Shown: in pieces, positions 1 through 64,000 of the stretch
Position numbering within the stretch: position 1 is the first letter of the stretch
Layout: each line of letters begins with the position of its first letter
Sequence record: PZ171032.1
Length of the DNA stretch: 64,000 nucleotides
DNA from: a phage
Reading direction: 5' to 3' (one strand)
Notes under the pieces: model-generated
Told to the model about the DNA's origin: nothing
The model's input: the letters and a program-made list of their open reading frames with translations, nothing else
Databases searched by the model: none
Position numbers and translations under genes: made by a program

Positions 1-200
1 GGATCGTAAAGGACATTAAGGAGCCTTTTAGGGTAAAAGTTAAGAAGTTTTTTGATTCTAAGATTAACATACTTGCCGTTGTGCTAGGCGTAATTCAACT
101 TCTGTTAATTTTGCACTATCTTGAACTGTTGTTTAAGTAGTGTGCAATAAGGCACAAAGGATGTGCCATAACTAAATAAACTAAGAAAGAGGTAGAGAGA

Positions 201-548
201 ATGCCAAAGATTAAATCGATATTAATGTGGGTAGCTGTTGTAGCTTTTGTAGGATACTGGACTTGGGAAACTGAATTAAAAGATATTGGATATACCAGTC
301 TTGAGAACAAGGCGTGCATTGGCATAACCGATGCATTCAGGCAAAATGCTATGGATCACGAATGTGTCGATGCAGACATAGATGAGAAACTGTCTAAGGA
401 CAAAGACTTCTACCACGGGTATGCTTTGCTTGATAGTGGGGACACTGTAGAGTTCTGGTCGTGGTTCCGTAAAGATGGAACAATAAAAACAGCAGTAAAG
501 ATCTCTAACAAAGAGTTAATGCTGTTGCAGCAGAAGGAGGCTCAATGA
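201..548 (+). CDS. hypothetical small membrane protein (N-terminal TM helix)
   Basis: ORF with upstream AAGAGG RBS; hydrophobic N-terminus WVAVVAFVGYW; first gene of a co-directional array. Confidence 0.6.
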   Translation: MPKIKSILMWVAVVAFVGYWTWETELKDIGYTSLENKACIGITDAFRQNAMDHECVDADIDEKLSKDKDFYHGYALLDSGDTVEFWSWFRKDGTIKTAVKISNKELMLLQQKEAQ

Positions 549-832
549 TCTGGATATCCTATGCTGATGGCACCATGCTGTATACTGCAGGTACCAGATA
601 TGAAGTTCAGGAGAACGATAAAAAATTTATCGTAAGAACATTTGACAAGGACGACAACCTTTTGCTAGAATTAACTTACAAGGTTGGGGATGTATCTAGC
701 ATCCAATTGGATTGTGGTCATAAAGATAACCCCCTCAAAAAACCTGGAATAGGCAAGGCTTCAGAAGAACGTTTGTCTCGTATTGCAGAAAGCGTTTCTA
801 ACCAAAAACCCAAAAAGAGGACCAGAAAATGA
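545..832 (+). CDS. hypothetical protein
   Basis: ATGA stop/start overlap with upstream gene; no recognisable motif. Confidence 0.6.
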   Translation: MIWISYADGTMLYTAGTRYEVQENDKKFIVRTFDKDDNLLLELTYKVGDVSSIQLDCGHKDNPLKKPGIGKASEERLSRIAESVSNQKPKKRTRK

Positions 833-1029
833 GTGACAAAATTCTTAAATTTAATACCTACTACGAGAATGATTTGAACGATCTGTATTATATAGTGCGT
901 AGCGAAAACCCGAATGTAGTGCTGTTTTGCAGAGAACCTTTCAAAAGAGAGGAGATTGAATCTACCATGGATGTGGATCAGATTTCACACCTGCTGCTCC
1001 TTGGATCATTAAAAGAGGCAGTATTCTAA
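829..1029 (+). CDS. hypothetical protein
   Basis: ATGA stop/start coupling; no motif. Confidence 0.55.
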   Translation: MSDKILKFNTYYENDLNDLYYIVRSENPNVVLFCREPFKREEIESTMDVDQISHLLLLGSLKEAVF

Positions 1030-1048
1030 ACCAGGGTGGAGGGTTTTT

Positions 1049-1234
1049 ATGAAGCACTATTGTCTATCTGGTAGAATGGGTGCAGATTGTGATTGGGTTT
1101 TCTTAAAACTTGTCAGCATTCGAGAGTTCATCCCGGAGGAAGAGCAAGAAAGCGAGCTGATGTCATGGATCAACCATTACGGTAACACTTTTCGGCATGT
1201 TAAGGTGGAAGAGTTGCCAAGCGAGGCTGATTGA
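1049..1234 (+). CDS. hypothetical protein
   Basis: GGAGGG RBS upstream of ATG. Confidence 0.55.
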   Translation: MKHYCLSGRMGADCDWVFLKLVSIREFIPEEEQESELMSWINHYGNTFRHVKVEELPSEAD

Positions 1235-1236
1235 CT

Positions 1237-1326
1237 ATGATTGCATCAATATTAACGTTTATGGGCGGCGTGGCATTCGGATTCATTGTTTGCCTGTTTA
1301 TAGTGATTATGTCTATGCGAGGCTGA
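1237..1326 (+). CDS. tiny hydrophobic peptide (29 aa, MIASILTFMGGVAFGFIVCLFIVIMSMRG)
   Basis: short ORF exactly filling the gap between two genes; single predicted TM helix; below the track size cutoff. Confidence 0.3.
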   Translation: MIASILTFMGGVAFGFIVCLFIVIMSMRG

Positions 1327-1329
1327 ATT

Positions 1330-1626
1330 ATGAAACTTTTTGAGTGGTTTAAAAAGTTTAAATATAAAGCTGTAGCCATCGTGCCATGGTCCATTCAATG
1401 GGTGGACGATGAGGGATTACCAATTCCAGGTGATAAAGACACGGGATACTGGATCATGCTTGAAAACGGGTTTGGAAAGCGAAAATATACGTGCACAAAC
1501 TCTACTCGATCTGCACTTAATAGAGTGCCTGGTTACAAACTTATGGTTGTGTGGAAAATGTCAGGCGTGCCTCCAGCTAACGCTCAATTTCTTACTGACA
1601 ATCCAACCACGGTGGAGGGAGATTGA
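1330..1626 (+). CDS. hypothetical protein
   Basis: ORF in packed array. Confidence 0.6.
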   Translation: MKLFEWFKKFKYKAVAIVPWSIQWVDDEGLPIPGDKDTGYWIMLENGFGKRKYTCTNSTRSALNRVPGYKLMVVWKMSGVPPANAQFLTDNPTTVEGD

Positions 1627-1628
1627 CA

Positions 1629-1910
1629 ATGAAAAAGATTAACAGTGGTGAAGTTGAGTTTAAACTTGTCGGGAAAGGCACTTACTGGGAAGTTCGTCAA
1701 AAGGTATATTTGTTCGGTCTTATTCCCTATTGGTCTAAATTCTACTGGGGAGCTAACGAGTTGGGAAGATACGCCACCAAATCAATGGTACTTATTGGTA
1801 TAGCAGAGTACATTGCAGCCAGAGATAGGGTTGGAGACACTTATTACTATACTGCGGACGATATTCGTAACAGTGTTTACGTCCCACAACCACCTGATGG
1901 AGACCGTTGA
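1629..1910 (+). CDS. hypothetical protein
   Basis: track ORF starts at TTG 1623; in-frame ATG at 1629 preceded by GGAGGGAG. Confidence 0.6.
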   Translation: MKKINSGEVEFKLVGKGTYWEVRQKVYLFGLIPYWSKFYWGANELGRYATKSMVLIGIAEYIAARDRVGDTYYYTADDIRNSVYVPQPPDGDR

Positions 1911-2134
1911 TGAAAGTTAAAGTTTTAGATTCAAGCTTCTATATTGGTCAGGAGCCTTTAGTAGGAAAAGTGTTTACTGCTATCCCTAACGAAGATTACC
2001 CTGACCTTTTAAAAATAAAAGGAGCAGATCTTATTGCCGCTGGTGCATCTCAGGACTGCTTTGACAGTCAGTGGACCTACAACTTTGCCCTAGGCGAGGA
2101 TGTAGAGGTAGTGGAGGACGATCATGAAGGTTAA
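1910..2134 (+). CDS. hypothetical protein, small-gene paralogue family A
   Basis: N-terminus MKVKVLDSSFYIGQ is near-identical to the next gene (MKVKILDSNVYLGQ); C-terminal hydrophobic-V-V-E-D motif. Confidence 0.6.
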   Translation: MKVKVLDSSFYIGQEPLVGKVFTAIPNEDYPDLLKIKGADLIAAGASQDCFDSQWTYNFALGEDVEVVEDDHEG

Positions 2135-2378
2135 AATTCTTGATTCTAACGTCTACTTGGGACAATCCTTCCTGAAGGGAAAGGTCGTTCCTGCGGTATA
2201 CTTTGAAGGGTTGCCGTGGGATGATCCTGTGCGGCAACATCACAGTTATGTAGGCCACAACGTGGTGTTTATCTTGGGATCAGACCTGATCACCGCTGGT
2301 GCACCTGAATATTATTTCGGGGAAGAGTCCTATTATGCCTTTGGGGTAGGGTCAGATGCGGATATTGTAGAGCTGTGA
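2124..2378 (+). CDS. hypothetical protein, small-gene paralogue family A
   Basis: paralogue of 1910-2134; C-terminus YAFGVGSDADIVEL resembles FAFVVGSDVEVIEE of 4268-4600. Confidence 0.6.
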   Translation: MKVKILDSNVYLGQSFLKGKVVPAVYFEGLPWDDPVRQHHSYVGHNVVFILGSDLITAGAPEYYFGEESYYAFGVGSDADIVEL

Positions 2379-2390
2379 TGGGTAACCGTT

Positions 2391-2789
2391 GTGAAAAATA
2401 AACTGTTTAAAGTTACAATGAAAATTCGCGGAGCTTGGAGCGTAAAGCAAGGGCGTATTCCGGAATTTGAGAAAGACTTCTACGTAGTCTCCACCTCGGA
2501 GGAGGCTGCATGCTGGCAGGCTGGCTATGCCTATGCAAGAACCTGGTACGAAGGATACCAGACTGGGGGCTATGACGGAGAAATTATCAGCAAGGGTGTA
2601 GAAGAAATTAATGTGTTGACAAGTGAAAAAGTTTTTGTTATAGTGCATCCAGATTCCAGAGTGAAGCATTACTGGAATGCCAGAACAAAAACTTGGACAC
2701 CGTTTGCAGATTCTGCTACACCACTTTTAAACCAAAAAGCTCTTGACTCTGCCCCAAGCTATGGGGTTGTTGAAGAAAAGCTAAACTGA
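2391..2789 (+). CDS. hypothetical protein, paralogue family B
   Basis: shares VHPDSRVKHYWNARTKTWTP-type segment with 4600-4995 (RHPHSNIAYYWDVLNNEWTP); GTG start, uncertain. Confidence 0.6.
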   Translation: MKNKLFKVTMKIRGAWSVKQGRIPEFEKDFYVVSTSEEAACWQAGYAYARTWYEGYQTGGYDGEIISKGVEEINVLTSEKVFVIVHPDSRVKHYWNARTKTWTPFADSATPLLNQKALDSAPSYGVVEEKLN

Positions 2790-2806
2790 AACAGTGAGGT
2801 GTCACT

Positions 2807-3097
2807 ATGATGGATTTAGTTCTGAATATTGATAACGCAGGAGAGGTTAAAGACGATGGTGTAACAAGCATGGACCAACCATGCCCTGCCAAGATTGACT
2901 CAAAATGGACATATAAGTTTGACGGAGAGATCTTTGCAAATGATGAAAAGGTTGTAGATGCTGCAGCCATTTTGAACGCTCTAGGGTACGACCCTGTGAA
3001 TTCTTTGATCAAGGATCCTGTTGAGTTTGCAGAGTATGTTCGAAAAATGGCAGATCTTGCTGTAGATATTTTAGATACTATCGATAATAAGCTGTAA
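2807..3097 (+). CDS. hypothetical protein
   Basis: GAGGTG RBS upstream of ATG. Confidence 0.6.
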   Translation: MMDLVLNIDNAGEVKDDGVTSMDQPCPAKIDSKWTYKFDGEIFANDEKVVDAAAILNALGYDPVNSLIKDPVEFAEYVRKMADLAVDILDTIDNKL

Positions 3098-3103
3098 AAA
3101 CTG

Positions 3104-3132
3104 TTGACACAACGCTTCAGCTATAGTATTAT
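3104..3132 (+). promoter_or_regulatory. sigma70-type promoter (TTGACA-N17-TATTAT) followed by 5'UTR hairpin
   Basis: TTGACA and TATTAT with 17-nt spacer; inverted repeat AGAGAGA/TCTCTCT at about 3142-3167 before the AAGGAG RBS of the HPF-like gene. Confidence 0.6.
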
Positions 3133-3184
3133 TGTTTTCAAAGAGAGATGGTTGTTATTCTCTCTTCCTTAAAAGGAGCACGTT

Positions 3185-3502
3185 ATGCAAATTGAAATCA
3201 CTGGCAACGTAGAAATCACTGAAGGTATGGTGTCTTTCATTTCCCACAAAATGTCTAAGCTGGAGCGTTTGCACCCCTCTGCCAACTATGCACGTGTTAG
3301 TGTAAAAGTTGAAAATGATCACCAGGAAGTTATGGCGTTCATTTTTGACAATTCTGGAAAAGAAGTTATTGCCAAAGCTAAAGGCAGTGATGCTTACGAG
3401 GCAACTGACCGTATGGTAGATGTTGCAGCACGTCAGCTGGCTAAATGCGGTGGAAAGAAAGGTAAGGGGAAAGGCAAAGTAAAGATTGACTTTGGAGAAT
3501 GA
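3185..3502 (+). CDS. ribosome hibernation promoting factor / RaiA (YfiA) family homologue
   Basis: MQIEITGNVEITEGM...KLERL...ARVSVKVEN...GSDAYEATDRMVDVAARQLAK aligns along its length with bacterial HPF (MQLNITGNNVEITEAL...KLEQY...VYVVLKVEK...GQDMYAAIDGLIDKLARQLTK); lysine-rich C-terminal tail. Confidence 0.8.
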   Translation: MQIEITGNVEITEGMVSFISHKMSKLERLHPSANYARVSVKVENDHQEVMAFIFDNSGKEVIAKAKGSDAYEATDRMVDVAARQLAKCGGKKGKGKGKVKIDFGE

Positions 3503-3511
3503 GGTGCTACA

Positions 3512-3613
3512 ATGGGCGTGATTAAGAAATTAGTCCCAAATGTAGAGATTGCATGCTTTGAAATTATGTTTGCAATCGCAGTTGTAGTTAATGTGTTAGG
3601 TTACGGCTATTAA
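3512..3613 (+). CDS. tiny hydrophobic peptide (33 aa)
   Basis: GAGGTG RBS 6 nt upstream of ATG; fills intergenic gap; hydrophobic core FEIMFAIAVVVNVLGY. Confidence 0.3.
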   Translation: MGVIKKLVPNVEIACFEIMFAIAVVVNVLGYGY

Positions 3614-3639
3614 TATCAAATAATTGAGGAGACCTCTAA

Positions 3640-3909
3640 ATGAAAATTAAATTATTCAAAACTGAGCTGGCAGACAAAAATTGTGGTCTGGTTGAAGGCA
3701 TGATTGTTGAAGCACAACCAGTGGACTATATGAAGGTGGTTCGTGATGCCCTGGGTGAAGGTTTTGATCTGATGGAGCCAGCTCTGCGGGAAGATGTTAT
3801 CGAGATGGCTAAAAAGCACACACCTGAAGGTTTGGTGGTGTTTATTGCACCGGGTAACGGAGAAGAGTTGATTGTAACTCCTGATGTGTATGAGATTGTA
3901 GAGGAATAA
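3640..3909 (+). CDS. hypothetical protein (family A-like C-terminus)
   Basis: GAGGAGA RBS; C-terminus VTPDVYEIVEE resembles the family A C-terminal motif. Confidence 0.6.
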   Translation: MKIKLFKTELADKNCGLVEGMIVEAQPVDYMKVVRDALGEGFDLMEPALREDVIEMAKKHTPEGLVVFIAPGNGEELIVTPDVYEIVEE

Positions 3910-3999
3910 TCCTGCTTGTATTAGCATACTTCCTCGATAAGGAAGGTTTGTAATTATTTGTGGGAAAGGAATCCCATCTCTTACCAGAGGTGATACTAT

Positions 4000-4263
4000 A
4001 TGATTGTTTATTTTAAAACTTCAGGTGGATACCCTGATTCTCAAAGCTTGATCGGAAAAACGTGCACAGCATACTCACCTCTTGATGAGGAGGTAAGCGA
4101 TATTCTACGAAATATGTATCGGATTGATCCCCAAGAAGCTTTTGATCAAAACCTTGTATTTGTCAAAGGCTCAGACATGAAGTCTTTGGGAGCATTCCCT
4201 GAAGCAGATGATGATGCCGTTTATTCGTTCATGACCCCTTTTGAAGCTATGGTTGTTGGGTGA
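4000..4263 (+). CDS. hypothetical protein
   Basis: GAGGTG RBS. Confidence 0.6.
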   Translation: MIVYFKTSGGYPDSQSLIGKTCTAYSPLDEEVSDILRNMYRIDPQEAFDQNLVFVKGSDMKSLGAFPEADDDAVYSFMTPFEAMVVG

Positions 4264-4267
4264 TAAT

Positions 4268-4600
4268 ATGAAAGTACGCTTTATTGGTGAAACAATTCCT
4301 GTGCATCTCCGGTCGCCTGAAGATTCTGCGGATCTTGCATCTCAGAAGGCGAGAGGTTATGATAAGAAAGTAATCTCAACCGATGTAGAACTTGAGGCTA
4401 CTAGTCTACCTGACCCTGCTGCATTCTTTAATCATTATGGATACTATTTCAGCAATCTGATGAATATCGGTGAGCTTGTGTTTATTAGTGGTGGAGAAAT
4501 TGTTAGCAAGCTTGGCGGAGATCCGGATGTCTTTCATGAAACCTGTCCTTTTGCATTTGTGGTGGGTTCGGATGTGGAAGTTATTGAGGAGGTGCAGTAA
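4268..4600 (+). CDS. hypothetical protein, paralogue family A
   Basis: track ORF starts at TTG 4241 overlapping upstream gene; ATG at 4268 follows upstream stop; C-terminus FAFVVGSDVEVIEEVQ. Confidence 0.6.
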   Translation: MKVRFIGETIPVHLRSPEDSADLASQKARGYDKKVISTDVELEATSLPDPAAFFNHYGYYFSNLMNIGELVFISGGEIVSKLGGDPDVFHETCPFAFVVGSDVEVIEEVQ

Positions 4601-4995
4601 TGGTAAGCCTATACCGTGTTGAGTATAGCTCAGATACTGTATACAACGTAAGAAGCAAAGATCGCAGCGACAGAGTGCAAGAAATGTATGTTCTTGCCGA
4701 CAGTCCGTTATCTGCAGCGTTCAAGGCAGGGGCTCTTGCATCTCGTTGGAAATTTGAAGGCGGATCTTTCTATGAAGAAACCCTTGAAGATTCTGTTGTT
4801 ATTTCTTCTGTAGAGGTTTCAGATGACTACGAAGGGAAAAAGTTCGTAATGCGGCACCCACACAGCAACATTGCGTACTACTGGGATGTTCTGAACAACG
4901 AGTGGACCCCAGATCTTCAGAAGGCCACTGTGCTAACACCGTTTTTGGCAGATAAGTTCCCACCAGAAGGTAATTTATCCGCACTGTTTCAGTAA
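4600..4995 (+). CDS. hypothetical protein, paralogue family B
   Basis: paralogue of 2391-2789; start overlaps upstream stop. Confidence 0.6.
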   Translation: MVSLYRVEYSSDTVYNVRSKDRSDRVQEMYVLADSPLSAAFKAGALASRWKFEGGSFYEETLEDSVVISSVEVSDDYEGKKFVMRHPHSNIAYYWDVLNNEWTPDLQKATVLTPFLADKFPPEGNLSALFQ

Positions 4996-5013
4996 TTTTC
5001 TTGCACACAGGTG

Positions 5014-5042
5014 TTGACAACACCAACCCTGTGTGAAATAAT
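5014..5042 (+). promoter_or_regulatory. sigma70-type promoter (TTGACA-N17-AATAAT) nested in an inverted repeat
   Basis: TTGACA and AATAAT with 17-nt spacer; flanked by 8-bp inverted repeat CACACAGG / CCTGTGTG (about 5004-5035), operator-like. Confidence 0.55.
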
Positions 5043-5074
5043 ACCTTCATCTTAACAAGACGGGAGACTGATTG

Positions 5075-5332
5075 ATGAAGATTAAACTGAAAAACCTTGA
5101 AATGGCAGAGATTCAGAATGGTGTTGATTTCCGCTCTAAAGATGGTGACATCTTAGAGGTAAATCTTCCAACCTACGAGCTGATTAAAGGTTTTGGCAAC
5201 GTTCAGGAAGAGGATATTCCAGAAATTCTTATGATGTTGATTCTTGACGGAACTGTGTTTGTAGGTGAAGGTGAGAACGCTATTGCAATCCCAGGCCATT
5301 TTTATGAAGTAGTTGACGAAGAGGTGCTGTAA
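5075..5332 (+). CDS. hypothetical protein (family A-like C-terminus)
   Basis: ATG at 5075 preceded by GGGAGA; C-terminus FYEVVDEEVL. Confidence 0.6.
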   Translation: MKIKLKNLEMAEIQNGVDFRSKDGDILEVNLPTYELIKGFGNVQEEDIPEILMMLILDGTVFVGEGENAIAIPGHFYEVVDEEVL

Positions 5333-5683
5333 ATGAAAGTAGAAATTACTGGTTTTGATGTTAGTGTGGTTCCGGAAGATATTTTAGCTAAACTCCCGGA
5401 AGGTTTTGGTAACGGTGTTGTGGTGGATGCTGTTCCTCCTACTAAAGACATTCTGCTGCAGTATGGTGTAGCAGAGGAAGATGTCGATAAAGTTCTTACA
5501 ATGATGGCAATCGATCGTGTTGTCGTTGTTAAAGGTCTCGATAATTTTGAGAGTGATCCTCTGATTATTCGCGGGGATGACTATAAAATCATCGATAATG
5601 AAGGCCAAGAGTTCTATGAGCCTTGTGCAGAAGATATTCTTAACTTATTACTGGAAGCAGGCACCGAAGAGGAGGACGAATAA
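5333..5683 (+). CDS. hypothetical acidic protein
   Basis: start immediately after upstream stop; acidic C-terminus. Confidence 0.6.
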   Translation: MKVEITGFDVSVVPEDILAKLPEGFGNGVVVDAVPPTKDILLQYGVAEEDVDKVLTMMAIDRVVVVKGLDNFESDPLIIRGDDYKIIDNEGQEFYEPCAEDILNLLLEAGTEEEDE

Positions 5684-6012
5684 TGAAGATTGACCCGTTA
5701 CTGAAGGCTCGTGCAGAAAAAGCGTACACCATTAAGCTGACCAACCTGGTTCCTACTTGTCATCCAGATGTAGGTTGGCCTGAAGGTCTGGTAGAGGGGA
5801 CTGTAACAGCTGCATACCTTCCTAACATCAAATACCTTATGGAAATCTTAGAGATGGATGAGGAAACTGCAGAACAGTTCCAGTTGGATATGAAACAGAG
5901 TGGGACTCTGGTTATTCACGGGTGGTATAATACTAAAGATGCAGAAGACCCTCTGGTAACTTCTAATCTGGCATATGAAATCTTAGGGCCTTTGAACCTG
6001 GAGGAAGACTAA
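5683..6012 (+). CDS. hypothetical protein
   Basis: ATGA overlap with upstream gene. Confidence 0.6.
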   Translation: MKIDPLLKARAEKAYTIKLTNLVPTCHPDVGWPEGLVEGTVTAAYLPNIKYLMEILEMDEETAEQFQLDMKQSGTLVIHGWYNTKDAEDPLVTSNLAYEILGPLNLEED

Positions 6013-6299
6013 TGAAAGATCTGGTTAAGATTAAGATTAAAGATACCAATGGGGAGCTCAGCCATTTTGGAATTAATGATGGTGACGAGCTGATCGCACA
6101 CCTGCCTACCAAGGAGGTTGTAAGCAAAGCAGTTGCCGGAGAAGAAGCTGCAATGCAGGCTGCAGGTGTGGATGAAAACTATGTAGCTATGTGCATGTGC
6201 CGAGATCAGGTTGTTCTGTATAAAGCGTATCGACCAAACGGAGCCACGGAGTGGCTTGTATTCCGACCCGAAGGATATGAAATCTTAGAGGCACTATGA
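6012..6299 (+). CDS. hypothetical protein
   Basis: ATGA overlap. Confidence 0.6.
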   Translation: MKDLVKIKIKDTNGELSHFGINDGDELIAHLPTKEVVSKAVAGEEAAMQAAGVDENYVAMCMCRDQVVLYKAYRPNGATEWLVFRPEGYEILEAL

Positions 6300-6379
6300 T
6301 AAATCTTGCCAAGGTTGCAACGGCACTGTTAATTATTTGCTGGTCAGTAACCTTAACACTGTGTCTTGTATTTCAGTGA
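6296..6379 (+). CDS. tiny hydrophobic peptide (27 aa)
   Basis: ATGA overlap with upstream stop; predicted single TM segment LLIICWSVTLTLCLV. Confidence 0.25.
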   Translation: MINLAKVATALLIICWSVTLTLCLVFQ

Positions 6380-6388
6380 GGTGCTTGT

Positions 6389-6652
6389 ATGAACATCCTG
6401 ATGTGGGTTATAGCAGTGGCGTTTGTTGCATGTTTTTGCTGCTGGGTTGTGGTGAGGATTTCTGTAGCTACCCTTCGGAAGTTGGGGTTCTCAGAATGGG
6501 ATATTAATATCCTTTCTTTTCGCAATGAAACAATCTCAGCCGCCCTGCTTTGTAAGAAATTTAAGTGGGAACCTTGTGAGGTCATGAGCTATCTAAGAAC
6601 AGGCGATATCCCTGAAAGATTTAAAAAAGTTCTTGACGGCAAGGATAAATGA
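6389..6652 (+). CDS. hypothetical membrane protein
   Basis: GTGAGGTG RBS; N-terminal TM helix WVIAVAFVACFCCWVVV. Confidence 0.6.
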   Translation: MNILMWVIAVAFVACFCCWVVVRISVATLRKLGFSEWDINILSFRNETISAALLCKKFKWEPCEVMSYLRTGDIPERFKKVLDGKDK

Positions 6653-6680
6653 CAGTATAGTGACTAACAAGAGGTGAGGG

Positions 6681-6821
6681 GTGACTGATTTTACTGAAGC
6701 TTTAATGATGGCCTTGTCTGTTTTAGCGCTATCGGTGTGTTTTGGGGCGTTATTCACATCTCTGGTTAAAGTTTTACATACAGTATTATTACCCAAGGGG
6801 CGCAGTAATGACGAAGATTGA
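6681..6821 (+). CDS. small hydrophobic protein (about 46 aa; GTG start, may start at internal ATG)
   Basis: GAGGTGAGGG RBS then GTG; TM-like LMMALSVLALSVCFGALF; overlaps next gene start. Confidence 0.3.
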   Translation: MTDFTEALMMALSVLALSVCFGALFTSLVKVLHTVLLPKGRSNDED

Positions 6822-7059
6822 CTTGAATGCTGGCGATCATGTTGTTGTCAAATGCATTGGAGATTATCTTGGATTCACAATCGGCAATACTTACGAGGCG
6901 ATAGTGGCGAAGGTTTATCATGATAAAGTCCTCAGTCTTGTATTTGACTGCGATGATGATGGGGATGACCGATACGTCTGTGAGGTGCTGGCACGAGACG
7001 ATAGTGAAGACCAGAAATTTCTGGTTATTGAACTGAACGGTATTTTTGTAGAACGTTAA
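6808..7059 (+). CDS. hypothetical acidic protein
   Basis: track ORF starts at 6742 (non-ATG); first ATG at 6808 (MTKIDLNAG). Confidence 0.6.
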   Translation: MTKIDLNAGDHVVVKCIGDYLGFTIGNTYEAIVAKVYHDKVLSLVFDCDDDGDDRYVCEVLARDDSEDQKFLVIELNGIFVER

Positions 7060-7087
7060 TTTAAAACAACATAAGGAGACTCTTACT

Positions 7088-7393
7088 ATGGCTAAATCTA
7101 AAGTTGAACTGTTCACCTCTCTTCCTTCTGACACTGCAGAGCGTGATCGCCTTCGCAAAACAATCGAAGAACTGGTGGAACTCCAACTTCAGATTAAAGA
7201 TCTGAAAGATGCCATTAAGGATATCATTCTCGTTGAGAAGCAGGATCATCTGTATTCTCCTAAATTCATCAAATCTTTGGTGGCTACAGAGTTTGATATC
7301 CGCTACGAAGCTGAAAAACGTCGCGCTAAGATTGAAGAAGAGGTTGAGCACATGTCTGAGGCAGACATTCTGTTCAAACGCTCTGTAGAATAA
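7088..7393 (+). CDS. hypothetical protein (charged, helical-looking)
   Basis: AAGGAGA RBS; charged helical composition. Confidence 0.6.
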   Translation: MAKSKVELFTSLPSDTAERDRLRKTIEELVELQLQIKDLKDAIKDIILVEKQDHLYSPKFIKSLVATEFDIRYEAEKRRAKIEEEVEHMSEADILFKRSVE

Positions 7394-7398
7394 TATGG

Positions 7399-7428
7399 CA
7401 GAGGGGCTACGGCCCCTCTTTCACTATT
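7399..7428 (+). terminator. rho-independent terminator-like hairpin
   Basis: GAGGGGC-TACG-GCCCCTC stem-loop followed by a T-rich tract, directly after the stop of 7088-7393. Confidence 0.5.
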
Positions 7429-7445
7429 TGCAAAAGGAACCAGCT

Positions 7446-7772
7446 ATGAGAATGCCAATCACTGTGAAAGAGCTAAATGAACGTGATGCAGGTGGTCTAT
7501 GGCCTGCACGAAAAATCCGCTGCGTCTATATGAAAGAGAATCTTGAACACCTTGATCAACAGATCAAGGTCGGTGATATTTTCGAGGTCTTCTATTCCAA
7601 TCGTCGCAACTGGGAAACCATTCAGCCTTCTGGTTTTGTTCTTGCCAAACTTGACACTGGAGAAGTGATTATCCCTGGGTTGGATATTGTCTTCGAAATT
7701 ATCCAGGAGTGGGATCCGGATAAGATTAGATACGAAGAATTATTCGGTAAAGGTATTATCAAACCTGTGTGA
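7446..7772 (+). CDS. hypothetical protein
   Basis: track ORF starts inside the hairpin at 7395; in-frame ATG at 7446 (MRMPITVKE) lies after the hairpin. Confidence 0.6.
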   Translation: MRMPITVKELNERDAGGLWPARKIRCVYMKENLEHLDQQIKVGDIFEVFYSNRRNWETIQPSGFVLAKLDTGEVIIPGLDIVFEIIQEWDPDKIRYEELFGKGIIKPV

Positions 7773-7780
7773 GGTGGATT

Positions 7781-8080
7781 ATGTCTACAAAGGCAGCTAA
7801 ATACTCTTATATGCCATCAACCTCTGCAGAGGTAGACTTTAGTTTCGATGTATTTCCACTGTTTGAGGTGGTTCTGGCATACCCTACAATACTATCTACA
7901 CCTGAATCACTTGTGCCTGTTAAGTTGCAGAACGCTATGCATTCCATGCACTACAACAATAAATGTAGGCACAGATGGTGTCAGGACGAGGAAAAAGATT
8001 TGGATAGTTTGAGGGATTTTGACAGTCACCTTTTGACACCTTTTAGCTACTCCAATCTTGATAAGCCCTCTTGGGTATAG
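7781..8080 (+). CDS. hypothetical protein
   Basis: track start GTG 7769; ATG at 7781 preceded by GTGAGGTG. Confidence 0.55.
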   Translation: MSTKAAKYSYMPSTSAEVDFSFDVFPLFEVVLAYPTILSTPESLVPVKLQNAMHSMHYNNKCRHRWCQDEEKDLDSLRDFDSHLLTPFSYSNLDKPSWV

Positions 8081-8293
8081 CAAAATATCAAATTTAAGAC
8101 ACCTAGGACGCTCTGTGGCGTCCTTTTCTTTATCTGGTGCACGATTGCATACCTTTGACAGATAATCTCATTACAGAGCGTTTAAGAGCTTCCTACAAAC
8201 AAATCTCTCTTTCGAGCGTAGCGAGAACGCACGTCCGTTTTGACCCAAATCACCATACGCTCGGATTTTAACCAAACCCTCGCGGCGTTTCTG

Positions 8294-8322
8294 TTGACAC
8301 ATTACCGCTTCAGTGATAGTAT
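8294..8322 (+). promoter_or_regulatory. sigma70-type promoter (TTGACA-N17-TAGTAT)
   Basis: CTGTTGACACA...CTTCAG...ATAGTAT closely matches the promoter at 3104. Confidence 0.55.
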
Positions 8323-8342
8323 CCACACATAGTTTGGAGAAT

Positions 8343-8444
8343 ATGGAATACACAATGAAAACACTGTCAGAGGTTTTAGTGGTGATCCTGATGATCATTA
8401 CGTCCATAGCAGCTGTTGCCGGAATACTCACGGGTGGAACATGA
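8343..8444 (+). CDS. tiny hydrophobic peptide (33 aa)
   Basis: just downstream of promoter; TM-like VLVVILMIITSIAAVAGIL; ATGA overlap with next gene. Confidence 0.35.
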   Translation: MEYTMKTLSEVLVVILMIITSIAAVAGILTGGT

Positions 8445-8653
8445 TCAACACACATGCATCTGAAGAGATATCCGAAGGAGTGACCATATGTCCCTTGGCT
8501 GAGCTAGGGAAAGAGGAAAACTTCGATTCTGAAGATTCTCCATCTCCGTCCCAGGGAGACCCTGAGGCTGATGACCTAACGTGGGAGGATATCATAGCCA
8601 TCTGGTTCTCTATTATGCCTGAGCACGAAGAGTTCAGAGGTGGGAGACTATGA
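8441..8653 (+). CDS. hypothetical acidic protein
   Basis: ATGA coupling to upstream peptide; acidic. Confidence 0.5.
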   Translation: MINTHASEEISEGVTICPLAELGKEENFDSEDSPSPSQGDPEADDLTWEDIIAIWFSIMPEHEEFRGGRL

Positions 8654-8774
8654 AGCACCGAGCCCACACAGGTTCCTCATGCTTTAGCATGGCCTGAAGA
8701 GGCAAACGTGCATAATTCCTGTGCATTGGAACGTATAAAACCCTGTTCACACTCTCATTTCCAGAGGAGATTTC

Positions 8775-8990
8775 ATGAAAATAGAAATATTTGGTGGGGC
8801 TGACAACACTCGTGGCCTGATTTACCTTGAATTCGATGAATCATACCTGCCAGAGGTGTTAAATATGGACTCTGTTGCTGAGGCTTTGGGGGTAAGTCCT
8901 AAAGAACTCCACTCTTGTGCTGAGATCGATGGTTGGGAAGAGACCATGAACATTGATTTCAGTGAAGTAGGTGATGAACCGCTGGACTGA
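8775..8990 (+). CDS. hypothetical protein
   Basis: GAGGAG RBS upstream of ATG. Confidence 0.55.
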   Translation: MKIEIFGGADNTRGLIYLEFDESYLPEVLNMDSVAEALGVSPKELHSCAEIDGWEETMNIDFSEVGDEPLD

Positions 8991-10489
8991 CACACAATAT
9001 TAGATGTCCGGCTAAAGTGCTGGAAGCACCTATAGCATATCTTTCAACTAAATTTCCTACCACCACAATCACTTACCTCCCACACATGACTGTTTGCTTG
9101 TTTAGTGAGCAGTCATGCCTTGACATTCTTGCCTATCCTGATAAAATTAAGTTCTTCTCTTTTCTTTTACCGAGTAATTCGGGTTTTCTGTTCTCTTCGG
9201 TTTGAAGGGGTATGGAGATACACCTGAGTGAACAGGGTGAACAACCGAACATTCGGCTATGGCATTAGCATGGCGAAGCGAACGGGTGACGAAAGAGGGG
9301 CCGGAGGACACCAGTCACTGCCATATGATATATGGGTGATAACCTGAAGAGTCTGAATAAGTGTTTAAGTACCAGTCAGAGGAAAAGGTGAATGGTAGCC
9401 GAAGGGGGAGGGGGGGTTTCTTGTATCTTTAATTTGTATATTATGTATACACTTGTAAACCAATTTCATCTGAATCTGTTTACCATACAAAGTGGATTGA
9501 GACAAATATTACCTATTAAACTTGAATTATTTATAGAAAATACCACAACACACCTTAAGTCTTTGATTTTACACATAAATCCTACAGATATTCAACCTCC
9601 ATATTTAACATACTTGTAACATATCCTATACCACACCTGCCTGATCAATTTCCCCAACTACATCCTCTATATTTTACCTGCCTGTACTACCCCTGCCCCG
9701 CCGGGAGTCCCGTCATATCTGGCTTTCCAGCAAATATCCCACCAACAAATATCATTGCCTGAAGAGGGTTTCATCCCATAATACATGCCTTATCTGAAGA
9801 GCGCTTCATACACCACGTAAATTTTTTAATTGACCCCTCCCCGCCGCCGGAGAGGTTGGCTTTTCCCACACAGACCTGAAGAGTCAGCCAGAAATATCTG
9901 AATAGGCCCAATTCTACCACGATTTTGACCTGACCTACAGGGAGGCCCGAAGGGTCTAGCTTTCAGCTAGAGTCCTTGCAGGACCTACAGGAGTGCTGCC
10001 AGGCGGACGGAATGGGAATACTTCTCATTTTTATAATAATTCTCAAATATCGAGGCAGTGAGGCAAATTAATAGGTGAGGCCGTTCACACAGTGGCACAA
10101 CATTTGCAACCTATCTTGTGTGGGGGAATGATAATACCTATCATTGTGAGAACCATTATCATTACGGGCAATTTAACATAATACCCATTATGCGCACCAC
10201 TGGCGATACATACAGGGATTGATAACATGAGTTACAGTTTACGCATATAACAATTATATTTCTTATCATTTGTGTGGGATATAGTTAGCAGCCAATAGAT
10301 TAGATATTGACCTGCATACTTCCAACCGTCTAGACGTCTAAACGCCCACACACCAAGGATTATACATACACTCCTGAATGTAAACAGGGCCGCAAAAATG
10401 CTACCATACAAGCTTGTAAATTTTTCATGCAGCACTTGACAAAGAGGAGAAAAACTTGTCTGACATAATGTGACCTAACTGACACAACA

Positions 10490-10590
10490 TGACACTTTTA
10501 CACACCTATTAGTTTACACACTGGATTGTTTACATTCCTGATTGTTCACATGCTAACCATTTACATGATTGACTGTTTACACACCGATAA
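10490..10590. repeat. iteron-like array of short direct repeats (TTTACACAC / TTTACAT, about 15-bp period)
   Basis: at least six copies of TTTACA(C/T) words spaced about 14-16 bp apart within 100 bp of ORF-free DNA. Confidence 0.5.
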
Positions 10591-10593
10591 TCA

Positions 10594-10613
10594 GCCATGC
10601 CATTCGTTTGCAT
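10594..10613. repeat. 20-bp direct repeat GCCATGCCATTCGTTTGCAT, copy 1
   Basis: exact 20-mer repeated at about 10825-10844. Confidence 0.6.
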
Positions 10614-10656
10614 GACAATAATTATACATGACAATAATCGCACTGATTATAATTAG

Positions 10657-10722
10657 CATGACATAATATAAAAGCAGGGCAACTATTAGCAGATCTATAG
10701 TTGCCCTGCTTGTTATGTCATG
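10657..10722. repeat. long imperfect palindrome (perfect 15-bp arms AAGCAGGGCAACTAT / ATAGTTGCCCTGCTT, extended by CATGACATAA arms)
   Basis: reverse-complementary arms around a 9-nt centre, seen directly in the sequence. Confidence 0.6.
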
Positions 10723-10824
10723 ATTAACTAAATACAAGGCAACTATGATCTGATTAATAGTTTGCAGACAAACTATCACGGGGGTGATGGTTACTGCTTT
10801 TATATTATGTCGCGACTCCGTCGC

Positions 10825-10844
10825 GCCATGCCATTCGTTTGCAT
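10825..10844. repeat. 20-bp direct repeat GCCATGCCATTCGTTTGCAT, copy 2
   Basis: exact copy of 10594-10613; preceded by palindromic GTCGCGAC. Confidence 0.6.
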
Positions 10845-11461
10845 AGTTGCCTTATTGTTACAGGTAAAATAATTACATTATTAATTATTTCTTATCTTTC
10901 TCTTAGTCATCTAATGATTCCAGTCAGTATAGTAATGTACAGTAAACATTAGACGACTAAATATTTCTATGCTTATGATAACTTGCCGTGACAATTTCGG
11001 ACTGTTTACGAAAAATGTTGACACCTGGGCGGGTTTATGTTATGCAGTTTACACGAATAATTATTTCATACAGGTATTGACTATTCCGTTATTCTGTGGT
11101 TGGAATAAATACTTTGCAGGCTATAGAATGGTGTGCGTACGTGAATTCTAAGATCTGGCGGCTATAGTTACACCCGATTTTTCACGTAGAACACGCTTTT
11201 TGGTTTGTGTAAGTGTATGACTTATAAAGATTTTTAGTTGTTGACAGGATATTGAAGATGTGCATCAGGTTAAATTTTGTGCAATAGCTGCAGTACGTGC
11301 ATTTTTGGAAGGAAAAACGTGTAAAAATGGTCCTGCTACCACATAATGAAAGATTATGCAATAGCTATTTTATATGTATATTTGTACAGTGTGTGGGATT
11401 GATGGCTCGTCAATTATTCCACTTGCTGGGTGGGGCCGTTTGTGGTAGGAGGAGAGCAGAC

Positions 11462-11486
11462 AAAAAGAAAGGGGCCTAAGCCCCTT
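11462..11486 (-). terminator. rho-independent terminator (minus strand)
   Basis: minus-strand hairpin AGGGGC-TTAG-GCCCCT followed by a T-run, just past the stop of gene ending at 11506. Confidence 0.5.
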
Positions 11487-11505
11487 GATAATGTAAATTG
11501 TTGTA

Positions 11506-11770
11506 TTATTTGTTACTCATCCAGTTTTCCCAAGCTGCCTGATAATCTGCCTCACTGCGGCGGATCTCTTCTTGTTCTTCAAGCCGGATCTCTTCTTCCA
11601 GGTACCCCAAGATATCGGCTTTTTTTGGTCTGGCGTAACATCCAATCATCTTTTTTACGGGTAAAGATCTTATATGCTTTCTCGCAAACCTCTTTTTTGC
11701 TACCTTTTTGGACTTCAAGAACTTTGTAGGCCATGTACTGAACTAGTTTGAGCTGATCAAGACGTTTCAT
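11506..11770 (-). CDS. hypothetical protein, apparently interrupted by a frameshift at a homopolymeric A tract
   Basis: two overlapping track ORFs (11579-11770 and 11506-11718) in different frames; frame switch coincides with an A7 run; fused product would be about 88 aa. Confidence 0.4.
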
Positions 11771-11833
11771 GATGTTTACCTCTTTATGGGGTTCTGGTTT
11801 GGTGTGGGCCTTTTGGCCCGTGTCATTATCTTA

Positions 11834-12106
11834 TTACTTACGGCGGCAAAATTCAAGTGTTTTTAATTGATAATCTTCCTCAGCTTGGAGTACAACCGCC
11901 TCGATCATTTCGTTGGCATTGGTGAAGCCATACCCTTGAGCGAACTCATCCGCGCCACCTTCGTGATCATGTTCTGCGTTCATCGCTTCCACAAAATGGA
12001 ATTCAAGATTGTTGAGGTAAGGGCTTGATGTTCCGTCCTCTTTTTCGATGAGATCCCAGATAGCATTAAAACGTGATTCGACTTCTTGATTAATCCAGCT
12101 TGACAT
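11834..12106 (-). CDS. hypothetical acidic protein
   Basis: ORF with compact spacing; no motif. Confidence 0.6.
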   Translation of the reverse strand: MSSWINQEVESRFNAIWDLIEKEDGTSSPYLNNLEFHFVEAMNAEHDHEGGADEFAQGYGFTNANEMIEAVVLQAEEDYQLKTLEFCRRK

Positions 12107-12318
12107 AATGTTTTCCTCTCTTCTGGTTGTTGTGTGGGCACTTTTGCCCCTTCAAGATAAATGATACCCCCACCACCTGGCAGATGTCAACGGTTTTTAT
12201 AGTTTTTTATATAACAGGCACCCACGGTGATTGTCTCCCCCCGTCGCCAAGTGCCACCCGTGAGACAAGTATACCAAAAAACAGGACCATTGCAAGCCCT
12301 GTTTATAGTCTATAAGGA

Positions 12319-12510
12319 TTATATTTTTTCGCCTATGTAGTCCGGCCTATTCTTTTCGGTCATACGCTTAAGCATTTTTTGCATATGGCTTATAGCTTGT
12401 AATGTATCCTCTTCCAGGGATGAATCTAGATAATCAGGATCATTCTTCACCTTGCAATGATTATGATAACGCAGTACCGCCAGTACTTTTTTAACTTCTT
12501 CCGCTGTCAT
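12319..12510 (-). CDS. hypothetical protein
   Basis: ORF; no motif. Confidence 0.55.
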   Translation of the reverse strand: MTAEEVKKVLAVLRYHNHCKVKNDPDYLDSSLEEDTLQAISHMQKMLKRMTEKNRPDYIGEKI

Positions 12511-12518
12511 TATCGCGC

Positions 12519-12653
12519 CTAAAACAATGAGTTAATATATAACACCAGATCGCTGACTACCAGGACAACATTAATCAGCACATACCTAACCATAAAGGGA
12601 AAGATCGCCAACATTGCCGCCACGATCCCCATGGTAATAATTATCTTTCTCAT
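12519..12653 (-). CDS. tiny hydrophobic peptide (44 aa)
   Basis: ORF filling the gap before 12319-12510; TM-like IIITMGIVAAMLAIFPF and VLINVVLVV. Confidence 0.3.
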   Translation of the reverse strand: MRKIIITMGIVAAMLAIFPFMVRYVLINVVLVVSDLVLYINSLF

Positions 12654-12921
12654 GGTTAACGGTTCACGTAAGTTTTCCCGTTTACGGTTATCGGCAGATC
12701 CTCCAGGTCTGGATCTTCTTTAAGGTCGCGAGCAAGTTCACCGCACCGAACGCCCTCGAATCCGTAGTACTCTGTCGTGCCATCCTGGAAAGTTTTAGCG
12801 GCAAGGCATAGGCGATAAGTAACACCGATTTGATTGACGGCATGGATATCAGTTAGATCTACCTCTTTTGCCAGCTTTTTGGCGCTTACAGGGCCAACCA
12901 GGGGCGCTATTCGTAGGATAG

Positions 12922-12950
12922 AAATAAAAAGCCCCGCACAATGGCGGGGC
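12922..12950 (-). terminator. rho-independent terminator (minus strand)
   Basis: hairpin GCCCCGC-loop-GCGGGGC followed on the minus strand by TTTTTATTT; directly downstream of stop at 12959. Confidence 0.55.
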
Positions 12951-12958
12951 GTTGGTTG

Positions 12959-13156
12959 TTATTTGTCTTTATGGCGGTATCGTTCTGCCTGTCGTTCACG
13001 TTCCAAAAGTAGGCCGGGCAATTTACGATCATAATGGTTACGCCAGATCTTCCCAAACCTTTTTGGCTTATTCAGTTTATTGTTACGCTGGCGGCGTTCT
13101 GGCAGCTCTTCGGAATCATGAGGGCGCTTTACAATTTTCTCGAAATTAATTTTCAT
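12959..13156 (-). CDS. hypothetical highly basic small protein
   Basis: ATG at 13156 preceded by AAGGGGGG RBS (track start 13180 is upstream non-ATG); Arg/Lys-rich. Confidence 0.55.
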   Translation of the reverse strand: MKINFEKIVKRPHDSEELPERRQRNNKLNKPKRFGKIWRNHYDRKLPGLLLERERQAERYRHKDK

Positions 13157-13517
13157 ATATTCCCCCCTTACTGATCTCAATATTTGCCTGAATCGCCCGG
13201 ATACGGCGCTTTATAACTTCCTGATCTGTGTGGTCGTATCCCCAAAAGTCCACAATTTTTGCGCCCCCCGCCTCCAGGCGGTATAGTGTTTCCTGCATTT
13301 TGTAAGCCGGGATCGGTCGCGGTGTTACTTGGTCACCTTCTTTATTTTTATACTTTATAATATAATCTTCGTTATCGTTGAATGTCCAAAATGGATATTC
13401 TGCAAGGGCGGCACTTCCTCTTTCCTTTTTGTCCTGGATCTTATTTACAATTAAAGCCGTAGCAATAGCGCCAATAATAAAACTTGCCCCGCTGATCATG
13501 TTACTTTCTCCTTTCAT
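13146..13517 (-). CDS. hypothetical membrane-anchored protein
   Basis: N-terminal TM helix ISGASFIIGAIATALIV; AAGGAGA RBS. Confidence 0.6.
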   Translation of the reverse strand: MKGESNMISGASFIIGAIATALIVNKIQDKKERGSAALAEYPFWTFNDNEDYIIKYKNKEGDQVTPRPIPAYKMQETLYRLEAGGAKIVDFWGYDHTDQEVIKRRIRAIQANIEISKGGIYEN

Positions 13518-13575
13518 TGTGTTGATAAACTATCTTTATAGATGGCCCTGCTACCAGGACCACCGAAAAAACAGT

Positions 13576-13821
13576 TTATTTGACGATACCGACAAAACAG
13601 ATCCCGCCTTCCCCTATATAGGCAATATCGGTAATTTTATAATTTGTCAAGATCCGCGTGTTCAGCTCATTAATAAAATCGGTCATCGCGTTGGTGTAGT
13701 TGTCTTCCGTATCTAAGGCATAATCCCAGGTGTAAACCTTTTTACGTCCGAAGCCTTTTACCATGATACGGGCGCTTTTGGTGTTAGTAGGGGCATAATA
13801 CTTGGTGATTAGTGCTGCCAT
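13576..13821 (-). CDS. hypothetical protein
   Basis: AAGGAG RBS; downstream of conserved promoter element. Confidence 0.6.
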   Translation of the reverse strand: MAALITKYYAPTNTKSARIMVKGFGRKKVYTWDYALDTEDNYTNAMTDFINELNTRILTNYKITDIAYIGEGGICFVGIVK

Positions 13822-13862
13822 GGTTTTAACTCCTTTGCATTAGTTCAGTGTTAACAGTATAA

Positions 13863-13892
13863 AGTTTACTTTATTGATGGCCCTGGAGTCAA
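13863..13892 (-). promoter_or_regulatory. sigma70-type promoter within conserved repeat (TTGACT-N18-TAAACT), minus strand
   Basis: repeat element GATGGCC...GGCCATC-AATAAAG-TAAACT shared with the copy at 14484-14513; -35 sits in the loop of the inverted repeat. Confidence 0.5.
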
Positions 13893-13911
13893 GGCCATCT
13901 AAAAATAAATT

Positions 13912-14253
13912 TTACTCGTTTTCTTCCAGCTCTGAAAGCTCTTCTTTCACTTCTTCCAGCTCTGTCTGCAATTCCCGGTATTCTTCATCGTCCTCAATAT
14001 CCAGGCTGTCGATGTAGTCGCTAAATCCGCAGCGGTAAGCGATAGGATCTAACTCCTTGAGGATACGCGACGGAAGAAAAGAAATGTTTCCGATCATAAT
14101 TTCGCCGTAGATCTCGTCTAACCATTCATCATAGTTTTCGTCGTACTTGTCCTCGTCGATTTCAAAGTTATCGATCTTGTTCTCAAGGTCTGCGATCTGT
14201 TTTTTCAGCGCGGCGATCTGCATAGCTTTTTCTGCGGCGGTCATAGTAGTCAT
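13912..14253 (-). CDS. hypothetical acidic protein (coiled-coil-like composition)
   Basis: AAGGAGA RBS; highly charged composition. Confidence 0.6.
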   Translation of the reverse strand: MTTMTAAEKAMQIAALKKQIADLENKIDNFEIDEDKYDENYDEWLDEIYGEIMIGNISFLPSRILKELDPIAYRCGFSDYIDSLDIEDDEEYRELQTELEEVKEELSELEENE

Positions 14254-14304
14254 GGTGTTTTCTCCTTTTGTGTGTTCTGGGAAGTTTTCCCGTTTACGTG
14301 TCTA

Positions 14305-14332
14305 AGTATACCGATTTGGGTTAGCTTGTCAA
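14305..14332 (-). promoter_or_regulatory. sigma70-type promoter (TTGACA-N16-TATACT), minus strand
   Basis: hexamers read on minus strand upstream of gene starting at 14253; followed by short hairpin GGGAA-AAC-TTCCC in the leader. Confidence 0.45.
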
Positions 14333-14452
14333 TTAAAAATTTAAGAAAAATTTTGCGACACCGTTGGCGCTACCCATCAACATTTGCGCCAGGATGTACC
14401 CAATGATGCAAACGATGATGGTTACCTTTGTGTGCTGGCGTGTAGTGCTCAT
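14333..14452 (-). CDS. tiny hydrophobic peptide (39 aa)
   Basis: AAAGGAGG RBS then ATG; TM-like VTIIVCIIGYILAQMLM. Confidence 0.3.
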   Translation of the reverse strand: MSTTRQHTKVTIIVCIIGYILAQMLMGSANGVAKFFLNF

Positions 14453-14483
14453 CTTCAAGCCTCCTTTTAGCCTAACTGAGATT

Positions 14484-14513
14484 AGTTTACTTTATTGATG
14501 GCCCTGGTGTCAA
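14484..14513 (-). promoter_or_regulatory. sigma70-type promoter within conserved repeat (TTGACA-N18-TAAACT), minus strand
   Basis: second copy of the about 45-bp element seen at 13863-13892. Confidence 0.5.
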
Positions 14514-14531
14514 GGCCATCTAAAAATAAAC

Positions 14532-14927
14532 TCAATAAGTTTTTAGTACTTTCCCGTCCAATCTGTCAAGCTGGATCTCGATAGCTGCAGAAAACCTATT
14601 GTAAACCACATCACCCAGGGAGTCCAGCCAATCTATGACGTTATATACCTGCTCTTTATTCTTGCAAGTCCGGATCCGTTTCATTACGTAAGACGGATCA
14701 ATATTAGCGCTCTCGTTGTTGTGGTCCTGCGCATGGCCTGCTGCGCTAGTTATAGATTTTACAACCACCTGAAAGGGCTTTAAGGTGCCTTTTGCGTTCA
14801 TCTCACGCGCTTTTGCTGCGCGGTTGTTATATGTTACACAACGGCGGCAAATGTTGACCAAATGCATATCAATAATTTTTTCATCGTTTGCCAGTTCGTT
14901 CATGATGCGGCGTACGTTCTTATTCAT
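14532..14927 (-). CDS. hypothetical protein
   Basis: ORF downstream of promoter 14976-15003; no motif. Confidence 0.6.
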   Translation of the reverse strand: MNKNVRRIMNELANDEKIIDMHLVNICRRCVTYNNRAAKAREMNAKGTLKPFQVVVKSITSAAGHAQDHNNESANIDPSYVMKRIRTCKNKEQVYNVIDWLDSLGDVVYNRFSAAIEIQLDRLDGKVLKTY

Positions 14928-14975
14928 GATCTTTTTCCTTTGTGCTGGCGGGAAACATTCCCGCCTTTTGTGTCT

Positions 14976-15003
14976 AGTTTACTTAAATTTTGCAGCGTGT
15001 CAA
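14976..15003 (-). promoter_or_regulatory. sigma70-type promoter (TTGACA-N16-TAAACT) with leader hairpin, minus strand
   Basis: hexamers on minus strand; hairpin GGCGGGA-loop-TCCCGCC at about 14948-14966 lies in the leader. Confidence 0.45.
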
Positions 15004-15009
15004 TGATTT

Positions 15010-15408
15010 TTATTCGTGGGCGCATGTTACAATGTGTTTTTTATAGCCCAGGTGGTCAGCAAGTGCCGACAAAAACTCTTCTTCGTAGATCCAGCCGTCG
15101 GCAGTGATCCCCATAGCATTTAATGCGCTCTCAAGTGCTGCGTTAGCTTTATCGTAACCGTGACCGCTCGCCTTGCCGCCAGTATAACCGTACTTATTGT
15201 TCTTGTTGTCGTGAATCCAAAACACGCAGTAGTGAGTGTTCCCGCTGGCGGCGGCATAATACCGGATCTCAGCTACTTCGTGCAAATTATTGCCATCGTC
15301 CAGGCCAACCAGATTATAAGCCTTGTAGAATCCACGATCACGGCGGCAGTTCTTGACATCAGAAAAAGAAAAGTCCGCATTATCAAAATTAAAGGTAGTG
15401 GTTTTCAT
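15010..15408 (-). CDS. hypothetical protein
   Basis: ORF; no motif. Confidence 0.6.
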   Translation of the reverse strand: MKTTTFNFDNADFSFSDVKNCRRDRGFYKAYNLVGLDDGNNLHEVAEIRYYAAASGNTHYCVFWIHDNKNNKYGYTGGKASGHGYDKANAALESALNAMGITADGWIYEEEFLSALADHLGYKKHIVTCAHE

Positions 15409-15472
15409 GATTTTATCCTCTTAGTGTCTTTTGTGCTTTTAGTGTATTTGGTGTCGGACTATATGTCAATAC

Positions 15473-15670
15473 TTATTTTTTATTAAACCAGTGGTTGATC
15501 TGGCCTTTTGTCAGGGCGCAACGATTAAGCTGTTGCCGGGTATAGCTCTGACCGCGACGGAATTTATAAAGGCCTTGCCCGTTGTTGATGGTTACGTCCA
15601 CCTGGCAAACCATTTGATCGGTGACGGCCTGGCGAGTGTTGCGACGTACTTTAATTCCGTAGGCGTTCAT
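15473..15670 (-). CDS. hypothetical protein
   Basis: ORF; no motif. Confidence 0.5.
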   Translation of the reverse strand: MNAYGIKVRRNTRQAVTDQMVCQVDVTINNGQGLYKFRRGQSYTRQQLNRCALTKGQINHWFNKK

Positions 15671-15687
15671 GATTTTTATCCTCTCTG

Positions 15688-15930
15688 TTAATTAGTGTGG
15701 TGTTGTTCACCTTGCGAGGATAAGAATAACAGAACTATCCGAGCTGTCAACCATTGGTTAGAATTATTTTTTGGGCAGAATTCTCCAGCCGCCGCCCCTG
15801 CCAGGTTAACCATCATTTTTTCGTACTCTTCTTTATGTTCCAACGCTCCCGCCATAGCCTTTTCAACCAGGGTGATAGCCTCAGCGTCATTAATCGCTAC
15901 ATTTCCCAGGTGAGTAGCATTACCTTTCAT
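15688..15930 (-). CDS. hypothetical protein
   Basis: ORF; no motif. Confidence 0.55.
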   Translation of the reverse strand: MKGNATHLGNVAINDAEAITLVEKAMAGALEHKEEYEKMMVNLAGAAAGEFCPKNNSNQWLTARIVLLFLSSQGEQHHTN

Positions 15931-16087
15931 TTTTGCACCTCCTCTTCAATTGTTTACCCTACAGCATGGGCCTACCAGGTTTGCAAGATTTCACCCTCTC
16001 CCACCTGGTCAGTTAGGTCCTGCCAGGCTGGCCCCGCCAGGTTGCAACGGTTAGCGCATCAGGTTAGAAAAATTTTTTGAAAAGGTG

Positions 16088-16116
16088 TTGACAGCGGCCC
16101 CGCCAGGTGGCACAAT
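16088..16116 (+). promoter_or_regulatory. promoter-like element (TTGACA-N17-CACAAT) of tandem unit 1
   Basis: perfect -35 hexamer, weak -10 with upstream TG; heads the first of two homologous about 80-nt units. Confidence 0.35.
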
Positions 16117-16129
16117 ATACCTATCGAAA

Positions 16130-16350
16130 GGACGGCAGGCACCGGTGACGGGGGAGACAACCACCGGGGATGGGCGCTGCATAAAATGAGAACGGTTATC
16201 ATTATCATTTAAAAATTTATGCAAAAAATCCTTGCCTTCTTTGTCCTGTGTGATACTATAATAACAAGCCGGGGCAACAGGGGCCGGGAGACAATCACCG
16301 GGCCTGCCCGTTATTCTGCAAACGAGAATGATTATCATTCAAAATTCTAA
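16130..16350 (+). ncRNA. candidate pair of tandem small-RNA or regulatory units (no family assigned)
   Basis: two homologous segments (GGGAGACAAYCACCGGG ... GAGAAYGRTTATCATT) each preceded by its own promoter-like element; no convincing ORF. Confidence 0.3.
16232..16259 (+). promoter_or_regulatory. promoter-like element (TTGCCT-N16-TGaTACTAT, extended -10) of tandem unit 2
   Basis: hexamers with extended -10 TG. Confidence 0.4.
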
Positions 16351-16458
16351 ATGAGAACTCCTCGCATTTAATAAATTTAATTAGCACGCTAATTACCCTC
16401 CGTAACAATTTCCTATAAAATAGTATCCACTAAAATATTCCCATATAGAAATTTTAAA

Positions 16459-16633
16459 AATCCATTTCTGAAAACGAAAAATCGATTTCGTCCCCAAAAA
16501 TTTCAGGTCGAGAGCCGGAACGATTTCCAGAAAATCCGATTCAGAAAACGAAAAACAGATCGAGTACTGAGAAATTTATCGAGAAAAATTTTCAGAAAAT
16601 TCAATCTTTGAAACGAAAAACAGATCGAGTACT
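16459..16633. repeat. direct repeats GAAAACGAAAAA(C/T)(A)GATCGAGTACT (three copies, about 70-85 bp apart)
   Basis: 25-mer repeated almost exactly at about 16544 and 16610, partial copy at about 16459; additional AAATCCATTTT words nearby. Confidence 0.5.
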
Positions 16634-16943
16634 TGGAAAGCTGCGCCACAACTTCAAGGTAGTGGTTGGATTATTACTATAAAAGGTCAAGGGTAAGTGG
16701 GGGAAGTTCTAGTAGAAGGGTGTGAGCATGTGCGGGAAATCTGTAATGGTGGTCTGGAATATGGTGCAGACGATAGGATGAGTGGTTCATCTCGTCGTGC
16801 CTGCTCTGAAAAATCCATTTTAGTTTTCGATCCATTTTCTGATTTTCTAAGGATTTTAAAATATCCTGGTAGGTAAAATATCAAAAGGAGGAAATCCATT
16901 TTAGAAATCCTCCTGATCTCTGGCAACCTGATAACTTAAAATA

Positions 16944-17276
16944 TCAGGCTCCCAGTGTGTTCTTTCCTTTATACAACCGTAAGGGTATAGTTTTTGTAAC
17001 AGTCCATCTCCCCAGCCCTTCCCAGTTCCAGTTGTAGGCATGGTACCCGGTTACGCATGCACTGCTGGAGTGATCATAGGCATAAGAGAACGCTATACGC
17101 ACCAAATGAAACCAGTCTTTCCACGGTTGTGGTCCGTAAGCTTTTCTCCAACACCGACACAAGCTAAATGTCTCAAGAATAGGCAGGATAACAAATCCAT
17201 ACACCGCCACCAGAATAGCCAACGCAATGATTGTCAGGAATACATACCCTGCAGTTGAAACGATGATCTCTGTCAT
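16944..17276 (-). CDS. hypothetical membrane protein
   Basis: two predicted TM helices (VFLTIIALAILVAVYGFVILPIL). Confidence 0.55.
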   Translation of the reverse strand: MTEIIVSTAGYVFLTIIALAILVAVYGFVILPILETFSLCRCWRKAYGPQPWKDWFHLVRIAFSYAYDHSSSACVTGYHAYNWNWEGLGRWTVTKTIPLRLYKGKNTLGA

Positions 17277-17476
17277 TTGTCGTCCCCTTTCTTATGGATA
17301 TAGATATGAGAGCCTGCCTGTATATAAATTTCTCGACCATCTTCTGCAAAGATATGAAATACACGATCACCTTCATACTCGATACGAGATATCTTCATAA
17401 TGGTCTTTCCACCTGGGATACGGATCTCGTCCCCCACAGCGATGTTCCATGCAGATTTAAGCTTAAACATCTGCAC
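17273..17476 (-). CDS. hypothetical protein
   Basis: stop/start overlap with neighbour. Confidence 0.5.
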   Translation of the reverse strand: MQMFKLKSAWNIAVGDEIRIPGGKTIMKISRIEYEGDRVFHIFAEDGREIYIQAGSHIYIHKKGDDK

Positions 17477-17708
17477 CCTCCTTTGGGAACTTGAACTCTG
17501 GCATAGCCATATACGCTACAACAGGGTTGTGATCAAAGTAGAACTGACCGTTAATTATCCCGGTTTTACTCACATAGTTACCAGATCCTGCAAGAGCAAC
17601 CTCGCAAGCTCCGAAATCTACATTGCCATCCTCATCAGCCATGGCTACGATATACTTTCCTAGAGGCATGTTTTTAACGCCGTCTACAAATGTCCACCCT
17701 TTGTTCAT
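17463..17708 (-). CDS. hypothetical protein
   Basis: ORF in packed array. Confidence 0.55.
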   Translation of the reverse strand: MNKGWTFVDGVKNMPLGKYIVAMADEDGNVDFGACEVALAGSGNYVSKTGIINGQFYFDHNPVVAYMAMPEFKFPKEGADV

Positions 17709-17728
17709 ACTTTATCTCCTGCACTTTC

Positions 17729-18061
17729 TTAAGGTAACCAGTAAACAATCTCGCCTTTCAGCTTCATGTCGTTTCCAACATAAATTTCCCAGCCATCCAT
17801 CTTAGCAACTGTAGGCCCAAAGTCATCCGCACCCCTTACCTCTTTCCAGGCTCCGTAGTCAGGTTGCCAGATATAGAATCCACCTTCTTTGTCCCATGCT
17901 CCGTACACTACGTTTAACAGGTTTCCCATTGCAACAATGGTGGGCCGTGGGAATAATACATCTACAGATGCGCCACAATTTCGGGTATCTTTTAAGTTGC
18001 AATCCCAAAAGATGTCTGCCAGTGTGGCGGCGATAGCTTTACGTCTTTCCAATGTTACCAT
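17729..18061 (-). CDS. hypothetical protein
   Basis: ORF in packed array. Confidence 0.55.
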   Translation of the reverse strand: MVTLERRKAIAATLADIFWDCNLKDTRNCGASVDVLFPRPTIVAMGNLLNVVYGAWDKEGGFYIWQPDYGAWKEVRGADDFGPTVAKMDGWEIYVGNDMKLKGEIVYWLP

Positions 18062-18071
18062 GGCACGATAC

Positions 18072-18263
18072 TCACTTGTTGTTAATAAGTTCTAAAACTT
18101 TCTGTCTTACTTTGTCAAGGTCTGTTGATTCAAAAACTGTGCGATATCCCCAACTTTGCCCATAGGAGTGACTGCAATCTCCGTAGCACCATTGCTCAAT
18201 TTGATAGTATTCAAGGAAGGGGTGCTGTCTAACTATGATGCCATCCCGGTTAAAAATTACCAT
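18072..18263 (-). CDS. hypothetical protein
   Basis: ORF in packed array. Confidence 0.5.
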   Translation of the reverse strand: MVIFNRDGIIVRQHPFLEYYQIEQWCYGDCSHSYGQSWGYRTVFESTDLDKVRQKVLELINNK

Positions 18264-18326
18264 AATACGTCGCTCTCTGTTAGTCTGTGCGTATATTATA
18301 CACTGTAGTTTTCAGATGTCAATCTT

Positions 18327-18521
18327 TTACAGGTTACTCCAGTATACTCGGCATTTACATTTCGGGCAATGAGGCTCTTTTATGTAATAACCATCAGTCT
18401 TTGGAACACTTTTTGGTGCAGTTTTAAGATTGTACCGAGTAAAACACCGGAAGCAGGTTACCTCTCCAACCTGTTGATCGTTTATCCACTCGCCAGAGTA
18501 AAGCTCTCTCTTGTTTCTCAT
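18327..18521 (-). CDS. hypothetical Cys-rich small protein (CxxC...CxxC)
   Basis: ATG at 18521 preceded by GGGAGAG RBS (track start 18578 is upstream GTG); paired CxxC motifs. Confidence 0.5.
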   Translation of the reverse strand: MRNKRELYSGEWINDQQVGEVTCFRCFTRYNLKTAPKSVPKTDGYYIKEPHCPKCKCRVYWSNL

Positions 18522-18547
18522 AATTCTCTCCCAAATCCTCTGCAATC

Positions 18548-18718
18548 TTATACCAAAATCTCCAGCCAGAAAGCACACGGGAACACTTTGATGATTGAAT
18601 CTTTACCTGGTTCAGCAGTTCTTTTTCCGTAGGGTAGGTAGAAATACCCTCCTGCAGATTCGAACACAGCCCCTTCGGTTGTATCTATCACAGCCAGAAT
18701 TAAGATTTTAGTCTCCAT
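18548..18718 (-). CDS. hypothetical small protein (56 aa)
   Basis: ATG with GAGGGAG RBS in an otherwise unexplained 190-bp gap; below track size cutoff. Confidence 0.4.
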   Translation of the reverse strand: METKILILAVIDTTEGAVFESAGGYFYLPYGKRTAEPGKDSIIKVFPCAFWLEILV

Positions 18719-18771
18719 AGTGCTCCCTCTCTCAATCGTTGTGGTGACTATACCATCTCAAAAACCCGCTG

Positions 18772-19230
18772 TCAACACTTTTTGTACTCCACCACGATAA
18801 TATTCATATCAAAAGTGGCAAGGTTAATAACGTCCTCTACGTGCTCCCACTTCAAACCGCCTATGCCGCACCCGATCTTAGGGATGTAGAATGGTAAAGT
18901 CGATCCACTGAATACCTCATTGACTAGCTCAAAGCCTTTCAGGATTGAGAAATATTCAGCATTAGGTCCTGGGTAGAACTGAGTATACAGATTGATTCCG
19001 TAGACAATACCTCTCGGAGATAAGTGCTCCCATCGGGAGAACGCACCCAGTTTACTTAGGCAACCGTGTCTGGTCTCTTTGTCAGCTGCCAATGCTTGAG
19101 GGAACTCACGGGCAATCTGTTTTGCTATCCCCTTGCCCATTGTGTGGAAGCAGTTACAACCGTGGATCAGGTGACCAGCACCGCTCTTAAAAAGGGAGAT
19201 TAAATCTCCCTCTACAGTATCAATAATCAC
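18772..19230 (-). CDS. macro-domain (ADP-ribose binding / processing) protein
   Basis: HLIHGCNCFHTMGKGIAKQI and IPKIGCGIGGL resemble the macro-domain N-terminal (NAAN...GGGV) and C-terminal (G-x-G-x-x-G) signatures; start moved to GTG at 19230. Confidence 0.5.
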   Translation of the reverse strand: MIIDTVEGDLISLFKSGAGHLIHGCNCFHTMGKGIAKQIAREFPQALAADKETRHGCLSKLGAFSRWEHLSPRGIVYGINLYTQFYPGPNAEYFSILKGFELVNEVFSGSTLPFYIPKIGCGIGGLKWEHVEDVINLATFDMNIIVVEYKKC

Positions 19231-19645
19231 GGTATGCCAGCTCCTCTTCCGCAATTTCAAAAAACTCAGTCCAGCACTGTGGCATATTGGAGTTACCGAA
19301 GTGGCTTTCATAGTAAAGGTTCTCACCACTTGGAAGATAGAAATCTGTTACCTCATAGAATCCACAATCGTCGCACTCGCCTTCTTCAAACTTAGCCTCA
19401 ACCTTAATACCGAGGAAGGTGAAAAGTTTATGGATATCTTCAGTTTCGAACTCCCAGTGAATGTTGTTTTCCGCATCGGTGTAGAACTGGATCAGCAGAC
19501 CATTGTCCAGTTTACCAAAATACTCTGTGAAGTAACTTCCTTCCCAGAAATCTTTATGACAAATAATATCCATGCGTTTGCCCATAATAATGGTGTGAGC
19601 GTTTTGGGCATCGTCACGAATCAGTTTTGGCATTTCATAGATCAT
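19220..19645 (-). CDS. hypothetical protein
   Basis: ORF; no motif. Confidence 0.6.
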   Translation of the reverse strand: MIYEMPKLIRDDAQNAHTIIMGKRMDIICHKDFWEGSYFTEYFGKLDNGLLIQFYTDAENNIHWEFETEDIHKLFTFLGIKVEAKFEEGECDDCGFYEVTDFYLPSGENLYYESHFGNSNMPQCWTEFFEIAEEELAYRDY

Positions 19646-19713
19646 CTTAGTTCTCCGGGTTCAACAGGTGGTGGTGCTACAGGAAGATCATAAAACATGG
19701 CTATCACAGTCTC

Positions 19714-19911
19714 TTACACAGGAATTGCTTCAAACAGGCCGTTATCTATACCATCCTTCAGATAAAGATTATACTCTATGTCGGTATCTGTATAAAGGGC
19801 AGCATCCAGCATTCTATCTGTGAGTCCATCCATTGGGTGGAGAAACCACCACCCACGCCAGTCAAAGTAACAACCTGGTGCATCTTCTCTTACACGGATT
19901 CGATAAATCAT
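19714..19911 (-). CDS. hypothetical protein
   Basis: ORF; no motif. Confidence 0.5.
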   Translation of the reverse strand: MIYRIRVREDAPGCYFDWRGWWFLHPMDGLTDRMLDAALYTDTDIEYNLYLKDGIDNGLFEAIPV

Positions 19912-20007
19912 GGGCAGTGGCCTCCTGTTAGTTATACATCCCAGTTTTCTTCGTTCATCACGTCCTCCCGTTTTATGAAGTTATAATTGCACACCTTTCA
20001 ACCTGTG

Positions 20008-20424
20008 TCAACAGAAAACTTCAACAAATTCTTCCACAGTTTTAATGTCGTGGGAAAAAGGTTTACGGCTATAACGGGCAATAGCACTATCAACCACCGC
20101 CCGGTACTCAAGATCTTCAGAGTATTTCATGAAGCATTGCAGTGTTTCTGGACAGATAGCCAGATAGCTCCACCACCCTTCATCAGATTGATAGTCAAAG
20201 CCCATGCTCTCCAACCATGAAGCATATACTCCAGCACCCTCAAGCCAGTGAGTATTTTCATCCAGAAACTTGTTAACAGACATGTGAGCTTCTAAGCACT
20301 TGTCCAGCTCTTTTCCGTTAACCAGCCACGCACTGACCGTGGCGCATCCAAGGTCTACAGATTGAGTTGACAGGTTGTATTGGTCATAGTTCTCAGGTTT
20401 AACAATGATATCTTCTAATGTCAT
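20008..20424 (-). CDS. hypothetical protein
   Basis: AAGGAG RBS immediately after terminator; no motif. Confidence 0.6.
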   Translation of the reverse strand: MTLEDIIVKPENYDQYNLSTQSVDLGCATVSAWLVNGKELDKCLEAHMSVNKFLDENTHWLEGAGVYASWLESMGFDYQSDEGWWSYLAICPETLQCFMKYSEDLEYRAVVDSAIARYSRKPFSHDIKTVEEFVEVFC

Positions 20425-20443
20425 TTTTCAGATCTCCTTATAC

Positions 20444-20471
20444 AAAAATGCCCCACCCTTTCGGGCAGGGC
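20444..20471 (-). terminator. rho-independent terminator (GNRA-looped hairpin plus U-run), minus strand
   Basis: minus strand GCCCTGCCC-GAAA-GGGTGGGGC followed by ATTTTT; same element recurs at 32073-32100. Confidence 0.6.
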
Positions 20472-20486
20472 TATGTCAGTTAGGTG

Positions 20487-21110
20487 CTAAAAGTATTCAT
20501 AGAGGTATCCATCGGGAGCTGGAATTTTTTCATGAATGTAGTAATCAACACATATTCCGGTTTCTCTTCTACAAGAGTTGTGGGATACCCATTCTTTAAG
20601 AATGTTGCCATTCATGTCCAGCCTCCTTACATTTTTACACCGTCTACCGCTGGTGCTTCTATGCAACAGAATATCCTCCGTCTGCTTGTCTTTATTTTCT
20701 CCCCAGGTCGTTAAACGGATATTATCAAAAGAGTACCCTTTGAAATCATCTATCCTGTCACAAGAAGGCTTTTTCCTTTTGTCGTATCCGCTGGCTACCC
20801 ACTGATCATACAACTCTTTGTAACCGTTTAGGTATAGCCACTCCTTAAACTCTTTTTTGGTGTAAGTCGGAGGAGGGTGACCTCTTTGCTTGCTGTTGCA
20901 CTTTTGAGACTTGTACAGCACGCGTATTACACCTTTTTCTGAAGAGTCGTGGGAAAACTGGTCAGCCTCTCTGCTGGCCTTCTTACAGCACTCTTTGCAC
21001 TTATTAAGATGACCGTCAGCCATCTTTGGATGTTTGTAAAACTCGGAGAGGTTTTTCACCTCTCCGCACTTGATGCACCTCTTACAATGCGTAGATTCTA
21101 CTTTTACCAT
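20487..21110 (-). CDS. Cys-rich zinc-finger protein (CxxC...H...CxxC; possible HNH-like nuclease or DNA-binding regulator)
   Basis: [36 protein letters not shown] treble-clef-like motif at N-terminus. Confidence 0.55.
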
Positions 21111-22353
21111 ATTGCAGACCTACCGGAGCGAAAGGTATGTCATCACAGAAGTCATACTGCGCCGGATTCTGACCCATCGGGTCATCTTCCGCATCATTTA
21201 CAGGAGGAGCGTCTACAGTGTTTTGCTGTGGAGCTGCTTCCTGTTTGGCAGCCTGAGGTTCTTGATGGTCGGTTGACCCAGCACCGTTCTTGATCCAATC
21301 GTACAACGGTTCAGCCAGATTAGTCAAGACATCTTTTGCTTCTGCAGTAATTGCCGCTGCAAAATCATCAACTTTCGTTTTCTTGTCAATACGGCGACAA
21401 GCGTTCAACACCGCATTACCGACACTGGCACCTACTTCATCTTCAGTTCGGTTGGTGGCTTGAGCATACTCTTTCTTAAGCTCAATAGTGACTACGTGTA
21501 GTGTTTTAGCCACTCCTAGTGGGTCGTCTACCTTAAACCCGCGATCCAGGATGATTTGCAACGCATTGATGCTATGCCCCGTTTCCACACCGATAGGGTC
21601 GTAAGAGGATTTACGCTTGCCACCAGAGCCTTGAGTACCGTTCTCTGCCTTAGGAGGATAGGCCTTGAAACCACTGATAATGTTTCCGGTGTCTTTGTCA
21701 ACAATGGCTGCAACACGACCACCTACCACCAGGTCTTTAAGCTGCTCATCAGTTACAACCATAGCACCTTCGCCAATCTTGTGGTCATTAACAGTAACCA
21801 CGTTGCCAACAATCTGAGTCACATCACCATAGATGCGTAAAACGTCCTGATTGGCATTCTGCTGAGGTTTCTGCTTCTGGCCTTGTGATTGTGCACCTTG
21901 TTGCTGTTTTTGCTGCTGAGTCGCTGCTGGAGCCTCTCCTGCACCCAGCTTAACCATCTTAGCCAGTGAGCCTTTGTAGTAGGTCTTACCGTTATGCTCG
22001 TTTGCCTTCAAAGGGATATTTACGATCCATCCTGGCGTTACGGTTTCCCACTTGTCATCAATTTTAACAGAGACAGAGTCTTGATGACCCGGTTTAAGCA
22101 GCTTATCGCCCATACTGATCCAAACTTCTTCACCACCTTGAAGTAGGTTATCAGAGGAATCCAGTTCAGAAATCAGTAAAGAGATGGTGTGGCTGGATTC
22201 AATTTTCTTACCTTGCCACACAGTGGTTTTAATACCTGTTGTAGGATCAGCACCTTTGATAGGCTTGATGCTGACACGTTTAATCATGCCGTGAGCTAGT
22301 AAAACAGTTTCACGCGGATTCATCGGGTTAGCGAATTGTTGAATAACGCTCAT
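21082..22353 (-). CDS. single-stranded DNA-binding protein-like (acidic C-terminal tail DDIPF)
   Basis: C-terminus ...YDFCDDIPF matches the conserved SSB acidic tail; Gln/Lys-rich flexible linker; position in replication module. Confidence 0.6.
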
Positions 22354-22718
22354 TATTTGTCTCCTTGTTCTTCGTTAGTGTTTGCCGTGTGTGCAAACCC
22401 TGCTTGAATTAATTTGTCCTGAACTTGAGCCAACAGGCCCATTGCAAAACTTGTGGTCCCAGAGAGGGCCATCAACATATCTCGTTGTTGAGCTACCCAA
22501 CCTAAGGCATAGTCCAAACGACGATATTTTTCTTCTTCACGCAGAGCCTGAAATAATTGTTCAGCCTCCGGTTGTTGTGTGAGCTCCTGAAGTCTTCCCA
22601 TGAAAGAAGAAAGCACTAGCAAAAGAGACACTTGATCTTTACTTAACCCTAAGAAAAATTCTTGAGGTTGTTCTTGCTCGTTCATCGCAACCGACTCTTG
22701 ATCGTTCATTTGTTCCAT
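22353..22718 (-). CDS. hypothetical protein
   Basis: stop/start overlap with SSB-like gene. Confidence 0.55.
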   Translation of the reverse strand: MEQMNDQESVAMNEQEQPQEFFLGLSKDQVSLLLVLSSFMGRLQELTQQPEAEQLFQALREEEKYRRLDYALGWVAQQRDMLMALSGTTSFAMGLLAQVQDKLIQAGFAHTANTNEEQGDK

Positions 22719-22801
22719 TATGGAATCTCCGATTTTATTTGAACAACATAGAAGGAGACACTATTTTAGCATCCCCTTCTGTAAATTACAATAGGTATTT
22801 G

Positions 22802-23047
22802 TTAGCCAATCACTTCGAAAGTTCCCCAATTCCCGTCCAGCAGGCAGGTGATCGGATCCCCATCGTCGTCAAAGATTTCAAAGTTTTCAGCATCCAGGAT
22901 GTGGCCCTCAAACACAATACTTTCGTCGCCACCACCAGAGATAACAGCGTATTCCTTACCTTGAGTCAAGTTTTGACACCCTTTGCCACCAAAACCTACT
23001 TCAACACAACGTACTTTCTGTCCTGCGCGAGCAACTACTCCAGTCAT
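22802..23047 (-). CDS. hypothetical protein
   Basis: ORF; Gly-rich. Confidence 0.5.
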   Translation of the reverse strand: MTGVVARAGQKVRCVEVGFGGKGCQNLTQGKEYAVISGGGDESIVFEGHILDAENFEIFDDDGDPITCLLDGNWGTFEVIG

Positions 23048-23064
23048 CTTAAGGTCTCCTGATA

Positions 23065-23385
23065 TTAATCGTCAAGTTCAAAATAGATTTTAACAGCTTC
23101 ATCGAAGATTGGAATCCCGATGTTGTTGATAAGCTGCCAAACTACCATATCTTTACCTGGATCTGGGAGAATGTCAACCTTTCTCCATGCGCTGTATACC
23201 CAGTTCGGACCGCCTTCTGCACTAACTGGCAGATTTTCACCAGCCTCCTGTAGATACTTATACAGCAAAAGATATTCTGGATACTCCAGAACACTGTCCT
23301 CTGTAGTATATAGCAGTTCACGGTATACTTTTAAGAACCCTGCTGGGGTGATGTTTTCAGTCTTCATTTGCTGCTTCTCCTGCAT
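23065..23385 (-). CDS. hypothetical protein
   Basis: ORF. Confidence 0.55.
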   Translation of the reverse strand: MQEKQQMKTENITPAGFLKVYRELLYTTEDSVLEYPEYLLLYKYLQEAGENLPVSAEGGPNWVYSAWRKVDILPDPGKDMVVWQLINNIGIPIFDEAVKIYFELDD

Positions 23386-23746
23386 TCATCAGATCTGCCA
23401 TAGCGTCACCCACGAAGAGAACAACCACATCGTTTACCGCGTCAGCATCATCTTTGTTGACGTTGCTGAATTTAGGACACACAGCAATAATCATATAGAC
23501 ACCGTTACCCACCTGAACTGTCCGTGTGGTGCACATCATGGCGGTATTTGTGCCTTCTTTGAAGGCGAAGCCTTGAAGACGCTCCTCTAGAGTGTTACCG
23601 GTAGACTTCAGAAGCGCCAGCTCGTCCAAGGCATAGATGATATCTCCGGAAGTTAGTGTTGCCTTGCCATCAGACACCATAATCACTCCATCAGCACCGT
23701 CAAGCTTAGAGGCTTCAAAGATATCAATATCCCAAATATTTTTCAT
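23357..23746 (-). CDS. hypothetical protein
   Basis: ORF. Confidence 0.55.
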   Translation of the reverse strand: MKNIWDIDIFEASKLDGADGVIMVSDGKATLTSGDIIYALDELALLKSTGNTLEERLQGFAFKEGTNTAMMCTTRTVQVGNGVYMIIAVCPKFSNVNKDDADAVNDVVVLFVGDAMADLMNAGEAANED

Positions 23747-24018
23747 TACGCTTCCTCGTCGTCTAAGTAATCATCAAGAGAGGTGAAGATTTCACCGAAG
23801 TATTCTAAGATTTCTAGCTCACGTGTGGTGCAGCAAACATAATCGCCCTGGTCGTCCTTAATAGTGGCCTCTTTACCCAGAATATCTACTTCAAGTTCAT
23901 CGTTCAACAGGACTGTCCCTGTGTAAACTTTGTCAGCTGTGCAGTCCCGAAAAGCAGAGTCCTTCTCCAGATAGTCTGGCTTAACCTTGGCTTTAATTCG
24001 TTGGTATTGTTTGGTCAT
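23746..24018 (-). CDS. hypothetical protein, paralogue pair C
   Basis: start moved to ATG with AAAGGGGA RBS; shares AF(R/K)DCT motif and length with 24082-24336. Confidence 0.55.
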   Translation of the reverse strand: MTKQYQRIKAKVKPDYLEKDSAFRDCTADKVYTGTVLLNDELEVDILGKEATIKDDQGDYVCCTTRELEILEYFGEIFTSLDDYLDDEEA

Positions 24019-24081
24019 TGTTGTGGTCCCCTTTCGTTTTGATAGGACCATTGTATTAGGTCCTATCGCTGTTGTCAAGTA

Positions 24082-24336
24082 TTAATGTTCAGGTTTTACA
24101 AAAACGACTTCATTAACAGTGCACCAGACAGAGTCTCCTTCATCATCTTTAAAGGTAAGGCACTGTGCTGAGTTTTCCAGCTCATCGATCTCTTCTTGTG
24201 ATAAAGGGGCCCCTTCTTCCAGAAGGGCTTTTACCAGAGGGTTCTCACAAAACTCTGCTTCATAAATTGCACCGACTGTGCAATCTTTAAAAGCTCGGTC
24301 ATTTGCAACGCATTCTGGCTTCAAAGTAATTTTCAT
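24082..24336 (-). CDS. hypothetical protein, paralogue pair C
   Basis: paralogue of 23746-24018 (ERAFKDCTVGAIYEAEF vs DSAFRDCTADKVYTGTV). Confidence 0.55.
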   Translation of the reverse strand: MKITLKPECVANDRAFKDCTVGAIYEAEFCENPLVKALLEEGAPLSQEEIDELENSAQCLTFKDDEGDSVWCTVNEVVFVKPEH

Positions 24337-24412
24337 CTTGGCAGTCTCCTTAGTTATTTAAAAATCACCGATCTGTTTGTGTGAAGCATCTTATATCTAA
24401 TCTTACTTCTTG

Positions 24413-24784
24413 TCAATGGCTATTTTCAATCAGCCACACAGGGTCGAGGTAAATTTGTTGGCGTGTTGCCCAATGACAAACTTCATTGTACATCTGAATC
24501 TCTTTGTCCGTCAGTTCACGAATAGGCTCATCTATACCCTCATTTTTGTGGTAATCCCAGTCGGCATCGATTTCCCACAGCCATGACTTGTTGTCACCAC
24601 GCTTACGCACACAGAAGTCACCGGGACGGCCTGCCAATGCATTTAAGAACTCGTTCTCCGCTCGCTCTTGGAGAATACTAAGGAGCAAAACGTTAGAACA
24701 TGACCGTAGAATATGCTTCAGCTCACAATCATCAATCTCAACTTCAATACGTTGTTTGACTGTGTGGGTACCTTTTACTAACAT
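24413..24784 (-). CDS. hypothetical protein
   Basis: ATG at 24784 with AGAGGAGG RBS (track start 24811 overlaps upstream gene). Confidence 0.55.
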   Translation of the reverse strand: MLVKGTHTVKQRIEVEIDDCELKHILRSCSNVLLLSILQERAENEFLNALAGRPGDFCVRKRGDNKSWLWEIDADWDYHKNEGIDEPIRELTDKEIQMYNEVCHWATRQQIYLDPVWLIENSH

Positions 24785-24794
24785 CCTACCTCCT

Positions 24795-24989
24795 CTAAAC
24801 GAACTCTGCAAGGGTTGTGTTGTTCACTGCACCGCAGTAAATGGAGTATCCCAGCCCATTAGAGTGCAGAAACCACGGCGTGCCGAAATTATCTTTCACG
24901 TAGACATCGCCGTTGCTTGTAAAGGGCCAATATTCTTCACCAAGGGTGAAATACCTACTCATACCCTCAGCCAGATACTTTACTTTCAT
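24795..24989 (-). CDS. hypothetical protein
   Basis: ORF. Confidence 0.5.
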   Translation of the reverse strand: MKVKYLAEGMSRYFTLGEEYWPFTSNGDVYVKDNFGTPWFLHSNGLGYSIYCGAVNNTTLAEFV

Positions 24990-25213
24990 AGGCCCTCTTC
25001 AACAGCTACAAACTTGGCAAGCAGGGTGGTTCCGTAGATATGATACTCACCGTTTGCCAGATGGGAGATAAACCAGGCAATCCCTTCCTCGTCTTTAATC
25101 ATCTTGTTTGCACGATTTTTATCGTAATAAACCTCGTAGGTCTTTCCTTCTTTAAAGAATGACAGGTCTGTCATCTTTTCTTCTACAAAAGTAGCTTTAA
25201 CCAAAGTTGTCAT
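24986..25213 (-). CDS. hypothetical protein
   Basis: stop/start overlap. Confidence 0.5.
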   Translation of the reverse strand: MTTLVKATFVEEKMTDLSFFKEGKTYEVYYDKNRANKMIKDEEGIAWFISHLANGEYHIYGTTLLAKFVAVEEGL

Positions 25214-25494
25214 TGATCGGTCTCCTTCTTGTTAAGTCTGAATACTGCAATAATAGCATTCCCAAGGTGCAGTGTCAAATCATTTCCAAGATACCACAGC
25301 ATTCCACGGTCATCTTTGATGAAAGGGTGACAATCTGGTGCCTTCCAGACATTGTACACTTTCCCAACCTGAAAGAAATCAGGCCCTGTTGGGATTTTAG
25401 TGCCTGGCCACACTTGAGATACCTGAACACACTCCACCTGCATAATAACAGGGATAGTCATGGATGTAAATGTTTTTGTTGGTTCTACTACCAT
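25210..25494 (-). CDS. hypothetical protein
   Basis: ATG at 25494 preceded by AGAGGAGA RBS located just after the polymerase stop (track start 25584 is GTG inside polymerase exon 2). Confidence 0.5.
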   Translation of the reverse strand: MVVEPTKTFTSMTIPVIMQVECVQVSQVWPGTKIPTGPDFFQVGKVYNVWKAPDCHPFIKDDRGMLWYLGNDLTLHLGNAIIAVFRLNKKETDQ

Positions 25495-25543
25495 AAAAGT
25501 CTCCTCTTTGCTCAACAACACTTCCATGTGTTGATAGTTTACA

Positions 25544-25897
25544 TTAGTGACAATCACCCCAATTACGACCACACAGGTATTCACCTGTGATCTGGAACGG
25601 GACGCCCATCATTTTAGAAGCTTGCCAGAAGCAATGCACCACCATTTCACCCACAGGGCTCCAGATAAGTTCAAGCTTTCCGTCATCGTTCAGGATAGGA
25701 TCGTACACCGTGTTTCCGTCTCTGTCAACCACTTCGTTTCCGTCCTCATCCTTGCGTGCCTTTTTGTACTTATGACCGTCGAACACATGAAGTTTGGCCT
25801 CCTGCTCTGCCTTAAATGCTTCCAGTTCTTCAATTGTGTCGAAGGTGTACACAGTCTTATACTTCGGTGTGTCAGGCACTTGAAGTTGGTACTCATC
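25544..25897 (-). CDS. family A DNA polymerase, C-terminal exon (exon 2)
   Basis: reading frame opens with DEYQLQV, supplying the DE of motif C (HDE), and ends ...GRNWGDCH like T7 gp5 (...GPNWAICH) and Klenow (...GENWDQAH); no ATG of its own. Confidence 0.65.
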   Translation of the reverse strand, partial: DEYQLQVPDTPKYKTVYTFDTIEELEAFKAEQEAKLHVFDGHKYKKARKDEDGNEVVDRDGNTVYDPILNDDGKLELIWSPVGEMVVHCFWQASKMMGVPFQITGEYLCGRNWGDCH

Positions 25898-26739
25898 CAA
25901 TAGTTCAGGTAGGTCGTTAAGCTACCCCGCACCATTACGTGCACAGCCATACAGTTTCCTGTATGGATCGGACTATCTCACTACCTTGTTACCAAGGCAC
26001 CTCCCATTTCGACCGCACTTGCTGGCCTACTCTACTCGCTTCTTCGCACCAATTTATGTTGGCGCTATGCTTTCGATAGTCTCTGAACGTTACTACCAGG
26101 TGTAGTTTTTAGAGATATGTTTCCACTGTCTTCTTTGCTTTATGGCTCTGACCGTCTCATAAGGATACCCAAGATCCCTAATCTCGCATTGTCGTAAACC
26201 ACTTTGTAACAGTTCGCAAATCTCCGTTACCTCATCCTCGGTCAGTACAGCGTTGGCATTATACTCACCGACTGGCCTTACTCTGAGGTCATTATCATAA
26301 GCGTGTTTGATATTTCCACCAGGGGTGGTCCATTCAAGGTTCCAGTATGCATTGTTGTATTTGTTTCCGTCCTTATGGTTCACCCATGTGAGCCTTTCAG
26401 GATCAGGGTTTGATACAAAGCATTCAGCAACCAAGTGGTGGACACCTTTTGTGCACTGCTTCCCCTCGATGAACATGGTTACGCAAAGGTAACCTCGACC
26501 ATTATCAAAACAGAACATTGTTGTATGATCACGTTTCGATAAAGGTATTGTTCCATCATCAAACACGGTATATCCGTGATAATCAACTGATCTAGCCATT
26601 TTAACTACACCCCTTTAGTCTTCGCTGCGGATTAGCATATTGAGCTTTTACCATGTTTAGGTGTAAAAGTCAACTTAGCCTTCCCGTCAATTAAAGAGGT
26701 TTTCGACGTGCATCACTGCACGAAGCCACAATGTTATTT
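25898..26739 (-). mobile_element. putative group I intron (842 nt) carrying an HNH homing endonuclease ORF, inserted in motif C of the DNA polymerase gene
   Basis: exon 1 ends CAU (U at -1), intron ends with G, joining restores Y-Y-H-D-E; GNRA-capped hairpin CCATACAG-GAAA-CTGTATGG at about 25947-25966; HNH ORF in separate frame. Confidence 0.6.
26093..26599 (-). CDS. HNH homing endonuclease
   Basis: HHLVAECFVSNPDPERLTWVNHKDGNKYNNAYWNLEW matches the phage HNH_3-type motif (H-x-V-x-E ... VNH-x-DGNK-x-NN ... NLEW). Confidence 0.8.
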   Translation of the reverse strand: MARSVDYHGYTVFDDGTIPLSKRDHTTMFCFDNGRGYLCVTMFIEGKQCTKGVHHLVAECFVSNPDPERLTWVNHKDGNKYNNAYWNLEWTTPGGNIKHAYDNDLRVRPVGEYNANAVLTEDEVTEICELLQSGLRQCEIRDLGYPYETVRAIKQRRQWKHISKNYTW

Positions 26740-29163
26740 ATGGTAATAGATAATACGACGAACACCTTCATCGTACCACCCACGCTTCACCATTTGGTGG
26801 TGCATAAGTATCCCAACTAAGTCACACAGCGATGCACCACCATTCTGTTGGTATGCATTAAGTAAAGAGTGTTTAGATCGGGTCCAGATGGCATGACCAT
26901 CAAAAGAGTAGATAAACTTCTTACCCGTTGCTTCCCAGAATTTCTCCAGATCCTCTTTACGCCCCTTAAGACCAGGGTTGGCATCCCAAAGTGCATCGAT
27001 CACCCTTTGTCCCAACTCTGGAGAGATGTCCAGCATATCTGCAACTTTATCTTTTTGTGCCCCGTACATAACCCCATACGTGATAGGTTTACCGTCGTTA
27101 CGAGACACCTCTCTGCCTGCTACTTTTGTATATGCCTCAGCATTGTTTTGGTGTGCGTCCCCGTTACTTACAACATCATAATACAAGCCGTTGTCGAACT
27201 CAAAGGCACCCCAAGCCCCGATAAGCTGCTCTAAGTTGGACCCGTCAATACCGATCTCAAAGTATCCTGGAGGAACACCCCACAGACTACGCATCTCTTT
27301 ACCCATAACCACTTTAGGAGATGGTTTAGGCATGTTTGCACAAATACTGTGTTTCTGTCTGGAAGTGTTTGTTAATCCAGAGCTTTTAGCAGGAAGCTTA
27401 TGGTCAATCTTCAAACGTGGGTGATTAAGAAGACCAGTATCAACCTTATCCTCCTTAATTGGATCAAGGACCGATCTGCGGTTTCGCAATGATAACCACA
27501 AGACGATATCTTTAGCCATCTCTCCGTTCAATTTTTCAAGATTCGGACATAGGTGTCCAAACGTATCTTTCAGTTGCGGAGAAGTAATAAGTGCTCTGGC
27601 TTTTCTACGTATTTTCCCGAATACTTCCTTTTTAATCCTTTCGGAGTTAGGAAAGCTTCGGAACTTGTGCACGGTTGTCTGGAACTTAGCATCAGTTTTG
27701 TTCCAGAAGTTGATAATCAGGTCACAATACTCTGACTCTAAAAGCTCGTCCATATATGCATATACTCGTGCATCAACATCTGCATCAGGTAGAGCTTTCT
27801 TCTTGCTGTCTTTAGTTACATCCTTAGTTCTCCACATTGTCGGAAGCCAACCAGCACTGATCAGGTATCGCTTAATATCGTCCTGATTGCTGATTTTCAT
27901 AGGTATCTTGCAGTCAGGCATTCGCTTCTGCTGCAGATCGCTTATTGCCTGATCCATCAGCTCTTTAGGTAAAGGTTGTGGTGTGGAGGTGCCCTTAATA
28001 TAACCTCTCAAGAAATCAGCCATCTTGTCTGGGTCTTTGCAGCCCATCTCTTCACACCATTTTATCCCCATTTTACTGACATCTCCTGTGGAGGTAAATG
28101 CTCGCTTAGGTGGGGCTTTGAACTCTAAAGCGCTCATGTCTACAGGATAGCCAAGCTTATCTTTTAACCATTTCCAACCATTATTGGAGATTGTCCCATC
28201 TTGGTTAAACGGCTTTTCAGGGAACTTGGGCCGCTGAGACATTGACAGCTCTTTTAAAGGTAGTTGTGGTTCAACACGATCAGCTATTTCTTTCATCCAC
28301 GCATCGCAACGGTCACGTAAAGCAATAGCCCCGTCTATGTCGAAATACACACCCTGACGGGCCTGCAGCTCCATCAGGAAGTGCTGCAGCATGCCTCGGC
28401 GTAATGCGTTCTTCCAGGTGATCTTCTTGAACCCTTTTGGCTTCTCTTTGGCAGGATCGTACATAAAGTTCTGCATGTCAGATTTGCCGTAGAATACACC
28501 TTTTGATTCCGCTACCAGCTCTTTCCAGAGCAGCTCCTGGATGATAACGTCCTCGAATACACGATCCACATACTTCCACAGCGGAAGATCGCGCCAGTCA
28601 TCAATTTGAACTTTCTGGTTACCAAGAGCGTAGCCCCATGCCATAAGGCCGTGAGGACCAACAGGCTGCATTTTCTTAGTAACCGGGTTGAATACAGAGT
28701 CCGGACAACCTTTTGGTAAAGGGCGATCAGGCCACAAGATTCGGCTCATCGCCAACGTATCGAACAGGTTAACCTGGTGGTCGTTGATAGTCCCCATACA
28801 TTTAGGATCACGGAACATATCAAAATGAATACCGGATAATCTCTCCATCAGCATAAAGTCATAACTGTAGCAGTTATGGCAGTTCAAAGCTGTTGGTGAC
28901 CAGTCGGAATTTCCTGTAAGCCAACCTTCCAACTCCGAAAAATCTGCTATGCGAACTTCAAAATCTTTATAAAGAGTTTTCTTTGCCAGAATAAAGTTCT
29001 TAGCCTTCTCTATATCCTCCTCGGAGTAGTGTGTGCGGTCATTTAGAGGAAGGAACAGCATAAAACGGTTCTTATTCAGCTCTTTAAACAGGCCGCAATG
29101 ATAATAAAGATCTGGGTCTTCCAGCAAACCGGATGACTCAAAATCGAACGACCACATGCTCAT
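26740..29163 (-). CDS. family A DNA polymerase (T7 gp5 / Pol I-like), exon 1 with 3'-5' exonuclease and polymerase motifs A and B
   Basis: Exo I FDFESSG; motif A IGIDGSNLEQL; motif B RNDGKPITYGVMYGAQ; ORF stops at ...IIYYH-K* exactly where motif C HDE is expected. Confidence 0.85.
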
Positions 29164-29221
29164 ATACAGTTCTCCTTAAAGGGGAGGCGGTTGTACTACC
29201 CCTCCCACTCTTTGTTAAACA

Positions 29222-31300
29222 TTAAAAAGGTGTTTCATCATCCTCAAAACCAGGAACATGGTCAGAGGACGGATCATCGTACTGGAGGTCTTCCTGCGTG
29301 TCAACAGGCTTAACAGTAGGAGTTACAACCTTATCAGCCACAACCTTACCCATAGGTGTTTCTACAACTGCATGCTCCTGATCCTCAAACATAGCCTGAG
29401 GTCTCCAAACAACCTCCCCACCTTCTCCATCTGTAAACATTTGCATTTCTTTGTCCCAGTACCAATTACTGGCATCATGGAACTTACCTGTATGTGGGTC
29501 CATAACCAAAGTGTCTGCAATACCTAAAGTTTTTGCTGGACGGTTTTTAAGACCTACCAGTCGGACACGCCCACGAGAACGATCCACCATTTCTTCGGCC
29601 TCGACACCTATGACTACCCAACTCAACTGTTCAAGCCCAGCCGATCCTCGCAAATTCTCTTTTCGCACAGGATACCAGAAAGGTAACGGGTTACCATCCT
29701 TGTCCTTAGGAGGCACAATCTCTGTACGTTTGAGGTGAGCGATCACCAAGATAAACACATTGAACTGCTTACAAAACGCAGCCAGCTGGGTCATAGCCAT
29801 GTCCAGTTCTTTTCGCTCATCCTTAACATTAAGCCCCGAAATTACCATAGACAGGTGATCCAGCACAATATAACGGCAATGGTACAGGCAAACCATTTGC
29901 TTAAGCTTGGTAATCAACTCGTCCACCGGAATAGACCCGAAATGTTTGAACACTTTGATTTTTCCAGCTTTTGCCCATGATTGGTGAATCTCTGCGTGTT
30001 CTTGATCAGTTAAAAACTGGCTAGGATCTTCAACAAACTCTTTAACATCAAACCCTAGCTGGTTTGCATACAAGGAGTTAATTGCTTCCTCTGGGTCCTC
30101 CTCAAGATGGATCATGCATAGACGATCATCCTCTTCATAGTCATCGGCCTTCGGGCATGTCGGGTCCATCAAGTATCTTGCAATACAATGTTCCAGTTTT
30201 TTAGCTACAGTTGTTTTACCGCCCCCTGATGGCCCTGTAAGCATTACGAGTGTCCCTTTGTGCAAGCCTTTTAGCATTTTTTGCAGTTTTGGAAACTCTG
30301 CGCTGATATCTACCCCGTTGGAAGTCTTTTTCCGCAAAGATTCGATAGAGAAGTCTTCTAAATCCGACACAGCATCAGGCACATACTTAACAGGATGCCG
30401 GAACATGTTTACAATATCTTCCAGCTTTTTAGCCTTTAGCATGTCACGGATATCTTTTACACCGTCAGGATCGTTTACCTCACCGGGGTATTCTACGTGG
30501 TAAACGTTATCAGCCATCAAAAATGCTGCGATATTGTGCGTGGCCTCAACACCTTTAATGACGTGTTTTTGCTTCTCTACCTCGTTAGCTGCATCGTTAT
30601 CCATTGCCAGCACAACTGTTCCATAGCTACGGATAAACTTCTCATTGTTTGCAAAAGTATCTACTGCGTTTGCACATCCACAGTTAATTCCAACAAAAGG
30701 CAGGCATGGTTTTCCTGCCAGATCGCCACCGTTGATAACTGCATCGATCCCGTCCTGGACCTCTTTAGCCCACTGTTTCACCTTTGCCGGGGCTTTAGCG
30801 TTGGTGAGAATCCCTTTTACTTGTATCTGATATGCAGCCTGCCATGCTGCAATAACATCACCTTCTCCCTCACAAACGTTAATCTGCTTACGGTTGTTGG
30901 AAGATGCACACAGCTTTTGACCAAACATCTGAGAGTTAGCCTTTACTATGCCAACAACGGAGAAATGGCCTCTTTGCTCTTTAGGAATCGTCCAGTCACG
31001 CTTTTTGAAACCGGACAGATTTCCGTAGCGGTCGTAATATGGGAAATATGTTGCAGTGACTGTCACACCATCTTCTTGGGATAATGCTGATCGCACACCA
31101 AAATATTGTGCAGCCATCAGACCGATATTTTGTTGTGGGACAGGGACAATTTTAGTATTTTCTAAAACAGTCTCTACAGTTTCAACTTCTTTTTCATCAC
31201 GATAGTCTCGTTTCACACTTCCCCCACTTTTATACTTAGTTGCTTTCGGGTTTGGCTCACCGAAACGGTTGTATGCAGATGCCATAAATTTACTTCCCAT
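29222..31300 (-). CDS. primase-helicase (T7 gp4-like: TOPRIM primase plus DnaB-family helicase)
   Basis: TOPRIM-like CEGEGD; Walker A GPSGGGKTT; Walker B-like FILVIAH; 692 aa; adjacent to DNA polymerase. Confidence 0.85.
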   Translation of the reverse strand: MGSKFMASAYNRFGEPNPKATKYKSGGSVKRDYRDEKEVETVETVLENTKIVPVPQQNIGLMAAQYFGVRSALSQEDGVTVTATYFPYYDRYGNLSGFKKRDWTIPKEQRGHFSVVGIVKANSQMFGQKLCASSNNRKQINVCEGEGDVIAAWQAAYQIQVKGILTNAKAPAKVKQWAKEVQDGIDAVINGGDLAGKPCLPFVGINCGCANAVDTFANNEKFIRSYGTVVLAMDNDAANEVEKQKHVIKGVEATHNIAAFLMADNVYHVEYPGEVNDPDGVKDIRDMLKAKKLEDIVNMFRHPVKYVPDAVSDLEDFSIESLRKKTSNGVDISAEFPKLQKMLKGLHKGTLVMLTGPSGGGKTTVAKKLEHCIARYLMDPTCPKADDYEEDDRLCMIHLEEDPEEAINSLYANQLGFDVKEFVEDPSQFLTDQEHAEIHQSWAKAGKIKVFKHFGSIPVDELITKLKQMVCLYHCRYIVLDHLSMVISGLNVKDERKELDMAMTQLAAFCKQFNVFILVIAHLKRTEIVPPKDKDGNPLPFWYPVRKENLRGSAGLEQLSWVVIGVEAEEMVDRSRGRVRLVGLKNRPAKTLGIADTLVMDPHTGKFHDASNWYWDKEMQMFTDGEGGEVVWRPQAMFEDQEHAVVETPMGKVVADKVVTPTVKPVDTQEDLQYDDPSSDHVPGFEDDETPF

Positions 31301-32054
31301 TAATTCTGCTCCTTACTACAGGCTCGTTTGCTAAGAATACGGCTTTTGCCCAGCCACGTGGTGTGAGGCTTCGAATCATCTTCGTTCTTGCACTCTTTCC
31401 ACCCAGCTTGGCGTGTTGCATGGAATACCCGCTAACCACGTCAACTATTTGCGGGACAGGTTTTGTGGCCGGGATTATAAATCCATTACCTATCCAGCCG
31501 CAAGTTATTTTTGGATAGGCATCACGTGGAGCTATAAATTCAGGAAACCATGGGTTTACATCATCTTCCGGTAAATACCCGCCATAGTCAGAAGGATGAA
31601 AACGGTAATCAGGTTTGCGCCACAGTGTGGACATAACACCTACAGGATTCTCTACATGCCACGGGCAATCGTAAATCTCTCCCAGCTCTTCCGCAACCCG
31701 AGCATCCCTTACAGCATTAATTTGGATCATGGGATCCTTAGCCAGCTTTTTCTTAAAATGTGCAGCACCTGATACCGCTAAATGCGTGCACGGAGGAAAT
31801 GCAAGAATAAAGTCTGGAGCTGGGTACATGCAAAAAGTTTCCTGAGGGAACCATGGGTCAATCCAATAATCCACATAGTGAATGTTGGGATGATCGGTTA
31901 TCACCTCTGCATAACTGCCGTGATCAGCACCTTCTGCATTAAAGCACAGGCACAGATACCCAGCTTTTGCCCAGTCAATGACTGCACCACCAGATCCGTC
32001 AAATAGGCTCCACACAACACCTTTGTGGTAGTGTTCTTTGTAGATAAATTTCAA
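31290..32054 (-). CDS. DNA (cytosine-5)-methyltransferase-like protein
   Basis: motif I SLFDGSGG (F-x-G-x-G-G), motif IV FPPC (PC), motif VI HVENPVGV (ENV); start moved to TTG at 32054 with AGGAGA RBS because the track start lies inside a terminator hairpin. Confidence 0.55.
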   Translation of the reverse strand: MKFIYKEHYHKGVVWSLFDGSGGAVIDWAKAGYLCLCFNAEGADHGSYAEVITDHPNIHYVDYWIDPWFPQETFCMYPAPDFILAFPPCTHLAVSGAAHFKKKLAKDPMIQINAVRDARVAEELGEIYDCPWHVENPVGVMSTLWRKPDYRFHPSDYGGYLPEDDVNPWFPEFIAPRDAYPKITCGWIGNGFIIPATKPVPQIVDVVSGYSMQHAKLGGKSARTKMIRSLTPRGWAKAVFLANEPVVRSRINGK

Positions 32055-32072
32055 TTTGCTGTCTCCTAATGC

Positions 32073-32100
32073 AAAAAGCCCCACCCTTTCGGGCAGGGCC
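32073..32100 (-). terminator. rho-independent terminator (second copy of GNRA-looped element), minus strand
   Basis: minus strand GGCCCTGCCC-GAAA-GGGTGGGGC followed by TTTTT; near-identical to 20444-20471. Confidence 0.6.
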
Positions 32101-32105
32101 TAGTG

Positions 32106-32588
32106 TTAAACCCGGATACCTATTGTATACTCGGTGGATACCAATGTCAAATCTAAATTTAAAATTTCTTGCATCTCATAATATGCGTCCAGGGTGAGAT
32201 ACATTTCCCCATCCTTTTCTACATACTTGTCCAAGTGCTTGAGGCATTTCGGATAACTATCGAGTGCAGCTTTCAGACACTCAAACTCTGTGCTGTTGAT
32301 GAGTCCTTCCATCTTGGCTACCCGTTCTGGGGTAACGATAGCACTGTAGTGAGATTTAGCTTCCTGAATGCAATGGGTCCAAGCATCAACTTTCTCTTCG
32401 AAAAGCCCGAAGAATTTCTTTTTGGTGAGCTTCAGATTCTTTAAGTGCTTAAGCACTCGGTTGCCGATCACAGCCACATCACGAAACTTAAGGATCACTT
32501 TGTCGATATCCTCGCGGCCTATTTTCACAAAGCAAGCCTCACACATTTCAGGAGCTGCGTAACCTACTTTCCACATAAAATCTGACAT
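32106..32588 (-). CDS. hypothetical protein
   Basis: ORF; no motif. Confidence 0.55.
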   Translation of the reverse strand: MSDFMWKVGYAAPEMCEACFVKIGREDIDKVILKFRDVAVIGNRVLKHLKNLKLTKKKFFGLFEEKVDAWTHCIQEAKSHYSAIVTPERVAKMEGLINSTEFECLKAALDSYPKCLKHLDKYVEKDGEMYLTLDAYYEMQEILNLDLTLVSTEYTIGIRV

Positions 32589-32600
32589 AACACTATCTCC

Positions 32601-32999
32601 TTATTCTTCCTGAAAAGCAACGATATCATATGAACTTGCAGACGATCCTGGTGAAGAATGACTCCAGTCTAGGTCATCAGAGTAGTCAGCGTACTGTGCA
32701 CCACTACGTAGTTTATATTTTACCCACTTACCTGGTGCAGGGTTTTCACCACCTTCCCATACTTCCCAGCCTTCTGGCAGGCCGTCCTGGGAATAGTCAT
32801 CCACCTCACTAATAATCTTAGGGTTTGGCACCAAGATCCCTGCAGGCTCTTCCTTCCGGATAAGTGTCCACACAACATAGGTGTCTGAGCAGGCGCATGA
32901 TAGCAAAGTATATCCACTATTCAGAACTTCTGCAAGCTCTTTTTCAGCATCTTCCAATTTGGTTAAGTGGTATTGGAGAATCTTCACACCTGTAATCAT
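32601..32999 (-). CDS. hypothetical protein
   Basis: ORF; no motif. Confidence 0.55.
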   Translation of the reverse strand: MITGVKILQYHLTKLEDAEKELAEVLNSGYTLLSCACSDTYVVWTLIRKEEPAGILVPNPKIISEVDDYSQDGLPEGWEVWEGGENPAPGKWVKYKLRSGAQYADYSDDLDWSHSSPGSSASSYDIVAFQEE

Positions 33000-33343
33000 C
33001 AGAAACCTCCCACTTCTTCGGCAAATGCAGCTGCTGTCGTCGCTGCATCCAGATAGGACTCTAGTTCACGGGCTGCACGTTTGTAAATTGAGTGGCGAAT
33101 ATCGTTTGGCAGTTGGTAGAAGTCCACCTCTTCACCGTTGTGGTAAACATGCACATCAGTGATCTGTCTAAATCCGTAATAGTCAACATCAGAATCACGG
33201 CACTCCGGGTCTGGCAACTGGACAACTGCCTGAGCTTCTACAGTGAACATATCGTCAAGTTCGAAATCGATTTCAAAAGTGTATGGTTTATAACGTTTCA
33301 TCATTTGATTGTACTCTTTATTGATCAGACTTATCTTTCGCAA
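32999..33343 (-). CDS. hypothetical protein
   Basis: ORF; start may be at internal ATG (MMKRY). Confidence 0.55.
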   Translation of the reverse strand: MRKISLINKEYNQMMKRYKPYTFEIDFELDDMFTVEAQAVVQLPDPECRDSDVDYYGFRQITDVHVYHNGEEVDFYQLPNDIRHSIYKRAARELESYLDAATTAAAFAEEVGGF

Positions 33344-34643
33344 TTAAGGTCGGGGCAAGTTTGTAATAACGGAAGCCACCACCACCTTGCCAGTTTACAG
33401 ACTTAGAAATACCACCTTGATCTTCCCCATCGATCACTTTTTCCAAGCGCGGAATAATATGGGTATGGCAATGATCACCAATCTCGATGGAGATCCAACG
33501 TCTTTTCATCTTGTGAGCTACAGCGGCAGTAGTTCCCGAACCACCGAATGAATCCAATACCAAATCACCTTCTCGCGTACACATTTCGAAAATCCGCTTC
33601 AAAAGCGCTTCTGGTTTTTTCCCATTTTTGAAACTAACGCCGCCTTCATTTGCTATTCCATTCCAACTAATGTCTGTCCAAACATCAGTTATTAGTTCCG
33701 CAGGTTGCATATCACCGTCAATTTCCAAAAGCCTGTTGGAGTAAAAGACCATTTGCCTACCATTTGCGATATAAAATCCTTCAACATCCTCATTTGGATG
33801 TACATAAACCTTATCCCTATCTTTCTTTGACTTCTCTATAGTTTCTTTTCTCTTTATTTTAGCACCACCACCAATTGCAACAGATTGAAATACACGTTCT
33901 GCATTATCAATTGCAAATTGTGCTAATTCATCATCGAATGTGTCAGGCAGTTTTTTCTTGGCTTCTTTTGCATCTTTATAGCCATTGGCCTTTGCAAACG
34001 CATCGGCAATACCGCACCACGTCCAATTTTTATAATGATCATCCGGGTTTAATAGGTATTTGTTATATCCGGTATCATAACCTTTAGGTATATAGATTTT
34101 GTTAAGCGGTTTCTGGGTGCGATCTTTTGCATATACAAGCAAAAAGTTTGCTGTGGAGAAAACTGTGGCTCCTGTTGCCTTAAATCCCGAAGGGGAATTT
34201 GTGGTCATCGATATGGTATTTAACTGATTTGCACGACCAAAAATCTCGTCCATCAAAACTTTTAAATACGCCATTTCGCAATCATCTAAGTGAACGAATA
34301 TTACCCCGTCATCACTTAGAAGATTACGAATTATTTCTAACCTATCCCTCATTAAGCCCAGCCAAATGGAATGCTCCAGACTATCATCGTAGTGCTCAAA
34401 AGCCCTCCCGGTGTTGAATGGTGGGTCTATGTAAACACACTTCACTTTGCCTGCGTACTCTTGCTCTAGCGCCTTCAATGCTAATAAGTTATCTCCAAAA
34501 ATCAGCTTATTATCAAAAATATCGTTTTCGGTAACTCTCTGGCTGTGGTAAGACTTACTCGAATCTTCTAACAAAATGTGCGGCTCTAATTTTTTGCGCT
34601 CGTTTTTACCTATCCAGGTAAGTTCTAATTTGGTTTTGCTCAT
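33318..34643 (-). CDS. DNA N6-adenine / N4-cytosine methyltransferase (beta-class amino-methyltransferase)
   Basis: catalytic motif IV VYIDPPFNTG (DPPF) in N-terminal part and AdoMet motif I SFGGSGTT near the C-terminus (beta-class order). Confidence 0.75.
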   Translation of the reverse strand: MSKTKLELTWIGKNERKKLEPHILLEDSSKSYHSQRVTENDIFDNKLIFGDNLLALKALEQEYAGKVKCVYIDPPFNTGRAFEHYDDSLEHSIWLGLMRDRLEIIRNLLSDDGVIFVHLDDCEMAYLKVLMDEIFGRANQLNTISMTTNSPSGFKATGATVFSTANFLLVYAKDRTQKPLNKIYIPKGYDTGYNKYLLNPDDHYKNWTWCGIADAFAKANGYKDAKEAKKKLPDTFDDELAQFAIDNAERVFQSVAIGGGAKIKRKETIEKSKKDRDKVYVHPNEDVEGFYIANGRQMVFYSNRLLEIDGDMQPAELITDVWTDISWNGIANEGGVSFKNGKKPEALLKRIFEMCTREGDLVLDSFGGSGTTAAVAHKMKRRWISIEIGDHCHTHIIPRLEKVIDGEDQGGISKSVNWQGGGGFRYYKLAPTLIAKDKSDQ

Positions 34644-34704
34644 CGTTTGGTGCTCTCCTTAGTTTTTTGTGGGGAGGAGGCCTCCCCTTTATACTCACAT
34701 CTTA

Positions 34705-35046
34705 CTACTCAAGGTCTTCAGAGTCAAGCTCAAAAAGAATCAAACTGTGCATGCCTGCAGAGAGATCAACACACCCTGCAACAATAAGGGTCTGATAGTA
34801 AGGTTCAGCACCCTCGATGTCTTCGTTAAAATCCACAACAAGGTAGTCACCTTTGTTAAAGGTGTATTTGTCCGATGTGAATGCAAAACCTGCCCAGTCC
34901 CCTACTGCAGGATCTTTATCAGTCACCTTTGTTAGCAGTAGATCTTTTTCACGAGATCTTTTAGTAAAATCGTGAATCACAACATCCTTCTCTTCAGGAG
35001 TTGGATTGCCACACACGTAGTTAACGATATTTCTCCACAAACTCAT
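34705..35046 (-). CDS. hypothetical protein
   Basis: stop/start overlap with helicase gene. Confidence 0.55.
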   Translation of the reverse strand: MSLWRNIVNYVCGNPTPEEKDVVIHDFTKRSREKDLLLTKVTDKDPAVGDWAGFAFTSDKYTFNKGDYLVVDFNEDIEGAEPYYQTLIVAGCVDLSAGMHSLILFELDSEDLE

Positions 35047-36413
35047 ACGTCCCCCTCTTCGGCTCTGGTTTCAAAATCTTTCCTGACAATTTTGTCTAAG
35101 TCAGGGAATGTTGTATTGTAAAACTCTACGACTCGCGGGTCAACAATAATGTCAACTTCTCTTAGTGGACGCAACAAGTTTATTCCTTGTATTGTCTTAA
35201 CTCTGCTCAAAGCGACATACGTCATCCCAGGAGAGAAAGCTCCGTTCTTTCCAAGGTCTAGGTTGTAACAATCTAGCGTAAGTCCTTGACTTTTATGAGA
35301 TGTTACGGCGTACCCAGATTTCAGAGGAAGTTGCTTGTATGACCCAATCACTACCCTCTCTATAAACTTCTCCATCTTCCTTTCTGCAATGTTGTATCTC
35401 TGAGATGGCTTATACTCGTTATTCTCCCACAACCTCTGCTCTATGTCAACCTGTGTTCCATCTTCAAGCTCTACCACCACCGCCTTGTTCTTAAATTTAA
35501 CAATTGTGGCACGTGTTCCGTTAACATAATAAGGTACTTTGTGCGTCGGGTCAACATCGTTGGCGGTTATCATAACTTTCATGCCAATTTTCAACTTCAT
35601 CTCCTGCTCAACTGGCAGGGTGGAGGGAAACTTACCCTTCATTTCCCCAGTGTATACCTTCTCCGGGGCGTTGATGGCATCATAGAACCTTCTGTTCACT
35701 TCCTCTGCTTGTTTGTTGGTGGCGCAAATTGTGAGAGCGTCTGTTGGTACACCGCCTTTGTAACAGCGAGCATTAAGTTCTGCTACAACCTCTTTTATGC
35801 GACGACCCTCACGAACACAGTTGAGCATTGTGGCAAATCGAATAGACTCCTGTCGGAACTGATCTATTAGGGCTATGTTGTGGAGGTCAAGCTCTTTCCA
35901 AGATTCGGTATAGCAACACAGGTCTGTATGGTAGAAGTTGAAGTAGGCTTCCTTCTCCATAGAAGAGACAACAGGAGGTGCCTGGTAAAAATCGCCAAAC
36001 AATATGACCTGTATGCCTCCGAAAGGTTTGTCATTTTTTCGAAGGAAGCGAAGTTTCCTATCCATCTCTATAAACTTATCAGCACGGATCATAGAGATTT
36101 CATCGATAATCAGGATGGTAAATGCCTTGCTTTTCAAAGGCTTTGCTGTTTTTGCCCTTATTGCGGTCCAGTCTGACTCCATGCTCACACCTGCTGCAAG
36201 ATCGAAGGTTCGGTGTGCTGTTGCTCCATTAACGTTTAAAGCGGCTACCCCTGTCGGGGCAACCGTTATGCAAGAGTCTCCATACATTGACTGGATCATG
36301 TTGATGAGGTACGTCTTCCCACAACCTGCGGGTCCTGAAACGAAGACATTCTCACCGCTCATGATTGCAACGAGGGCAGCATCTGTGCCTACATCATACT
36401 GCCCTTTTTCCAT
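35043..36413 (-). CDS. Dda / RecD-like SF1 DNA helicase
   Basis: Walker A GPAGCGKTY; motif II IIDEISM; FGDFYQAPPV; motif VSHKSQGLTLD near C-terminus. Confidence 0.85.
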   Translation of the reverse strand: MEKGQYDVGTDAALVAIMSGENVFVSGPAGCGKTYLINMIQSMYGDSCITVAPTGVAALNVNGATAHRTFDLAAGVSMESDWTAIRAKTAKPLKSKAFTILIIDEISMIRADKFIEMDRKLRFLRKNDKPFGGIQVILFGDFYQAPPVVSSMEKEAYFNFYHTDLCCYTESWKELDLHNIALIDQFRQESIRFATMLNCVREGRRIKEVVAELNARCYKGGVPTDALTICATNKQAEEVNRRFYDAINAPEKVYTGEMKGKFPSTLPVEQEMKLKIGMKVMITANDVDPTHKVPYYVNGTRATIVKFKNKAVVVELEDGTQVDIEQRLWENNEYKPSQRYNIAERKMEKFIERVVIGSYKQLPLKSGYAVTSHKSQGLTLDCYNLDLGKNGAFSPGMTYVALSRVKTIQGINLLRPLREVDIIVDPRVVEFYNTTFPDLDKIVRKDFETRAEEGDV

Positions 36414-36691
36414 TACGCCTCCTCGTAAAGAATGTCGATAGTGTTACCGTCTCGGTCAACCACGTATTCAATCGGGTCTCCGTCCTTGCGTGCTTCCGGA
36501 GCTACCACAATCTCATAGCGGCATGCACGGCACTTAGCGCTATTGTGTTGGTATGGCACACTAACCACATCTGCAGGGTCAACCATGACAGTCATTACAG
36601 TGCCGTAGCTCTTCGCATACTCTTTGCTGGCGCAGTGTAAGCCATAGGAGCACGCAGCTTCAGGATCATCCTCTACAAAGTTACGAGGCAT
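36413..36691 (-). CDS. hypothetical protein (start uncertain; frame overlaps 3' end of upstream gene)
   Basis: track ORF starts at TTG 36778 overlapping upstream gene by about 100 nt in another frame; first in-frame ATG at 36691. Confidence 0.4.
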   Translation of the reverse strand: MPRNFVEDDPEAACSYGLHCASKEYAKSYGTVMTVMVDPADVVSVPYQHNSAKCRACRYEIVVAPEARKDGDPIEYVVDRDGNTIDILYEEA

Positions 36692-37617
36692 GGATACAAA
36701 AGCACCTTGGTATTGTGGGACTTTACCACTGTGCCAATCCACCCACTTGCTACCGTTAAACTGAACCCTTTGTAGCAAATGATTCGACCATCTTCTGCAA
36801 TCTGAATATCATTGGCCTGCATAAAATCGTAGAGCATGTTTACAGATTTTGCAGAAGGATTGCGTAGCAGGCGAACGAGGAATTTCACATAGCGGTCATC
36901 CAGCGTTCCGTCTGCATAATCTTTCTCAATTTTCTTTGCAATGGTGGATCGCATCTCTACACCGTAGTAGTAGAGCTTACCATCTTTCATGATCAGGTTG
37001 TCTGCAAGTGTGGTGAACTCATTCTTGCGTTCCAGCCAGACAAGGATTTCACCAATTGCCTCGTCATATTCCTGAACAGAGATATGGTCGAAGACTTTCT
37101 GGTAAACTTCCTCACTTTCGCTGCGGCGAATTTCAAAAATGCCTTCGTTGCAGGTGATCTGGAGGAGTTCCCCACAAATAACTACCAAAGGCTCGATGCT
37201 TCGAGTTTGTTGCTGAGACACACTGCTCACCACCTCCAGCACCGGATCTTTGACTTCTACTAAAGGTTCTTCTGACTTGATTGCCACCCCAGTGAACCCC
37301 ACACCGTGAACAACACACAGTGGGTATACCACGCCCCAACGTTTAACGGAACCTTCGCCTAAGTCTAAGATCATGGCGTACTTACCATTATCTTCCAATC
37401 CATAGCGGAATAAACGGGCCTCTTCGCGGGTTTCAAAATCCTCACGGGTGTAGCAGACGCTGTCACGGTCAGGATCGAACAACTCTGGGGCACCCACTGC
37501 CAGTGTCCAGGTTGTGTCGCCTTTCTCAATGGCACATGTGAAACCCTTCTTCTCAAGTTCTGCACGGCGGTCTCGTGCTTCTTTACGGGTTTTGAAATGT
37601 TCGTAGATGAAAATCAT
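36673..37617 (-). CDS. hypothetical protein with two N-terminal about 40-aa repeats
   Basis: repeated module (YEHFKTRKEARDRRAELEKKGF... / YTREDFETREEARLFRYGLEDNGKY...). Confidence 0.55.
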   Translation of the reverse strand: MIFIYEHFKTRKEARDRRAELEKKGFTCAIEKGDTTWTLAVGAPELFDPDRDSVCYTREDFETREEARLFRYGLEDNGKYAMILDLGEGSVKRWGVVYPLCVVHGVGFTGVAIKSEEPLVEVKDPVLEVVSSVSQQQTRSIEPLVVICGELLQITCNEGIFEIRRSESEEVYQKVFDHISVQEYDEAIGEILVWLERKNEFTTLADNLIMKDGKLYYYGVEMRSTIAKKIEKDYADGTLDDRYVKFLVRLLRNPSAKSVNMLYDFMQANDIQIAEDGRIICYKGFSLTVASGWIGTVVKSHNTKVLLYPCLVTL

Positions 37618-37627
37618 CTTGGTCTCC

Positions 37628-39610
37628 TTATTTGATGTTATTCTTTGTATCGATCAGTTCACGGTATTCAATCATAGCAGGAGTGTCCCAATATTTCAAG
37701 CCCACATGCTTCAAAAGTGGATATTTCTTTTCCAATCTTGCAATATAGGCCTTTCCGCACTTAACCCGGTTGGCGATTAAGATTTTGGCACGATGATTTA
37801 GCTCACTGTGCTTCCACGCGGTGTTACCTTCCCACTTGTGGAAATGTGGCCGATAATTTCCAAAATCCTGCATGGGGATAATTTTCCCTAATTGTCTATA
37901 CAGGCTGTCATATGAAGTTTCATTTGCTGCGCGAGTCAGTAAGAATTTCCAGGCGTCCTCTTTCAACAAATGTTCCACATTTTTCTCTGTAACATACTGG
38001 CAATCAGGATCAGTCCAAAGCAGACGGGATTCTGATACCAGGTACAGGTCTTCCCCTTCAGGAATCTGGAGTGCCGCACGCACACGGTCATAATTTTGCT
38101 GGTAGATGTTACTCAGCTGTCCCAGCCAACAACTTCCACGTTGGATATCGCCCTCATAAGGAATGCAGTGCTTAATCTTCTTGAACTCTGCCTTAGTAAT
38201 ACGTTCACGACGGAAGTAACCATCCTTCTCAAGCTTTTTAACCCAATAACCTGGCTCGTAATGAGTTTTTGTTTCACCTTTCTTCGCAGGTCGGCGAGGG
38301 AGCTCTGATAACAATTTGACCGTATCTGCAAAGAACGGGTGGTGTGCCGCTTCTTTAAACTCTTCCACCAAATCCGTGTTACGGCAATAGAAAACGTTGC
38401 GTCCGGTGATCTCGCTTAAGTAGTTACACTTATTTCGGTTATATTTGCCGTCTCCGTCGTTAAACACTAAGTAGACCCCTCGTAAGAACTCCGACTTTCC
38501 GTAGCAGGCGTAACCTATGCGGCCTTTATTTAAGCCGCCAGCGAAGATCTCACAATCTCCCAAACTTCCTAGTCCTGTCTCTTCCCATCGGTCCCACATA
38601 AAATTCTTACCGAAGATGTGCCCGAACACTCCACTGTTCTTCATCATCTCACGTGCTTCTGAGGATGTTTTTGCTGTCTCCAATTCCGCAACAACTTCTG
38701 CCCCACGAAGACGGATACCCTCTTTGACAAAAGCCTCCAACCGCTCTTGGAATCCACCATCGTCGTGCCCCTCTATGGTCCATTCGCGCCCAGGGTTAAT
38801 ATTGCAATCCCCAATAGGGATCTCTACACAGATTGCAGGGTAGTCTGTCAATGTTTCCAGAAACTTAGAGCGGTAAGGTTGGTGTCCCATCACCACACGG
38901 CTCTCATCAGAGCTGGTATAACCTTTCAGGATAGTCATTTTCCAACCATCTTTCTCGTAGCGATACTGCGCCTCAACCTTGTCACCTTCCAGCATCTTAC
39001 TGGTCATAGGGTCGGTAACGGTAAACGGAAACTTTGCATAGCGTAGGCATGACGCAATAGCAGTGCGATATTTCAGAATATGCTCTTTCTTAACATGGAA
39101 CTGAACTTTTACCCCGTTGTGCTCTTCAGTCTTTCGCTCGCGGATCTTGGTAACGTTTGGGATACCCTGATCCAAGAACAATAGATATGTGCTTTCAACA
39201 CCATTGTGTACACTGATCACATCGAAAGTGTCCACCATGCTGAACGGGGCCTTTGAACCAACACCTTTATTACCCACCAGAGCGTTGCTGTTGCGCTTGG
39301 TTGACTCTCCGAGGTTCATGAAAGTGTTGCGGACCATCTCTTCTGACATGCCTAATCCAACGTCCTGCACAAAGAAGTATGGTTCAAGGTCTGTAGGAGA
39401 GTGAATGATGATCGGTACATCGCCCCGTCCAGACTCAACATGAGAGTCCACAGCATTGAAGATTGGTTCACGGCAGCTTGCCAGCACCTTATCTTCGTAA
39501 ATCCCTTTAATGATTAGCCCAAAAGTCTCTTTGTTCAGAGAAATTGAGCCCCTGGTGACCTCCATATTTCCAGTTAGCACTGCTTTAGTTTCATTACTGT
39601 TTACAATCAT
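37628..39610 (-). CDS. GHKL-superfamily ATPase (Bergerat fold; Hsp90/MORC-like N-terminal domain) with about 450-aa C-terminal region of unknown function
   Basis: N-box EPIFNAVDSH, G1-box VQDVGLGM, G2-box GNKGVGSKAPF in correct order and spacing within the first about 130 aa. Confidence 0.6.
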   Translation of the reverse strand: MIVNSNETKAVLTGNMEVTRGSISLNKETFGLIIKGIYEDKVLASCREPIFNAVDSHVESGRGDVPIIIHSPTDLEPYFFVQDVGLGMSEEMVRNTFMNLGESTKRNSNALVGNKGVGSKAPFSMVDTFDVISVHNGVESTYLLFLDQGIPNVTKIRERKTEEHNGVKVQFHVKKEHILKYRTAIASCLRYAKFPFTVTDPMTSKMLEGDKVEAQYRYEKDGWKMTILKGYTSSDESRVVMGHQPYRSKFLETLTDYPAICVEIPIGDCNINPGREWTIEGHDDGGFQERLEAFVKEGIRLRGAEVVAELETAKTSSEAREMMKNSGVFGHIFGKNFMWDRWEETGLGSLGDCEIFAGGLNKGRIGYACYGKSEFLRGVYLVFNDGDGKYNRNKCNYLSEITGRNVFYCRNTDLVEEFKEAAHHPFFADTVKLLSELPRRPAKKGETKTHYEPGYWVKKLEKDGYFRRERITKAEFKKIKHCIPYEGDIQRGSCWLGQLSNIYQQNYDRVRAALQIPEGEDLYLVSESRLLWTDPDCQYVTEKNVEHLLKEDAWKFLLTRAANETSYDSLYRQLGKIIPMQDFGNYRPHFHKWEGNTAWKHSELNHRAKILIANRVKCGKAYIARLEKKYPLLKHVGLKYWDTPAMIEYRELIDTKNNIK

Positions 39611-40107
39611 TTATTGCGCTCCTTGTAGTAGATATGACTCCCGAATTGAGCTGTCCTCTGCATCTTTTTTGCCCATTTCGGTCGTACTTTGGTCGTATGG
39701 TAGTGTGTTGCTCCACCTGTTATATCCATAGCCATGTATGCAACATGGTTGTTATTATAGACCTTTAGAAGCATCTTTGCAAGACTTTTAGCGTGATCCC
39801 ATGAATCTTTTTCTGTCACCTTAAAAGTTTTGCCGTAGTTTGTCCACGAAAACTGATTAGGTTGGTAGACAATCTTTCTTATAGTGTCCGGGTATTTGGG
39901 ATGAGATTTCCTGTTTAGGGTGGCAAACCCAGATGCCAGCATACCCATCGTGCCATCCCCTCTAGCTTCCCTGTAGATATTGCATGCTAGAATGTTTTCC
40001 TTAGTATCTGATGGCTTGCAAGTATGGTATACTTTTTGTTTTGGTGCTGCAACAACAGGCAGCGATAAAAATGCGCTCAAAATAATAGCAAAGATCTTAA
40101 TTTTCAC
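39607..40107 (-). CDS. SleB-like cell wall hydrolase with cleavable signal peptide (endolysin candidate)
   Basis: N-terminal signal peptide MKIKIFAIILSAFLSLPVVA; hydrolase_2 motifs NIYREARGD and VYQPNQFSWTN. Confidence 0.7.
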   Translation of the reverse strand: MKIKIFAIILSAFLSLPVVAAPKQKVYHTCKPSDTKENILACNIYREARGDGTMGMLASGFATLNRKSHPKYPDTIRKIVYQPNQFSWTNYGKTFKVTEKDSWDHAKSLAKMLLKVYNNNHVAYMAMDITGGATHYHTTKVRPKWAKKMQRTAQFGSHIYYKERNK

Positions 40108-40156
40108 AATGACTCCAAATAGAAAATCCCCGCCGAAGCGGGGGAGGTCTTAGAAA

Positions 40157-40537
40157 TTAATCGTAGTGTGCCAAAATCTCTCCATCGTTGCAAGTTCCCT
40201 CTACAAAGTTATGAAGATTCATGCACTCATCTTGATAGAAGAATTTACCGCTTTTCAGCCGTAGGCCAAACAACTCCGCATCTCCACGATGGCAAGCCTC
40301 TACAAGTTCATAGATTTCATACGGCAACTCTCCGTCGTCATGGAAGAATCCAGCCTTATCGTTGACATAAATGAAGAAATAATCACTGCTATCGCAAGCG
40401 TCCAATATTTTAAACCAGATTTCATCTACATCTTTTTCTCGGATATCGATCACGCAAGTGGAGCTGCATTCGTACTCCTTCTCCGGCTCCTCGGTCAATA
40501 CCACCAGGTAGTTTCCCCGCTTACCTACTTTAGCCAT
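40157..40537 (-). CDS. hypothetical protein
   Basis: ORF; no motif. Confidence 0.55.
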   Translation of the reverse strand: MAKVGKRGNYLVVLTEEPEKEYECSSTCVIDIREKDVDEIWFKILDACDSSDYFFIYVNDKAGFFHDDGELPYEIYELVEACHRGDAELFGLRLKSGKFFYQDECMNLHNFVEGTCNDGEILAHYD

Positions 40538-40546
40538 ACAACCCCC

Positions 40547-41731
40547 TTAAGCTTTAGCCAAAATGGCGCTAAACTCTTCACCAAACTCTTTTACAATCTT
40601 CATCAGGTTTGGGTATGCTTTGATCAACTGAGCAACAATCTTGTCACGCCCTTTACCGATAAGCAAGGCATTTCCTAAGGCGTTAGGTTTCATCATCGCC
40701 ATAAAGACTGAGAATACAAAATCTCGGTTCTCGTCCTTGAAATTTTCCCAAAGGAAATCGAGGAAGTTTGCCACACAGCTAACAAGATCTTCGTCGGAGA
40801 TACTTGCATTTTCCATCATATTGCGAATAGCGATACAACCTTCAGATCCAAGAATCCACAAAATGTCTGGCTGCTTAGGACCTACGTATTCTTTGCAGCC
40901 ACCTGCCATAATCCGACCGATTTCCGGTAAATTACGTTTCTTGGTGTGGTAAGTCCAGATCTCTACCGCTGCAGTGTGACCAATAGCACCTTGTAGAAGA
41001 ACACGGGCCATAGCGTCAGAAATAATACCGCTGTCAAAATCGTGCAAGATGTCAGATGCAGCAACCCAAGATCGCGGTGTGGCAAAAGATGGACAATTAA
41101 TCTCAGCCATAGCCTCATAATTATCAATAGCTGAGGGAACTCTTTTCAAATATCCAATTACAGAGGAATGCACCCCATTAAGGAATGCGTAGTCCTCAAT
41201 AAACACCTCTGCATTGCTTGTAACCTCTACAATGATAAAACGGTTAGCCAGAGGGGCTTCGAGCGCCGAAAGAACCGCACCATCTGTAGAACGGTTACCC
41301 GCAGCCACAAAAACAGAACCCTTAGGGAATGCATAGGTGCCGCACTTGTGGTCAAGCATAATTTGCATTGCAACCTTTTGCAGGTAGTTATCTGCATGAG
41401 TGAGCTCATCCAGAAAGATAATTCCGCTCCAGTCAGGATCCGCAGGCCAAAATTCTGGAATTGCAAACACTGTACGTGTAGTTCCATCCGCTTCTACAGG
41501 GATAGGTAGCCCAGATAAGTCGGCAGGATCTTTATCTGACAGTCGCACGTCAACAAGGTTGTCATCTCGCTCACCGAACATATTATCAGCGATCTGCTTC
41601 ATCACCTGGCTTTTACCCACACCCATTGGTCCCAAAATTAGGACAGATCGGCTATGACGTTGGGCAAACTGAATAATAGCTGGCAACTCACGGACAGTGA
41701 TTTGACCACTTTCGAATACGTTTCTTGACAT
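40547..41731 (-). CDS. MoxR/CbbQ-like AAA+ ATPase
   Basis: Walker A LILGPMGVGKS; Walker B IIFLDELTHAD; sensor-1-like VFVAAGN. Confidence 0.75.
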   Translation of the reverse strand: MSRNVFESGQITVRELPAIIQFAQRHSRSVLILGPMGVGKSQVMKQIADNMFGERDDNLVDVRLSDKDPADLSGLPIPVEADGTTRTVFAIPEFWPADPDWSGIIFLDELTHADNYLQKVAMQIMLDHKCGTYAFPKGSVFVAAGNRSTDGAVLSALEAPLANRFIIVEVTSNAEVFIEDYAFLNGVHSSVIGYLKRVPSAIDNYEAMAEINCPSFATPRSWVAASDILHDFDSGIISDAMARVLLQGAIGHTAAVEIWTYHTKKRNLPEIGRIMAGGCKEYVGPKQPDILWILGSEGCIAIRNMMENASISDEDLVSCVANFLDFLWENFKDENRDFVFSVFMAMMKPNALGNALLIGKGRDKIVAQLIKAYPNLMKIVKEFGEEFSAILAKA

Positions 41732-42000
41732 TAGTAAAAGTCCTCTACTTGTGTGTAAGTGTTTTCAAAGTTTTCCAAAACAGATATCACATCGAATCTG
41801 TCAATATCATACGTGACTCTCCAGTTGTACGCAACCCTTTCTGCTGTTGCCTCTTCTGGCGCTAGTCGTCTGCTGGCATAAAAGAGTGTTGGAGTACACT
41901 TTCTTGCTTGCCCTCTAACTTTCCCATAATAATATCTGTGAATATCTTTGTCAAAATTTAACTCTTTTTCTGCACGAAGTTCATATTGCTGGTATAACAT
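41731..42000 (-). CDS. hypothetical protein
   Basis: stop/start overlap. Confidence 0.5.
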   Translation of the reverse strand: MLYQQYELRAEKELNFDKDIHRYYYGKVRGQARKCTPTLFYASRRLAPEEATAERVAYNWRVTYDIDRFDVISVLENFENTYTQVEDFY

Positions 42001-42044
42001 CTCTACTACTCCTTAAGCAGCATCCTTGCCGCCATTCCTGCCCA

Positions 42045-42425
42045 CTAAAATGCAGTCCGAATCCAGACAAGGTTCTTATCTGCCCAATCATAGAGGCAAG
42101 TCATTGCACTATTGAATTGCTCACACGGAGGATAATCTTCTTCCATCTGGCGCATAGCAGAGCCTTGTGGGTAAAGCTCCCGTGCTGCAAACCACGCGTC
42201 GTAGTCATCAACGGTGTCGAAGTAGTATACAACATCCTCTAACTCAGGATCGAACTTTGAACTATCAGGATCCAGTTGTTCAGGGAACTTGGAGCGTAAC
42301 TTGCCAGCTACAATACTTGCCAACTCGCTAACATGCTTATTGTCCCACTCCACTAGCTTCCCGTCTTCAGTGATGCGTCCTAACCACTGATCATGAAGGT
42401 CAACTGTTGTCTTCCACTGGGCCAT
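42045..42425 (-). CDS. hypothetical protein
   Basis: ORF. Confidence 0.55.
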   Translation of the reverse strand: MAQWKTTVDLHDQWLGRITEDGKLVEWDNKHVSELASIVAGKLRSKFPEQLDPDSSKFDPELEDVVYYFDTVDDYDAWFAARELYPQGSAMRQMEEDYPPCEQFNSAMTCLYDWADKNLVWIRTAF

Positions 42426-42427
42426 TA

Positions 42428-42685
42428 TCAGTCCACCTCTTCTTCTCGTTGTAGTTCAAGATACCCGTAGGTCTGGACATCTTCAAGGGTGTGGAACTCC
42501 CCATCTGCCGCTAATGCACGAACAACTTGGCACAAAACCTTATGAGGAACTTCATCCAGACCAAGATTCAGTGCAGGGAACACCTTATCTAAGTCAACAA
42601 AATAAATGAACTGTAGCTCACCAGCTTCAAAAGGTGTATCTTCAATAAACATCTTCTCGGCATTAGTCAAGATCTGCACTTTCAT
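42428..42685 (-). CDS. hypothetical protein
   Basis: ORF. Confidence 0.5.
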   Translation of the reverse strand: MKVQILTNAEKMFIEDTPFEAGELQFIYFVDLDKVFPALNLGLDEVPHKVLCQVVRALAADGEFHTLEDVQTYGYLELQREEEVD

Positions 42686-43041
42686 TATTCTACCTCCTCT
42701 TCTTTTTCTTCGGCATTAGTTTCATGGCTACCCCACTCCGGAGTTTCCACCTCGATAGTAAACTCACGCACTACACGGTAATTGCCCATGAAGCGCTCTA
42801 CTTCGTCAAGGCTTATGGAGAGGCCATTGGCAACCAGGTCTGCAGCACCCTCTTCTACCAGGTAGTCCAGATTGGCTTCCAGAGCCTCAGGTTCAAACCC
42901 TGTCAATGCAATCAGATAACCTTCCCCTTCATCAGGGAGGACAATACAGCCCAATTGATTTTCTTTAAAAAGGCAGTGACCATCATTATTGATTGGGTGT
43001 TCATTGCAGTAAATAGCTGCACGATAAGTAACTTTAGACAT
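42685..43041 (-). CDS. hypothetical acidic protein beginning MSKVTYRA
   Basis: ATG at 43041 preceded by TAAGGAGA RBS; RBS plus first 8 codons lie in a 30-bp repeat shared with 44880-44908. Confidence 0.55.
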   Translation of the reverse strand: MSKVTYRAAIYCNEHPINNDGHCLFKENQLGCIVLPDEGEGYLIALTGFEPEALEANLDYLVEEGAADLVANGLSISLDEVERFMGNYRVVREFTIEVETPEWGSHETNAEEKEEEVE

Positions 43042-43054
43042 CGGTAAGGTCTCC

Positions 43055-43333
43055 TTAGGCAATTGTCATTTTACATTCTTGAAATTTTAACACAAGACGG
43101 TGATTGTGTCTAGTGTCTAAAAAGATTTTTTCAACCATCAGGCACACGGTATAACCGTCCATCTTGTTGACAACAAAATCTCCAGGATGAGGGAGGATGT
43201 CTCCCGGATTGGGGAAACATAGTCCACTCAGAAAGGCATCGTCAGTGGTGGACTTAATAGATTTCCACACACTGTCTGCCTGAACATGTTCACCGACGTA
43301 ATATACATTACCACATGCCTTCATCATAGTCAA
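43055..43333 (-). CDS. hypothetical protein
   Basis: ORF. Confidence 0.5.
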   Translation of the reverse strand: MTMMKACGNVYYVGEHVQADSVWKSIKSTTDDAFLSGLCFPNPGDILPHPGDFVVNKMDGYTVCLMVEKIFLDTRHNHRLVLKFQECKMTIA

Positions 43334-44229
43334 ACCCTCGCATAAATTAAACTTGTATCAGTATACTTCTTTAATGGGTAAATATCCTGTCCATAGATGC
43401 AATCATTAAACACCTCATCTACCCAAAGGCTACACTTATATCCCATCATTTCTAAAACACCCATCTCTTCTTCGGTAAACTTATCACCGCTCTTGCAAGA
43501 TGTCAATACCTCATTCTGAACTCTTGCTACCTCGAAGCGGTTATTGGCAATATCGCTATTGGCGATCAAATACTCACCTAGAGGGTGTGCGGCATTAAAG
43601 ATGCACAGTGGACGGCTGACGTAATAGTCTCCGGGTGTATAAAAATTGTTGAGGTCTTTCACTAGAACATTCTTATCAGTCACTTCATTTATAACATCAT
43701 GCATATCGCACATCTTTATATGTTTGAGGATTCCATCCCCCATCACAAAATAAAAACTTGCTGAGACACTTTCGGCATAGATCTTACTAGATCCGTTGTA
43801 GTTGTATTTTACTCGGATGCTAACGGGGGTTTTTCCTGTCGCGTTAGCCATCATCCAAAGAAATGGCAGCTCATACTTCTCCTCTGAGGAAACAAAAGGT
43901 GAGGTAGCCAGAGATCGAAAACCTCCAGAGAAGTTGAAAGTTACAGAACCGCTCCGGCGGTATGATACCGCGTATTCTACTTTTATATCGACATACCCAT
44001 TGGAATAGGTGTGTCCTTCATTATCTAAATATGTCCACTTATCAGACCCAGATACCAATCTACGCTCAATAACCTTCATCACTATAGGAATTAATGGGTT
44101 GGTACAAACCGCTTTTGAAGTAGCTTTATCATCTAAAGCCTCGTAAATTGCAGAAAGGATGTCCCCAGCTGAAAGATTGGTTGTTATGTCCTGTTTCCAC
44201 CGCGTACTAAAACTGTTAAGATTTGCCAT
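43330..44229 (-). CDS. hypothetical protein
   Basis: first gene of minus-strand array, downstream of divergent promoter. Confidence 0.6.
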   Translation of the reverse strand: MANLNSFSTRWKQDITTNLSAGDILSAIYEALDDKATSKAVCTNPLIPIVMKVIERRLVSGSDKWTYLDNEGHTYSNGYVDIKVEYAVSYRRSGSVTFNFSGGFRSLATSPFVSSEEKYELPFLWMMANATGKTPVSIRVKYNYNGSSKIYAESVSASFYFVMGDGILKHIKMCDMHDVINEVTDKNVLVKDLNNFYTPGDYYVSRPLCIFNAAHPLGEYLIANSDIANNRFEVARVQNEVLTSCKSGDKFTEEEMGVLEMMGYKCSLWVDEVFNDCIYGQDIYPLKKYTDTSLIYARV

Positions 44230-44269
44230 AAGTAAGTGCTCCTATGTTAGTTTTCTTTCGAATGGGTGC

Positions 44270-44298
44270 ACTATATTGTGGAGTTAGAGTAAAGTCAA
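44270..44298 (-). promoter_or_regulatory. sigma70-type promoter (TTGACT-N17-TATAGT), minus strand, divergent
   Basis: hexamers on minus strand about 40 nt upstream of ATG at 44229 with AGGAG RBS. Confidence 0.5.
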
Positions 44299-44311
44299 CA
44301 CGTTTTTGATG

Positions 44312-44340
44312 TTGACATCTGTTGAGACAATTGATACGAT
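44312..44340 (+). promoter_or_regulatory. sigma70-type promoter (TTGACA-N17-TACGAT), plus strand, divergent
   Basis: hexamers; inverted repeat GTCAACA...TGTTGAC spans the two -35 regions. Confidence 0.5.
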
Positions 44341-44371
44341 TTCTTCACTTACAGAGCACGAGAGACGACTC

Positions 44372-45349
44372 ATGAATCTTGAAAAATATTATACACCAGA
44401 AGAGTTAGAGCGCTTGCTCAAAAAATATAGACGCAAACAGAATAACGCACGGAAACGAGATATAGAGTTCGACCTGTCATGGGAAGAATACCTCCTATTT
44501 GGTAAAAAACTTTTAGGAGATGGAGTATGCGACTATACCCTTATACCTTTTGACATGCACACAGATGAAAACGGGCTGGGGAATCCTTTCTACCCATCTC
44601 TGGAGCGGATAGATGATGAAGGTCCTTATGCGGTTGATAACTGTTGTGTGGTGGGATTGAGATGCAACTCTCTAAAGGACTGTCTGGTAGATAAAAAGAC
44701 TGCAGTCTTGATTAAAGACGAAACTGATCGAAAAATTGTCCAGCAGATGATGCTCCACCTGAGCGAAGAGCGTATGGAGAAATTGAAAGGTGATTATACT
44801 TTTGAAGATTTCATCTTGCAATATGGAACGGAAGAGGATAAACTAGCACTCTTTGACGAAGAAGAGGAGGAAGATATGCTACCGATGTCTAAAGTTACTT
44901 ATCGTGCACCCAAGAAGCACATTTCCGACATTGTAAACGAGCCTATCACAGAAGAGATTGAAGAAATGACGCAACAGGTGCATGAAGAGGAAAAAGAGAC
45001 TCAGGAGGTCGAAGAGGAGATTACAGAAGAGGTTCCTGCACTACCTGATGATGTTGAGATTGCCAAAGCTTACACTTTCTATTGTCAAACGTTCTACGAT
45101 GTAGGTATGAAAGTTGATCTGTCGTTCAGCCAATTTAAGAGTTCGTATATTCGCAAATGCTGTGCTTTAACTGGTGAACGTCTTGGAGCTGGACTTAAAC
45201 CCCTGTTGGTGACCGACTGGAATAAAGGTTTCACTAAAGGAAACTTTATGGTAGTATCTCCAATTATGGAGAAAGCTATGACAGATCTTATGAAGACCAC
45301 CCGCATGACAATGACCGAGTTGGCAGGTATTTTCAAACACGTTAAATAA
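44372..45349 (+). CDS. hypothetical acidic two-part protein (internal MSKVTYRA segment)
   Basis: track ORF starts at TTG 44306 inside the promoter; first ATG at 44372; contains internal copy of the 30-bp repeat. Confidence 0.6.
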   Translation: MNLEKYYTPEELERLLKKYRRKQNNARKRDIEFDLSWEEYLLFGKKLLGDGVCDYTLIPFDMHTDENGLGNPFYPSLERIDDEGPYAVDNCCVVGLRCNSLKDCLVDKKTAVLIKDETDRKIVQQMMLHLSEERMEKLKGDYTFEDFILQYGTEEDKLALFDEEEEEDMLPMSKVTYRAPKKHISDIVNEPITEEIEEMTQQVHEEEKETQEVEEEITEEVPALPDDVEIAKAYTFYCQTFYDVGMKVDLSFSQFKSSYIRKCCALTGERLGAGLKPLLVTDWNKGFTKGNFMVVSPIMEKAMTDLMKTTRMTMTELAGIFKHVK

Positions 45350-45382
45350 TGACAGGGGCCAATGGCCCCTTCTGGAGTTTTA

Positions 45383-46843
45383 ATGGATAGCAGAAGTTCA
45401 GAAATCATTGCCTCGCAGAAAGATGATGCCCTGAGAATGTTGCAGGCTGCACGTATGTATCTCCTTGAAAAGCTGCCGTTTTATGGCACACTACTGTCAG
45501 GGTTGCAGTTCGTAGAAAACCACACATGGTGCTCCACCATGGCAACCGACCATAAACGCATCTATTACAGTCCTGAGTTCATTATGGGATTGGCTGATGA
45601 GCGCAAGGCTATTCTTAAGGCTTCTCTAACTGACGAGCAGTTTGAGATGGCTGAAGTTTTCTATTCCCCAAAATCTGTGAAAGAGGTGGCCTTCCTTCTG
45701 TCACATGAGGTGGGGCATATTATCTGTGATCATCTAGTCCGTGGTAAAAGCTTTGAGCCGGAACTGTTCAATATTGCTTGTGATCACGTTATCAACACAG
45801 GCCTTGTGGTTGACTTTAGCAAACCTCCTTGTGTTTTCTTCCCGAAGGGGAAAAGCACTACGTTCATGAAAGGTAAGCCTTTTGGCTTCTTAGCCAGCTG
45901 CTACTGTGACATGAGGTTTCATGGATGGATTGCTGAGAACGTTTATGCAGTTCTTGATAAGCAAAGAGATCAGAATAACGGTAAAAGTAAGAACGGTAAA
46001 GGTGAGAACTCTCAAAGTGATAAGCGACAAACCGATGATCACATGAGTGGGAACGGTGGCACCAGTGATAATCTTGGAAAGGCTATGGGGTATGATCAGC
46101 CACAACCTGTAATCAGCCAATCTGATAAAGATCAGGCCATGCAGGACTCTGGTGATATGCTGGAGGCAGCAATGCAAGCTTCCGGAGGTCGTTGCCCTGA
46201 GGCGGTGCGTGAGTTTGTCAAGAACAGGGGTAAGCCTGTAATCAACTATATAGACATCATTAAGCAACGCATGTTGTCTAAACGAAAGGCTGAACTGACC
46301 TACAGAAAACCTGGTCGCCGATCTGGGTCTTTGACCAGCACAATGCGAAAAGTTGGGGCTATAAACAAGAACCAGCACGTTATTGTTCCCGGTCGTAATC
46401 CGGAAAACACCATAGATATTGTTGTAGCTTTAGACGTTTCTGGCTCGATCTCTCAAAGAACTTTAAAGAAAATGTTCAATGAAATCACCGGATTGTGCAA
46501 TCTGTATAAAGAGTTTAAGGTTACAATGTTCTGTTGGTCAACTGAGGTTGGAGAGGTTAAAGTATACACTCGCGGTAACATAGATGAGATGATCAACTAT
46601 GAGGTCCACTCAACATGGGGCACAACAGCTGCTTGCGTGTTCGAGTATCTAGATGCCAACATACCAAATGCAAAAGATGTCATCGTATTGACCGACCTAT
46701 ACTTTGAGCATAACTTTGAACAAAAGGCTGTTGACAACAAGTGGAAAAAGTACGATACTTTATGGGTTCTCACCGAAGGGTATAATAAAAATTATATCCC
46801 TAGCTTTGGGAAAACTGTGGAATTAATCGAGTACGCTAAGTAA
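45383..46843 (+). CDS. vWA-domain protein with N-terminal putative metallopeptidase-like domain (HExxH)
   Basis: HEVGH motif in N-terminal half; MIDAS-like D-x-S-G-S (VVALDVSGSIS) in C-terminal half; start moved to ATG 45383 with GGAG RBS, alternative ATG at 45362. Confidence 0.7.
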   Translation: MDSRSSEIIASQKDDALRMLQAARMYLLEKLPFYGTLLSGLQFVENHTWCSTMATDHKRIYYSPEFIMGLADERKAILKASLTDEQFEMAEVFYSPKSVKEVAFLLSHEVGHIICDHLVRGKSFEPELFNIACDHVINTGLVVDFSKPPCVFFPKGKSTTFMKGKPFGFLASCYCDMRFHGWIAENVYAVLDKQRDQNNGKSKNGKGENSQSDKRQTDDHMSGNGGTSDNLGKAMGYDQPQPVISQSDKDQAMQDSGDMLEAAMQASGGRCPEAVREFVKNRGKPVINYIDIIKQRMLSKRKAELTYRKPGRRSGSLTSTMRKVGAINKNQHVIVPGRNPENTIDIVVALDVSGSISQRTLKKMFNEITGLCNLYKEFKVTMFCWSTEVGEVKVYTRGNIDEMINYEVHSTWGTTAACVFEYLDANIPNAKDVIVLTDLYFEHNFEQKAVDNKWKKYDTLWVLTEGYNKNYIPSFGKTVELIEYAK

Positions 46844-46858
46844 GAGAGGAGGTTATTT

Positions 46859-47122
46859 ATGGCAACAGAGTTAAAATTTGCATCAAACCGTAAAACTAAG
46901 AAGTATCTGTCCTCAGTAGCTCCAGGCACTGTGGTGATGTTTGTTGATGAACTTGGGGATGTGAATACAGCACTTGTTGTAAAATCACATCCTGCAAACA
47001 TATATGTTGGGGTATTTGACCTGTTCAGAAAGGTGTTTGTAGAACTGCCTCACAGTTTGGTTGTTACAGAAATGGATGCCTGCATAGAAATTCTTGGCGA
47101 AGTTATGGTGGAGGAACAATAA
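46859..47122 (+). CDS. hypothetical protein, tandem paralogue 1 of 4
   Basis: four consecutive about 87-aa ORFs with shared pattern (K..GTVV...D.......V...ELD..I.ILGE). Confidence 0.6.
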   Translation: MATELKFASNRKTKKYLSSVAPGTVVMFVDELGDVNTALVVKSHPANIYVGVFDLFRKVFVELPHSLVVTEMDACIEILGEVMVEEQ

Positions 47123-47385
47123 TGGCTACCAGCATTGTATTCAATTCTAAGGTGAAGAACAAAAAGCGTGCAGACAGTTTTCCGTGTGGGACCGTGGTAA
47201 GTTGCGACGGAGACGGCATTCAAAACATAGTTATGATTGTCAAAACAGGAGAACATTGTGTGTGGGGGTTCGATTTAGAAAATAATGAGTTGTACGATCT
47301 GCCGCCAAACATGAAAGTTACAGAGCTTGACACCAAAATTACCATCCTTGGAGAGACAAGCTATTCAAAAGAAGGAGGAGAATAA
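47122..47385 (+). CDS. hypothetical protein, tandem paralogue 2 of 4
   Basis: paralogue; ATGA overlap. Confidence 0.6.
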   Translation: MATSIVFNSKVKNKKRADSFPCGTVVSCDGDGIQNIVMIVKTGEHCVWGFDLENNELYDLPPNMKVTELDTKITILGETSYSKEGGE

Positions 47386-47648
47386 TGACCACAAAAATCA
47401 CTATCGCAGAACCGAAAGCTAACACTCAGCCTATCGAAAAGTTTAAGTGCGGTGAGGTGGTAACATTCACACCAGATAATGAAGATGCTAAGATTTTCGC
47501 AATGGTCACAGCTGAGTGGATGTGTGACAACACCACACAGGTTCTGCGTTTTGACACCTATCTTACCGATGAAATCAGGAACGACAAGATTGTGACTGGT
47601 GTGGATACTGAGATTGTTTTCTACAAGAGCTTTTTAGAGGGTTTCTGA
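47385..47648 (+). CDS. hypothetical protein, tandem paralogue 3 of 4
   Basis: paralogue; ATGA overlap. Confidence 0.6.
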   Translation: MTTKITIAEPKANTQPIEKFKCGEVVTFTPDNEDAKIFAMVTAEWMCDNTTQVLRFDTYLTDEIRNDKIVTGVDTEIVFYKSFLEGF

Positions 47649-47649
47649 T

Positions 47650-47883
47650 ATGGCAAAAATTAGAAAATTATCTAGCAATCAGGTTGTGAAAGACTTCGAA
47701 TCTGGAGAGATTCTTTATGTTCGTGATGCAGATGACGAAGGTGAAGATCTCGTTATGTTGGTGGGGCACGCTGAGGACGGATGCATCCAAGCTGTTTTTC
47801 TTGAAACAGCTATGGTGCACTGGATAGAGCTGGACCTGAAAGCACGAAAACCTAAAGCAGAAATCCTGATTTACGAAGATTAA
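47650..47883 (+). CDS. hypothetical protein, tandem paralogue 4 of 4
   Basis: paralogue, more divergent. Confidence 0.55.
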   Translation: MAKIRKLSSNQVVKDFESGEILYVRDADDEGEDLVMLVGHAEDGCIQAVFLETAMVHWIELDLKARKPKAEILIYED

Positions 47884-47899
47884 CAAAAAGGAGATAGCC

Positions 47900-48349
47900 G
47901 TGTTGAGCAAACGTGAATGCGACAGCATTAGCCTGAATTCTTATAAGAAACAATGGTTTGGGGTGGAAGTTTGCCGACTGCGGCTAGGCTCCTACCTGAA
48001 CTTCGTTTATTATGAGAGTGACAGTCGTATCGTTTCTTATGAAGTGTTCTACACTAAGAACACATTCGAACTGCGCCGTAAAGTAGATGGCGGGAGAACT
48101 ACCCCCCAGAATAATTGGGAAACTATTCTGCCTCCAGATGTTATAGGAAGTCCCCTGAATGTATCTGAAGATGAAAATCTTATGGTTCATGCTATGATGG
48201 GACTTGACAGCTTAGAGCTGGCAATCTATGATATGTCCATCGAAGCAGTTAAGCTGGACTACATCGAAAACACTTTAGAGGAAGGTATCAAGAAGTTTCT
48301 CAGTGAGAAATTAAAAGACCACTTTCATAAGGAGCTATATCTGTTATGA
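47900..48349 (+). CDS. hypothetical protein
   Basis: AAGGAGA RBS then GTG start. Confidence 0.55.
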   Translation: MLSKRECDSISLNSYKKQWFGVEVCRLRLGSYLNFVYYESDSRIVSYEVFYTKNTFELRRKVDGGRTTPQNNWETILPPDVIGSPLNVSEDENLMVHAMMGLDSLELAIYDMSIEAVKLDYIENTLEEGIKKFLSEKLKDHFHKELYLL

Positions 48350-48591
48350 AGACCCGTAAAGAACGTAACAAAATTTTACCTGGAGCTCTCGAACACCTGA
48401 TGAAGTGCAGATCTATTTGGCACTCTGCCAAGGAAGGGCAGAAGGTGGTTGTGGTTAGTGACAATACCAACCCGTTTGGAGATTATACCACCATGATGGC
48501 CCCATATGTCCGTGATGGCGTTGTAGAAGTGGTCCCTTACAACGGTTTGCATGAACGGCACTTTGAAAGCACTTTGCTAGTGGAGCTATAG
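48346..48591 (+). CDS. hypothetical protein
   Basis: ATGA overlap. Confidence 0.5.
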   Translation: MKTRKERNKILPGALEHLMKCRSIWHSAKEGQKVVVVSDNTNPFGDYTTMMAPYVRDGVVEVVPYNGLHERHFESTLLVEL

Positions 48592-48593
48592 TC

Positions 48594-49160
48594 ATGGCGG
48601 TCAATGTGGCTTACAACACAGGAAAGCTTGACAGAGACATTGGGTGTCTTGTCCTTTCAGATACAGAAGAGTATTGGGGTTATGGGTTGCTGTCAGACCC
48701 ACACCCGAGCAACCTTGTATCAACAGTGCTATACCGCTACGACCCTGTGCCAACGGTACACGACAAAGACATTCACGACCTTCGGATCAAGTGTCTGGAA
48801 GATCTGCTGAACAATGGTTGCAACGATCTGCGGGTAGCCAAGGAGAAGCTTACAAACATTCACAAAGAGGAAGTGATGAGTACCCTCAGTAAAAGATCAG
48901 TGCACAAAAAGATGATGCTGAACTTTGCAATGGGTATCTACATGGATGGGTATAAGGGAGGGGATCCGATCCTCAAGCTTCGCTGCCCGACACTGTGGGA
49001 AAGAGTGGTTGACAGTAAGGACGGTACTGCCCTGCTCGAACTCCACACTGCAGGTTGGATTTGGCGGTATGTAGACGGATACCCTCTGTGGGCATGTGGA
49101 CCTGGGGAATTTGTTGACAGACCTAGCGCGGTGGTGGACTTACTATTGCAGTTTGAATAA
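48594..49160 (+). CDS. hypothetical protein
   Basis: ORF. Confidence 0.55.
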   Translation: MAVNVAYNTGKLDRDIGCLVLSDTEEYWGYGLLSDPHPSNLVSTVLYRYDPVPTVHDKDIHDLRIKCLEDLLNNGCNDLRVAKEKLTNIHKEEVMSTLSKRSVHKKMMLNFAMGIYMDGYKGGDPILKLRCPTLWERVVDSKDGTALLELHTAGWIWRYVDGYPLWACGPGEFVDRPSAVVDLLLQFE

Positions 49161-49217
49161 AAAGGTGAGTTATAAGGTATTCATACACCTACCAACAATA
49201 CAACAGGAGAGACTAAG

Positions 49218-49493
49218 ATGACGAAAGAAGAGGCCGACGTATTAGATTTTGCACTAGAGGCTACGCAGGAGGCTTTGGTGTTAGCTTGGAAAATGAACCA
49301 GCGTGCTGCAGAATGCAACCGCCGCATCAATGAGATCTTGGGCATGTCTATGTATGATTTCACCATGCATGCCGGAGAGATTCCTGAATTAACTGCCGAG
49401 ATGAATGATCTTGACGATAAAATTAATATCATTCTGAAGACAGCAGAAACAACTCACCAAACCGCCCGTAAATTTATCAACGAGAAGGTGTGA
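49218..49493 (+). CDS. hypothetical protein
   Basis: AGGAGAGA RBS. Confidence 0.5.
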   Translation: MTKEEADVLDFALEATQEALVLAWKMNQRAAECNRRINEILGMSMYDFTMHAGEIPELTAEMNDLDDKINIILKTAETTHQTARKFINEKV

Positions 49494-49960
49494 ATATGGA
49501 CTACAGCTACTGCGGGGAAGAAGTCCCTTTTAATTACAGCAATCTTACCACGAGCAATCCATATGAGACTCGCCACGGCACGCACATCATTGCCATCGAC
49601 TTTGATGGAACGTTTAATGCGAGCCCTTTCATCTTCTCCCGCCTGATCAGGGATCTGAAGAAGGAGGGGTGGACAGTCTACCTTGTGACTTTCCGATTCA
49701 TTACTCAAGACAATGTAGACATTGAGTATTGGCGCAAGGAGCTCGATGTTGGTGTGTTCTACACAGGTGGTGTTCAGAAGGCAGCCTACCTGGCGCAGTT
49801 TGATATCTACCCAGATATCTGGATTGATGATTCTCCGGCATGTATTCCGGCTAAGAATCAGTTAGAGTTTGCAATGAAGGAGATTGAGTATAAGTCTGAG
49901 GCTAAGCGGAACGGATGGCCCTTTATTATTGAAGATTACCCAGATCCTGAACCGGAGTAA
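49490..49960 (+). CDS. HAD-superfamily phosphatase-like protein (possible nucleotidase)
   Basis: HAD motif I IAIDFDGT (DxDG[T/V]) and later WIDDS acidic motif. Confidence 0.45.
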   Translation: MNMDYSYCGEEVPFNYSNLTTSNPYETRHGTHIIAIDFDGTFNASPFIFSRLIRDLKKEGWTVYLVTFRFITQDNVDIEYWRKELDVGVFYTGGVQKAAYLAQFDIYPDIWIDDSPACIPAKNQLEFAMKEIEYKSEAKRNGWPFIIEDYPDPEPE

Positions 49961-49965
49961 GAGCC

Positions 49966-50136
49966 ATGAGGCGAAGATATCATTACCTGATGTGGAAGTT
50001 ATATCAAAATGCTGCCAAAGCCTATCATACCATGTTTGGCAATGACGATCACTACATCATGTTACATCTCACCGCTATTGAGCATCACAATGAGTGGATT
50101 CATGCAATCGTGGCAGGTGATAAAGACTTTAAGTAA
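49966..50136 (+). CDS. hypothetical small protein (56 aa, His-rich)
   Basis: ATG with GGAG RBS directly after upstream stop; below track size cutoff. Confidence 0.35.
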   Translation: MRRRYHYLMWKLYQNAAKAYHTMFGNDDHYIMLHLTAIEHHNEWIHAIVAGDKDFK

Positions 50137-50186
50137 AGTATACCTCAAAAACGTATAGTGCGGCTTTCTAGACGGAGACTGATTAA

Positions 50187-50567
50187 ATGTGCAAGTGTAA
50201 ATCCTATAATTGGAAAGTGAAAGGTGCCAATCATCCAAATGTTATCGTTGATGTGCCTAAAAATCTTCGTGACGGCAAAAAACGTGTGTGCCTTGATAAG
50301 TGTATGGCTAAGCCTATCATGAGTTTGTGGGCAGCAGGTTTGAAAACGCTAAACTGCTGCTGTGGTCATAACAAAGATATTCCAAGCATCATTATCCCAG
50401 AAGATGCAGATCCTAAAGCTTATGCCAAAATACTGACCCGCTATCCCAGCACCTTCCTGATCGGAAAATGGTGTCACGATGAACTCCAATGGTGGATAGC
50501 CTATGGTAGTATAGGCACTACTTTTGGCTTCCCAGCTTTGTCAGAGCGCTATGTCAAAGTGTCATAA
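50187..50567 (+). CDS. hypothetical Cys-rich protein
   Basis: CKCK...CLDKC...NCCCGH cysteine cluster. Confidence 0.55.
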   Translation: MCKCKSYNWKVKGANHPNVIVDVPKNLRDGKKRVCLDKCMAKPIMSLWAAGLKTLNCCCGHNKDIPSIIIPEDADPKAYAKILTRYPSTFLIGKWCHDELQWWIAYGSIGTTFGFPALSERYVKVS

Positions 50568-50671
50568 TAGAATTTAAGGCCTCAAACGAGGCCTGTGCCT
50601 TCATAAATTTCCCCACCCTGTGCGATTGCCTTCCTGAATAAAATACCCTCTCAGATCTCTTAAAATTAAGC

Positions 50672-50700
50672 TTGACACCACCACCAGATCTATATATAAT
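50672..50700 (+). promoter_or_regulatory. consensus sigma70 promoter (TTGACA-N17-TATAAT)
   Basis: perfect -35 and -10 hexamers with 17-nt spacer, about 30 nt upstream of GAGGAG RBS of 50733. Confidence 0.65.
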
Positions 50701-50732
50701 TCTCACCAACCAACCAAACAGAGGAGATCGTC

Positions 50733-51140
50733 ATGGATAATCTTGCAGATGTAAATGTCGAAATTGTTAAACTAAAGTTCTTGGGCTTTCGGGACCCTTA
50801 TTCTTTAACAGCCATACTAATGGATACTCACTTCACACCAGGTAAAGAGTACACTGCCTTCCGTTATATTTGCGGAGATCACGAATCAGCTTACAGTGTG
50901 AATACAAACCTCGGCGAGGGATATTTCATCAGAGATATCACAGATCACTTGTGGGGCATGTGGGAGTTGGTGGAGGAAGAGAATAAATCCCTTCCTAAAG
51001 AGATTTGGGTGCACACCTTCCACACAGGTAAGTTTGGAGGTACGGAACATAAGTCTATCCACTATGATGAAGAAAGTGCCATCAAACAACAAGCTGTGCT
51101 TGGTGGATCTATAGAAAAATTTGTTAAATGCGAGGACTGA
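50733..51140 (+). CDS. hypothetical protein
   Basis: GAGGAG RBS. Confidence 0.55.
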   Translation: MDNLADVNVEIVKLKFLGFRDPYSLTAILMDTHFTPGKEYTAFRYICGDHESAYSVNTNLGEGYFIRDITDHLWGMWELVEEENKSLPKEIWVHTFHTGKFGGTEHKSIHYDEESAIKQQAVLGGSIEKFVKCED

Positions 51141-51143
51141 GAA

Positions 51144-51344
51144 ATGGCTGATTTTTGTAAAGATTGCTCTGAAGAGTTGTTTGGCTTTGACTGCAAAGAT
51201 TTGGAAGGTCTGATCACTGAGGATCAGTGGAAGGAAGGCTATGCAGCACCTGTTATTTGTGAAGGTTGTGGCTATACCTATGTTGACCATAAAGGTAAGC
51301 GCGTCAAGCCGTCTGAAGATGGGGCATGTTGGGAGTATTACTAA
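51144..51344 (+). CDS. hypothetical zinc-ribbon-like protein
   Basis: CKDC...CEGCG paired CxxC motifs. Confidence 0.5.
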   Translation: MADFCKDCSEELFGFDCKDLEGLITEDQWKEGYAAPVICEGCGYTYVDHKGKRVKPSEDGACWEYY

Positions 51345-51353
51345 CTATAAAAA

Positions 51354-51382
51354 GAAAGGGGCCGTTTGGCCCCTTTTTATTT
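51354..51382. terminator. bidirectional rho-independent terminator between convergent transcription units
   Basis: hairpin AGGGGCC-GTTT-GGCCCCT flanked by A-run upstream and T-run downstream, so a U-tract follows the hairpin on either strand. Confidence 0.6.
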
Positions 51383-51391
51383 ACCCCCTTG

Positions 51392-54300
51392 TTAACGAGA
51401 AAAGGTTGCGTAGGCTTCTAGACGATACTGCTGGTCACCAGGGAACATAACACCTATAGAGGCTGTCCCTAGAATCCTGCCTTCCTTTCCAGACTCCATT
51501 CTGAACCCTACCCATCCTGAACTCCTTGCAGCCTCGATGTTGTCGCTATACCCGAAAGTGGCAAGATCGTCAACACCAGCCCCAAACAGCAACTGAAGCT
51601 GACTTCTCGGAAGCCCTATAATTTCAGGAATATACGCACCAAAGTACACCATCTGCCCTACCTTAGGACCGCTGCCGTACTCCATCGGTTTGCTTGTAGA
51701 GAAAGTCTTCATACCAGAAGTACCTGCCGGATTAGGGTATGCCCCGTTTGTTGCTGTACCTATCCACATTCTCCACTGTGGTGCCATCTGTTTGACAGTA
51801 AAAGATGTTGAAGACGTTTTGCGCCCTGCATCATCTGTAACTACAAACTTTATGGTGACATTCCCAGTAGCTTTAAATGTTACCAGTCCTGTGGTGGCAT
51901 CCACTGTTGCAATGTTGGTATTACTACTTTCCCAAGTCTTTCTAATCCCGGATACGTTGGAAGGGGTAATAGAAGGTTCCTGCATCTGCAGTTTACCGCC
52001 CACAATCCCTATGCCGTTGCCAGGATTATACAGTGCACCAACCTCGTCTATAATGTTCCCTGCTTTGAGACTATACTTCCTTGAGAAATTGTAGGTTCCG
52101 TTATAAGTGTGTGTCCCTGAGAAGGTGACATCTGCCTTCCCGTAAGAGATGCAAACCAACGCATACTTCCTGTCAGGCAACGTTTCTCCAGTCTCTGGGT
52201 GAGTTTTACCTACCTGGAACACACTCGGGTCAGTAGAGTCGTGACTATCACTAACGGAGCTTGGACCGCCCATCAACTGTGACAAACAATTCCTTACCCA
52301 TGTCCAGTTATTATCGCTGGAGAAGTCCACAGTCAAATCAAACACAACCCACTCATTTGGCTTCCACACAGGTGTTGTAATGGACTTGCCTACACCACCT
52401 CCTTGGAGTGTTGCCGACTGTTCAGTGATCAGGGCCGCATAGGCCAGAGTTCCTAAACTCAGAGTCTGGCTTGCTGTCCTCACTACCTTAGAATCAGCAT
52501 CTGTGAAGTTGTTGATGATTTGGAATGTGCCATAAGTGTTTTTACAGGTAATTCTGGCGTTCAGTGTGTCAATCTTCCTCACATCTGCCATAGCAGTGTT
52601 AGACACAGAGAAGTCAGAAGCTTTAGCTGAGTTTGCCGCAACAGCAGGATCAACGTTAAGAGTTGCGTTGAACTGACAAGCAGGAGTAACCAGTAGCTTG
52701 TTATCACCTATTTGCTTCCATGAAACACTTTGAACAGGGAGATTCCATTTAATACCTGAGAAAACCTTAGCAACCCTTGGCCCCAAAGCTCCAGTCCTGT
52801 TGTCTTTACAGCACATAGACATGGTGATCGTTGACGGAGTGGCCTGACCAAATAATTGCTGTGCTTTTGCAGAGGACATAGTGTAGAAATTGTCCTTAAC
52901 AAACTCATCAGCAGCTAAAGATCCATCAGCTCTCCACCACTGAACCTGATACCCTGTTTTGTCCCAACCACCGACCTGCTTCAAGTCCTCCCAGGAGATT
53001 TCCAGATCCCCGGTGGTAGGATTGATTGCAGCAGTTCCTGGTGTTCCAGATGACCATATTGGAATATCGAACCACGCTGGTTTAACCGACTGCACTGCGC
53101 TGGGACCTATTGCGGCAGCAAGTTGCTGGCCCATCAATACGCGAGCATCTTTCACCAGACCCCACTCAATCATAGACCCAGAGTAACCTTCTTTCTTGTA
53201 GGCTGAGGATCCGTTCAAATGGATGAGTCGGCTTGTGCCAAAGTTATGTGCTCCACCACCGTTGTCGTCTGCAAAATTGGTTATGATTCTGTCCCTGATA
53301 TTTTTCCATGCCCTGCCTCCAATCTCGTAGTCATGGTCATAACATCTTTGCAGTGTTGTCCAGCAAATGATCGCCATCCTTCTACCATTGCTGAAGCCAA
53401 AGGCCTGATCGTTAAGCTCTCTCCACAAGTAGCAGTTGGTGGTCCACATGGCCCTATGAATGTTAAACCAGTTTATAGATTTGGCTGAGTTGTTCCACTG
53501 AGTCCCAGGTAATTCAGGCCATACTGCATTAACCAGCATGTCTTCTGTTCCTGCATCAACCAGGAACCCTCTCACCTTCTTACCCATGCCTACCCTATCT
53601 TTTGCAATCCAACTGCCAAACAATCTCAGTTTTGGACCGTAGACAACATCTTCCGGATGCTCAAAAGAAATATATTTTAGGTATATTGTAGGGTCACCAT
53701 AGGTGCCATCACAAACAGCTTTGTGCATGTTCTCACCAAGGTCTAGACGAAGTCCTGTTACAACTCTAGACGTGTCGGTGAATTTGTCTGTTAAATCAAA
53801 CTCATACCACCACCAACCTGCACCCAACAATACTTTCTTACAACGCTGTGCATCTGTATCAGATATTCTCTTATCGCCTGCAAAAGGTGAGTCAGCAAAC
53901 TGATAGTGCAGAGCAACCTCAAAAGGATGTGTGGATGTCCCGTTTTCTGCAAGAACTTGTTTACCTATCAGGTCGCACTTAATGATCATCACAACACGTT
54001 TGTATCCGTTTGTTACCGGAATTTGCATGGACATGGATGTCCCATCCATGTTTGATCTCAGTGCAGTCATGATGATATAAGGGTCAACGGCATTGCCCAA
54101 AGTCTCAGGACCGGGGATTATCTTATACTTCTTGACCTGCCCCATGATGTAGTCACTTGCGTAAGTTGCCTCATTCAAGCAAGATCCTCCACCAGGTAAC
54201 TCACCAGGTCCCCAGAAAAATGCGCCGTAACAGTTGTAGAACCACTTGTTAGGATCGTATTTATTCTTGAAGGTCTGAACCTCGTTGGCCTGTTTTGTCA

Positions 54301-57028
54301 AGAAAACCTGCGTGTCTGTGAAGATTGCAGGGTTTACTCTCGCCTGTCTTGGAGGGTAACCTGTAGTTTGGTTAAACCACAAATTACAAGAGTAATCCCT
54401 CATATAGTCATAATCAGAGTATTTGTTTACATCTTCGTTCCAACACATGTTTAGGTTGGTACCGCCCATGCATACAATATATTCTGCGACATACTTATCA
54501 CTTCTGGTAGGAATACCTATGAACCATCTGTTAACAGGCTCATCCCAAGCTGTGCGCTCATCTTTAACGCAGATAGCAATCCAGTCATGTGTTCCTGTTT
54601 TCTTGCACACATCTCGCTTCATACCATAGTAGAACTCTTTAGTATTCGGCTCAGGTGCATTTATCAGGTAACTCCATGCCTGATTTGCATAAGTTCCATT
54701 GGTGCGTGGATCATGATCAAAGGCATACATGATGATCCTTTCCCCACCAAGATGTTCGCCAAGAGTAACTTTGACATTCACATCGCCGTAACCATTGCGA
54801 ACAACATCCATATTGTCAATAGAGATGCCTCTGGGAGTGTAGGCAATCTTCAGCGAGTTATCCTCACTAGTGCCACCAAGTGTAATCCCTATGTTGTTTG
54901 TTGTCCCGTCGGCATATCTTACTGTGGCTTCCCAGCGTATTCCGAAATATCCTGCATCATGGCTAACAATTTTCAGTGTACGAGCACCAGAGTTAGGTTT
55001 TCCAGGATCAGGCCAAGGATTTGGATGTTCATGGACAGTCAACGATGTCCCGTTTTGCTCGTTGACCTGCAACATTTTACCGCCTCTGCCGTTAGGGTTG
55101 AACTCCCACAAGGCTTGTGTTTTCACAATATTGTCATACGTGGTACGTCTCTGATCGTAGATCTCCTGAGTCACATCGTAGGTTACAGACCCGGCATCCA
55201 TTCTATGGAGTCGTACTATATACGATGTATCGCCTTCTACAGCAGGTTGAGCTGCGTTAAGCCCGAAGTATACAGTATCGTTGACATGGAACTGTTTGTT
55301 TCTACCGACAGTATGCCACTTGCCGTTGGACGGGTACGCTGGGACGATAGTGTTCCAGTTCAAAGTCCTTGTTGTGTGGGTTCTGCCTGTGCCATGTTTG
55401 TCATGATAGGTTATTTTTACAGAGTACAGTCCACGTCTGTTAACATTTCTGTTATATTGGGTAACAACAACTTCGTTGGCCCCGCCGTGGTTCCAGTTGG
55501 TGGAGAATTGGTAATTTGCATCTGTAACAACCGTGCCTGCAGCATTTACCAGTTCAATCTTGTCAATAATGAACGTAGCCCCCTCTGGCTGAGGCTTCAA
55601 TTTCATCTTGACCGTGTCACCAATGTAAATATTGCTAACGCTGCTAACACCGTTAACTTCGAAAATATAATCAACACCCCAACTGTCTACTGGGACATTT
55701 TTATACCAATTCTCAGGAACCTCTGTGAACCCCTGGCTATTAAGTCTGCCGCCAAACAGGTTGTTAGATCCTGCAAAACTTCCCCTTGGGATGCCTGACC
55801 ACCAAAGTTTACCATTAACAACAGTAAAGGTTCCTAAGAAACCTTCTCTGTGGATGCCTTGGAAATAAACACTCTCTGTCCAGCTAACTGGCAGGCGTTG
55901 CTCAACATATTTAGCTGTAGCAAGAGCTTGATAGTGGATAAAATTAGCCCTAGGGCTATTGTTTGCAGATTGTGCACCAATATCATTACACAAGTTGCGA
56001 GAGAATCCACGATACTGTTTAGTGCCATTATTGAAGAAAATGCCACTTGTGCCATATCCACGAGCCATTATCACCTCATGGGTGTAGGTGATATTTAAGG
56101 AACGCCATGTGTCATCTCCCCAGACGTCTTGCCCGTAGAATACGTTAACAAGCTGCTGGTCATTGGGTTTGTGCATCCTCTGTGTGGCAATTATTGCCCC
56201 GTTAGGGCCACACATAAACCCTTTCCACTCCTCATCTGCAGGAATGCCCCTCAAATCGTTACGAGTAATCTGCACAGGGGGCCAAACAAGGTCGTTTCTA
56301 CTGTTATTTCTCAGAAAGTCGTATCCAGCAATCCAGAAACCCCTAGGACCACCGAAAATAACAGAGTTGTCATGCACCTCACAGTTGATGCTTGGGTTTT
56401 TCCAAGGGCCTGTTTCAGGATTTTCCGATGTCTCACCAATCTTTACAGGGGTTGCATGCTGATTTTTATCTACATGCAAAGATCCGTAGGTGTTGTTACC
56501 AGATCCATACAGGTTAAGTATGCCAGTACCTTCTGCCTCTGCAATAACCCAGACAGTGTTGTTAATACCGCCCATCACCTCAATAAGGCGTTCTGGGTGG
56601 GTGTCAAGGTGCAATCCTTTAACAATCTGCTCTGGGAGTGGTGTCCACTCGTTTACGCAAACATCATTACCGCCTGCCGCAGTGGATCCGATAAGACCTG
56701 CAGTGCAGCCGATGTAGAAAAACTGGTTATCAAAAGTCCGGATCACAAACGCGCGGTCTGCTCTCCACACATGATCAACATTCCAGGCTGTTTCGCTCGG
56801 ATAGTTTATAGGGCTACGATCCCCAGTGCGGCACTCTCCGAACTTGTTATAGCCAGTAATATTAAGCTGACCATCATCAAAAAGTATAGCTAAGCTATTT
56901 ACATAGGATACTGTGTTGCTTGTACCATCACTGTTGTCTATTGGGTATGACAGAACAGCAAGTTCCTTAATTCCACCCCTCTTATCGAGGAAATGACGAC
57001 CAAGTTTTAGCAAAGGGATTGGAAGCAT
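51392..57028 (-). CDS. giant tail fibre / host-recognition protein (1878 aa) with Big_2 Ig-like domain
   Basis: size and position in tail-fibre module; Big_2-like segment WESSNTNIATVDATTGLVTFKATGNVTIKFVVTDDAGRKTSSTSFTV; GGAG RBS. Confidence 0.7.
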   Translation of the reverse strand: MLPIPLLKLGRHFLDKRGGIKELAVLSYPIDNSDGTSNTVSYVNSLAILFDDGQLNITGYNKFGECRTGDRSPINYPSETAWNVDHVWRADRAFVIRTFDNQFFYIGCTAGLIGSTAAGGNDVCVNEWTPLPEQIVKGLHLDTHPERLIEVMGGINNTVWVIAEAEGTGILNLYGSGNNTYGSLHVDKNQHATPVKIGETSENPETGPWKNPSINCEVHDNSVIFGGPRGFWIAGYDFLRNNSRNDLVWPPVQITRNDLRGIPADEEWKGFMCGPNGAIIATQRMHKPNDQQLVNVFYGQDVWGDDTWRSLNITYTHEVIMARGYGTSGIFFNNGTKQYRGFSRNLCNDIGAQSANNSPRANFIHYQALATAKYVEQRLPVSWTESVYFQGIHREGFLGTFTVVNGKLWWSGIPRGSFAGSNNLFGGRLNSQGFTEVPENWYKNVPVDSWGVDYIFEVNGVSSVSNIYIGDTVKMKLKPQPEGATFIIDKIELVNAAGTVVTDANYQFSTNWNHGGANEVVVTQYNRNVNRRGLYSVKITYHDKHGTGRTHTTRTLNWNTIVPAYPSNGKWHTVGRNKQFHVNDTVYFGLNAAQPAVEGDTSYIVRLHRMDAGSVTYDVTQEIYDQRRTTYDNIVKTQALWEFNPNGRGGKMLQVNEQNGTSLTVHEHPNPWPDPGKPNSGARTLKIVSHDAGYFGIRWEATVRYADGTTNNIGITLGGTSEDNSLKIAYTPRGISIDNMDVVRNGYGDVNVKVTLGEHLGGERIIMYAFDHDPRTNGTYANQAWSYLINAPEPNTKEFYYGMKRDVCKKTGTHDWIAICVKDERTAWDEPVNRWFIGIPTRSDKYVAEYIVCMGGTNLNMCWNEDVNKYSDYDYMRDYSCNLWFNQTTGYPPRQARVNPAIFTDTQVFLTKQANEVQTFKNKYDPNKWFYNCYGAFFWGPGELPGGGSCLNEATYASDYIMGQVKKYKIIPGPETLGNAVDPYIIMTALRSNMDGTSMSMQIPVTNGYKRVVMIIKCDLIGKQVLAENGTSTHPFEVALHYQFADSPFAGDKRISDTDAQRCKKVLLGAGWWWYEFDLTDKFTDTSRVVTGLRLDLGENMHKAVCDGTYGDPTIYLKYISFEHPEDVVYGPKLRLFGSWIAKDRVGMGKKVRGFLVDAGTEDMLVNAVWPELPGTQWNNSAKSINWFNIHRAMWTTNCYLWRELNDQAFGFSNGRRMAIICWTTLQRCYDHDYEIGGRAWKNIRDRIITNFADDNGGGAHNFGTSRLIHLNGSSAYKKEGYSGSMIEWGLVKDARVLMGQQLAAAIGPSAVQSVKPAWFDIPIWSSGTPGTAAINPTTGDLEISWEDLKQVGGWDKTGYQVQWWRADGSLAADEFVKDNFYTMSSAKAQQLFGQATPSTITMSMCCKDNRTGALGPRVAKVFSGIKWNLPVQSVSWKQIGDNKLLVTPACQFNATLNVDPAVAANSAKASDFSVSNTAMADVRKIDTLNARITCKNTYGTFQIINNFTDADSKVVRTASQTLSLGTLAYAALITEQSATLQGGGVGKSITTPVWKPNEWVVFDLTVDFSSDNNWTWVRNCLSQLMGGPSSVSDSHDSTDPSVFQVGKTHPETGETLPDRKYALVCISYGKADVTFSGTHTYNGTYNFSRKYSLKAGNIIDEVGALYNPGNGIGIVGGKLQMQEPSITPSNVSGIRKTWESSNTNIATVDATTGLVTFKATGNVTIKFVVTDDAGRKTSSTSFTVKQMAPQWRMWIGTATNGAYPNPAGTSGMKTFSTSKPMEYGSGPKVGQMVYFGAYIPEIIGLPRSQLQLLFGAGVDDLATFGYSDNIEAARSSGWVGFRMESGKEGRILGTASIGVMFPGDQQYRLEAYATFSR

Positions 57029-57040
57029 TGTGTTCTCCAG

Positions 57041-57070
57041 ATAAGAAAACCGCCCCGTCAGGAGCGGTTA
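57041..57070 (-). terminator. terminator-like hairpin (minus strand)
   Basis: minus strand CCGCTCC-TGAC-GGGGCGG followed by TTTTCTT. Confidence 0.45.
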
Positions 57071-57076
57071 GATATA

Positions 57077-58822
57077 TTAACGTTGTGCAATTACTACGTC
57101 TACAATATCACCAACACCACAATATGTTAATTGCAGCAGGGTAACACTGTTAGCCTTGTTGTTAATAACAGGTGTTGCCGACAGGATAGCATACTTATCG
57201 TGCAAAGTCACGTTGTGACCTACAGCATCCTGAATGACATAGATAACTGCAGTGAATGGATAAGGTTTATCTTCCGCTGATGTCCCAGGCCACTGCCCTA
57301 TTGTAAAATCCCCTTTAGCGTGGACAACATACATACTGGCCTGCCCGTTAGGTGTCCATGTCCCACTAGATGCGTCAACCTCCTCTAAGTCAAAGTCTAC
57401 TTTTCCTGCATGGAAAGAAGGGGCGGTGATAGTTTTACCTGCCTCGATCTCTTGTGAGGTGGTTATCTTGCCACTAGAGTTGATACCATTACAGACAAAG
57501 TTAACATTAGAGAAATCTGGCAACCACCCTGTCACTGTGCCAGAAATCTCAAGGTTATGCAGGCGTGTTGTTCCTGTGCCGTTGTCATTTAAGCTAACAT
57601 CACCATTTACCTGCAAGTTTCTGGTAACGTTGCAGTTTTCAGAGTTTGCAGTTGTTGCAGTTAAAGTGGTTGTTGTCAGCTCGGTAATTATGCCTTTGTT
57701 GGCTGTAAGACCTTCCCCTTCAAAAGTTGCACGCTCATTGACTCTCAGGGTATTCAGAGCTATGTTTTGGATAGAGGCTGTACCTCGAATAACTACAGAC
57801 CCGCCAACCTCTAAATCGCCATTTACCAATGCATCGCCCGTGCTTTCAATGTAGCTAGGGTAGATCATGGTGCCATCGACAGAGTAGGTTATCCCTGTAA
57901 CGGTGCCTGTCACCTCAAGGTTCTTAACCCTAGCGGTCCCATCGACCTGCAATGTCGGTTCGGTTGCTGCCTTCATGGCATTGCCACGAATGTACACGTA
58001 GTCAAAAAAGTTATTACCCAGACCATCAAAATGCACATCGTTATTATTAGCCACTGGTTTCCCAGAAGTTATAGTGTCAGCTATAATCCTGTGGGTGGAC
58101 ACTTCATGAGGTTGCAGCTCTGTGCTTCTCCAGTCTGCATGCTTAGGATCGCTCCACGCAAAAGTAAGTGTAGAAGTATTTGCCGTGAGGATCAGGTTCC
58201 TGAAGCGTGCATTGGAATCTGCTCCATTAACAGGCCCATGTAAGGTAAGTGTGCCCCCAACTATGGTGTTGGCAAGTTCTGTAAGACCTTTTACCACCAA
58301 AGACCCTACAGTAACTTTCATCCCCTCCATGGCTTTAAATATACTATCTACATAGTCAACAACAAACTCTGTGTTTGCTATAGACTCAGACTTATCGTCC
58401 ATTGGAGGAGTAGGTACTCGCGGGTCACCTTCGAACCTTGGGCTGTTAAGTTTTGCGTAGTATTTTGCCATTACTGCAGAGTCGGTGTATAATCTCCAGT
58501 TTGGAGATTGTGAAGGATCTGCTGGCATTCTAACCGGGTTAGATTTTGATGCTGCGGGAGCGTACCACCACTGAGGGCCTGTGTCCCCTTTAAACTCATA
58601 CAACTGGTTAAAAACTGTTGTGGATGCACCATACGCCCAAGGGATTGGTGGCGTTTTAAAATAAAGGGTGTCAAGCATGGCTTTTCGTACCGTAGGGATA
58701 GTGGTCCCATCCTCTACGACAACTTCATCCACAGCGTTACCGTTGACAATCAAGTGCAAACGTTCAGAATCAACAATTACTTGATCTACCGCCTGCTCGA
58801 AGCTTGTCATGTCTTGCGCCAT
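57077..58822 (-). CDS. tail fibre / tailspike protein (581 aa, repetitive beta-rich central region)
   Basis: repeated G-T-x-T-G / N-L-E-(I/V)-(S/T)-G-T-V-T-G segments typical of beta-helical or fibrous tail proteins; location. Confidence 0.6.
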   Translation of the reverse strand: MAQDMTSFEQAVDQVIVDSERLHLIVNGNAVDEVVVEDGTTIPTVRKAMLDTLYFKTPPIPWAYGASTTVFNQLYEFKGDTGPQWWYAPAASKSNPVRMPADPSQSPNWRLYTDSAVMAKYYAKLNSPRFEGDPRVPTPPMDDKSESIANTEFVVDYVDSIFKAMEGMKVTVGSLVVKGLTELANTIVGGTLTLHGPVNGADSNARFRNLILTANTSTLTFAWSDPKHADWRSTELQPHEVSTHRIIADTITSGKPVANNNDVHFDGLGNNFFDYVYIRGNAMKAATEPTLQVDGTARVKNLEVTGTVTGITYSVDGTMIYPSYIESTGDALVNGDLEVGGSVVIRGTASIQNIALNTLRVNERATFEGEGLTANKGIITELTTTTLTATTANSENCNVTRNLQVNGDVSLNDNGTGTTRLHNLEISGTVTGWLPDFSNVNFVCNGINSSGKITTSQEIEAGKTITAPSFHAGKVDFDLEEVDASSGTWTPNGQASMYVVHAKGDFTIGQWPGTSAEDKPYPFTAVIYVIQDAVGHNVTLHDKYAILSATPVINNKANSVTLLQLTYCGVGDIVDVVIAQR

Positions 58823-58831
58823 GATTTCTCC

Positions 58832-59098
58832 TTAAGCTTTTTGCTCTTCGTTTTTAACGTGGTCAGGGTGCTGGCAACCCCACCGGAGCGAGATGAATTT
58901 GCTAATAAGCTGGGGGCAGGCTACTGAAGGTGCATATATCCACGCATACCATTCAGGAAGCGTATCATTATACCCCATATGAATAAACACCCCAGTCATC
59001 ACCGCCATGCCTATGTTCGACCATAGCTTAGATTGGGATACTTTCGTAGGGTCATCAGATGCCGCAACCAGTCCCCATAAAAACTGAGTTAGTTTCAT
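58832..59098 (-). CDS. small membrane protein (two predicted TM segments; holin-like or fibre-associated)
   Basis: hydrophobic stretches FLWGLVAA / IGMAVMTGVFIHMG and charged C-terminus. Confidence 0.5.
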   Translation of the reverse strand: MKLTQFLWGLVAASDDPTKVSQSKLWSNIGMAVMTGVFIHMGYNDTLPEWYAWIYAPSVACPQLISKFISLRWGCQHPDHVKNEEQKA

Positions 59099-59109
59099 TT
59101 ACCCTCTTT

Positions 59110-60156
59110 TTAAGCATAAGATATAGTGATCCATTGACCGTTTACAAGTTTTTGGATAGCACCTGTCCAGTAATCACCTTGATAAGGGTGTTTATAAGCG
59201 TAGTTACCAGAGCACATCACATGTCCAGGGTAGACTCTTGACTCTCTGTAGGTGGTTTTGAAACGGTTCGCTATCCTTACATCGTCAACCCCTCTACTGG
59301 GCATAGGGACAGTAAGGTTACCACTACCGTCTGCGCTGTTACCGTTTACCCTGCGGACCACGTTTCTTCCACCAACGGTTGCATATTGGCCTCTAACGGT
59401 TTCATCGTTACAATCAACTCTTCCACCTATTTGAGCGCTTCCGCAGGATTGTTGTCCGTTAACAGTGGCTCTTGGTATCGTGACCGCATTGGCATTTGCA
59501 GAGGAACTTTTTGCATCGTTGCATTCAAGATTTCCTTGGATAGCCAGTCTTGCACGGTTGGCAGTTATAGCATTGAGCTTCATAGCCGAAAACACAGTCT
59601 GCCCACCAGAAGGTTGAAATCTCCAACGGAACCCGTCTATTTGGTGAGAAGGATCATCAAGGTCTGTGCCGTCAGCACCACCGATGTTGTCCATAATCCA
59701 GAAGTCCATCGTCGTCTTGTCTGGAGTTATGGTGGTATATATTGCCGCATTGTCTGTTGACGCAGATGCAAACTCGATTCTTTGAAGGCCTAAAGTTTGA
59801 GTCTGAGTCATTATGTCTCCAGACTTGTCAACATACAGATCGTCCATTTCTTCAGGCGAGTATACATTGAGAACTTGACGTGCAGCAGCTTTGTCTGGAA
59901 CGTCTGCTAGATTATTAGTGACCCTTAAGAATCTATTATCCCATCCTGGGACAACATCTTCTGTTAAATGCTTTAACCACGCAGAAAGCATGTGAAGTTC
60001 AAAGTTAACAACTTCACATGCCACTCTTTGTGTCATATCCCAACCTTTCAATCTCTCTTCTTTTTTTGGTTGAGACTTATTCAACTCTCCCGTATTTTCA
60101 AGCACAACATCCTGATTGGCCCAAATATCAAGAGGGATAACTGGTTTAGTCATCAC
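59110..60156 (-). CDS. tail fibre protein, paralogue 1 (348 aa)
   Basis: collinear similarity with 61168-62208 (shared N-terminus P(L)(D/E)IWA, shared C-terminus QKLVNGQWIT(I/V)(S/N)YA). Confidence 0.65.
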   Translation of the reverse strand: MMTKPVIPLDIWANQDVVLENTGELNKSQPKKEERLKGWDMTQRVACEVVNFELHMLSAWLKHLTEDVVPGWDNRFLRVTNNLADVPDKAAARQVLNVYSPEEMDDLYVDKSGDIMTQTQTLGLQRIEFASASTDNAAIYTTITPDKTTMDFWIMDNIGGADGTDLDDPSHQIDGFRWRFQPSGGQTVFSAMKLNAITANRARLAIQGNLECNDAKSSSANANAVTIPRATVNGQQSCGSAQIGGRVDCNDETVRGQYATVGGRNVVRRVNGNSADGSGNLTVPMPSRGVDDVRIANRFKTTYRESRVYPGHVMCSGNYAYKHPYQGDYWTGAIQKLVNGQWITISYA

Positions 60157-60242
60157 GTTCTCCTGAGAAAATTCCTTAGGACTATTTTAACACTTTAGGG
60201 AACAAAATGCAAGAACGGAGTCCTTTCCGTTCTGACCTTTGT

Positions 60243-60557
60243 TTACCTTTTACTATGCTCTACGAGCATGTGCAAAATCTTTTGTACATCGGCTCTGATG
60301 CCGGAGACATCTGTCCTGACATCCTGCTTAAGGTCGTTAATATCGGCCTCTAGCTTGCTTAACCGGGTCTCTATAACGGAATCAAGTTTATCTTTTGTAA
60401 CCATACTGTTTTTCACTAAGATGAGGTCTTTCTCCAGCTCATCCAACCTCTTGGAAATGCCTTTCCATTTGGTGTGCCACTGGTTGAAAGCCCATACACA
60501 GATCGGGACAACGGTACCCATGCAGATACCGTACAATGCCGCCAAATCCAACTCCAC
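60243..60557 (-). CDS. membrane-anchored protein with charged helical ectodomain
   Basis: single N-terminal TM (LYGICMGTVVPICVWAF) followed by charged heptad-like sequence. Confidence 0.5.
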   Translation of the reverse strand: MELDLAALYGICMGTVVPICVWAFNQWHTKWKGISKRLDELEKDLILVKNSMVTKDKLDSVIETRLSKLEADINDLKQDVRTDVSGIRADVQKILHMLVEHSKR

Positions 60558-60568
60558 AACACCTCCTC

Positions 60569-61153
60569 TTAGAGGGTAGGTCGCTCCGGGAAGAAAATGT
60601 CAGGGGCTTTAGATGTATCTATTTCAAGAAGTTTTACCCTGTACATTTTCAAATCTCTGATGTTACGTTTCTGGTCATCAGTAAGATCATATTCAAGGTC
60701 AATCATGTCTTGATAGGCACCAATTCTAGCAGTAGCCCAAGCAAGTTCTGTCTCTATGACACCCTCTGCCTGTTGAACAAAGAATTCATTATCTGTGACA
60801 AATTCATCACCAACTAAACGCAAAGCGTCGTGGTGAAGCATAATGTTTTCTGGTACCTCTTCTTTTTTGGCGATAACCACACGAAGACCTGGAGCAGGCC
60901 ATAAGGCATCAGGTTCTTCTGTAGATGTCTTAAGAATTCCCTTCTCGTCAACAAGTAGGAAGATACAACCCGGATTTTCTTGTCGCAATGTTCGTGACTG
61001 CACATACCAATCGCCATCATCATTACGTAAAAAATACCCAGTGTATGCGGTGTAATCCTCAACCTCTTGAGGGGTCAGCTCCTTGGTTTCCTTGTTGGCG
61101 TGGTATTCGCCAGATCCCGGTTGGTAAAGTTTAAACTCTTTAAGTATTTTCAT
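60569..61153 (-). CDS. tail fibre assembly chaperone (Tfa-like)
   Basis: C-terminal signature ...LKMYRVKLLEIDTSKAPDIFFPERP matches the conserved Tfa motif (W/K-x-YR-x-x-L-x-x-VDTS-x-APDI-x-WP); immediately downstream of a tail fibre gene. Confidence 0.75.
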   Translation of the reverse strand: MKILKEFKLYQPGSGEYHANKETKELTPQEVEDYTAYTGYFLRNDDGDWYVQSRTLRQENPGCIFLLVDEKGILKTSTEEPDALWPAPGLRVVIAKKEEVPENIMLHHDALRLVGDEFVTDNEFFVQQAEGVIETELAWATARIGAYQDMIDLEYDLTDDQKRNIRDLKMYRVKLLEIDTSKAPDIFFPERPTL

Positions 61154-61167
61154 GCTAGTCCTCCGAT

Positions 61168-62208
61168 CTATGCATAATTAACAGTGATCCATTGACCATT
61201 TACAAGTTTTTGTAAAGGTCCTGCCCAGTAAGTTGAACCACGCATCTCTTTTTTGTCACCGAAATGCCAGCCTGTGACAACGTAGCCGTTGCGGATTGGA
61301 GATTCAGAAACGCCGTCCACAAGTCTTGCACCGATTCTGATGTCTTGCACACCCGTCTGCGGGATAGTGATCGTTACATCACCGTTACCGTTAGCCGTCA
61401 CTCCGTTCACAGAGCGAACCACATTTCTGTTACCTACAACACAGTGCTGGCTTCTTACAACCATACTGTCACAACTTGCACCACCATTAACATATACTGA
61501 CCCAGCCGTCAACTGACTAGCCACATTACAGTTGGTGAATGTTGCGGTATTGCTGATAGTAAGGTTATTGCACCTCATGTTATCGACAACTTCAACATTG
61601 CCTACCACTTTCAACAGCGCACGGTTAGCCGTGATCGCGTTAAGGTACATCAAAGTGAACTCTGGATTAATATCCGGCTGAGTTGGCTGGAATCTCCAAC
61701 GAAACGCATCTATTGTAGATGTGCCACCATCATCAAACGACCCAAAATTATCACTTAACCCAAAGTCGAGAGTTGTCTTATCTGGGCCAATAGTTGTCTC
61801 TATCCAAGCCTTATCTGTCTCGGCAGCTTTAAAGTTGATACGTTGCAAACCCAATGGGCCTGTCATTGTATCACCTGTAACTTTTACATACCTAGCGTCT
61901 GCCTCTTCCTTAGTAATAATCCCAAGGTTTCTACGGGCAACAGGAATGTTCAAAAGATCACTCAAGTTATTATCACGTACCAGATAACGGCCTTCTTGAG
62001 CGGGGATCTGCTCGTCAGCAATGTATTTTGCCCAAGTCCCGAGCATATTGAAAATATAGTTAAGCTCTTCGCATGAGGGCTTTTGACCAAGATCCCAACC
62101 TTTTCTCCACAAATCATCAATCGGGCGTAGCCTGTTCTGTCTGTGGGTGTTAGGCAGAACCTGATCCTCCTCTGCCCAAATCTCTAATGGAAAACTAGGT
62201 TTTGACAT
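61168..62208 (-). CDS. tail fibre protein, paralogue 2 (346 aa)
   Basis: paralogue of 59110-60156; followed by Tfa-like chaperone. Confidence 0.65.
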   Translation of the reverse strand: MSKPSFPLEIWAEEDQVLPNTHRQNRLRPIDDLWRKGWDLGQKPSCEELNYIFNMLGTWAKYIADEQIPAQEGRYLVRDNNLSDLLNIPVARRNLGIITKEEADARYVKVTGDTMTGPLGLQRINFKAAETDKAWIETTIGPDKTTLDFGLSDNFGSFDDGGTSTIDAFRWRFQPTQPDINPEFTLMYLNAITANRALLKVVGNVEVVDNMRCNNLTISNTATFTNCNVASQLTAGSVYVNGGASCDSMVVRSQHCVVGNRNVVRSVNGVTANGNGDVTITIPQTGVQDIRIGARLVDGVSESPIRNGYVVTGWHFGDKKEMRGSTYWAGPLQKLVNGQWITVNYA

Positions 62209-62220
62209 TTTATCTCCTGA

Positions 62221-63972
62221 TTATGAGAAGTCTGGCGGGACAACATCTTCTACATACCCTTTCAGAGCAACCTGCCCCATATGAAGCACGGTAGAATCTC
62301 TAGCGGTAACAGTGATGCTGTCAGACATTACTTGCGGGTATGCCCACACATACTGTTTTACCTCAGGGTATCTATACTCTATAGTTGCCATGTTTCCGCA
62401 AATACATCTCCATAAAAATTCTTGGTAATTCCTAGTTGGGTCGTAGCCATATACCGGAGCAAGCTCTTTACTAGGAACGAACCCTGCAAGGTATTGTATT
62501 TCAGACGGTTGCCAACCTAACTTAACGATAGGTATGTTTACAGACTCTTTTGCCTTTTCAATACCTCCCTGCATCACCCAATCGTAGCACTCAGTGCAGA
62601 AGAAATCAAGAGCACCTGCTTCCTTTTTATATTGGTCAGCAAGGTTCAGCTTTTGCGTAAGCTCGGTTTCCATAATGGTTGGGAAAAACAGCAAAGCTGT
62701 CATCTGAGCTGATGCAGCGTGTGCTTTTATTGCCTTTGAAATAGCCGCAATACGAGCGCCAAGCTTACCACGACAAAATGCTACATACTTGTCGTAAACA
62801 CCGCCAGTTTTAGGATCGTCAATAGTCCCAATATCTAATGCATACTCGCCTGTCTCATCATAAAACGCCTGTTTTGTAGGGTAATCATAAATACAAGGTC
62901 TACGAGTATCGGTATTGTACCACCACCACGGTTCACCAACCTGCATAATCACTGGCAGGTTGTTTCTCATAGCGGCTGATGCAAAATTCTTAAATACTGC
63001 AGTAAGGAAATTCATACCCTCTTCAATGGTTGGAGACAGGAGGTAGCTACAAGGTGTATACCCTGTTTTAGCGTAGTTATCGTTCCAGTCTCTTTGGGTC
63101 CATTCCAACGGGCAGGCGTCGCTGAAAAGCTCAAAACTTACAGATTGCATAACGTCGAAGTTATGTCGTTTGGCATTGTACATAAAATCATCATGCCATT
63201 TATAAGCTGCAGCGTTTAGCGCTCCTGTTCTGTTTATAGACCATTGGGTTCCTGACCATGTGTAGTCATAATAATGACTCATACCAACATAATGGTTTAT
63301 GGTTCCGGTATAGCCCAGACGCTTGATATTGTTCAACACCCTTAAAGGAGACACGTTCCACATATCGTCATATGCGGTGCAGATCCCAACATCGTGCTCT
63401 TTAACCTGAATATTGTTAAGTTGCATCATTTTCCAGCCTGTGTCTGGCTGGAGCAGATCTAGGCGCAACTCACACTCTACATTTTCCGTTCTCGGGTCTG
63501 TGCTATTACTTACCCAGTCTTTAGGCATGAGCGGTATTAAAATCCTTCTCACCTGCCGAGGATCAACACCCATCATGTTGTTGTTCTGGTCCATCCCGAC
63601 GCAGTCCTCAAAATCAATATGAATTTCTGCAACATTCTTATCCTCTGAGATGCTGACAGCATATTGAGCTAAAGGAACATAGATGATTGTGCCATCAACA
63701 AGGTCTACAGTCATAATCATCTTTTCAGGAGTGGAGAAGTTGCTGGCGTTGGTTATTGACATTCTGAACCAAAGCTTGGTGTTTCTCATCTCATAGTGAT
63801 CATCAAACCCAATACCGAAATGGTCATACTTGTCAACTGTTTCCCAAATGCACCCAGCCATACCCCCATATGTTCTTGACACTAAACGGTTAATACAACA
63901 GTTGTTATCTGCAACAATACAGGTACTTTCAGTCTGCTGAGTAGTTGTAACCCAATACCTTGGGTGAAACAT
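62221..63972 (-). CDS. hypothetical structural protein (583 aa; possible tail/baseplate component)
   Basis: large ORF at upstream end of tail-fibre module with GAGGAG RBS; no catalytic motif recognised. Confidence 0.5.
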   Translation of the reverse strand: MFHPRYWVTTTQQTESTCIVADNNCCINRLVSRTYGGMAGCIWETVDKYDHFGIGFDDHYEMRNTKLWFRMSITNASNFSTPEKMIMTVDLVDGTIIYVPLAQYAVSISEDKNVAEIHIDFEDCVGMDQNNNMMGVDPRQVRRILIPLMPKDWVSNSTDPRTENVECELRLDLLQPDTGWKMMQLNNIQVKEHDVGICTAYDDMWNVSPLRVLNNIKRLGYTGTINHYVGMSHYYDYTWSGTQWSINRTGALNAAAYKWHDDFMYNAKRHNFDVMQSVSFELFSDACPLEWTQRDWNDNYAKTGYTPCSYLLSPTIEEGMNFLTAVFKNFASAAMRNNLPVIMQVGEPWWWYNTDTRRPCIYDYPTKQAFYDETGEYALDIGTIDDPKTGGVYDKYVAFCRGKLGARIAAISKAIKAHAASAQMTALLFFPTIMETELTQKLNLADQYKKEAGALDFFCTECYDWVMQGGIEKAKESVNIPIVKLGWQPSEIQYLAGFVPSKELAPVYGYDPTRNYQEFLWRCICGNMATIEYRYPEVKQYVWAYPQVMSDSITVTARDSTVLHMGQVALKGYVEDVVPPDFS

Positions 63973-64000
63973 TCTCTCCTCAACAGTATCCCAAGATATC

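Follow-up and report, generated by a model that had tools for sequence, protein, structure and literature searches.

The closest described counterparts of the intergenic element analyzed here are the PeSL (promoter-early stem-loop) cassettes of the T4-like phages RB49/phi1, PST, and nt-1 (Arbiol et al. 2010, PMC2839356; Comeau et al. 2014, PMC4122927), whose published subclasses include one with the stem-loop overlapping the −35 hexamer. Short conserved intergenic sites at which non-homologous genes are exchanged are also known from lambdoid phages as linker or boundary sequences, and from morons, with units that carry their own expression signals, moron insertion being by definition independent of conserved flanks (PMC2839356). 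Among the Vequintavirinae, sigma70-type early promoters have been listed for rV5 (Kropinski et al. 2013, PMC3606486), and the early regions of Certrevirus harbor 13–21 copies of an extended motif composed of UP, TGTTGAC, and TATAAT (Buttimer et al. 2020, PMC7344957); a stem-loop or a recombination role of these promoters is not described in either report.

The stretch analyzed here (the window, 64,000 nucleotides from phage record PZ171032.1) belongs to a strictly lytic 137-kb myovirus, and Vequintavirus genomes are 91–97% identical to it. Its rV5-like (Vequintavirus) early region carries three copies of an intergenic cassette, referred to as B, C, and D, between minus-strand ORFans (table 1), and we consider it probable that they represent a composite PeSL-type cassette with promoter and hairpin activities as deduced below. 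Like PeSL, the cassette combines a stop codon within an A/T-rich tract, sigma70-like −35 and −10 hexamers, a stem-loop, and the SD and start of an ORFan; it is likewise repeated within a plastic early region directly upstream of ORFans, and its copies mark the ends of indels and replacements among close relatives. In contrast to PeSL, it occurs outside the T4-like phages, and since a BLAST search with a 65-nt unit in 50,697 phage records gave matches to Vequintavirus records and KKE7M and to no other phage group, it is to be regarded as an analogue and not a homologue. There are three to four copies per genome here versus about 50 in RB49/phi1, the stem is built from GATGGCC/GGCCATC instead of polyG/polyC, the stem is not followed by a U-tract, one exchange crosses subfamily boundaries, and any promoter, terminator, or mini-circle activity would be putative here. 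The rV5 sigma70-type early promoters share with the cassette the gene block and the TTGACA and TA..CT hexamers (PMC3606486). The lambdoid linkers are similar in their conserved intergenic position, but here promoters and hairpins would themselves serve as the linkers, in a large lytic phage.

Table 1. Positions in the window of the cassettes, their parts, and the neighboring features
Feature	Position	Strand	Remarks
117-aa ORFan	13146..13499	(-)	Downstream of cassette D; SD 13508–13513; no convincing promoter of its own
Cassette D (degenerate)	13534..13578	(-)	TAA 13576–13578 ends 81-aa gene; U-rich tract 13565–13575; TATAAAG 13534–13540
Cassette D hairpin	13541–13564	(-)	GGTGGTCCTG-GTAG-CAGGGCCATC
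81-aa ORFan	13576..13821	(-)	Downstream of cassette C; SD AAGGAG 13830–13835
475-nt block	13859..14333	(-)	96.6% identical to Justusliebigvirus KKE7M; from the P192-type −35 to just past the cassette C −10
Cassette C	13863..13914	(-)	TAA 13912–13914 ends 113-aa gene; U-rich/UP-like tract 13900–13911; hairpin 13876–13899
Cassette C promoter parts		(-)	−35 TTGACT 13887–13892; AATAAAG 13869–13875; −10 TAAACT 13863–13868
621-bp block	13876..14496	(-)	Between equivalent points of C and B; 39-aa gene, P192-type promoter and leader, 113-aa gene
113-aa ORFan	13912..14253	(-)	Acidic, coiled-coil-like; rV5 ORF192 homologue; gene within the exchanged block
Leader hairpin after P192-type promoter	14279..14291	(-)	GGGAAAACTTCCC; weak, −4 to −5.5 kcal/mol
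P192-type promoter	14305..14332	(-)	TTGACA-16-TATACT, 11/12; left crossover zone of the KKE7M exchange
39-aa ORFan	14333..14452	(-)	Downstream of cassette B; SD AAGGAG 14461–14466; ATG 14450–14452
Cassette B	14484..14534	(-)	TGA 14532–14534 ends 131-aa gene; U-rich tract 14521–14531; hairpin 14497–14520
Cassette B promoter parts		(-)	−35 TTGACA 14508–14513; AATAAAG 14490–14496; −10 TAAACT 14484–14489
131-aa ORFan	14532..14927	(-)	Cassette B begins with its stop codon
Leader hairpin after P194-type promoter	14947..14965	(-)	GGCGGGAATGTTTCCCGCC; −14.6 kcal/mol; "terminator" in the EdH4 record
P194-type promoter	14976..15003	(-)	TTGACA-16-TAAACT, 10/12; shares AAGTAAACT with the cassettes

The original prediction had described two near-identical copies and a degenerate third, and the repeat search recovered all three, with 88% identity over 60 nt between 13863–13922 and 14484–14543 and 60% for 13528–13587. 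Recurrence was equally borne out by the motif GATGGCC-N10-GGCCATC, which with up to two mismatches gave three matches versus 0.07 expected, a number reached in 0 of 100 shuffles. The predicted conserved unit of ~45 bp turned out to be longer, covering about 50–60 nt that start at the stop codon of the upstream gene and reach to the −10. All copies are laid out as a stop codon, a U-rich tract of 11–12 nt, a 10-bp hairpin, and (A/T)ATAAAG, and the distance from stop to stem stays at 10–12 nt in every copy, including that of a distant contig. The tract preceding the stem, which is A/T-rich and adjoins the upstream stop codon, reads TAA-AATTTATTTTTA in C and TGA-GTTTATTTTTA in B, and we take the AAATTTATTTT upstream tract to resemble the distal subsite of the UP element (Estrem/Gourse consensus). 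Of the copies in the window, only B and C add TTGAC(A/T), an 18-nt spacer, and TAAACT, their minus-strand order being TTTATTTTTA-GATGGCC-TTGAC(A/T)CCA-GGGCCATC-AATAAAG-TAAACT. The succession of AATAAAG and TAAACT, originally attributed to the third copy as well, thus holds for B and C, whereas D retains only the hairpin and TATAAAG, with neither TTGAC nor TAAACT in register. The 81-aa ORFan belongs to a PHROG of unknown function without Pfam assignment, and neither Pfam nor PHROGs provided a function for any of the six neighboring proteins.

The promoter half of the cassette was recognized by the promoter scan, as a sequence match, in B (TTGACA-18-TAAACT, 10/12, 14513–14484) and in C (TTGACT-18-TAAACT, 9/12, 13892–13863). 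Because hexamer matches of 9–10/12 are common by chance (48 sites versus 27.8 expected in 13 kb), the promoter call also rests on position and conservation: the gene block consists of a dense series of sigma70-like promoters, each directly after a stop codon, and in both B and C the −10 lies 27–32 nt upstream of the SD. The same 30 nt are annotated in one record, that of Gotham, as a promoter predicted by PhagePromoter, in agreement with the predicted conserved and repeated promoter-like units directly upstream of minus-strand early genes. A drawback is that an 18-nt spacer and a −10 matching 4/6 make a mediocre sigma70 promoter. The cassette is also absent from the stringent promoter and terminator lists of the rV5 authors, where promoters had to show N15–17 spacers and 10/12 matches and GGCCATC does not appear in the table (PMC3606486). 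Since no mapping of transcription starts or 3′ ends was found for any Vequintavirus in the literature searched, the functions assigned here to promoter and hairpin are predictions.

Both the frequency of chance matches and the suboptimal spacer would suit a reading in which only the sense RNA stem-loop is conserved, for 3′-end protection, processing, or pausing, the resemblance to a promoter being incidental or vestigial. Copy D and the distant contig are compatible with it, as both have no −35 but retain the hairpin and (A/T)ATAAAG with unchanged spacing from the stop codon. It is nevertheless unlikely in view of the loop, in which 22 of the 23 A, B, and C instances share the AC of TTGAC at positions 1–2 while positions 3–4 vary; in the promoter-less copy D, three of the four loop positions vary. 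Moreover, phi92-like phages combine the same AATAAAGTAAACT −10 region at the corresponding site with a TTGCAA −35 and without the hairpin, and for all other genes of the block, a dedicated promoter immediately follows the stop codon of the gene before.

When folded as sense RNA, B, C, and D alike yield a 10-bp stem with a 4-nt loop at −17.8 kcal/mol (z −5.0 to −6.2; −5.3 for C and −6.2 for B). The predicted overlap between hairpin and −35 was present, although the hexamer is not confined to the loop, since its TTG lies inside the stem and the loop holds only AC(A/T). The opposite strand folds more weakly (−13.6 versus −17.8 kcal/mol, and −7.7 versus −17.8 kcal/mol in copy D), and the full 10 bp are reached only on the sense strand, by means of a T.G pair. 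Across 15 distinct variants, 149 of 149 stem cells are paired on the sense strand, with G.U pairs where needed, whereas C.A mismatches would arise at 21 of the 149 on the other strand or in a DNA dyad. The five one-sided stem changes are without exception wobble-compatible, and no double-sided compensatory changes were seen among the 15 variants; the shuffle control was uninformative, as the right arm never varies. Copy D reaches the fold of the other copies with two G.U pairs and a change from U.G to C-G, and its stem is variable across phages at 0 of 20 positions, in comparison with 10 of 34 outside (p=0.009, five distinct orthologous variants).

These results bear directly on the role originally proposed for the inverted repeat, a shared operator at which a dimeric phage or host protein would bind GATGGCC-N10-GGCCATC around the −35 and switch three promoters jointly. 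Perfect 7-bp arms straddling the −35 in A, B, and C speak for it, as does the preservation of the arm sequence, and not just of its pairing, in 121 records and the distant contig, although the right-arm conservation in that contig is an ascertainment effect of the search pattern. The strand-specificity of the stem, together with the existence of copy D without a −35, argues against a dyad DNA operator and for an RNA stem-loop laid over a sigma70-type promoter: in D, two of the seven left half-site positions differ, being replaced by wobble partners, yet the copy is conserved with no promoter to regulate. No candidate DNA-binding protein was evident by Pfam or PHROGs among the neighboring ORFans, and the cassette is more than a regulatory site, as it also forms the boundary of gene-block indels and exchanges. 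We therefore regard the shared operator as distinctly unlikely.

A G+C-rich 10-bp stem placed 10–12 nt past a stop codon might also be the ordinary rho-independent terminator of the upstream gene, overlapping the next promoter by chance, and a hairpin at 12279–12304, unrelated in sequence, has a −35-like hexamer in its loop as well. This is very improbable given that the stem is followed by AAUAAAGU, with a U-rich tract before it and no U run (~5 of 8) right after it, and that the cassette hairpin was missed by the terminator scan, the EdH4 annotation, and the rV5 list. Hairpin D is presumably read through by transcription, which must pass for the 117-aa gene behind it, devoid of a convincing promoter of its own, to be expressed. 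Lacking a U-tract, the cassette hairpin is not a canonical intrinsic terminator, and a terminator activity like that of PeSL is doubtful.

Other identities of the hairpin were discarded. Its 10-bp stem is too short for an RNase III site; an attC-like site or MITE is at odds with the absence of R-box and TIR/TSD anatomy and with the arrangement of the copies as direct repeats; and the plus strand offers neither usable hexamers nor a U-tract for an antisense promoter or terminator. The cassettes were unmatched in Rfam 15, whose sole match within 12000–16000 (isrJ, 12928–12990) stayed below the gathering score (E = 0.7). E. coli itself contains repeated, transcribed, G+C-rich extragenic palindromes located after stop codons, the REP/BIME elements, whose hairpins shield upstream mRNA against 3′ exonucleases and do not end transcription. 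The phage element differs from them in being overlaid on a promoter and in its sequence, for which 5,426 E. coli genomes gave no match, and a stabilizing role for it is only putative.

The cassette was found in 121 phage records, usually at three places per genome, and the block interior in 116. Relatives of the window phage have three BLAST-detectable copies, or four when the degenerate D is counted, versus three in the window. In IMG/VR, a scan with a 15-mer (GGGCCATCWATAAAG) yielded mostly chance matches, with only 4 of 120 loci being real (L056, L073, L100, and L101; L073 is the distant contig mentioned above), and a more specific 25-nt pattern recovered only two rV5-like contigs, so that GenBank phages were used instead. 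The copies cluster within ~4.5 kb, and C is almost the same as B, as would be expected from functionless, neutral leftovers of a recent segmental duplication. Gene duplication was discarded as the origin of the repeat, given that different copies are flanked by unrelated proteins, and the protein comparison found no homology between the genes downstream of the A and C copies. In addition, the core remains 92–100% identical in the 121 records despite flank differences of 5–15%, and the variation of copy D avoids the stem, which makes neutral leftovers extremely improbable.

The composite cassette is also associated with the loss and exchange of gene blocks. The 621-bp block between equivalent points of C and B, the register of which is arbitrary within the shared ~47 nt, is missing from magaca, phiWec189, ECP26, and the IMG/VR contig 2051223002_000007 (L100), each with one hybrid cassette remaining; these block-minus genomes (at least three isolates) are found on two different flank backgrounds. 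In the phi92-like phage KKE7M, the 475-nt promoter-gene-cassette block stands in place of a non-homologous gene, and both crossovers fall in promoter sequence, at TTGACAAGATAACTAAAATC and AATAAAGTAAA. KKE7M acquired the block, apparently through a recent replacement event that crossed a subfamily boundary. Paralogous A and C copies have the same loop variant within a genome whereas orthologous copies differ between genomes, which hints at gene conversion. The cassettes are not the sole recombination joints in the region, because two other deletions use unrelated short homology: the evolved, single-copy rV5_ev146, discarded as a cassette-to-cassette deletion, joins short CCAGCACA(CA)AAGG homologies (14941 and 14440 of the window), and the gap of 5.2 kb in the window relative to EdH4/rV5 (junction 12875–12892) is a short-homology deletion inside coding sequence and not a cassette event.

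Taken in this composite sense, the same ~55 nt would appear to act as DNA promoter, RNA hairpin, and recombination patch. As DNA, the A/T-rich UP-like tract, the −35 TTGAC(A/T), the 18-nt spacer ending in AATAAAG, and the −10 TAAACT would form an early promoter of the host sigma70 type, from which the next small gene is transcribed. As RNA, transcripts arriving from an upstream promoter would fold the 10-bp G+C-rich hairpin 10–12 nt past the stop codon, where it may serve as a transcript-boundary element, acting either as a pause/attenuator or as a stem that protects the 3′ end. At the genome level, where the association is observed and the mechanism conjectural, the repeats, together with the conserved promoters next to them, would provide short homology patches, at which recombination may delete, convert, or exchange gene blocks carrying their own expression signals, both within the genus and with phi92-like phages. 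Instead of such passive homology patches, the GATGGCC...GGGCCATC(A/T)ATAAAG core might constitute a ssDNA or RNA recognition site for a phage factor that drives cassette exchange or coordinates the genes behind, a proposal we consider very unlikely. If true, strictly lytic phages would have a gene-cassette system resembling integrons, working across Vequintavirinae and Stephanstirmvirinae.

Coliphages related to rV5 and phi92 are often isolated and are used in collections for biocontrol and therapy; genes of unknown function abound in their early regions and vary by isolate. The ~50-nt promoter/hairpin units at the edges of a present or absent two-gene block suggest a possible source of this variability, and the near-identical promoters would be the crossover points at which a gene was recently replaced across a subfamily boundary. 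The PeSL concept, hitherto documented in T4-like phages alone, would thereby extend to a second large myovirus group. The cassettes may offer a rule for predicting where engineered phages can gain or lose early genes, and they supply concrete constructs for probing a possible regulatory role of a stem-loop overlapping the −35.

The further promoters and leader hairpins predicted in the same gene block were also recovered, the promoter scan giving the scores listed in table 1, and the two promoters correspond to the published P192 and P194 of rV5 (PMC3606486). In phage isim, the feature annotated as "repeat_region" falls within the 113-aa gene and has no relation to the cassette. The hairpin at 12279–12304 has a T-tract and is a terminator in the EdH4 annotation, and a paralogue of the P192-type leader (repeat family D14) is located at 12662–12686.

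A repeat search recovered one repeat family on the minus strand, in which cassettes B and C are 88% identical over 60 nt and cassette D matches at 60%, and a motif search for GATGGCC-N10-GGCCATC with up to two mismatches returned three occurrences against 0.07 expected. The original prediction of a conserved repeat was thus borne out; the unit, put there at ~45 bp, extends over ~50-60 nt, and the degenerate third copy exists as D, stripped of both promoter hexamers. On the coding strand, B and C read stop codon, TTTATTTTTA, GATGGCC TTGAC(A/T)CCA GGGCCATC, AATAAAG and TAAACT, with AAGGAG and then ATG 27-32 nt beyond TAAACT.

Cassette copies in the window
Feature	Coordinates	Strand	Remarks
Cassette B	14484-14543	minus	near-identical to C
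Cassette C	13863-13922	minus	near-identical to B
Cassette D	13528-13587	minus	degenerate; without -35 or -10 in register

The cassettes belong to the early block of small minus-strand genes corresponding to rV5 ORFs 190-195, a region 91-97% identical to Vequintavirus (rV5-like) coliphages such as EdH4, Gotham, rV5 and Mangalyan. Nearly all genes of this block carry TTGACA immediately after the preceding stop codon; all six neighboring proteins belong to PHROGs of unknown function, and no Pfam domain was found in them. Relative to EdH4, rV5 and Gotham, ~5.2 kb is missing from the window (EdH4 locus L001, 2396-7652), comprising about 15 small genes and a further good cassette, copy A, present in these relatives. 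The junction lies at 12875-12892 within an 18-nt short homology (CCTGTAA..GC.AAAGAG), and a small gene has lost its N-terminal portion to the gap and survives as a truncated ORF at 12688-12843.

On the sense strand, B, C and D each form a hairpin of 10 bp closed by a 4-nt loop (-17.8 kcal/mol; z -5.0 to -6.2), as against -13.6 kcal/mol on the opposite strand for B and C and just -7.7 for D. Because the stem of the RNA fold comprises 10 bp, it takes in the TTG of the -35, and only AC(A/T) occupies the loop in which the whole hexamer had been placed. Three left-arm changes distinguish D from B and C (A-U to G.U, C-G to U.G and U.G to C-G) and leave an equally good fold; its loop is GUAG, not ACUC, and the -35 is therefore gone. 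Eleven distinct hairpins were found among 34 instances from 14 loci, with constant stems and variable loops within each class. When 15 distinct variants were aligned, all of the 149 stem cells formed standard pairs on the sense strand, and 21 of them would become C.A mismatches on the other; this sense-strand-only pairing fits a dyad-symmetric DNA operator poorly, and the shared operator initially proposed for the inverted repeat is not supported. Five of the 10 pairs vary one-sidedly, each time to the wobble partner, and double-sided (compensatory) changes affect 0/10 pairs, which falls short of full covariation proof. Among D orthologues, variable positions number 0/20 in the stem vs 10/34 outside it (Fisher p=0.009). 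The stem starts 10-12 nt from the stop codon in every copy, including a variant (L073, 1860-1880) on a distant 136-kb phage contig, IMGVR_UViG_3300045988_163358, which has only one ~68%-identical gene in common with rV5-like phages. This variant, 11 nt past a stop codon, reads GATGGCCC-UGGCG-GGGCCAUC and then AATAAAG (DNA GATGGCCC-TGGCG-GGGCCATC-AATAAAG), and it has no TTGAC; the analysis covered 2.7 kb of this contig. The stem pattern fits selection for a sense-strand stem-loop located where the upstream cistron ends. In the Gotham record (MT682716; L002, 3391-3436), the right arm of copy B is missing GGGCC (GATGGCCTTGACTCCA-ATCAATAAAG), which destroys the hairpin and cuts the -35/-10 spacer to 13 nt; this is a natural knockout or else an artefact of sequencing compression at the stem-loop.

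A canonical terminator was rejected for this hairpin, since the stem is followed by AAUAAAGU, the U-rich tract precedes it, and it features neither in the terminator scan nor in the EdH4 annotation or the rV5 list. No convincing promoter was found for the 117-aa gene behind hairpin D, which must therefore be read through. These two observations point to a putative role as a boundary element, an attenuator or a structure protecting 3' ends. Elsewhere, a 27-nt canonical terminator hairpin (GCCCTGCCCGAAAGGGTGGGGC then a T-run) occurs at 20445-20471 and 32073-32099, the 96%-identical copies lying 11.6 kb apart as another repeated regulatory element.

The assignment of the cassette as a promoter is plausible rather than proven. 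In its favor, the promoter scan scored B at 10/12 and C at 9/12, Shine-Dalgarno sequence and ATG are correctly positioned behind the hexamers, the other genes of the block share this layout through their TTGACA after the preceding stop codon, and the AC of TTGAC is constant in 22/23 A, B and C instances, although D tolerates variation at the equivalent loop positions. The AAATTTATTTT tract upstream of the -35 resembles a UP element. Phi92-like phages have at the corresponding site an identical AATAAAGTAAACT -10 region with TTGCAA at 16 nt and no hairpin, and in the Gotham record PhagePromoter predicts a promoter covering precisely the same 30 nt. Against it, chance alone yields many hexamer matches this good (48 found vs 27.8 expected in 13 kb), the spacer, at 18 nt, is suboptimal, the stringent rV5 promoter list omits the element, and a literature search found no transcription start-site data for any Vequintavirus. 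The other promoters cited at 14332-14305 and 15003-14976 were recovered by the scan and are the published rV5 P192 and P194. Downstream of the former, the leader CGTAAACGGGAAAACTT (14274-14298) has an 88%-identical paralogue at 12662-12686, preceding a 44-aa gene (12519-12653); at that site the segment pairs with a different partner and lacks any recognisable promoter. A sequence-unrelated minus-strand hairpin at 12268-12304, AAACAGGGC-TTGCAA-TGGTCCTGTTT, holds a -35-like hexamer in its loop; TTTT and an extended -10 (TGGTATACT) come next, forming a terminator/promoter overlap annotated in EdH4 as a terminator only. The same architecture thus recurs in this phage.

The 65-nt unit was found in 121 phage records, mostly at three places each and confined to Vequintavirus save for the phi92-like KKE7M, and the cassette was absent from 5,426 E. 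coli genomes. The genes downstream of A and C are unrelated, and the repeat is therefore a regulatory cassette and not a by-product of gene duplication. Magaca, phiWec189, ECP26 and one IMG/VR contig carry a single hybrid cassette, with B-type upstream and C-type downstream flanks, and lack a 621-bp block (a 39-aa gene, the P192 promoter and a 113-aa gene) whose interior occurs in 116 records. The flanks are EdH4-type in magaca and rV5-type in phiWec189 and ECP26, which suggests at least two independent events. In rV5, Gotham and one metagenomic genome, the paralogues A and C have identical loop variants, and orthologous loops differ from genome to genome; gene conversion would produce such a pattern, albeit seen here in a small sample. 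In rV5_ev146, an evolved rV5 derivative (LR699804; L004, 5470-5479), a ~500-nt deletion between short CCAGCACA(CA)AAGG repeats (window 14941 and 14440) has removed cassette B together with a 131-aa gene; that phage's propagation conditions thus did not require these early genes.

KKE7M (Stephanstirmvirinae, Justusliebigvirus) matches window 14333-13859 over 475 nt at 96.6% identity, with end points exactly at the -35 of the P192-type promoter and just beyond the -10 of cassette C; in PD114 and Paula, its relatives, a non-homologous 71-aa gene (phi92_gp234-like) takes this place. In a three-way alignment, the crossovers fall in TTGACAAGATAACTAAAATC (left) and AATAAAGTAAA (right), both promoter sequences common to the two subfamilies. 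The event is the replacement of one gene by a non-homologous one, with conserved promoter linkers on either side, and the cassettes probably serve as recombination joints.

Comparable cassettes, the promoter-early stem-loops (PeSLs) of T4-like phages, are small units that combine a stem-loop with a sigma70-like promoter and the A/T-rich tract upstream of it, comprise five subclasses, one overlapping the -35, and lie upstream of ORFans in hyperplastic regions, where they mediate indels and replacements (PMC2839356, PMC4122927). The anatomy and behavior of our cassette match this definition, its activities being predicted from sequence, but it has no sequence similarity beyond Vequintavirus and KKE7M and its host phage group is not T4-like; homology therefore fails, making it a PeSL analogue. 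We consider the composite reading, a hairpin-bearing promoter cassette, moderately probable, and the more informative result is that such cassettes border mobile blocks of early genes.

Other repeats were also observed in the window. Three ~57-nt direct repeats (63-79% identical, spacing 65-74 nt) occupy 16444-16639, with no convincing genes and an adjoining 16-bp A/U-rich hairpin at 16464-16501; this region may be the 'non-coding' box of the rV5 map, with an origin, iterons or a small RNA as possibilities. In the late region, two direct-repeat pairs (59111-59173/61169-61231 and 59612-59641/61685-61714), 83% identical and ~2.06 kb apart, suggest tandem paralogous genes.

Follow-up and report, generated by a model that had tools for sequence, protein, structure and literature searches.

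The primary origin of phage T7 has the tandem promoters 1.1A and 1.1B together with an AT-rich region. T4 oriF and oriG have a promoter, an unwinding element and an R-loop primer, and lambda ori and P1 oriR have iterons and AT-rich DNA and are rich in GATC. Arrays of three operators are typical of phage repressors, and the antitoxin repeats of type III systems (ToxI, and pseudo-ToxI of phiTE) are arranged head to tail with a length of ~34-45 nt. In the classical geometry of repression by Fur, the site overlaps the -35 or the -10 element. Overlapping sites offset by 3 or 6 bp are a hallmark of Fur boxes (Chen et al. 2007; PMC2189734). Fur-regulated genes are known from temperate phages, namely the sitABCD operon of lambdoid coliphages (PMC6969025), and a Fur site has been described at prophage nohA (PMC2189734). 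T4-like phages carry PeSL (promoter-early stem-loop) cassettes in many copies beside the variable ORFs of hyperplastic regions (PMC2839356, PMC4122927), and for Certrevirus the early-promoter consensus AAAA(N3-4)TGTTGAC(N17-19)TATAAT has been published (PMC7344957).

The locus described here is a strongly conserved, 1-kb gene-free stretch of an rV5-like coliphage (PZ171032.1), located in the 64-kb stretch of DNA that was analysed, hereafter the window. Positions 16030-16639 are 86-100% identical among relatives, while the flanking coding DNA of the same relatives is 36-86% identical, which argues for selection on this island. It is best read as a non-coding control region that acts in cis and is conserved in rV5-like phages, with backward-pointing promoters interleaved with predicted Fur sites. 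The layout is promoter, unit, Fur box or boxes, AT-rich DNA and three repeats, and the same order was found across Vequintavirinae genera and in phAPEC8. A published description of these elements was found neither by literature searches nor in the papers on rV5, CB7, phiTE and Fur clusters. The features of the island, and related features elsewhere in the window, are as follows.

16088-16116, plus strand: promoter P1, sigma70 type, TTGACA-17-CACAAT with TG upstream of the -10 (promoter scan 10/12)
16120-16184, plus strand: unit 1, GC-rich, ~65 nt, promoter-proximal, core GGGGGAGACAACCACCGGGG, paralogue of units 2 and 3
16182-16212, unstranded: predicted Fur-box cluster 1 after unit 1, with the phage-type 19-mer at 16185-16203 and the best classical 19-mer at 16188-16206
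16232-16259, plus strand: promoter P2, TTGCCT-16-TACTAT, read directly in the sequence and below the threshold of the promoter scanner
16262-16320, plus strand: unit 2, core GGGAGACAATCACCGGG and then TGCCCGTTATTCTGCAAAC, orthologue of the 'unit B' of other genera (nhmmer E 1e-14)
16321-16339, unstranded: predicted Fur box 2, AACGAGAATGATTATCATT, 15/19 to the classical consensus
16350-16368, unstranded: predicted Fur box 3, a degenerate one (AATGAGAACTCCTCGCATT) whose start is exactly 29 bp from that of box 2 (22.4 bits; 20.8 bits with the matrix from other genera)
16369-16443, unstranded: AT-rich spacer from the Fur boxes to the repeats, ~30% G+C, 80-100% identity among relatives
16444-16639, plus strand: three composite direct repeats of 57 nt (16444-16500, 16518-16574 and 16583-16639)
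16640-16805, plus strand: G-rich, C-poor, fast-evolving tract, composition kept and sequence not
16806-16915, minus strand: conserved end of the island, with two exact AAATCCATTTT words (16811 and 16892) and a hairpin at 16886-16914, 92-100% identity among relatives
12203-12297, minus strand: unit 3 with its own promoter, TTGCAA-17-TATACT (nhmmer E = 1e-9)
10011-10029, 10127-10145 and 10145-10163, unstranded: three more Fur-type boxes in the other non-coding island (19.1, 13.5 and 9.8 bits, respectively)

Four open reading frames cover parts of the island, all on the minus strand (16051-16338, 16503-16649, 16677-16835 and 16687-16926). All four were broken by stops or frameshifts in close relatives, and a coding role was rejected on this basis; the first and the last had already been taken for artefacts in a sequence-only reading of this DNA. 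A tRNA/tmRNA search found none. The scans over ~137 kb were run on a chimera of the 64-kb window and the remaining 73 kb of naam, the closest relative, because parts of the window are not collinear with naam.

The two promoter-like sites of the sequence-only reading are present at 16088-16116 and 16232-16259. P1 is preceded by an A-rich UP-like tract, shows 89-93% identity among Vequintavirus relatives and fits the Certrevirus early-promoter consensus. Within a 33-kb block of minus-strand genes, only two plus-strand matches of the TTGAC type were found, and P1 is one of them. For P2, a perfect TATAAT at 16257-16262 provides an alternative -10. The pattern TTGnnn-N16/17-(T/G)ATnnT is kept in the P2 orthologues of Mydovirus, Seunavirus, Certrevirus and phAPEC8, in which the spacer has diverged. 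The number of sites in a promoter scan of the island region was no higher than in shuffles. The AT-rich spacer may contain a weak third plus-strand promoter (TTTCCT-16-TAAAAT), read by eye and not called by the scanner; at this position, other genera have a clear promoter with an extended -10 (P3), which is directed right into the repeats. No convincing minus-strand promoter site was found for the gene at 15688-15930, the candidate having a spacer of 19 nt and being unconserved in rV5.

Two pairs of promoter and ~60-nt unit are located on the plus strand, at 16088-16184 and 16232-16320, and are directed against the flanking minus-strand genes, as the sequence-only reading had described. Units 1 and 2 are homologous from the -10 over ~100 nt, and their local alignment score was 27, compared with 8.6 +/- 1.5 and a maximum of 17 in the shuffle null, in agreement with the two homologous segments of that reading. 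A 17-mer common to the units, GGGAGACAAYCACCGGG, was present three times in the window (0.21 expected), with the third copy at 12223-12239 on the minus strand. Unit 1 is 94-100% identical among relatives, above the flanking gene. Orthologues of unit 2 were found in the same place in every genus examined, and unit 2 is the sole part of the island still detectable by BLAST in distant genera (77-88% identity). Of the units, for which lack of conservation had been named as part of the counter-evidence, unit 1 is conserved in Vequintavirus relatives and unit 2 in other genera. An IMG/VR scan with a degenerate pattern for the unit core gave mostly chance matches, which were filtered by nhmmer. Second copies of the unit in Mydovirus, Erwinia-phage and Certrevirus-like genomes again showed the order promoter, unit and Fur-like box. 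Unit 3 has the same direction as the genes around it, and a second promoter and a gene of 90 aa come after it; it carries no Fur box, which counts against the gating by Fur proposed below.

The units could be a family of trans-acting small RNAs (three paralogues of ~55-70 nt) in which GAGACAAWCACC would act as the seed or as a loop bound by a protein, with the Fur boxes only tuning or ending synthesis. We think this improbable. A separate promoter precedes every one of the three copies, with hexamers conserved across genera, the core is invariant across genera with variable flanks, a G-run/C-run hairpin with an AGACAAW loop can form in every copy, and the related phage phiTE expresses a functional non-coding RNA (PMC3475682). 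However, Rfam gave no family match on either strand; with Rfam 15 there were zero matches at the gathering threshold in the whole window, and when E up to 10 was allowed, the island and three distant loci gave matches at chance level only. Folding with covariation in homologous phages, proposed earlier as a check, yielded no consensus structure, since RNAalifold returned 0 pairs on 17 unit sequences. Single-sequence fold z-scores ranged from -2.7 to +0.3 and were mostly near zero, with z = -2.3 for unit 1. The register of the helix differs from copy to copy, and the sole varying R/Y pair shows, by our own reading, all four combinations. No plus-strand intrinsic terminator was called, the hairpin of unit 2 being followed by GUUAUUCUG and unit 1 by AUAAAAUG, and no complementary target was found within the window. 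In favour of the small or antisense RNAs suggested earlier are the conserved promoters; against them, an Rfam match, an RNAalifold consensus and a clear terminator were not found, and the z-scores were unimpressive.

It is also conceivable that the promoter and hairpin modules are recombination or regulatory cassettes like the T4-type PeSL, so that their repetition would reflect module shuffling and not a local function. Composites of a sigma70 early promoter and a GC stem-loop are indeed repeated here in intergenic DNA, in an early region rich in small ORFs. This explanation is nevertheless highly improbable, with only three copies in ~137 kb, a loop sequence that is conserved in the units, which is not a property of PeSL, and an order of promoter and then hairpin. 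The copy in the main island moreover keeps its synteny across subfamilies and has no variable ORF beside it.

The 19-bp palindromes at 16185-16203, 16321-16339 and 16350-16368 behave as Fur boxes, and binding of Fur to them is predicted. With the classical consensus GATAATGATAATCATTATC (7-1-7 core TGATAATnATTATCA), box 1 matched at 16/19, the best match in the 64-kb window, and box 2 at 15/19. The classical 19-mer of box 1 is GATAATGATAACCGTTCTC on the minus strand. Overlapping classical matches at 6-bp offsets were found at 16182, 16188 and 16194 for box 1 and at 16318 and 16324 for box 2. At a threshold of at least 14/19, the classical 19-mer had 16 matches in the window (2.5 expected), and boxes 1 and 2 were the two best loci, apart from a 15/19 match at 12633 without a 6-bp cluster.

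A matrix was built from 45 phage boxes alone and run on four 50-kb stretches of E. coli K-12 (200 kb). Known Fur-regulated promoters accounted for 9 of the 11 best matches, while known Fur-regulated promoter regions make up ~0.7% of the K-12 sequence scanned. The Fur operators recovered were those of fecI, fhuA, cirA, fepA/fes, fecA, fepB/entC and fepD/entS. The boxes are identified as equivalent to Fur operators because the phage matrix recovers the operators of K-12 and, in the other direction, the classical 19-mer finds boxes 1 and 2. When the box region was compared with 5,426 E. coli genomes by BLAST, which is too insensitive for 19-bp sites, one irrelevant match was obtained.

In the window, box 2 was the top match of the phage-box matrix at 28.6 bits, and box 1 scored 24.0 bits (18.1 bits with the matrix from other genera). 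With a Vequintavirus-free matrix, box 2 also ranked first in the window and the 73 kb of naam, at 27.8 bits compared with a null maximum of 16.4. The six best matches of this matrix over the ~137 kb all fell within the two non-coding islands, and four of the six were above every null maximum. Box 2 was 100% conserved in four of five relatives, and the 29-bp start-to-start spacing of the boxes recurred in KpS11, GAP31, POP15, phiTE and phAPEC8. The junction ..YATTCNGCA|AATGAGAAT.. between unit and box was constant in every main-island copy across genera. The same box was also present in two unrelated terminase-bearing contigs, one with a T7-type primase-helicase, in non-coding DNA beside the terminase genes; in L022 it has a sigma70-type promoter on one side and the first gene on the other. 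The transcription-factor binding array of the sequence-only reading is hence the best supported of its three options, by way of Fur boxes that the reading had missed.

The palindromes and the three repeats might instead be operators of phage-encoded regulators, acting in an early-to-middle switch at a divergent promoter region, with the likeness to Fur boxes convergent or incidental. The half-site consensus of the phage is TGAGAAT and not TGATAAT, the array has a strict 29-bp period, for which we know of no instance among host Fur operators, and a small phiTE protein at the head of the plus-strand unit has an HTH-like motif, read by eye. Against such operators, which we regard as quite improbable, the identical 22-mer was found in the unrelated phage contigs, the box matrix retrieved host Fur operators with high specificity, and the boxes were invariant across genera whose proteins have strongly diverged. 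The footprinted Fur site of aerobactin (iucA) presumably contains AATGAGAATCATT, as the phage boxes do. Across hosts and genera the boxes do not vary, while the core of the repeats (iterons) co-varies with the phage lineage (GATCGAGTAC, GATCGAGAAC and CTCAAGTCC), as would be expected if a host factor recognised the boxes and a phage factor the iterons.

If Fur is the factor, the boxes could still be locally functionless and serve as a decoy, with amplified genomes (hundreds of copies with about six strong boxes) soaking up Fur. This is unlikely, as is the proposed outcome that host iron uptake and RyhB iron-sparing would be de-repressed and feed the iron-dependent ribonucleotide reductases of the phage. 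The boxes scored 22-29 bits on the phage-derived matrix and host operators 12-20 bits, a comparison in which the matrix inherently favours phage boxes. Arrays contain one to four boxes, and there are two arrays in the window and the 73 kb of naam; naam itself has genes for ribonucleotide reductases of class I and class III. The FURTA assay relies on the known titration of Fur by multicopy Fur boxes in vivo (cited in PMC2189734). However, the boxes lie at a fixed junction right behind the promoter-proximal unit, in the main island and in the second copies, and six sites per genome are a modest number.

Our preferred reading, held tentatively as plausible though short of probable, is that occupancy by Fur gates transcription into the unique iteron array, possibly an origin, and so couples early events of the phage to host iron. 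P1 and P2 would be tandem host-type (sigma70) early promoters that fire against the surrounding genes, each transcribing a paralogous GC-rich leader of ~60 nt and then, directly, near-consensus Fur sites. Fur-Fe2+ on the boxes would block or limit RNA polymerase started at P1 or P2, and may also interfere with the next downstream promoter. When iron is scarce, the boxes would be empty and transcription would enter the AT-rich and iteron segment, thereby linking host iron status to phage early events. The coupling of the boxes to transcription is proposed because the junction of unit and box is constant and the second copies repeat the order of promoter, unit and box. Against this reading, the boxes overlap no -35 or -10 element and lie at ~+60 to +100 or at ~-70 relative to the start of P2. 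Roadblocks by Fur are also expected to be weak.

Each of the three composite repeats consists of an A/T palindrome of the GAAAAATTTTC type, a AAAATCCRWTTC word and GAAAACGAAAAACAGATCGAGTACT. They start at 16444, 16518 and 16583, spaced 74 and 65 bp apart. Of the three 25-bp direct repeats noted earlier, one copy was exact (16544-16568), one had two mismatches (16609-16633) and the third was degenerate, with 0 expected; these 25-mers are the cores of the longer 57-nt repeats. TRF did not call a repeat array of 65-74 bp. Triple repeats of the same build (GAAAA..CGATCGAGAAC) were found 3' of the Fur boxes in KpS11, GAP31, PVP-SE1 and L016, while POP15 and phiTE have a denser and less regular array of the same word and Hena1-like phages have a diverged core, CTCAAGTCC. 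The iteron segment is most plausibly a binding array for a phage DNA-binding protein. Repeats of a ToxI or pseudo-ToxI antitoxin RNA were rejected, since the period is 65-74 bp and not ~34-45 nt and TRF reported no such array. A ToxI-like 36-mer (at most nine mismatches) was absent from the phiTE locus with the homologous island.

The leading guess for the island is an origin-like element, and it is possibly an origin. Three direct repeats are present, and the 20-mer ACGAAAAACAGATCGAGTAC was found only in the island when the window and the 73 kb of naam were searched. The AT-rich region at 16300-16600 has a G+C content of 30-32%, and P1 and P2, and P3 in other genera, are directed into it. Consensus scans of the island found no conserved DnaA boxes and no IHF consensus, and the GC skew had no inflection at the island beyond local wiggle. 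The GC-skew switches in the rV5 paper are located elsewhere, one of them coinciding with the other non-coding island. No initiator gene adjoins the island in this phage. Of the secondary origin considered in the sequence-only reading, the unique 20-mer, the AT-rich tract and the inward promoters are in favour, while the lack of DnaA and IHF sites and the skew switches elsewhere are against it.

Downstream of the repeats, the tract 16640-16805 had a GC skew between +0.32 and +0.46 in each of the six Vequintavirus sequences. Its identity was 52-72% in four of five relatives and 99% in JeffSchatz, with indels of 1-2 nt. In the conserved end of the island, the hairpin at 16886-16914 (-18.3 kcal/mol, z = -2.1) is followed by UUUUGAUAUUUU, a U-run on the minus strand, and together they are probably the terminator of the upstream minus-strand operon. 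The AAATCCATTTT words noted earlier are present as two exact copies, but their enrichment at one mismatch or less was weak (7 compared with 2.9 expected; 3 of 100 shuffles reached 7).

The island suggests that a virulent phage reads the iron status of its host. A wider proposal is possible, and we hold it with less confidence than the gating itself: strictly virulent enterobacterial phages (Vequintavirinae, Stephanstirmvirinae and some unrelated ones with the same box beside early promoters) would use Fur as an input to their programme, with arrays that gate transcription into an iteron element, possibly an origin, and perhaps also act as a Fur sponge, so that replication would be tied to iron acquisition. 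If true, the sensing of host factors by phages would no longer be a matter of temperate switches only but would include virulent phages. As candidates for therapy and biocontrol, rV5-like and phAPEC8-like phages have a broad host range and are active where iron is limited, for example in the gut and at sites of infection. Should the early control region of these phages be wired to Fur, the efficiency of infection would vary with iron status. The island is a concrete, mappable candidate for an origin or control region of this phage group. Spurious 'hypothetical protein' annotations in relatives are also removed, namely rV5 ORF198/199, bas55_0098-0100 and the PVP-SE1 gp202-like ORFs that cover the repeats.

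Compared with the known systems, the units resemble PeSL cassettes as repeated, intergenic composites in which a sigma70-like early promoter is joined to a GC stem-loop, in an early, ORFan-rich region. Unlike PeSL, they occur in three copies and not in dozens, have a conserved loop, are not attached to an ORF swap, and show a new association with Fur boxes. The island resembles the origins of T7, T4, lambda and P1 in its tandem promoters facing an AT-rich segment, its island-unique, GATC-bearing repeats and the G-rich tract downstream. It differs from them in its 57-nt composites 65-74 bp apart, unlike classical iterons of 19-22 bp, in having no enclosing or adjacent initiator gene, and in its lack of DnaA and IHF sites and of a skew inflection. 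As in sitABCD and nohA, phage DNA carries a host Fur site, which is a predicted one here. The sites of sitABCD and nohA control cargo or prophage genes in a lysogen, while the predicted sites here lie in a non-coding early control region of strictly virulent phages. The phage boxes resemble enterobacterial Fur boxes as 19-bp AT-rich palindromes that match GATAATGATAATCATTATC at 15-16/19 in clusters with a 6-bp offset. Unlike these, they are predicted from sequence and are located in the gene-free DNA of a virulent phage, off the -35 and -10, in arrays with a 29-bp period and a TGAGAAT half-site.

The island, a gene-free tract at 15931-16943, was 99.9% identical to its counterpart in Escherichia phage naam, a Vequintavirus (rV5-like) of the Vequintavirinae, where it is a 1,013-bp gap without annotation with two small minus-strand genes either side. 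The window overall is a near mosaic relative of naam, not that phage itself. The other non-coding island (9300-10900) had its best match in phage inoa (96.5%), with naam at just 90% and in a shifted position. Comparison of 9300-10900 with 15600-17300 showed that the window and the naam record are not collinear. Every element that the sequence-only reading had described in the island was present, and the finding is real, strongly conserved and richer than that description.

Features of the island and the paralogous unit outside it
16088-16116, plus strand: promoter P1, followed by unit 1 (~60 nt)
16232-16259, plus strand: promoter P2, followed by unit 2 (~60 nt), a paralogue of unit 1
16185-16203, 16321-16339 and 16350-16368: boxes 1, 2 and 3, 19-bp palindromes read as Fur boxes
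16444-16639: three 57-nt composite direct repeats (iterons), spacing 74 and 65 bp
12203-12297, minus strand: unit 3, complete and behind a promoter of its own, co-directional with the local genes

P1 scored 10/12 with a TG upstream and was one of the two plus-strand exceptions among 27 TTGAC-type sigma70 promoter matches in window ~11-44 kb, the other 25 being on the minus strand. P2 ranked below P1 by consensus; its hexamers and spacing were kept in other genera, with a changed spacer. The two units were homologous, as had been proposed: their alignment from the -10 through ~100 nt scored 27 (shuffles, 8.6 +/- 1.5), and a 17-mer common to them occurred three times against 0.21 expected, the third copy lying in unit 3. 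The 25-bp repeats of the earlier description proved to be the conserved cores of the composite repeats; the AAATCCATTTT words were present, with weak enrichment. All four ORFs in the gap, two of them already suspected to be artefacts, gain stops or frameshifts in close relatives, and the gap is therefore non-coding. A GC-rich 17-mer containing a Dcm site (CCWGG), GGCCCCGCCAGGT(T/G)GCA, was found at 16030-16046 and 16096-16112; one copy is the P1 spacer, and the other precedes a promoter-like site, TTGCAA-17-TAGAAA. Many early promoters in related phages have similar GC-rich spacers with CCWGG.

Within Vequintavirus, 16030-16639 showed 86-100% identity, compared with 36-86% for adjacent coding DNA of the same phages. 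Over the tract 16640-16805, which carries small indels, identity was 99% for JeffSchatz and 52-72% for the other four of five relatives. Outside the genus, only 16271-16380 (unit 2 and palindromes) was still detected by BLAST, at 77-88% identity, in phages infecting Klebsiella, Proteus, Raoultella, Cronobacter, Salmonella, Pectobacterium, Erwinia and Enterobacter and in phAPEC8-like Stephanstirmvirinae. The related loci had one common layout, which runs on the opposite strand from the genes.

Architecture of the related loci, in order
1, small ORF (most genera)
2, promoter and ~100-nt unit A
3, promoter and unit B (orthologous to unit 2)
4, 19-bp palindromes, one to four in number, mostly at a 29-bp period
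5, extended -10 promoter (P3)
6, three ~85-bp repeats built as in the window: A/T palindrome, AAATACGATTT word, GAAAA..CGATCGAGAAC

Unit A was absent from the window; unit 1, which duplicates unit B, took its place. In Mydo-, Seuna- and Certrevirus and relatives, unit A (~100 nt, own promoter) lay directly upstream of unit B. It had no Rfam match, and RNAalifold gave a consensus fold with four pairs changed on both sides. The loop (CCCC or CCAA) of its invariant CGCC/GGCG hairpin can pair with GGGG or TTGG downstream, which suggests a pseudoknot. As a candidate structured phage RNA, unit A is stronger than the window's units. A perfect CpxR-type direct repeat, GTAAA-N5-GTAAA, was found directly upstream of the unit-B promoter -35 in five genera and was absent from the window. 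In Mydovirus and Certrevirus the -10/+1 of this promoter is TTATACACA, which fits the DnaA-box consensus TTWTNCACA and is identical to the oriC R2 box. In other genera the plus-strand unit begins with a small protein gene, which has no counterpart in the window's island; the phiTE protein could be a regulator or iteron-binding protein because of the stretch GGTVHQVAHETGLTVSEILDL, read by eye as an HTH-like motif. In related phages, deposited hypothetical protein CDSs, such as PVP-SE1 gp202, GAP31_043A, rV5 ORF198/199 and bas55_0098-0100, overlie the repeat arrays and units; they are probably annotation artefacts, since those of Vequintavirus are disrupted in relatives.

Loci in related phages, outside the window
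Unit A: L003 1310-1410; L005 (PVP-SE1) ~1335-1435; L006 ~1320-1420; also L007, L010, L016, L023, L026
CpxR-type repeat: L003 ~1415-1435; L005 ~1438-1455; L006 ~1428-1445; L023 (phiTE); L016
Small protein gene: L023 (phiTE), reverse strand, ~1165-1445; L005 1097-1279 (PVP-SE1 gp201)
Overlying CDSs: L003 1610-1954; L004 1651-1932; L005 1615-1899; L002 1957-2555; L029 731-1570

The Fur-box arrays are the firmest new result on the island. Forty-five distinct phage boxes gave the consensus tAAATGAGAATsATTCTCATTTa. A matrix built from phage boxes alone was scanned on four 50-kb stretches of E. coli K-12, in which known Fur promoter regions make up ~0.7% of the DNA. The top 11 matches included the promoter regions of fecI, fhuA, cirA, fepA/fes, fecA, fepB/entC (three matches) and fepD/entS, all of them classical Fur-repressed promoters. 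Two of the 11, in the yeiS/preT (L033 13860) and map/rpsB-tff (L032 44580) intergenic regions, lay outside promoters known as Fur-regulated; they could be Fur sites that have escaped notice, or false positives. The genes fhuA and fepD-entS are listed as Fur-regulated (PMC2189734). The classical Fur 19-mer matched the 64-kb window at 14/19 or better 16 times, compared with 2.5 in simulation; box 1 was best (16/19), box 2 (15/19) tied with one isolated match at 12633, and both boxes were accompanied by matches at a 6-bp offset. With a matrix lacking any Vequintavirus box, a search of the window together with the other 73 kb of naam placed all six best matches in the two non-coding islands. The K-12 scan, the 19-mer matches and the Vequintavirus-free matrix together establish the boxes as equivalent to Fur operators at the sequence level, and Fur is predicted to bind them.

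Across genera, unit B joined the first box at a constant junction, and additional copies of the unit, in Mydovirus, Erwinia-phage and Certrevirus-like genomes, repeated the order promoter, unit, Fur-like box. An identical Fur-type 22-mer also occurred in unrelated viral contigs: between a sigma70 promoter and the first gene, with terminase genes adjoining (L022 2530-2650); amid several TTATCCACA DnaA boxes, between a terminase gene (fragment) and early genes including a T7-type primase-helicase (L008 1150-1450); and as four tandem boxes with 26-bp spacing (L015 7030-7140). Placement as fixed as this favours a local role linked to transcription over a pure decoy. It is atypical for Fur repression, as the boxes overlap neither a -35 nor a -10.

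The units were strongly conserved in sequence, above all GAGACAAWCACC and the 3' portion TGCCYGYYATTC. In every copy an upstream G-run can pair with a C-run downstream, enclosing an AGACAAW loop, in differing registers, and the GYYAUUCU segment has an alternative pairing with the left half of box 2. The folding check proposed in the sequence-only reading gave weak support for a selected RNA fold: fold z-scores ranged from -2.7 to +0.3, RNAalifold found no consensus structure, and there was no match in Rfam. That the units are small RNAs is a live rival; no terminator was found to define their 3' end. As sequence conservation was strong but fold evidence weak, and without a terminator, the units were treated as promoter-proximal leader elements.

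The 20-mer core of the repeats was found only in the island (~137 kb searched). GATC occurred in all but one of the three copies, and a Dam-like methylase is among the proteins of the closest relative. The core diverges among phage lineages whereas the Fur boxes do not, and this divergence fits a co-evolving phage DNA-binding protein. An AT-rich tract lies upstream of the repeats, the promoters point in, and the plus strand downstream stays G-rich (skew +0.32 to +0.46) as the sequence drifts; in these respects the island resembles transcription-activated or iteron origins. Three results speak against an origin here: a consensus scan found no DnaA or IHF sites in the island, no GC-skew switch occurred at it, and no initiator gene was adjacent. 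The rV5 paper marks a 'non-coding' box, locates no origin and places its skew switches elsewhere than the island, one coinciding with the other island.

The other island corresponds to rV5 104.3-106.0 kb, a convergent junction and GC-skew switch in the rV5 paper, and several GenBank records begin or end within it, so it may hold the packaging/terminal region or main origin. It also carries three Fur-type boxes (10011-10163) and TTTACA(C/T) repeats at 16-bp spacing (10497-10581).

We propose, at just short of an even chance, that Fur would gate read-through transcription into the origin-like iteron array. The Certrevirus paper (PMC7344957) describes an early promoter consensus alone. The literature searched, whose coverage was incomplete so that an earlier description is possible, contained no mention, for virulent phages, of Fur boxes, the units or the repeats. 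The island's combination of features sets it apart from Fur boxes, iteron or transcription-primed origins, promoter/stem-loop (PeSL) cassettes (PMC2839356, PMC4122927) and Fur-regulated cargo genes of temperate phages, none of which has that combination.

Follow-up and report, generated by a model that had tools for sequence, protein, structure and literature searches.

The macrodomain gene and its surroundings

A standalone macrodomain gene lies on the minus strand at positions 18772–19230 of the window, the 64,000-nucleotide stretch of phage DNA analysed here (sequence record PZ171032.1). The gene is part of a long minus-strand array of small open reading frames (ORFs) of unknown function, which is bounded by a DNA polymerase/helicase block (from ~26.7 kb) and by a divergence region near 9.6–11.5 kb. 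The features of the locus are as follows, each promoter being a consensus match only.

18295–18322, minus strand: sigma-70-like promoter, 12/12 consensus positions
18327–18521, minus strand: ORF192, a 64-aa phage zinc-binding protein (Pfam PF23903, 80 bits)
18747–18775, minus strand: sigma-70-like promoter, 11/12, directly downstream of the macrodomain gene
18772–19230, minus strand: macrodomain coding sequence, relative of T4 Tk.4/AdfM, 152 aa, GTG start and TGA stop
18856–18885, minus strand: second Gly-rich, diphosphate-binding loop IPKIGCGIGG, residues 116–125 (from alignments)
18979–18993, minus strand: NLYTQ, residues 80–84, with the invariant Q84 at the catalytic Lys position
19123–19164, minus strand: first ADP-ribose-binding loop HGCNCFHTMGKGIA, residues 23–36 (from alignments)
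19220–19645, minus strand: upstream ORF195, 141 aa, pI 4.3, PHROG 8157, function unknown
19241–19245, minus strand: Shine-Dalgarno-like AGGAG, read from the sequence, 10 nt 5' of the GTG
19768–19796, minus strand: sigma-70-like promoter TTTATA-17-TATAAT, 10/12, the nearest upstream of the ORF195-macrodomain pair
19983–20011, minus strand: sigma-70-like promoter TTGACA-17-AATTAT with an extended -10 TG
20487–21110: endonuclease VII-like gene, the nearest named gene
26734–29163: DNA polymerase ORF (25544–28321 in the JES2013 annotation, with an indel there)

The window derives from an rV5-like Vequintavirus and shares 97.5% identity with Escherichia phage JES2013 over 5 kb. Between ~12.9 kb and ~25.9 kb the two are colinear and their coordinates coincide, and positions 1–12900 contain several indels in early-gene arrays, with identity down to ~90%. 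The predicted macrodomain protein is identical to JES2013 YP_008530439.1, which is annotated as "phosphatase"; the RefSeq record of rV5 names its own copy tk.4, and some sources call homologues O-acetyl-ADP-ribose deacetylase.

Reading of the sequence places the GTG start at 19230 and the TGA stop at 18772–18774, which gives 152 codons plus the stop and bears out the ORF location in the preliminary description of this DNA. The longest possible ORF at the locus reaches 19329. The start at 19230 is favoured because all homologues begin at the equivalent MIIDTV position (with an ATG there in RB49), because AGGAG precedes it by 10 nt, because the JES2013 RefSeq annotation uses identical coordinates, and because a longer ORF would overlap the upstream gene. 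We therefore rejected both the ORF from 19329 and the 165-aa start of PQ014731, as these would add an N-terminal extension that has no counterpart in homologues and would overlap the upstream gene by 37–110 nt. The dN/dS of the macrodomain gene relative to rV5_ev168 is 0.13, and the ORF is a real gene under purifying selection.

The position of the gene had been described as next to replication genes, which holds only loosely: the DNA polymerase gene is ~7.5 kb upstream, with ~18 small ORFs in between. The immediate upstream neighbour is ORF195, the stop of which overlaps the macrodomain start by 11 nt, and the two genes are therefore probably co-transcribed. ORF195 has homologues of 35% identity in Krischvirus genomes and no Pfam match. 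In the one genome checked, that of Krischvirus RB49, no homologue of ORF195 occurs in the 4 kb to either side of the macrodomain gene, and nothing supports a functional pairing of the two. The idea that ORF195 is a DarT-binding partner replacing the C-terminal domain of DarG was rejected on the same two grounds, the missing Pfam match and the lack of linkage in RB49.

Several sigma-70-like promoter matches surround the gene. The match at 19983–20011 stands upstream of an ORF at 19714–19911 and follows a terminator-like hairpin at 20450–20471. The -35 element TTGACA of the match at 18747–18775 overlaps the macrodomain stop codon, and this match together with the one at 18295–18322 suggests densely packed, independent early transcription units. 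Such matches are enriched between 17 and 23 kb (18 observed vs 10.1 ± 3.2 expected), a pattern that fits early transcription by the host polymerase.

A Pfam domain scan of positions 1–37 kb was performed on concatenated ORFs of at least 90 aa, with the named replication and methyltransferase genes left out. Neither NADAR/AdfN, an ADP-ribosyltransferase, Sir2 nor another NAD-related domain was found among these ORFs, and no NAD-related domain is annotated in the remainder of the window; a second ADP-ribose-related gene in the window was thus rejected. The window has no Rfam family at gathering score and no tRNA.

Two further regions of the window deserve a brief mention. A 105-aa ORF on the plus strand at 3185–3502 matches Ribosomal_S30AE (PF02482) with 43 bits against a cut-off of 23.7, and is a possible phage homologue of ribosome hibernation factors (ribosome hibernation/sigma-54 modulation family). 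Positions 9620–11500 form a gene-poor, AT-rich zone between plus-strand genes and the minus-strand early array (GC 0.34–0.36 at 10.4–11.4 kb). This zone contains a perfect 15-bp hairpin (10672–10686/10697–10711), repeated GGCAACTAT-type units and an exact 20-nt direct repeat at 10594 and 10825, and no gene is annotated in most of the matching stretch of JES2013. According to a preprint, transposon insertions are not tolerated in the ~2 kb intergenic region that corresponds to this zone in Vequintavirus Bas54. The zone is a candidate replication origin or regulatory hub.

Macrodomain fold and active site

The protein scores 28.3 bits (E 1.9e-6) for Pfam PF01661 (Macro), above the gathering cut-off of 22, and PHROG 335 matches it over its whole length (E 4.8e-59). 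The DarG models of PADLOC (1e-13) and NCBIfam (1.6e-12) are the top matches of their libraries, in both cases to the macrodomain portion only. An AlphaFold2 model built from 40 homologues (mean pLDDT 95.4, pTM 0.90) has alternating strands and helices, and a Foldseek search of the PDB returned TARG1, Poa1p, the DarG proteins of T. aquaticus and M. tuberculosis, BT1257 and SCO6735 with probability 1.00 and a TM-score of ~0.75; viral nsP3 and Mac1 macrodomains ranked after these. The search gave 187 PDB matches at E≤1e-3, and the best 50 of the 187 are macrodomains or designed enzymes on a macrodomain scaffold. Among solved structures the closest in sequence is the M. tuberculosis DarG macrodomain 5m3i (E 4e-7 for the sequence alone, 2.6e-17 with the family profile). 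The protein thus has the three-layer alpha/beta/alpha macro fold with a mixed central sheet and two Gly-rich loops that form the ADP-ribose cleft, and the assignment is far beyond chance. The preliminary description had proposed a macro domain, to be checked by profile search and structure prediction; both a macro hit and a macro fold were found, and the proposal is confirmed. The protein belongs to the TARG1/DarG/SCO6735 (ALC1-like) class.

The two motifs on which that proposal was founded were recovered at nt 19123–19164 (HGCNCFHTMGKGIA) and nt 18856–18885 (IPKIGCGIGG). Two alignments, of 30 and 40 sequences, were prepared, both of them including the window protein and the smaller one also T4 Tk.4. 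In these alignments, H23, N26, Q84, P117, G120, G122 and the Gly-loop residues are invariant or at least 90% conserved. H23, G24, N26, M31, G34 and A36 of the first loop are invariant or nearly so across the family; in the window protein the conserved loops read MGKGIA and GCGIGG. The window protein carries K33 in the first loop, as DarG does, whereas most family members have Ala or Ser.

Alignment of the family profile to solved structures placed N26 opposite N22 of DarG, and Q84 opposite the lysine of the PTK motif, that is, K80 of DarG and K84 of TARG1. Chain counting with tag offsets reproduced the published DarG K80 and N22 and TARG1 K84. Q84 also falls opposite the Gln of IGQH in 5e3b (SCO6735; chain Q105, which is Gln85 after a 20-residue tag) and opposite the Gln of BT1257 (2fg1/2afc). 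The position of TARG1 Asp125 is taken by Gly (GCGIGG vs GCGLDR). As Q84 and this Gly occupy the Lys84 and Asp125 positions of TARG1, the window protein has no Lys/Asp dyad.

A glutamine at this position has a functional precedent. In the SCO6735 study, Gln85 was identified as the equivalent of K80/K84, and its mutation abolished activity; the enzyme was shown to release ADP-ribose from thymidines of DNA and to confer protection against DarT, and the authors proposed that it works through an activated water. The same study reported that SCO6735 also de-modifies proteins. T4 Tk.4 likewise carries NLYTQ, so a glutamine at this site does not preclude anti-DarTG2 function in vivo.

These comparisons bear on whether the target may be protein. 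The enzyme could remove ADP-ribose from proteins modified by host defence or toxin transferases, or by transferases of the phage itself in order to tune host takeover. The best Foldseek match, TARG1, is a de-ADP-ribosylase of protein Glu/Asp, the Gln-type SCO6735 accepts proteins as well, and T-even phages that carry the Tk.4 family also encode the transferases Alt, ModA and ModB. However, the TARG1 dyad is missing, and no ADP-ribosyltransferase domain was detected in ORFs of at least 90 aa at 1–37 kb or is annotated elsewhere in the window; we consider protein substrates quite improbable.

Small soluble ADP-ribose derivatives, instead of DNA adducts, would be another kind of substrate. The protein might act as an ADP-ribose-1''-phosphate phosphatase, as an O-acetyl-ADP-ribose deacetylase, or in the degradation of immune signals or toxins derived from ADP-ribose, for example in TIR/Thoeris- or RES-type systems. 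The historical "phosphatase/A1pp" annotation and the O-acetyl-ADP-ribose deacetylase label point in this direction, as does a published comparative-genomics survey, which argues that most phage macrodomains act on low-molecular-weight ADP-ribose derivatives. The yeast ADP-ribose-1''-phosphate phosphatase Poa1p is among the top sequence and fold matches, and its H23 and S30 correspond to H23 and T30 of the window protein. On the other hand, the sole functional data in the family, those for T4 tk.4, point to DarTG2, SCO6735, a relative with the Gln-type site, works on adducts of DNA and of proteins, and neither KptA/Tpt1, 2H RNA-repair partners nor NAD-related domains were found in ORFs of at least 90 aa at 1–37 kb. 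With this balance, a role in small-molecule turnover seems unlikely to us.

Distribution in phages and bacteria

By tblastn, homologues were found in 2,783 of 50,697 phage records, which places the family among the commonest candidate anti-defence enzymes. Carriers include T4-like phages, typically with the gene beside vs, as well as Felix-O1-like, Pakpunavirus, Vi1-like and phi92-like phages. Outside the Vequintavirinae, the copy in Krischvirus RB49 comes closest; it is 69% identical and occupies the T4-syntenic vs/tk.4/tk slot. Directly 3' of the RB49 macrodomain gene is a homologue of ORF192 with 75% identity. The position in RB49 and this pair of identities suggest that a small module was exchanged between T-even-like and rV5-like phages, namely by horizontal transfer of the macrodomain gene and the zinc-binding ORF between Krischvirus and Vequintavirus. 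ORF192 was also considered as a functional partner of the macrodomain and was rejected: T4 tk.3, tk.2 and tk.1 are unrelated to it, and the arrangement reads as co-transfer.

In bacteria, sampled at one genome per species, 353 homologous loci were confirmed, with identities of ~40%; they belong to Desulfobacterales, Shewanella, Rhodobacterales, Bacteroidota, Verrucomicrobiota and other groups. Neighbourhoods were compared for 74 of 80 retained loci. At all 74 the gene is standalone, encodes ~150 aa and conserves the Gln, and its neighbours are lineage-specific housekeeping genes. Inspection of the neighbours, made without a DarT-specific profile, revealed neither a recurrent neighbour nor a recognisable DarT-like gene at any of the 74 loci. 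We accordingly rejected the interpretation of these bacterial homologues as DarG-like antitoxins. Because the bacterial relatives are standalone orphans, the Tk.4 family looks like an orphan bacterial "repair" macrodomain that was taken up by phages, not a captured DarG. The orphan, housekeeping-looking character of these relatives is also a counterpoint to a DarT-related role, since the family is not obviously derived from an antitoxin.

The conservation among orphans is informative with regard to catalysis. A macrodomain could act mainly without hydrolysis if it bound and thereby blocked DarT2, or if it kept ADP-ribose or ADP-ribosylated DNA sequestered. Indeed, inhibition of DarT in vitro is retained in the catalytically dead variants SCO6735 Q85A, DarG K80A and TARG1 K84A, and the phage anti-DarT factors AdfA and ICP1 AdfB act by direct binding. 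In the present family, however, N26, Q84 and both Gly loops are near-invariant in phage and bacterial homologues, even in orphans without DarT, which indicates selection for catalysis; in addition, the window protein has no counterpart of the DarT-binding C-terminal domain of DarG. A purely non-catalytic function therefore appears very improbable.

Putative anti-DarT function and comparison with known systems

Functional evidence for the family comes from phage T4. When a T4 transposon library was screened on a host with DarTG2, only tk.4 emerged as a significant hit, and a clean tk.4 knockout turned DarTG2-sensitive; the gene was renamed adfM, for anti-DarT factor macrodomain. This evidence is wholly genetic and comes from a preprint of November 2025 (bioRxiv 10.1101/2025.11.20.689424). 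Aligned with T4 Tk.4 over its full length (153 positions, residues 1–150, E 4e-40), the window protein shows 39% identity; together with PHROG 335 and the conserved active-site residues, this homology matches the sequence profile of a Tk.4-type AdfM. As judged from sequence, the protein is the rV5-group counterpart of T4 Tk.4 and a predicted AdfM-type enzyme, not DarG. An anti-DarT-type anti-defence role, as the preliminary description had proposed, is thus supported, the support consisting of the homology to T4 AdfM and the conserved active-site residues. An identity of 39% to Tk.4 gives no guarantee of the same substrate, because macrodomains switch substrates readily.

In our judgement the gene probably encodes an early ADP-ribosyl hydrolase that strips DarT2-made ADP-ribose from thymidines of single-stranded DNA by Gln-assisted, lysine-independent chemistry. 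DarT2, as established for DarTG2, ADP-ribosylates thymidines in single-stranded phage DNA and thereby blocks replication. The gene, which would encode a catalytically competent standalone ADP-ribosyl hydrolase, would be transcribed early by host RNA polymerase from the sigma-70-type promoters, in a run of small early genes, and infection would activate the host DarTG2. The macrodomain would then bind ADP-ribose through its two Gly-rich loops and N26, and the ribose-thymine bond would be hydrolysed, with Q84 orienting the distal ribose and an activated water in the manner suggested for SCO6735, in place of the lysine chemistry of DarG2 and TARG1. Hydrolysis would restore replicable DNA. That the substrate is thymidine-linked ADP-ribose on DNA is an inference of ours, and the same holds for how catalysis proceeds, when the gene is expressed and what phenotype it confers on this phage. 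DNA repair by this route and the roles on small derivatives, on proteins or by binding are not mutually exclusive.

Phage T5 offers a small consistency check: it is sensitive to DarTG2 (bioRxiv 10.1101/2025.11.20.689424), and neither tblastn nor a profile HMM found a member of the Tk.4-type family in the first 86 kb of its genome. The RefSeq record of T5 labels the neighbours T5.102 and T5.105 as "Sir2 (NAD-dependent deacetylase)"; T5.105 (7588–8094 of the T5 stretch) has no similarity to the macrodomain family. Two papers that name both DarTG2 and Vequintavirinae are silent on the macrodomain.

A broader hypothesis is that Tk.4-type macrodomains form a lysine-free lineage of distinct mechanism, derived from orphan bacterial "genome-guardian" macrodomains and not from DarG antitoxins, with a substrate range that extends beyond thymidine-linked ADP-ribose on DNA and might include other ADP-ribosylated bases, RNA, proteins and ADP-ribose-derived immune signals. 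We hold this to be speculative, with a small chance of being correct. If true, one small enzyme in thousands of phages would disarm several NAD-based defences. Phage T4, though carrying Tk.4, is strongly restricted by the mRNA ADP-ribosyltransferase CmdTAC, which argues against unlimited substrate breadth of the Tk.4 type.

rV5-like phages, with their broad host range, are in wide use as candidates for therapy against E. coli. If the assignment holds, they carry a built-in enzymatic counter to DarTG2, and this would help to predict which host defences restrict them. The Gln-type family may also offer a natural system for lysine-independent removal of ADP-ribose from DNA. Existing records already label the gene a macrodomain/tk.4 homologue, and publications of 2025–2026 describe the anti-DarTG2 role of its family, so the idea is no longer new, and the added value of the present analysis is mainly in annotation and classification. 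The Gln/Lys split of AdfM lineages, the orphan bacterial relatives and the suggested Krischvirus-Vequintavirus transfer go slightly beyond the literature consulted.

Among characterized systems, Tk.4 of T4 (Straboviridae) is the closest. Both are standalone macrodomains of ~150 aa that have the motifs HGCNCFHTMG, NLYTQ.PGPN and IG.GIG in common and carry Gln at the catalytic position, and both genes are among non-essential early or middle genes. They differ in setting, the T4 gene being in the vs-tk interval and that of the window phage, with its GTG start, in the Vequintavirus early-gene array.

Macro-domain antitoxins of the DarG type had been named in the preliminary description as a parallel, and the comparison stands in part. 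DarG2 (T. aquaticus 5M31/5M3E, M. tuberculosis 5M3I) has the same fold, an asparagine (N22) equivalent to N26 and both Gly loops, but its K80 is replaced by Q84 in the window protein. None of the features specific to a DarG antitoxin was found: the score against the DarG equivalog model (NCBIfam NF048014) is 47.4 bits against a cut-off of 250; only profile positions 3–139 of 338 (NCBIfam) and 4–141 of 329 (PADLOC) are matched, so that the C-terminal DarT-binding domain is absent; and no darT lies beside the gene, the neighbours of which are small phage ORFs of unknown function. With no DarT-binding domain and Gln in place of the catalytic Lys, the protein is DarG-like in its macrodomain fold and is not DarG.

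TARG1/OARD1 and Poa1p, the top Foldseek matches (TM-score 0.71–0.76, normalised to the query), belong to the same class. TARG1 differs by its Lys84/Asp125 dyad, and Poa1p acts on a tRNA-splicing by-product, for which no pathway is evident in the phage region. SCO6735 and BT1257 resemble the window protein in the Gln at the catalytic position, in the His before the CN motif and in being orphan genes without a toxin partner. SCO6735 is remote in sequence (E ~1e-5 with a single sequence, 4e-15 with a profile) and has a long, Lys-rich mobile loop (K89, K93) that was proposed to grip DNA, whereas the phage family has a short QF.PGPN; the post-Gln loop of the window protein, QFYPGPNAEY, contains no lysines.

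The other phage enzyme named AdfM, gp104 of phiKZ, was demonstrated to strip DarT2-made ADP-ribose from DNA and to protect chimalliviruses against DarTG2, on biochemical and genetic evidence, and is imported into the phage nucleus (Cell Rep 2026, PMC13309987). It is likewise a standalone phage-encoded macrodomain, but is only 23% identical to the window protein, is a close relative of DarG2 and keeps the catalytic Lys78 (FPTK) where the window protein has Q84. Scores against the DarG model are 138 bits for phiKZ AdfM, 47 for the window protein and 30 for T4 Tk.4. Because Tk.4 and gp104 are barely alignable, with almost no BLASTP similarity, the name AdfM spans, as judged from these comparisons, two separate lineages: a DarG2-like Lys type in chimalliviruses and a Gln type in T-even, rV5-like and many other phages. 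Since the Gln site is shared by T4 AdfM and SCO6735 and not by phiKZ AdfM and DarG2, phages have at least two independent macrodomain solutions to this one defence.
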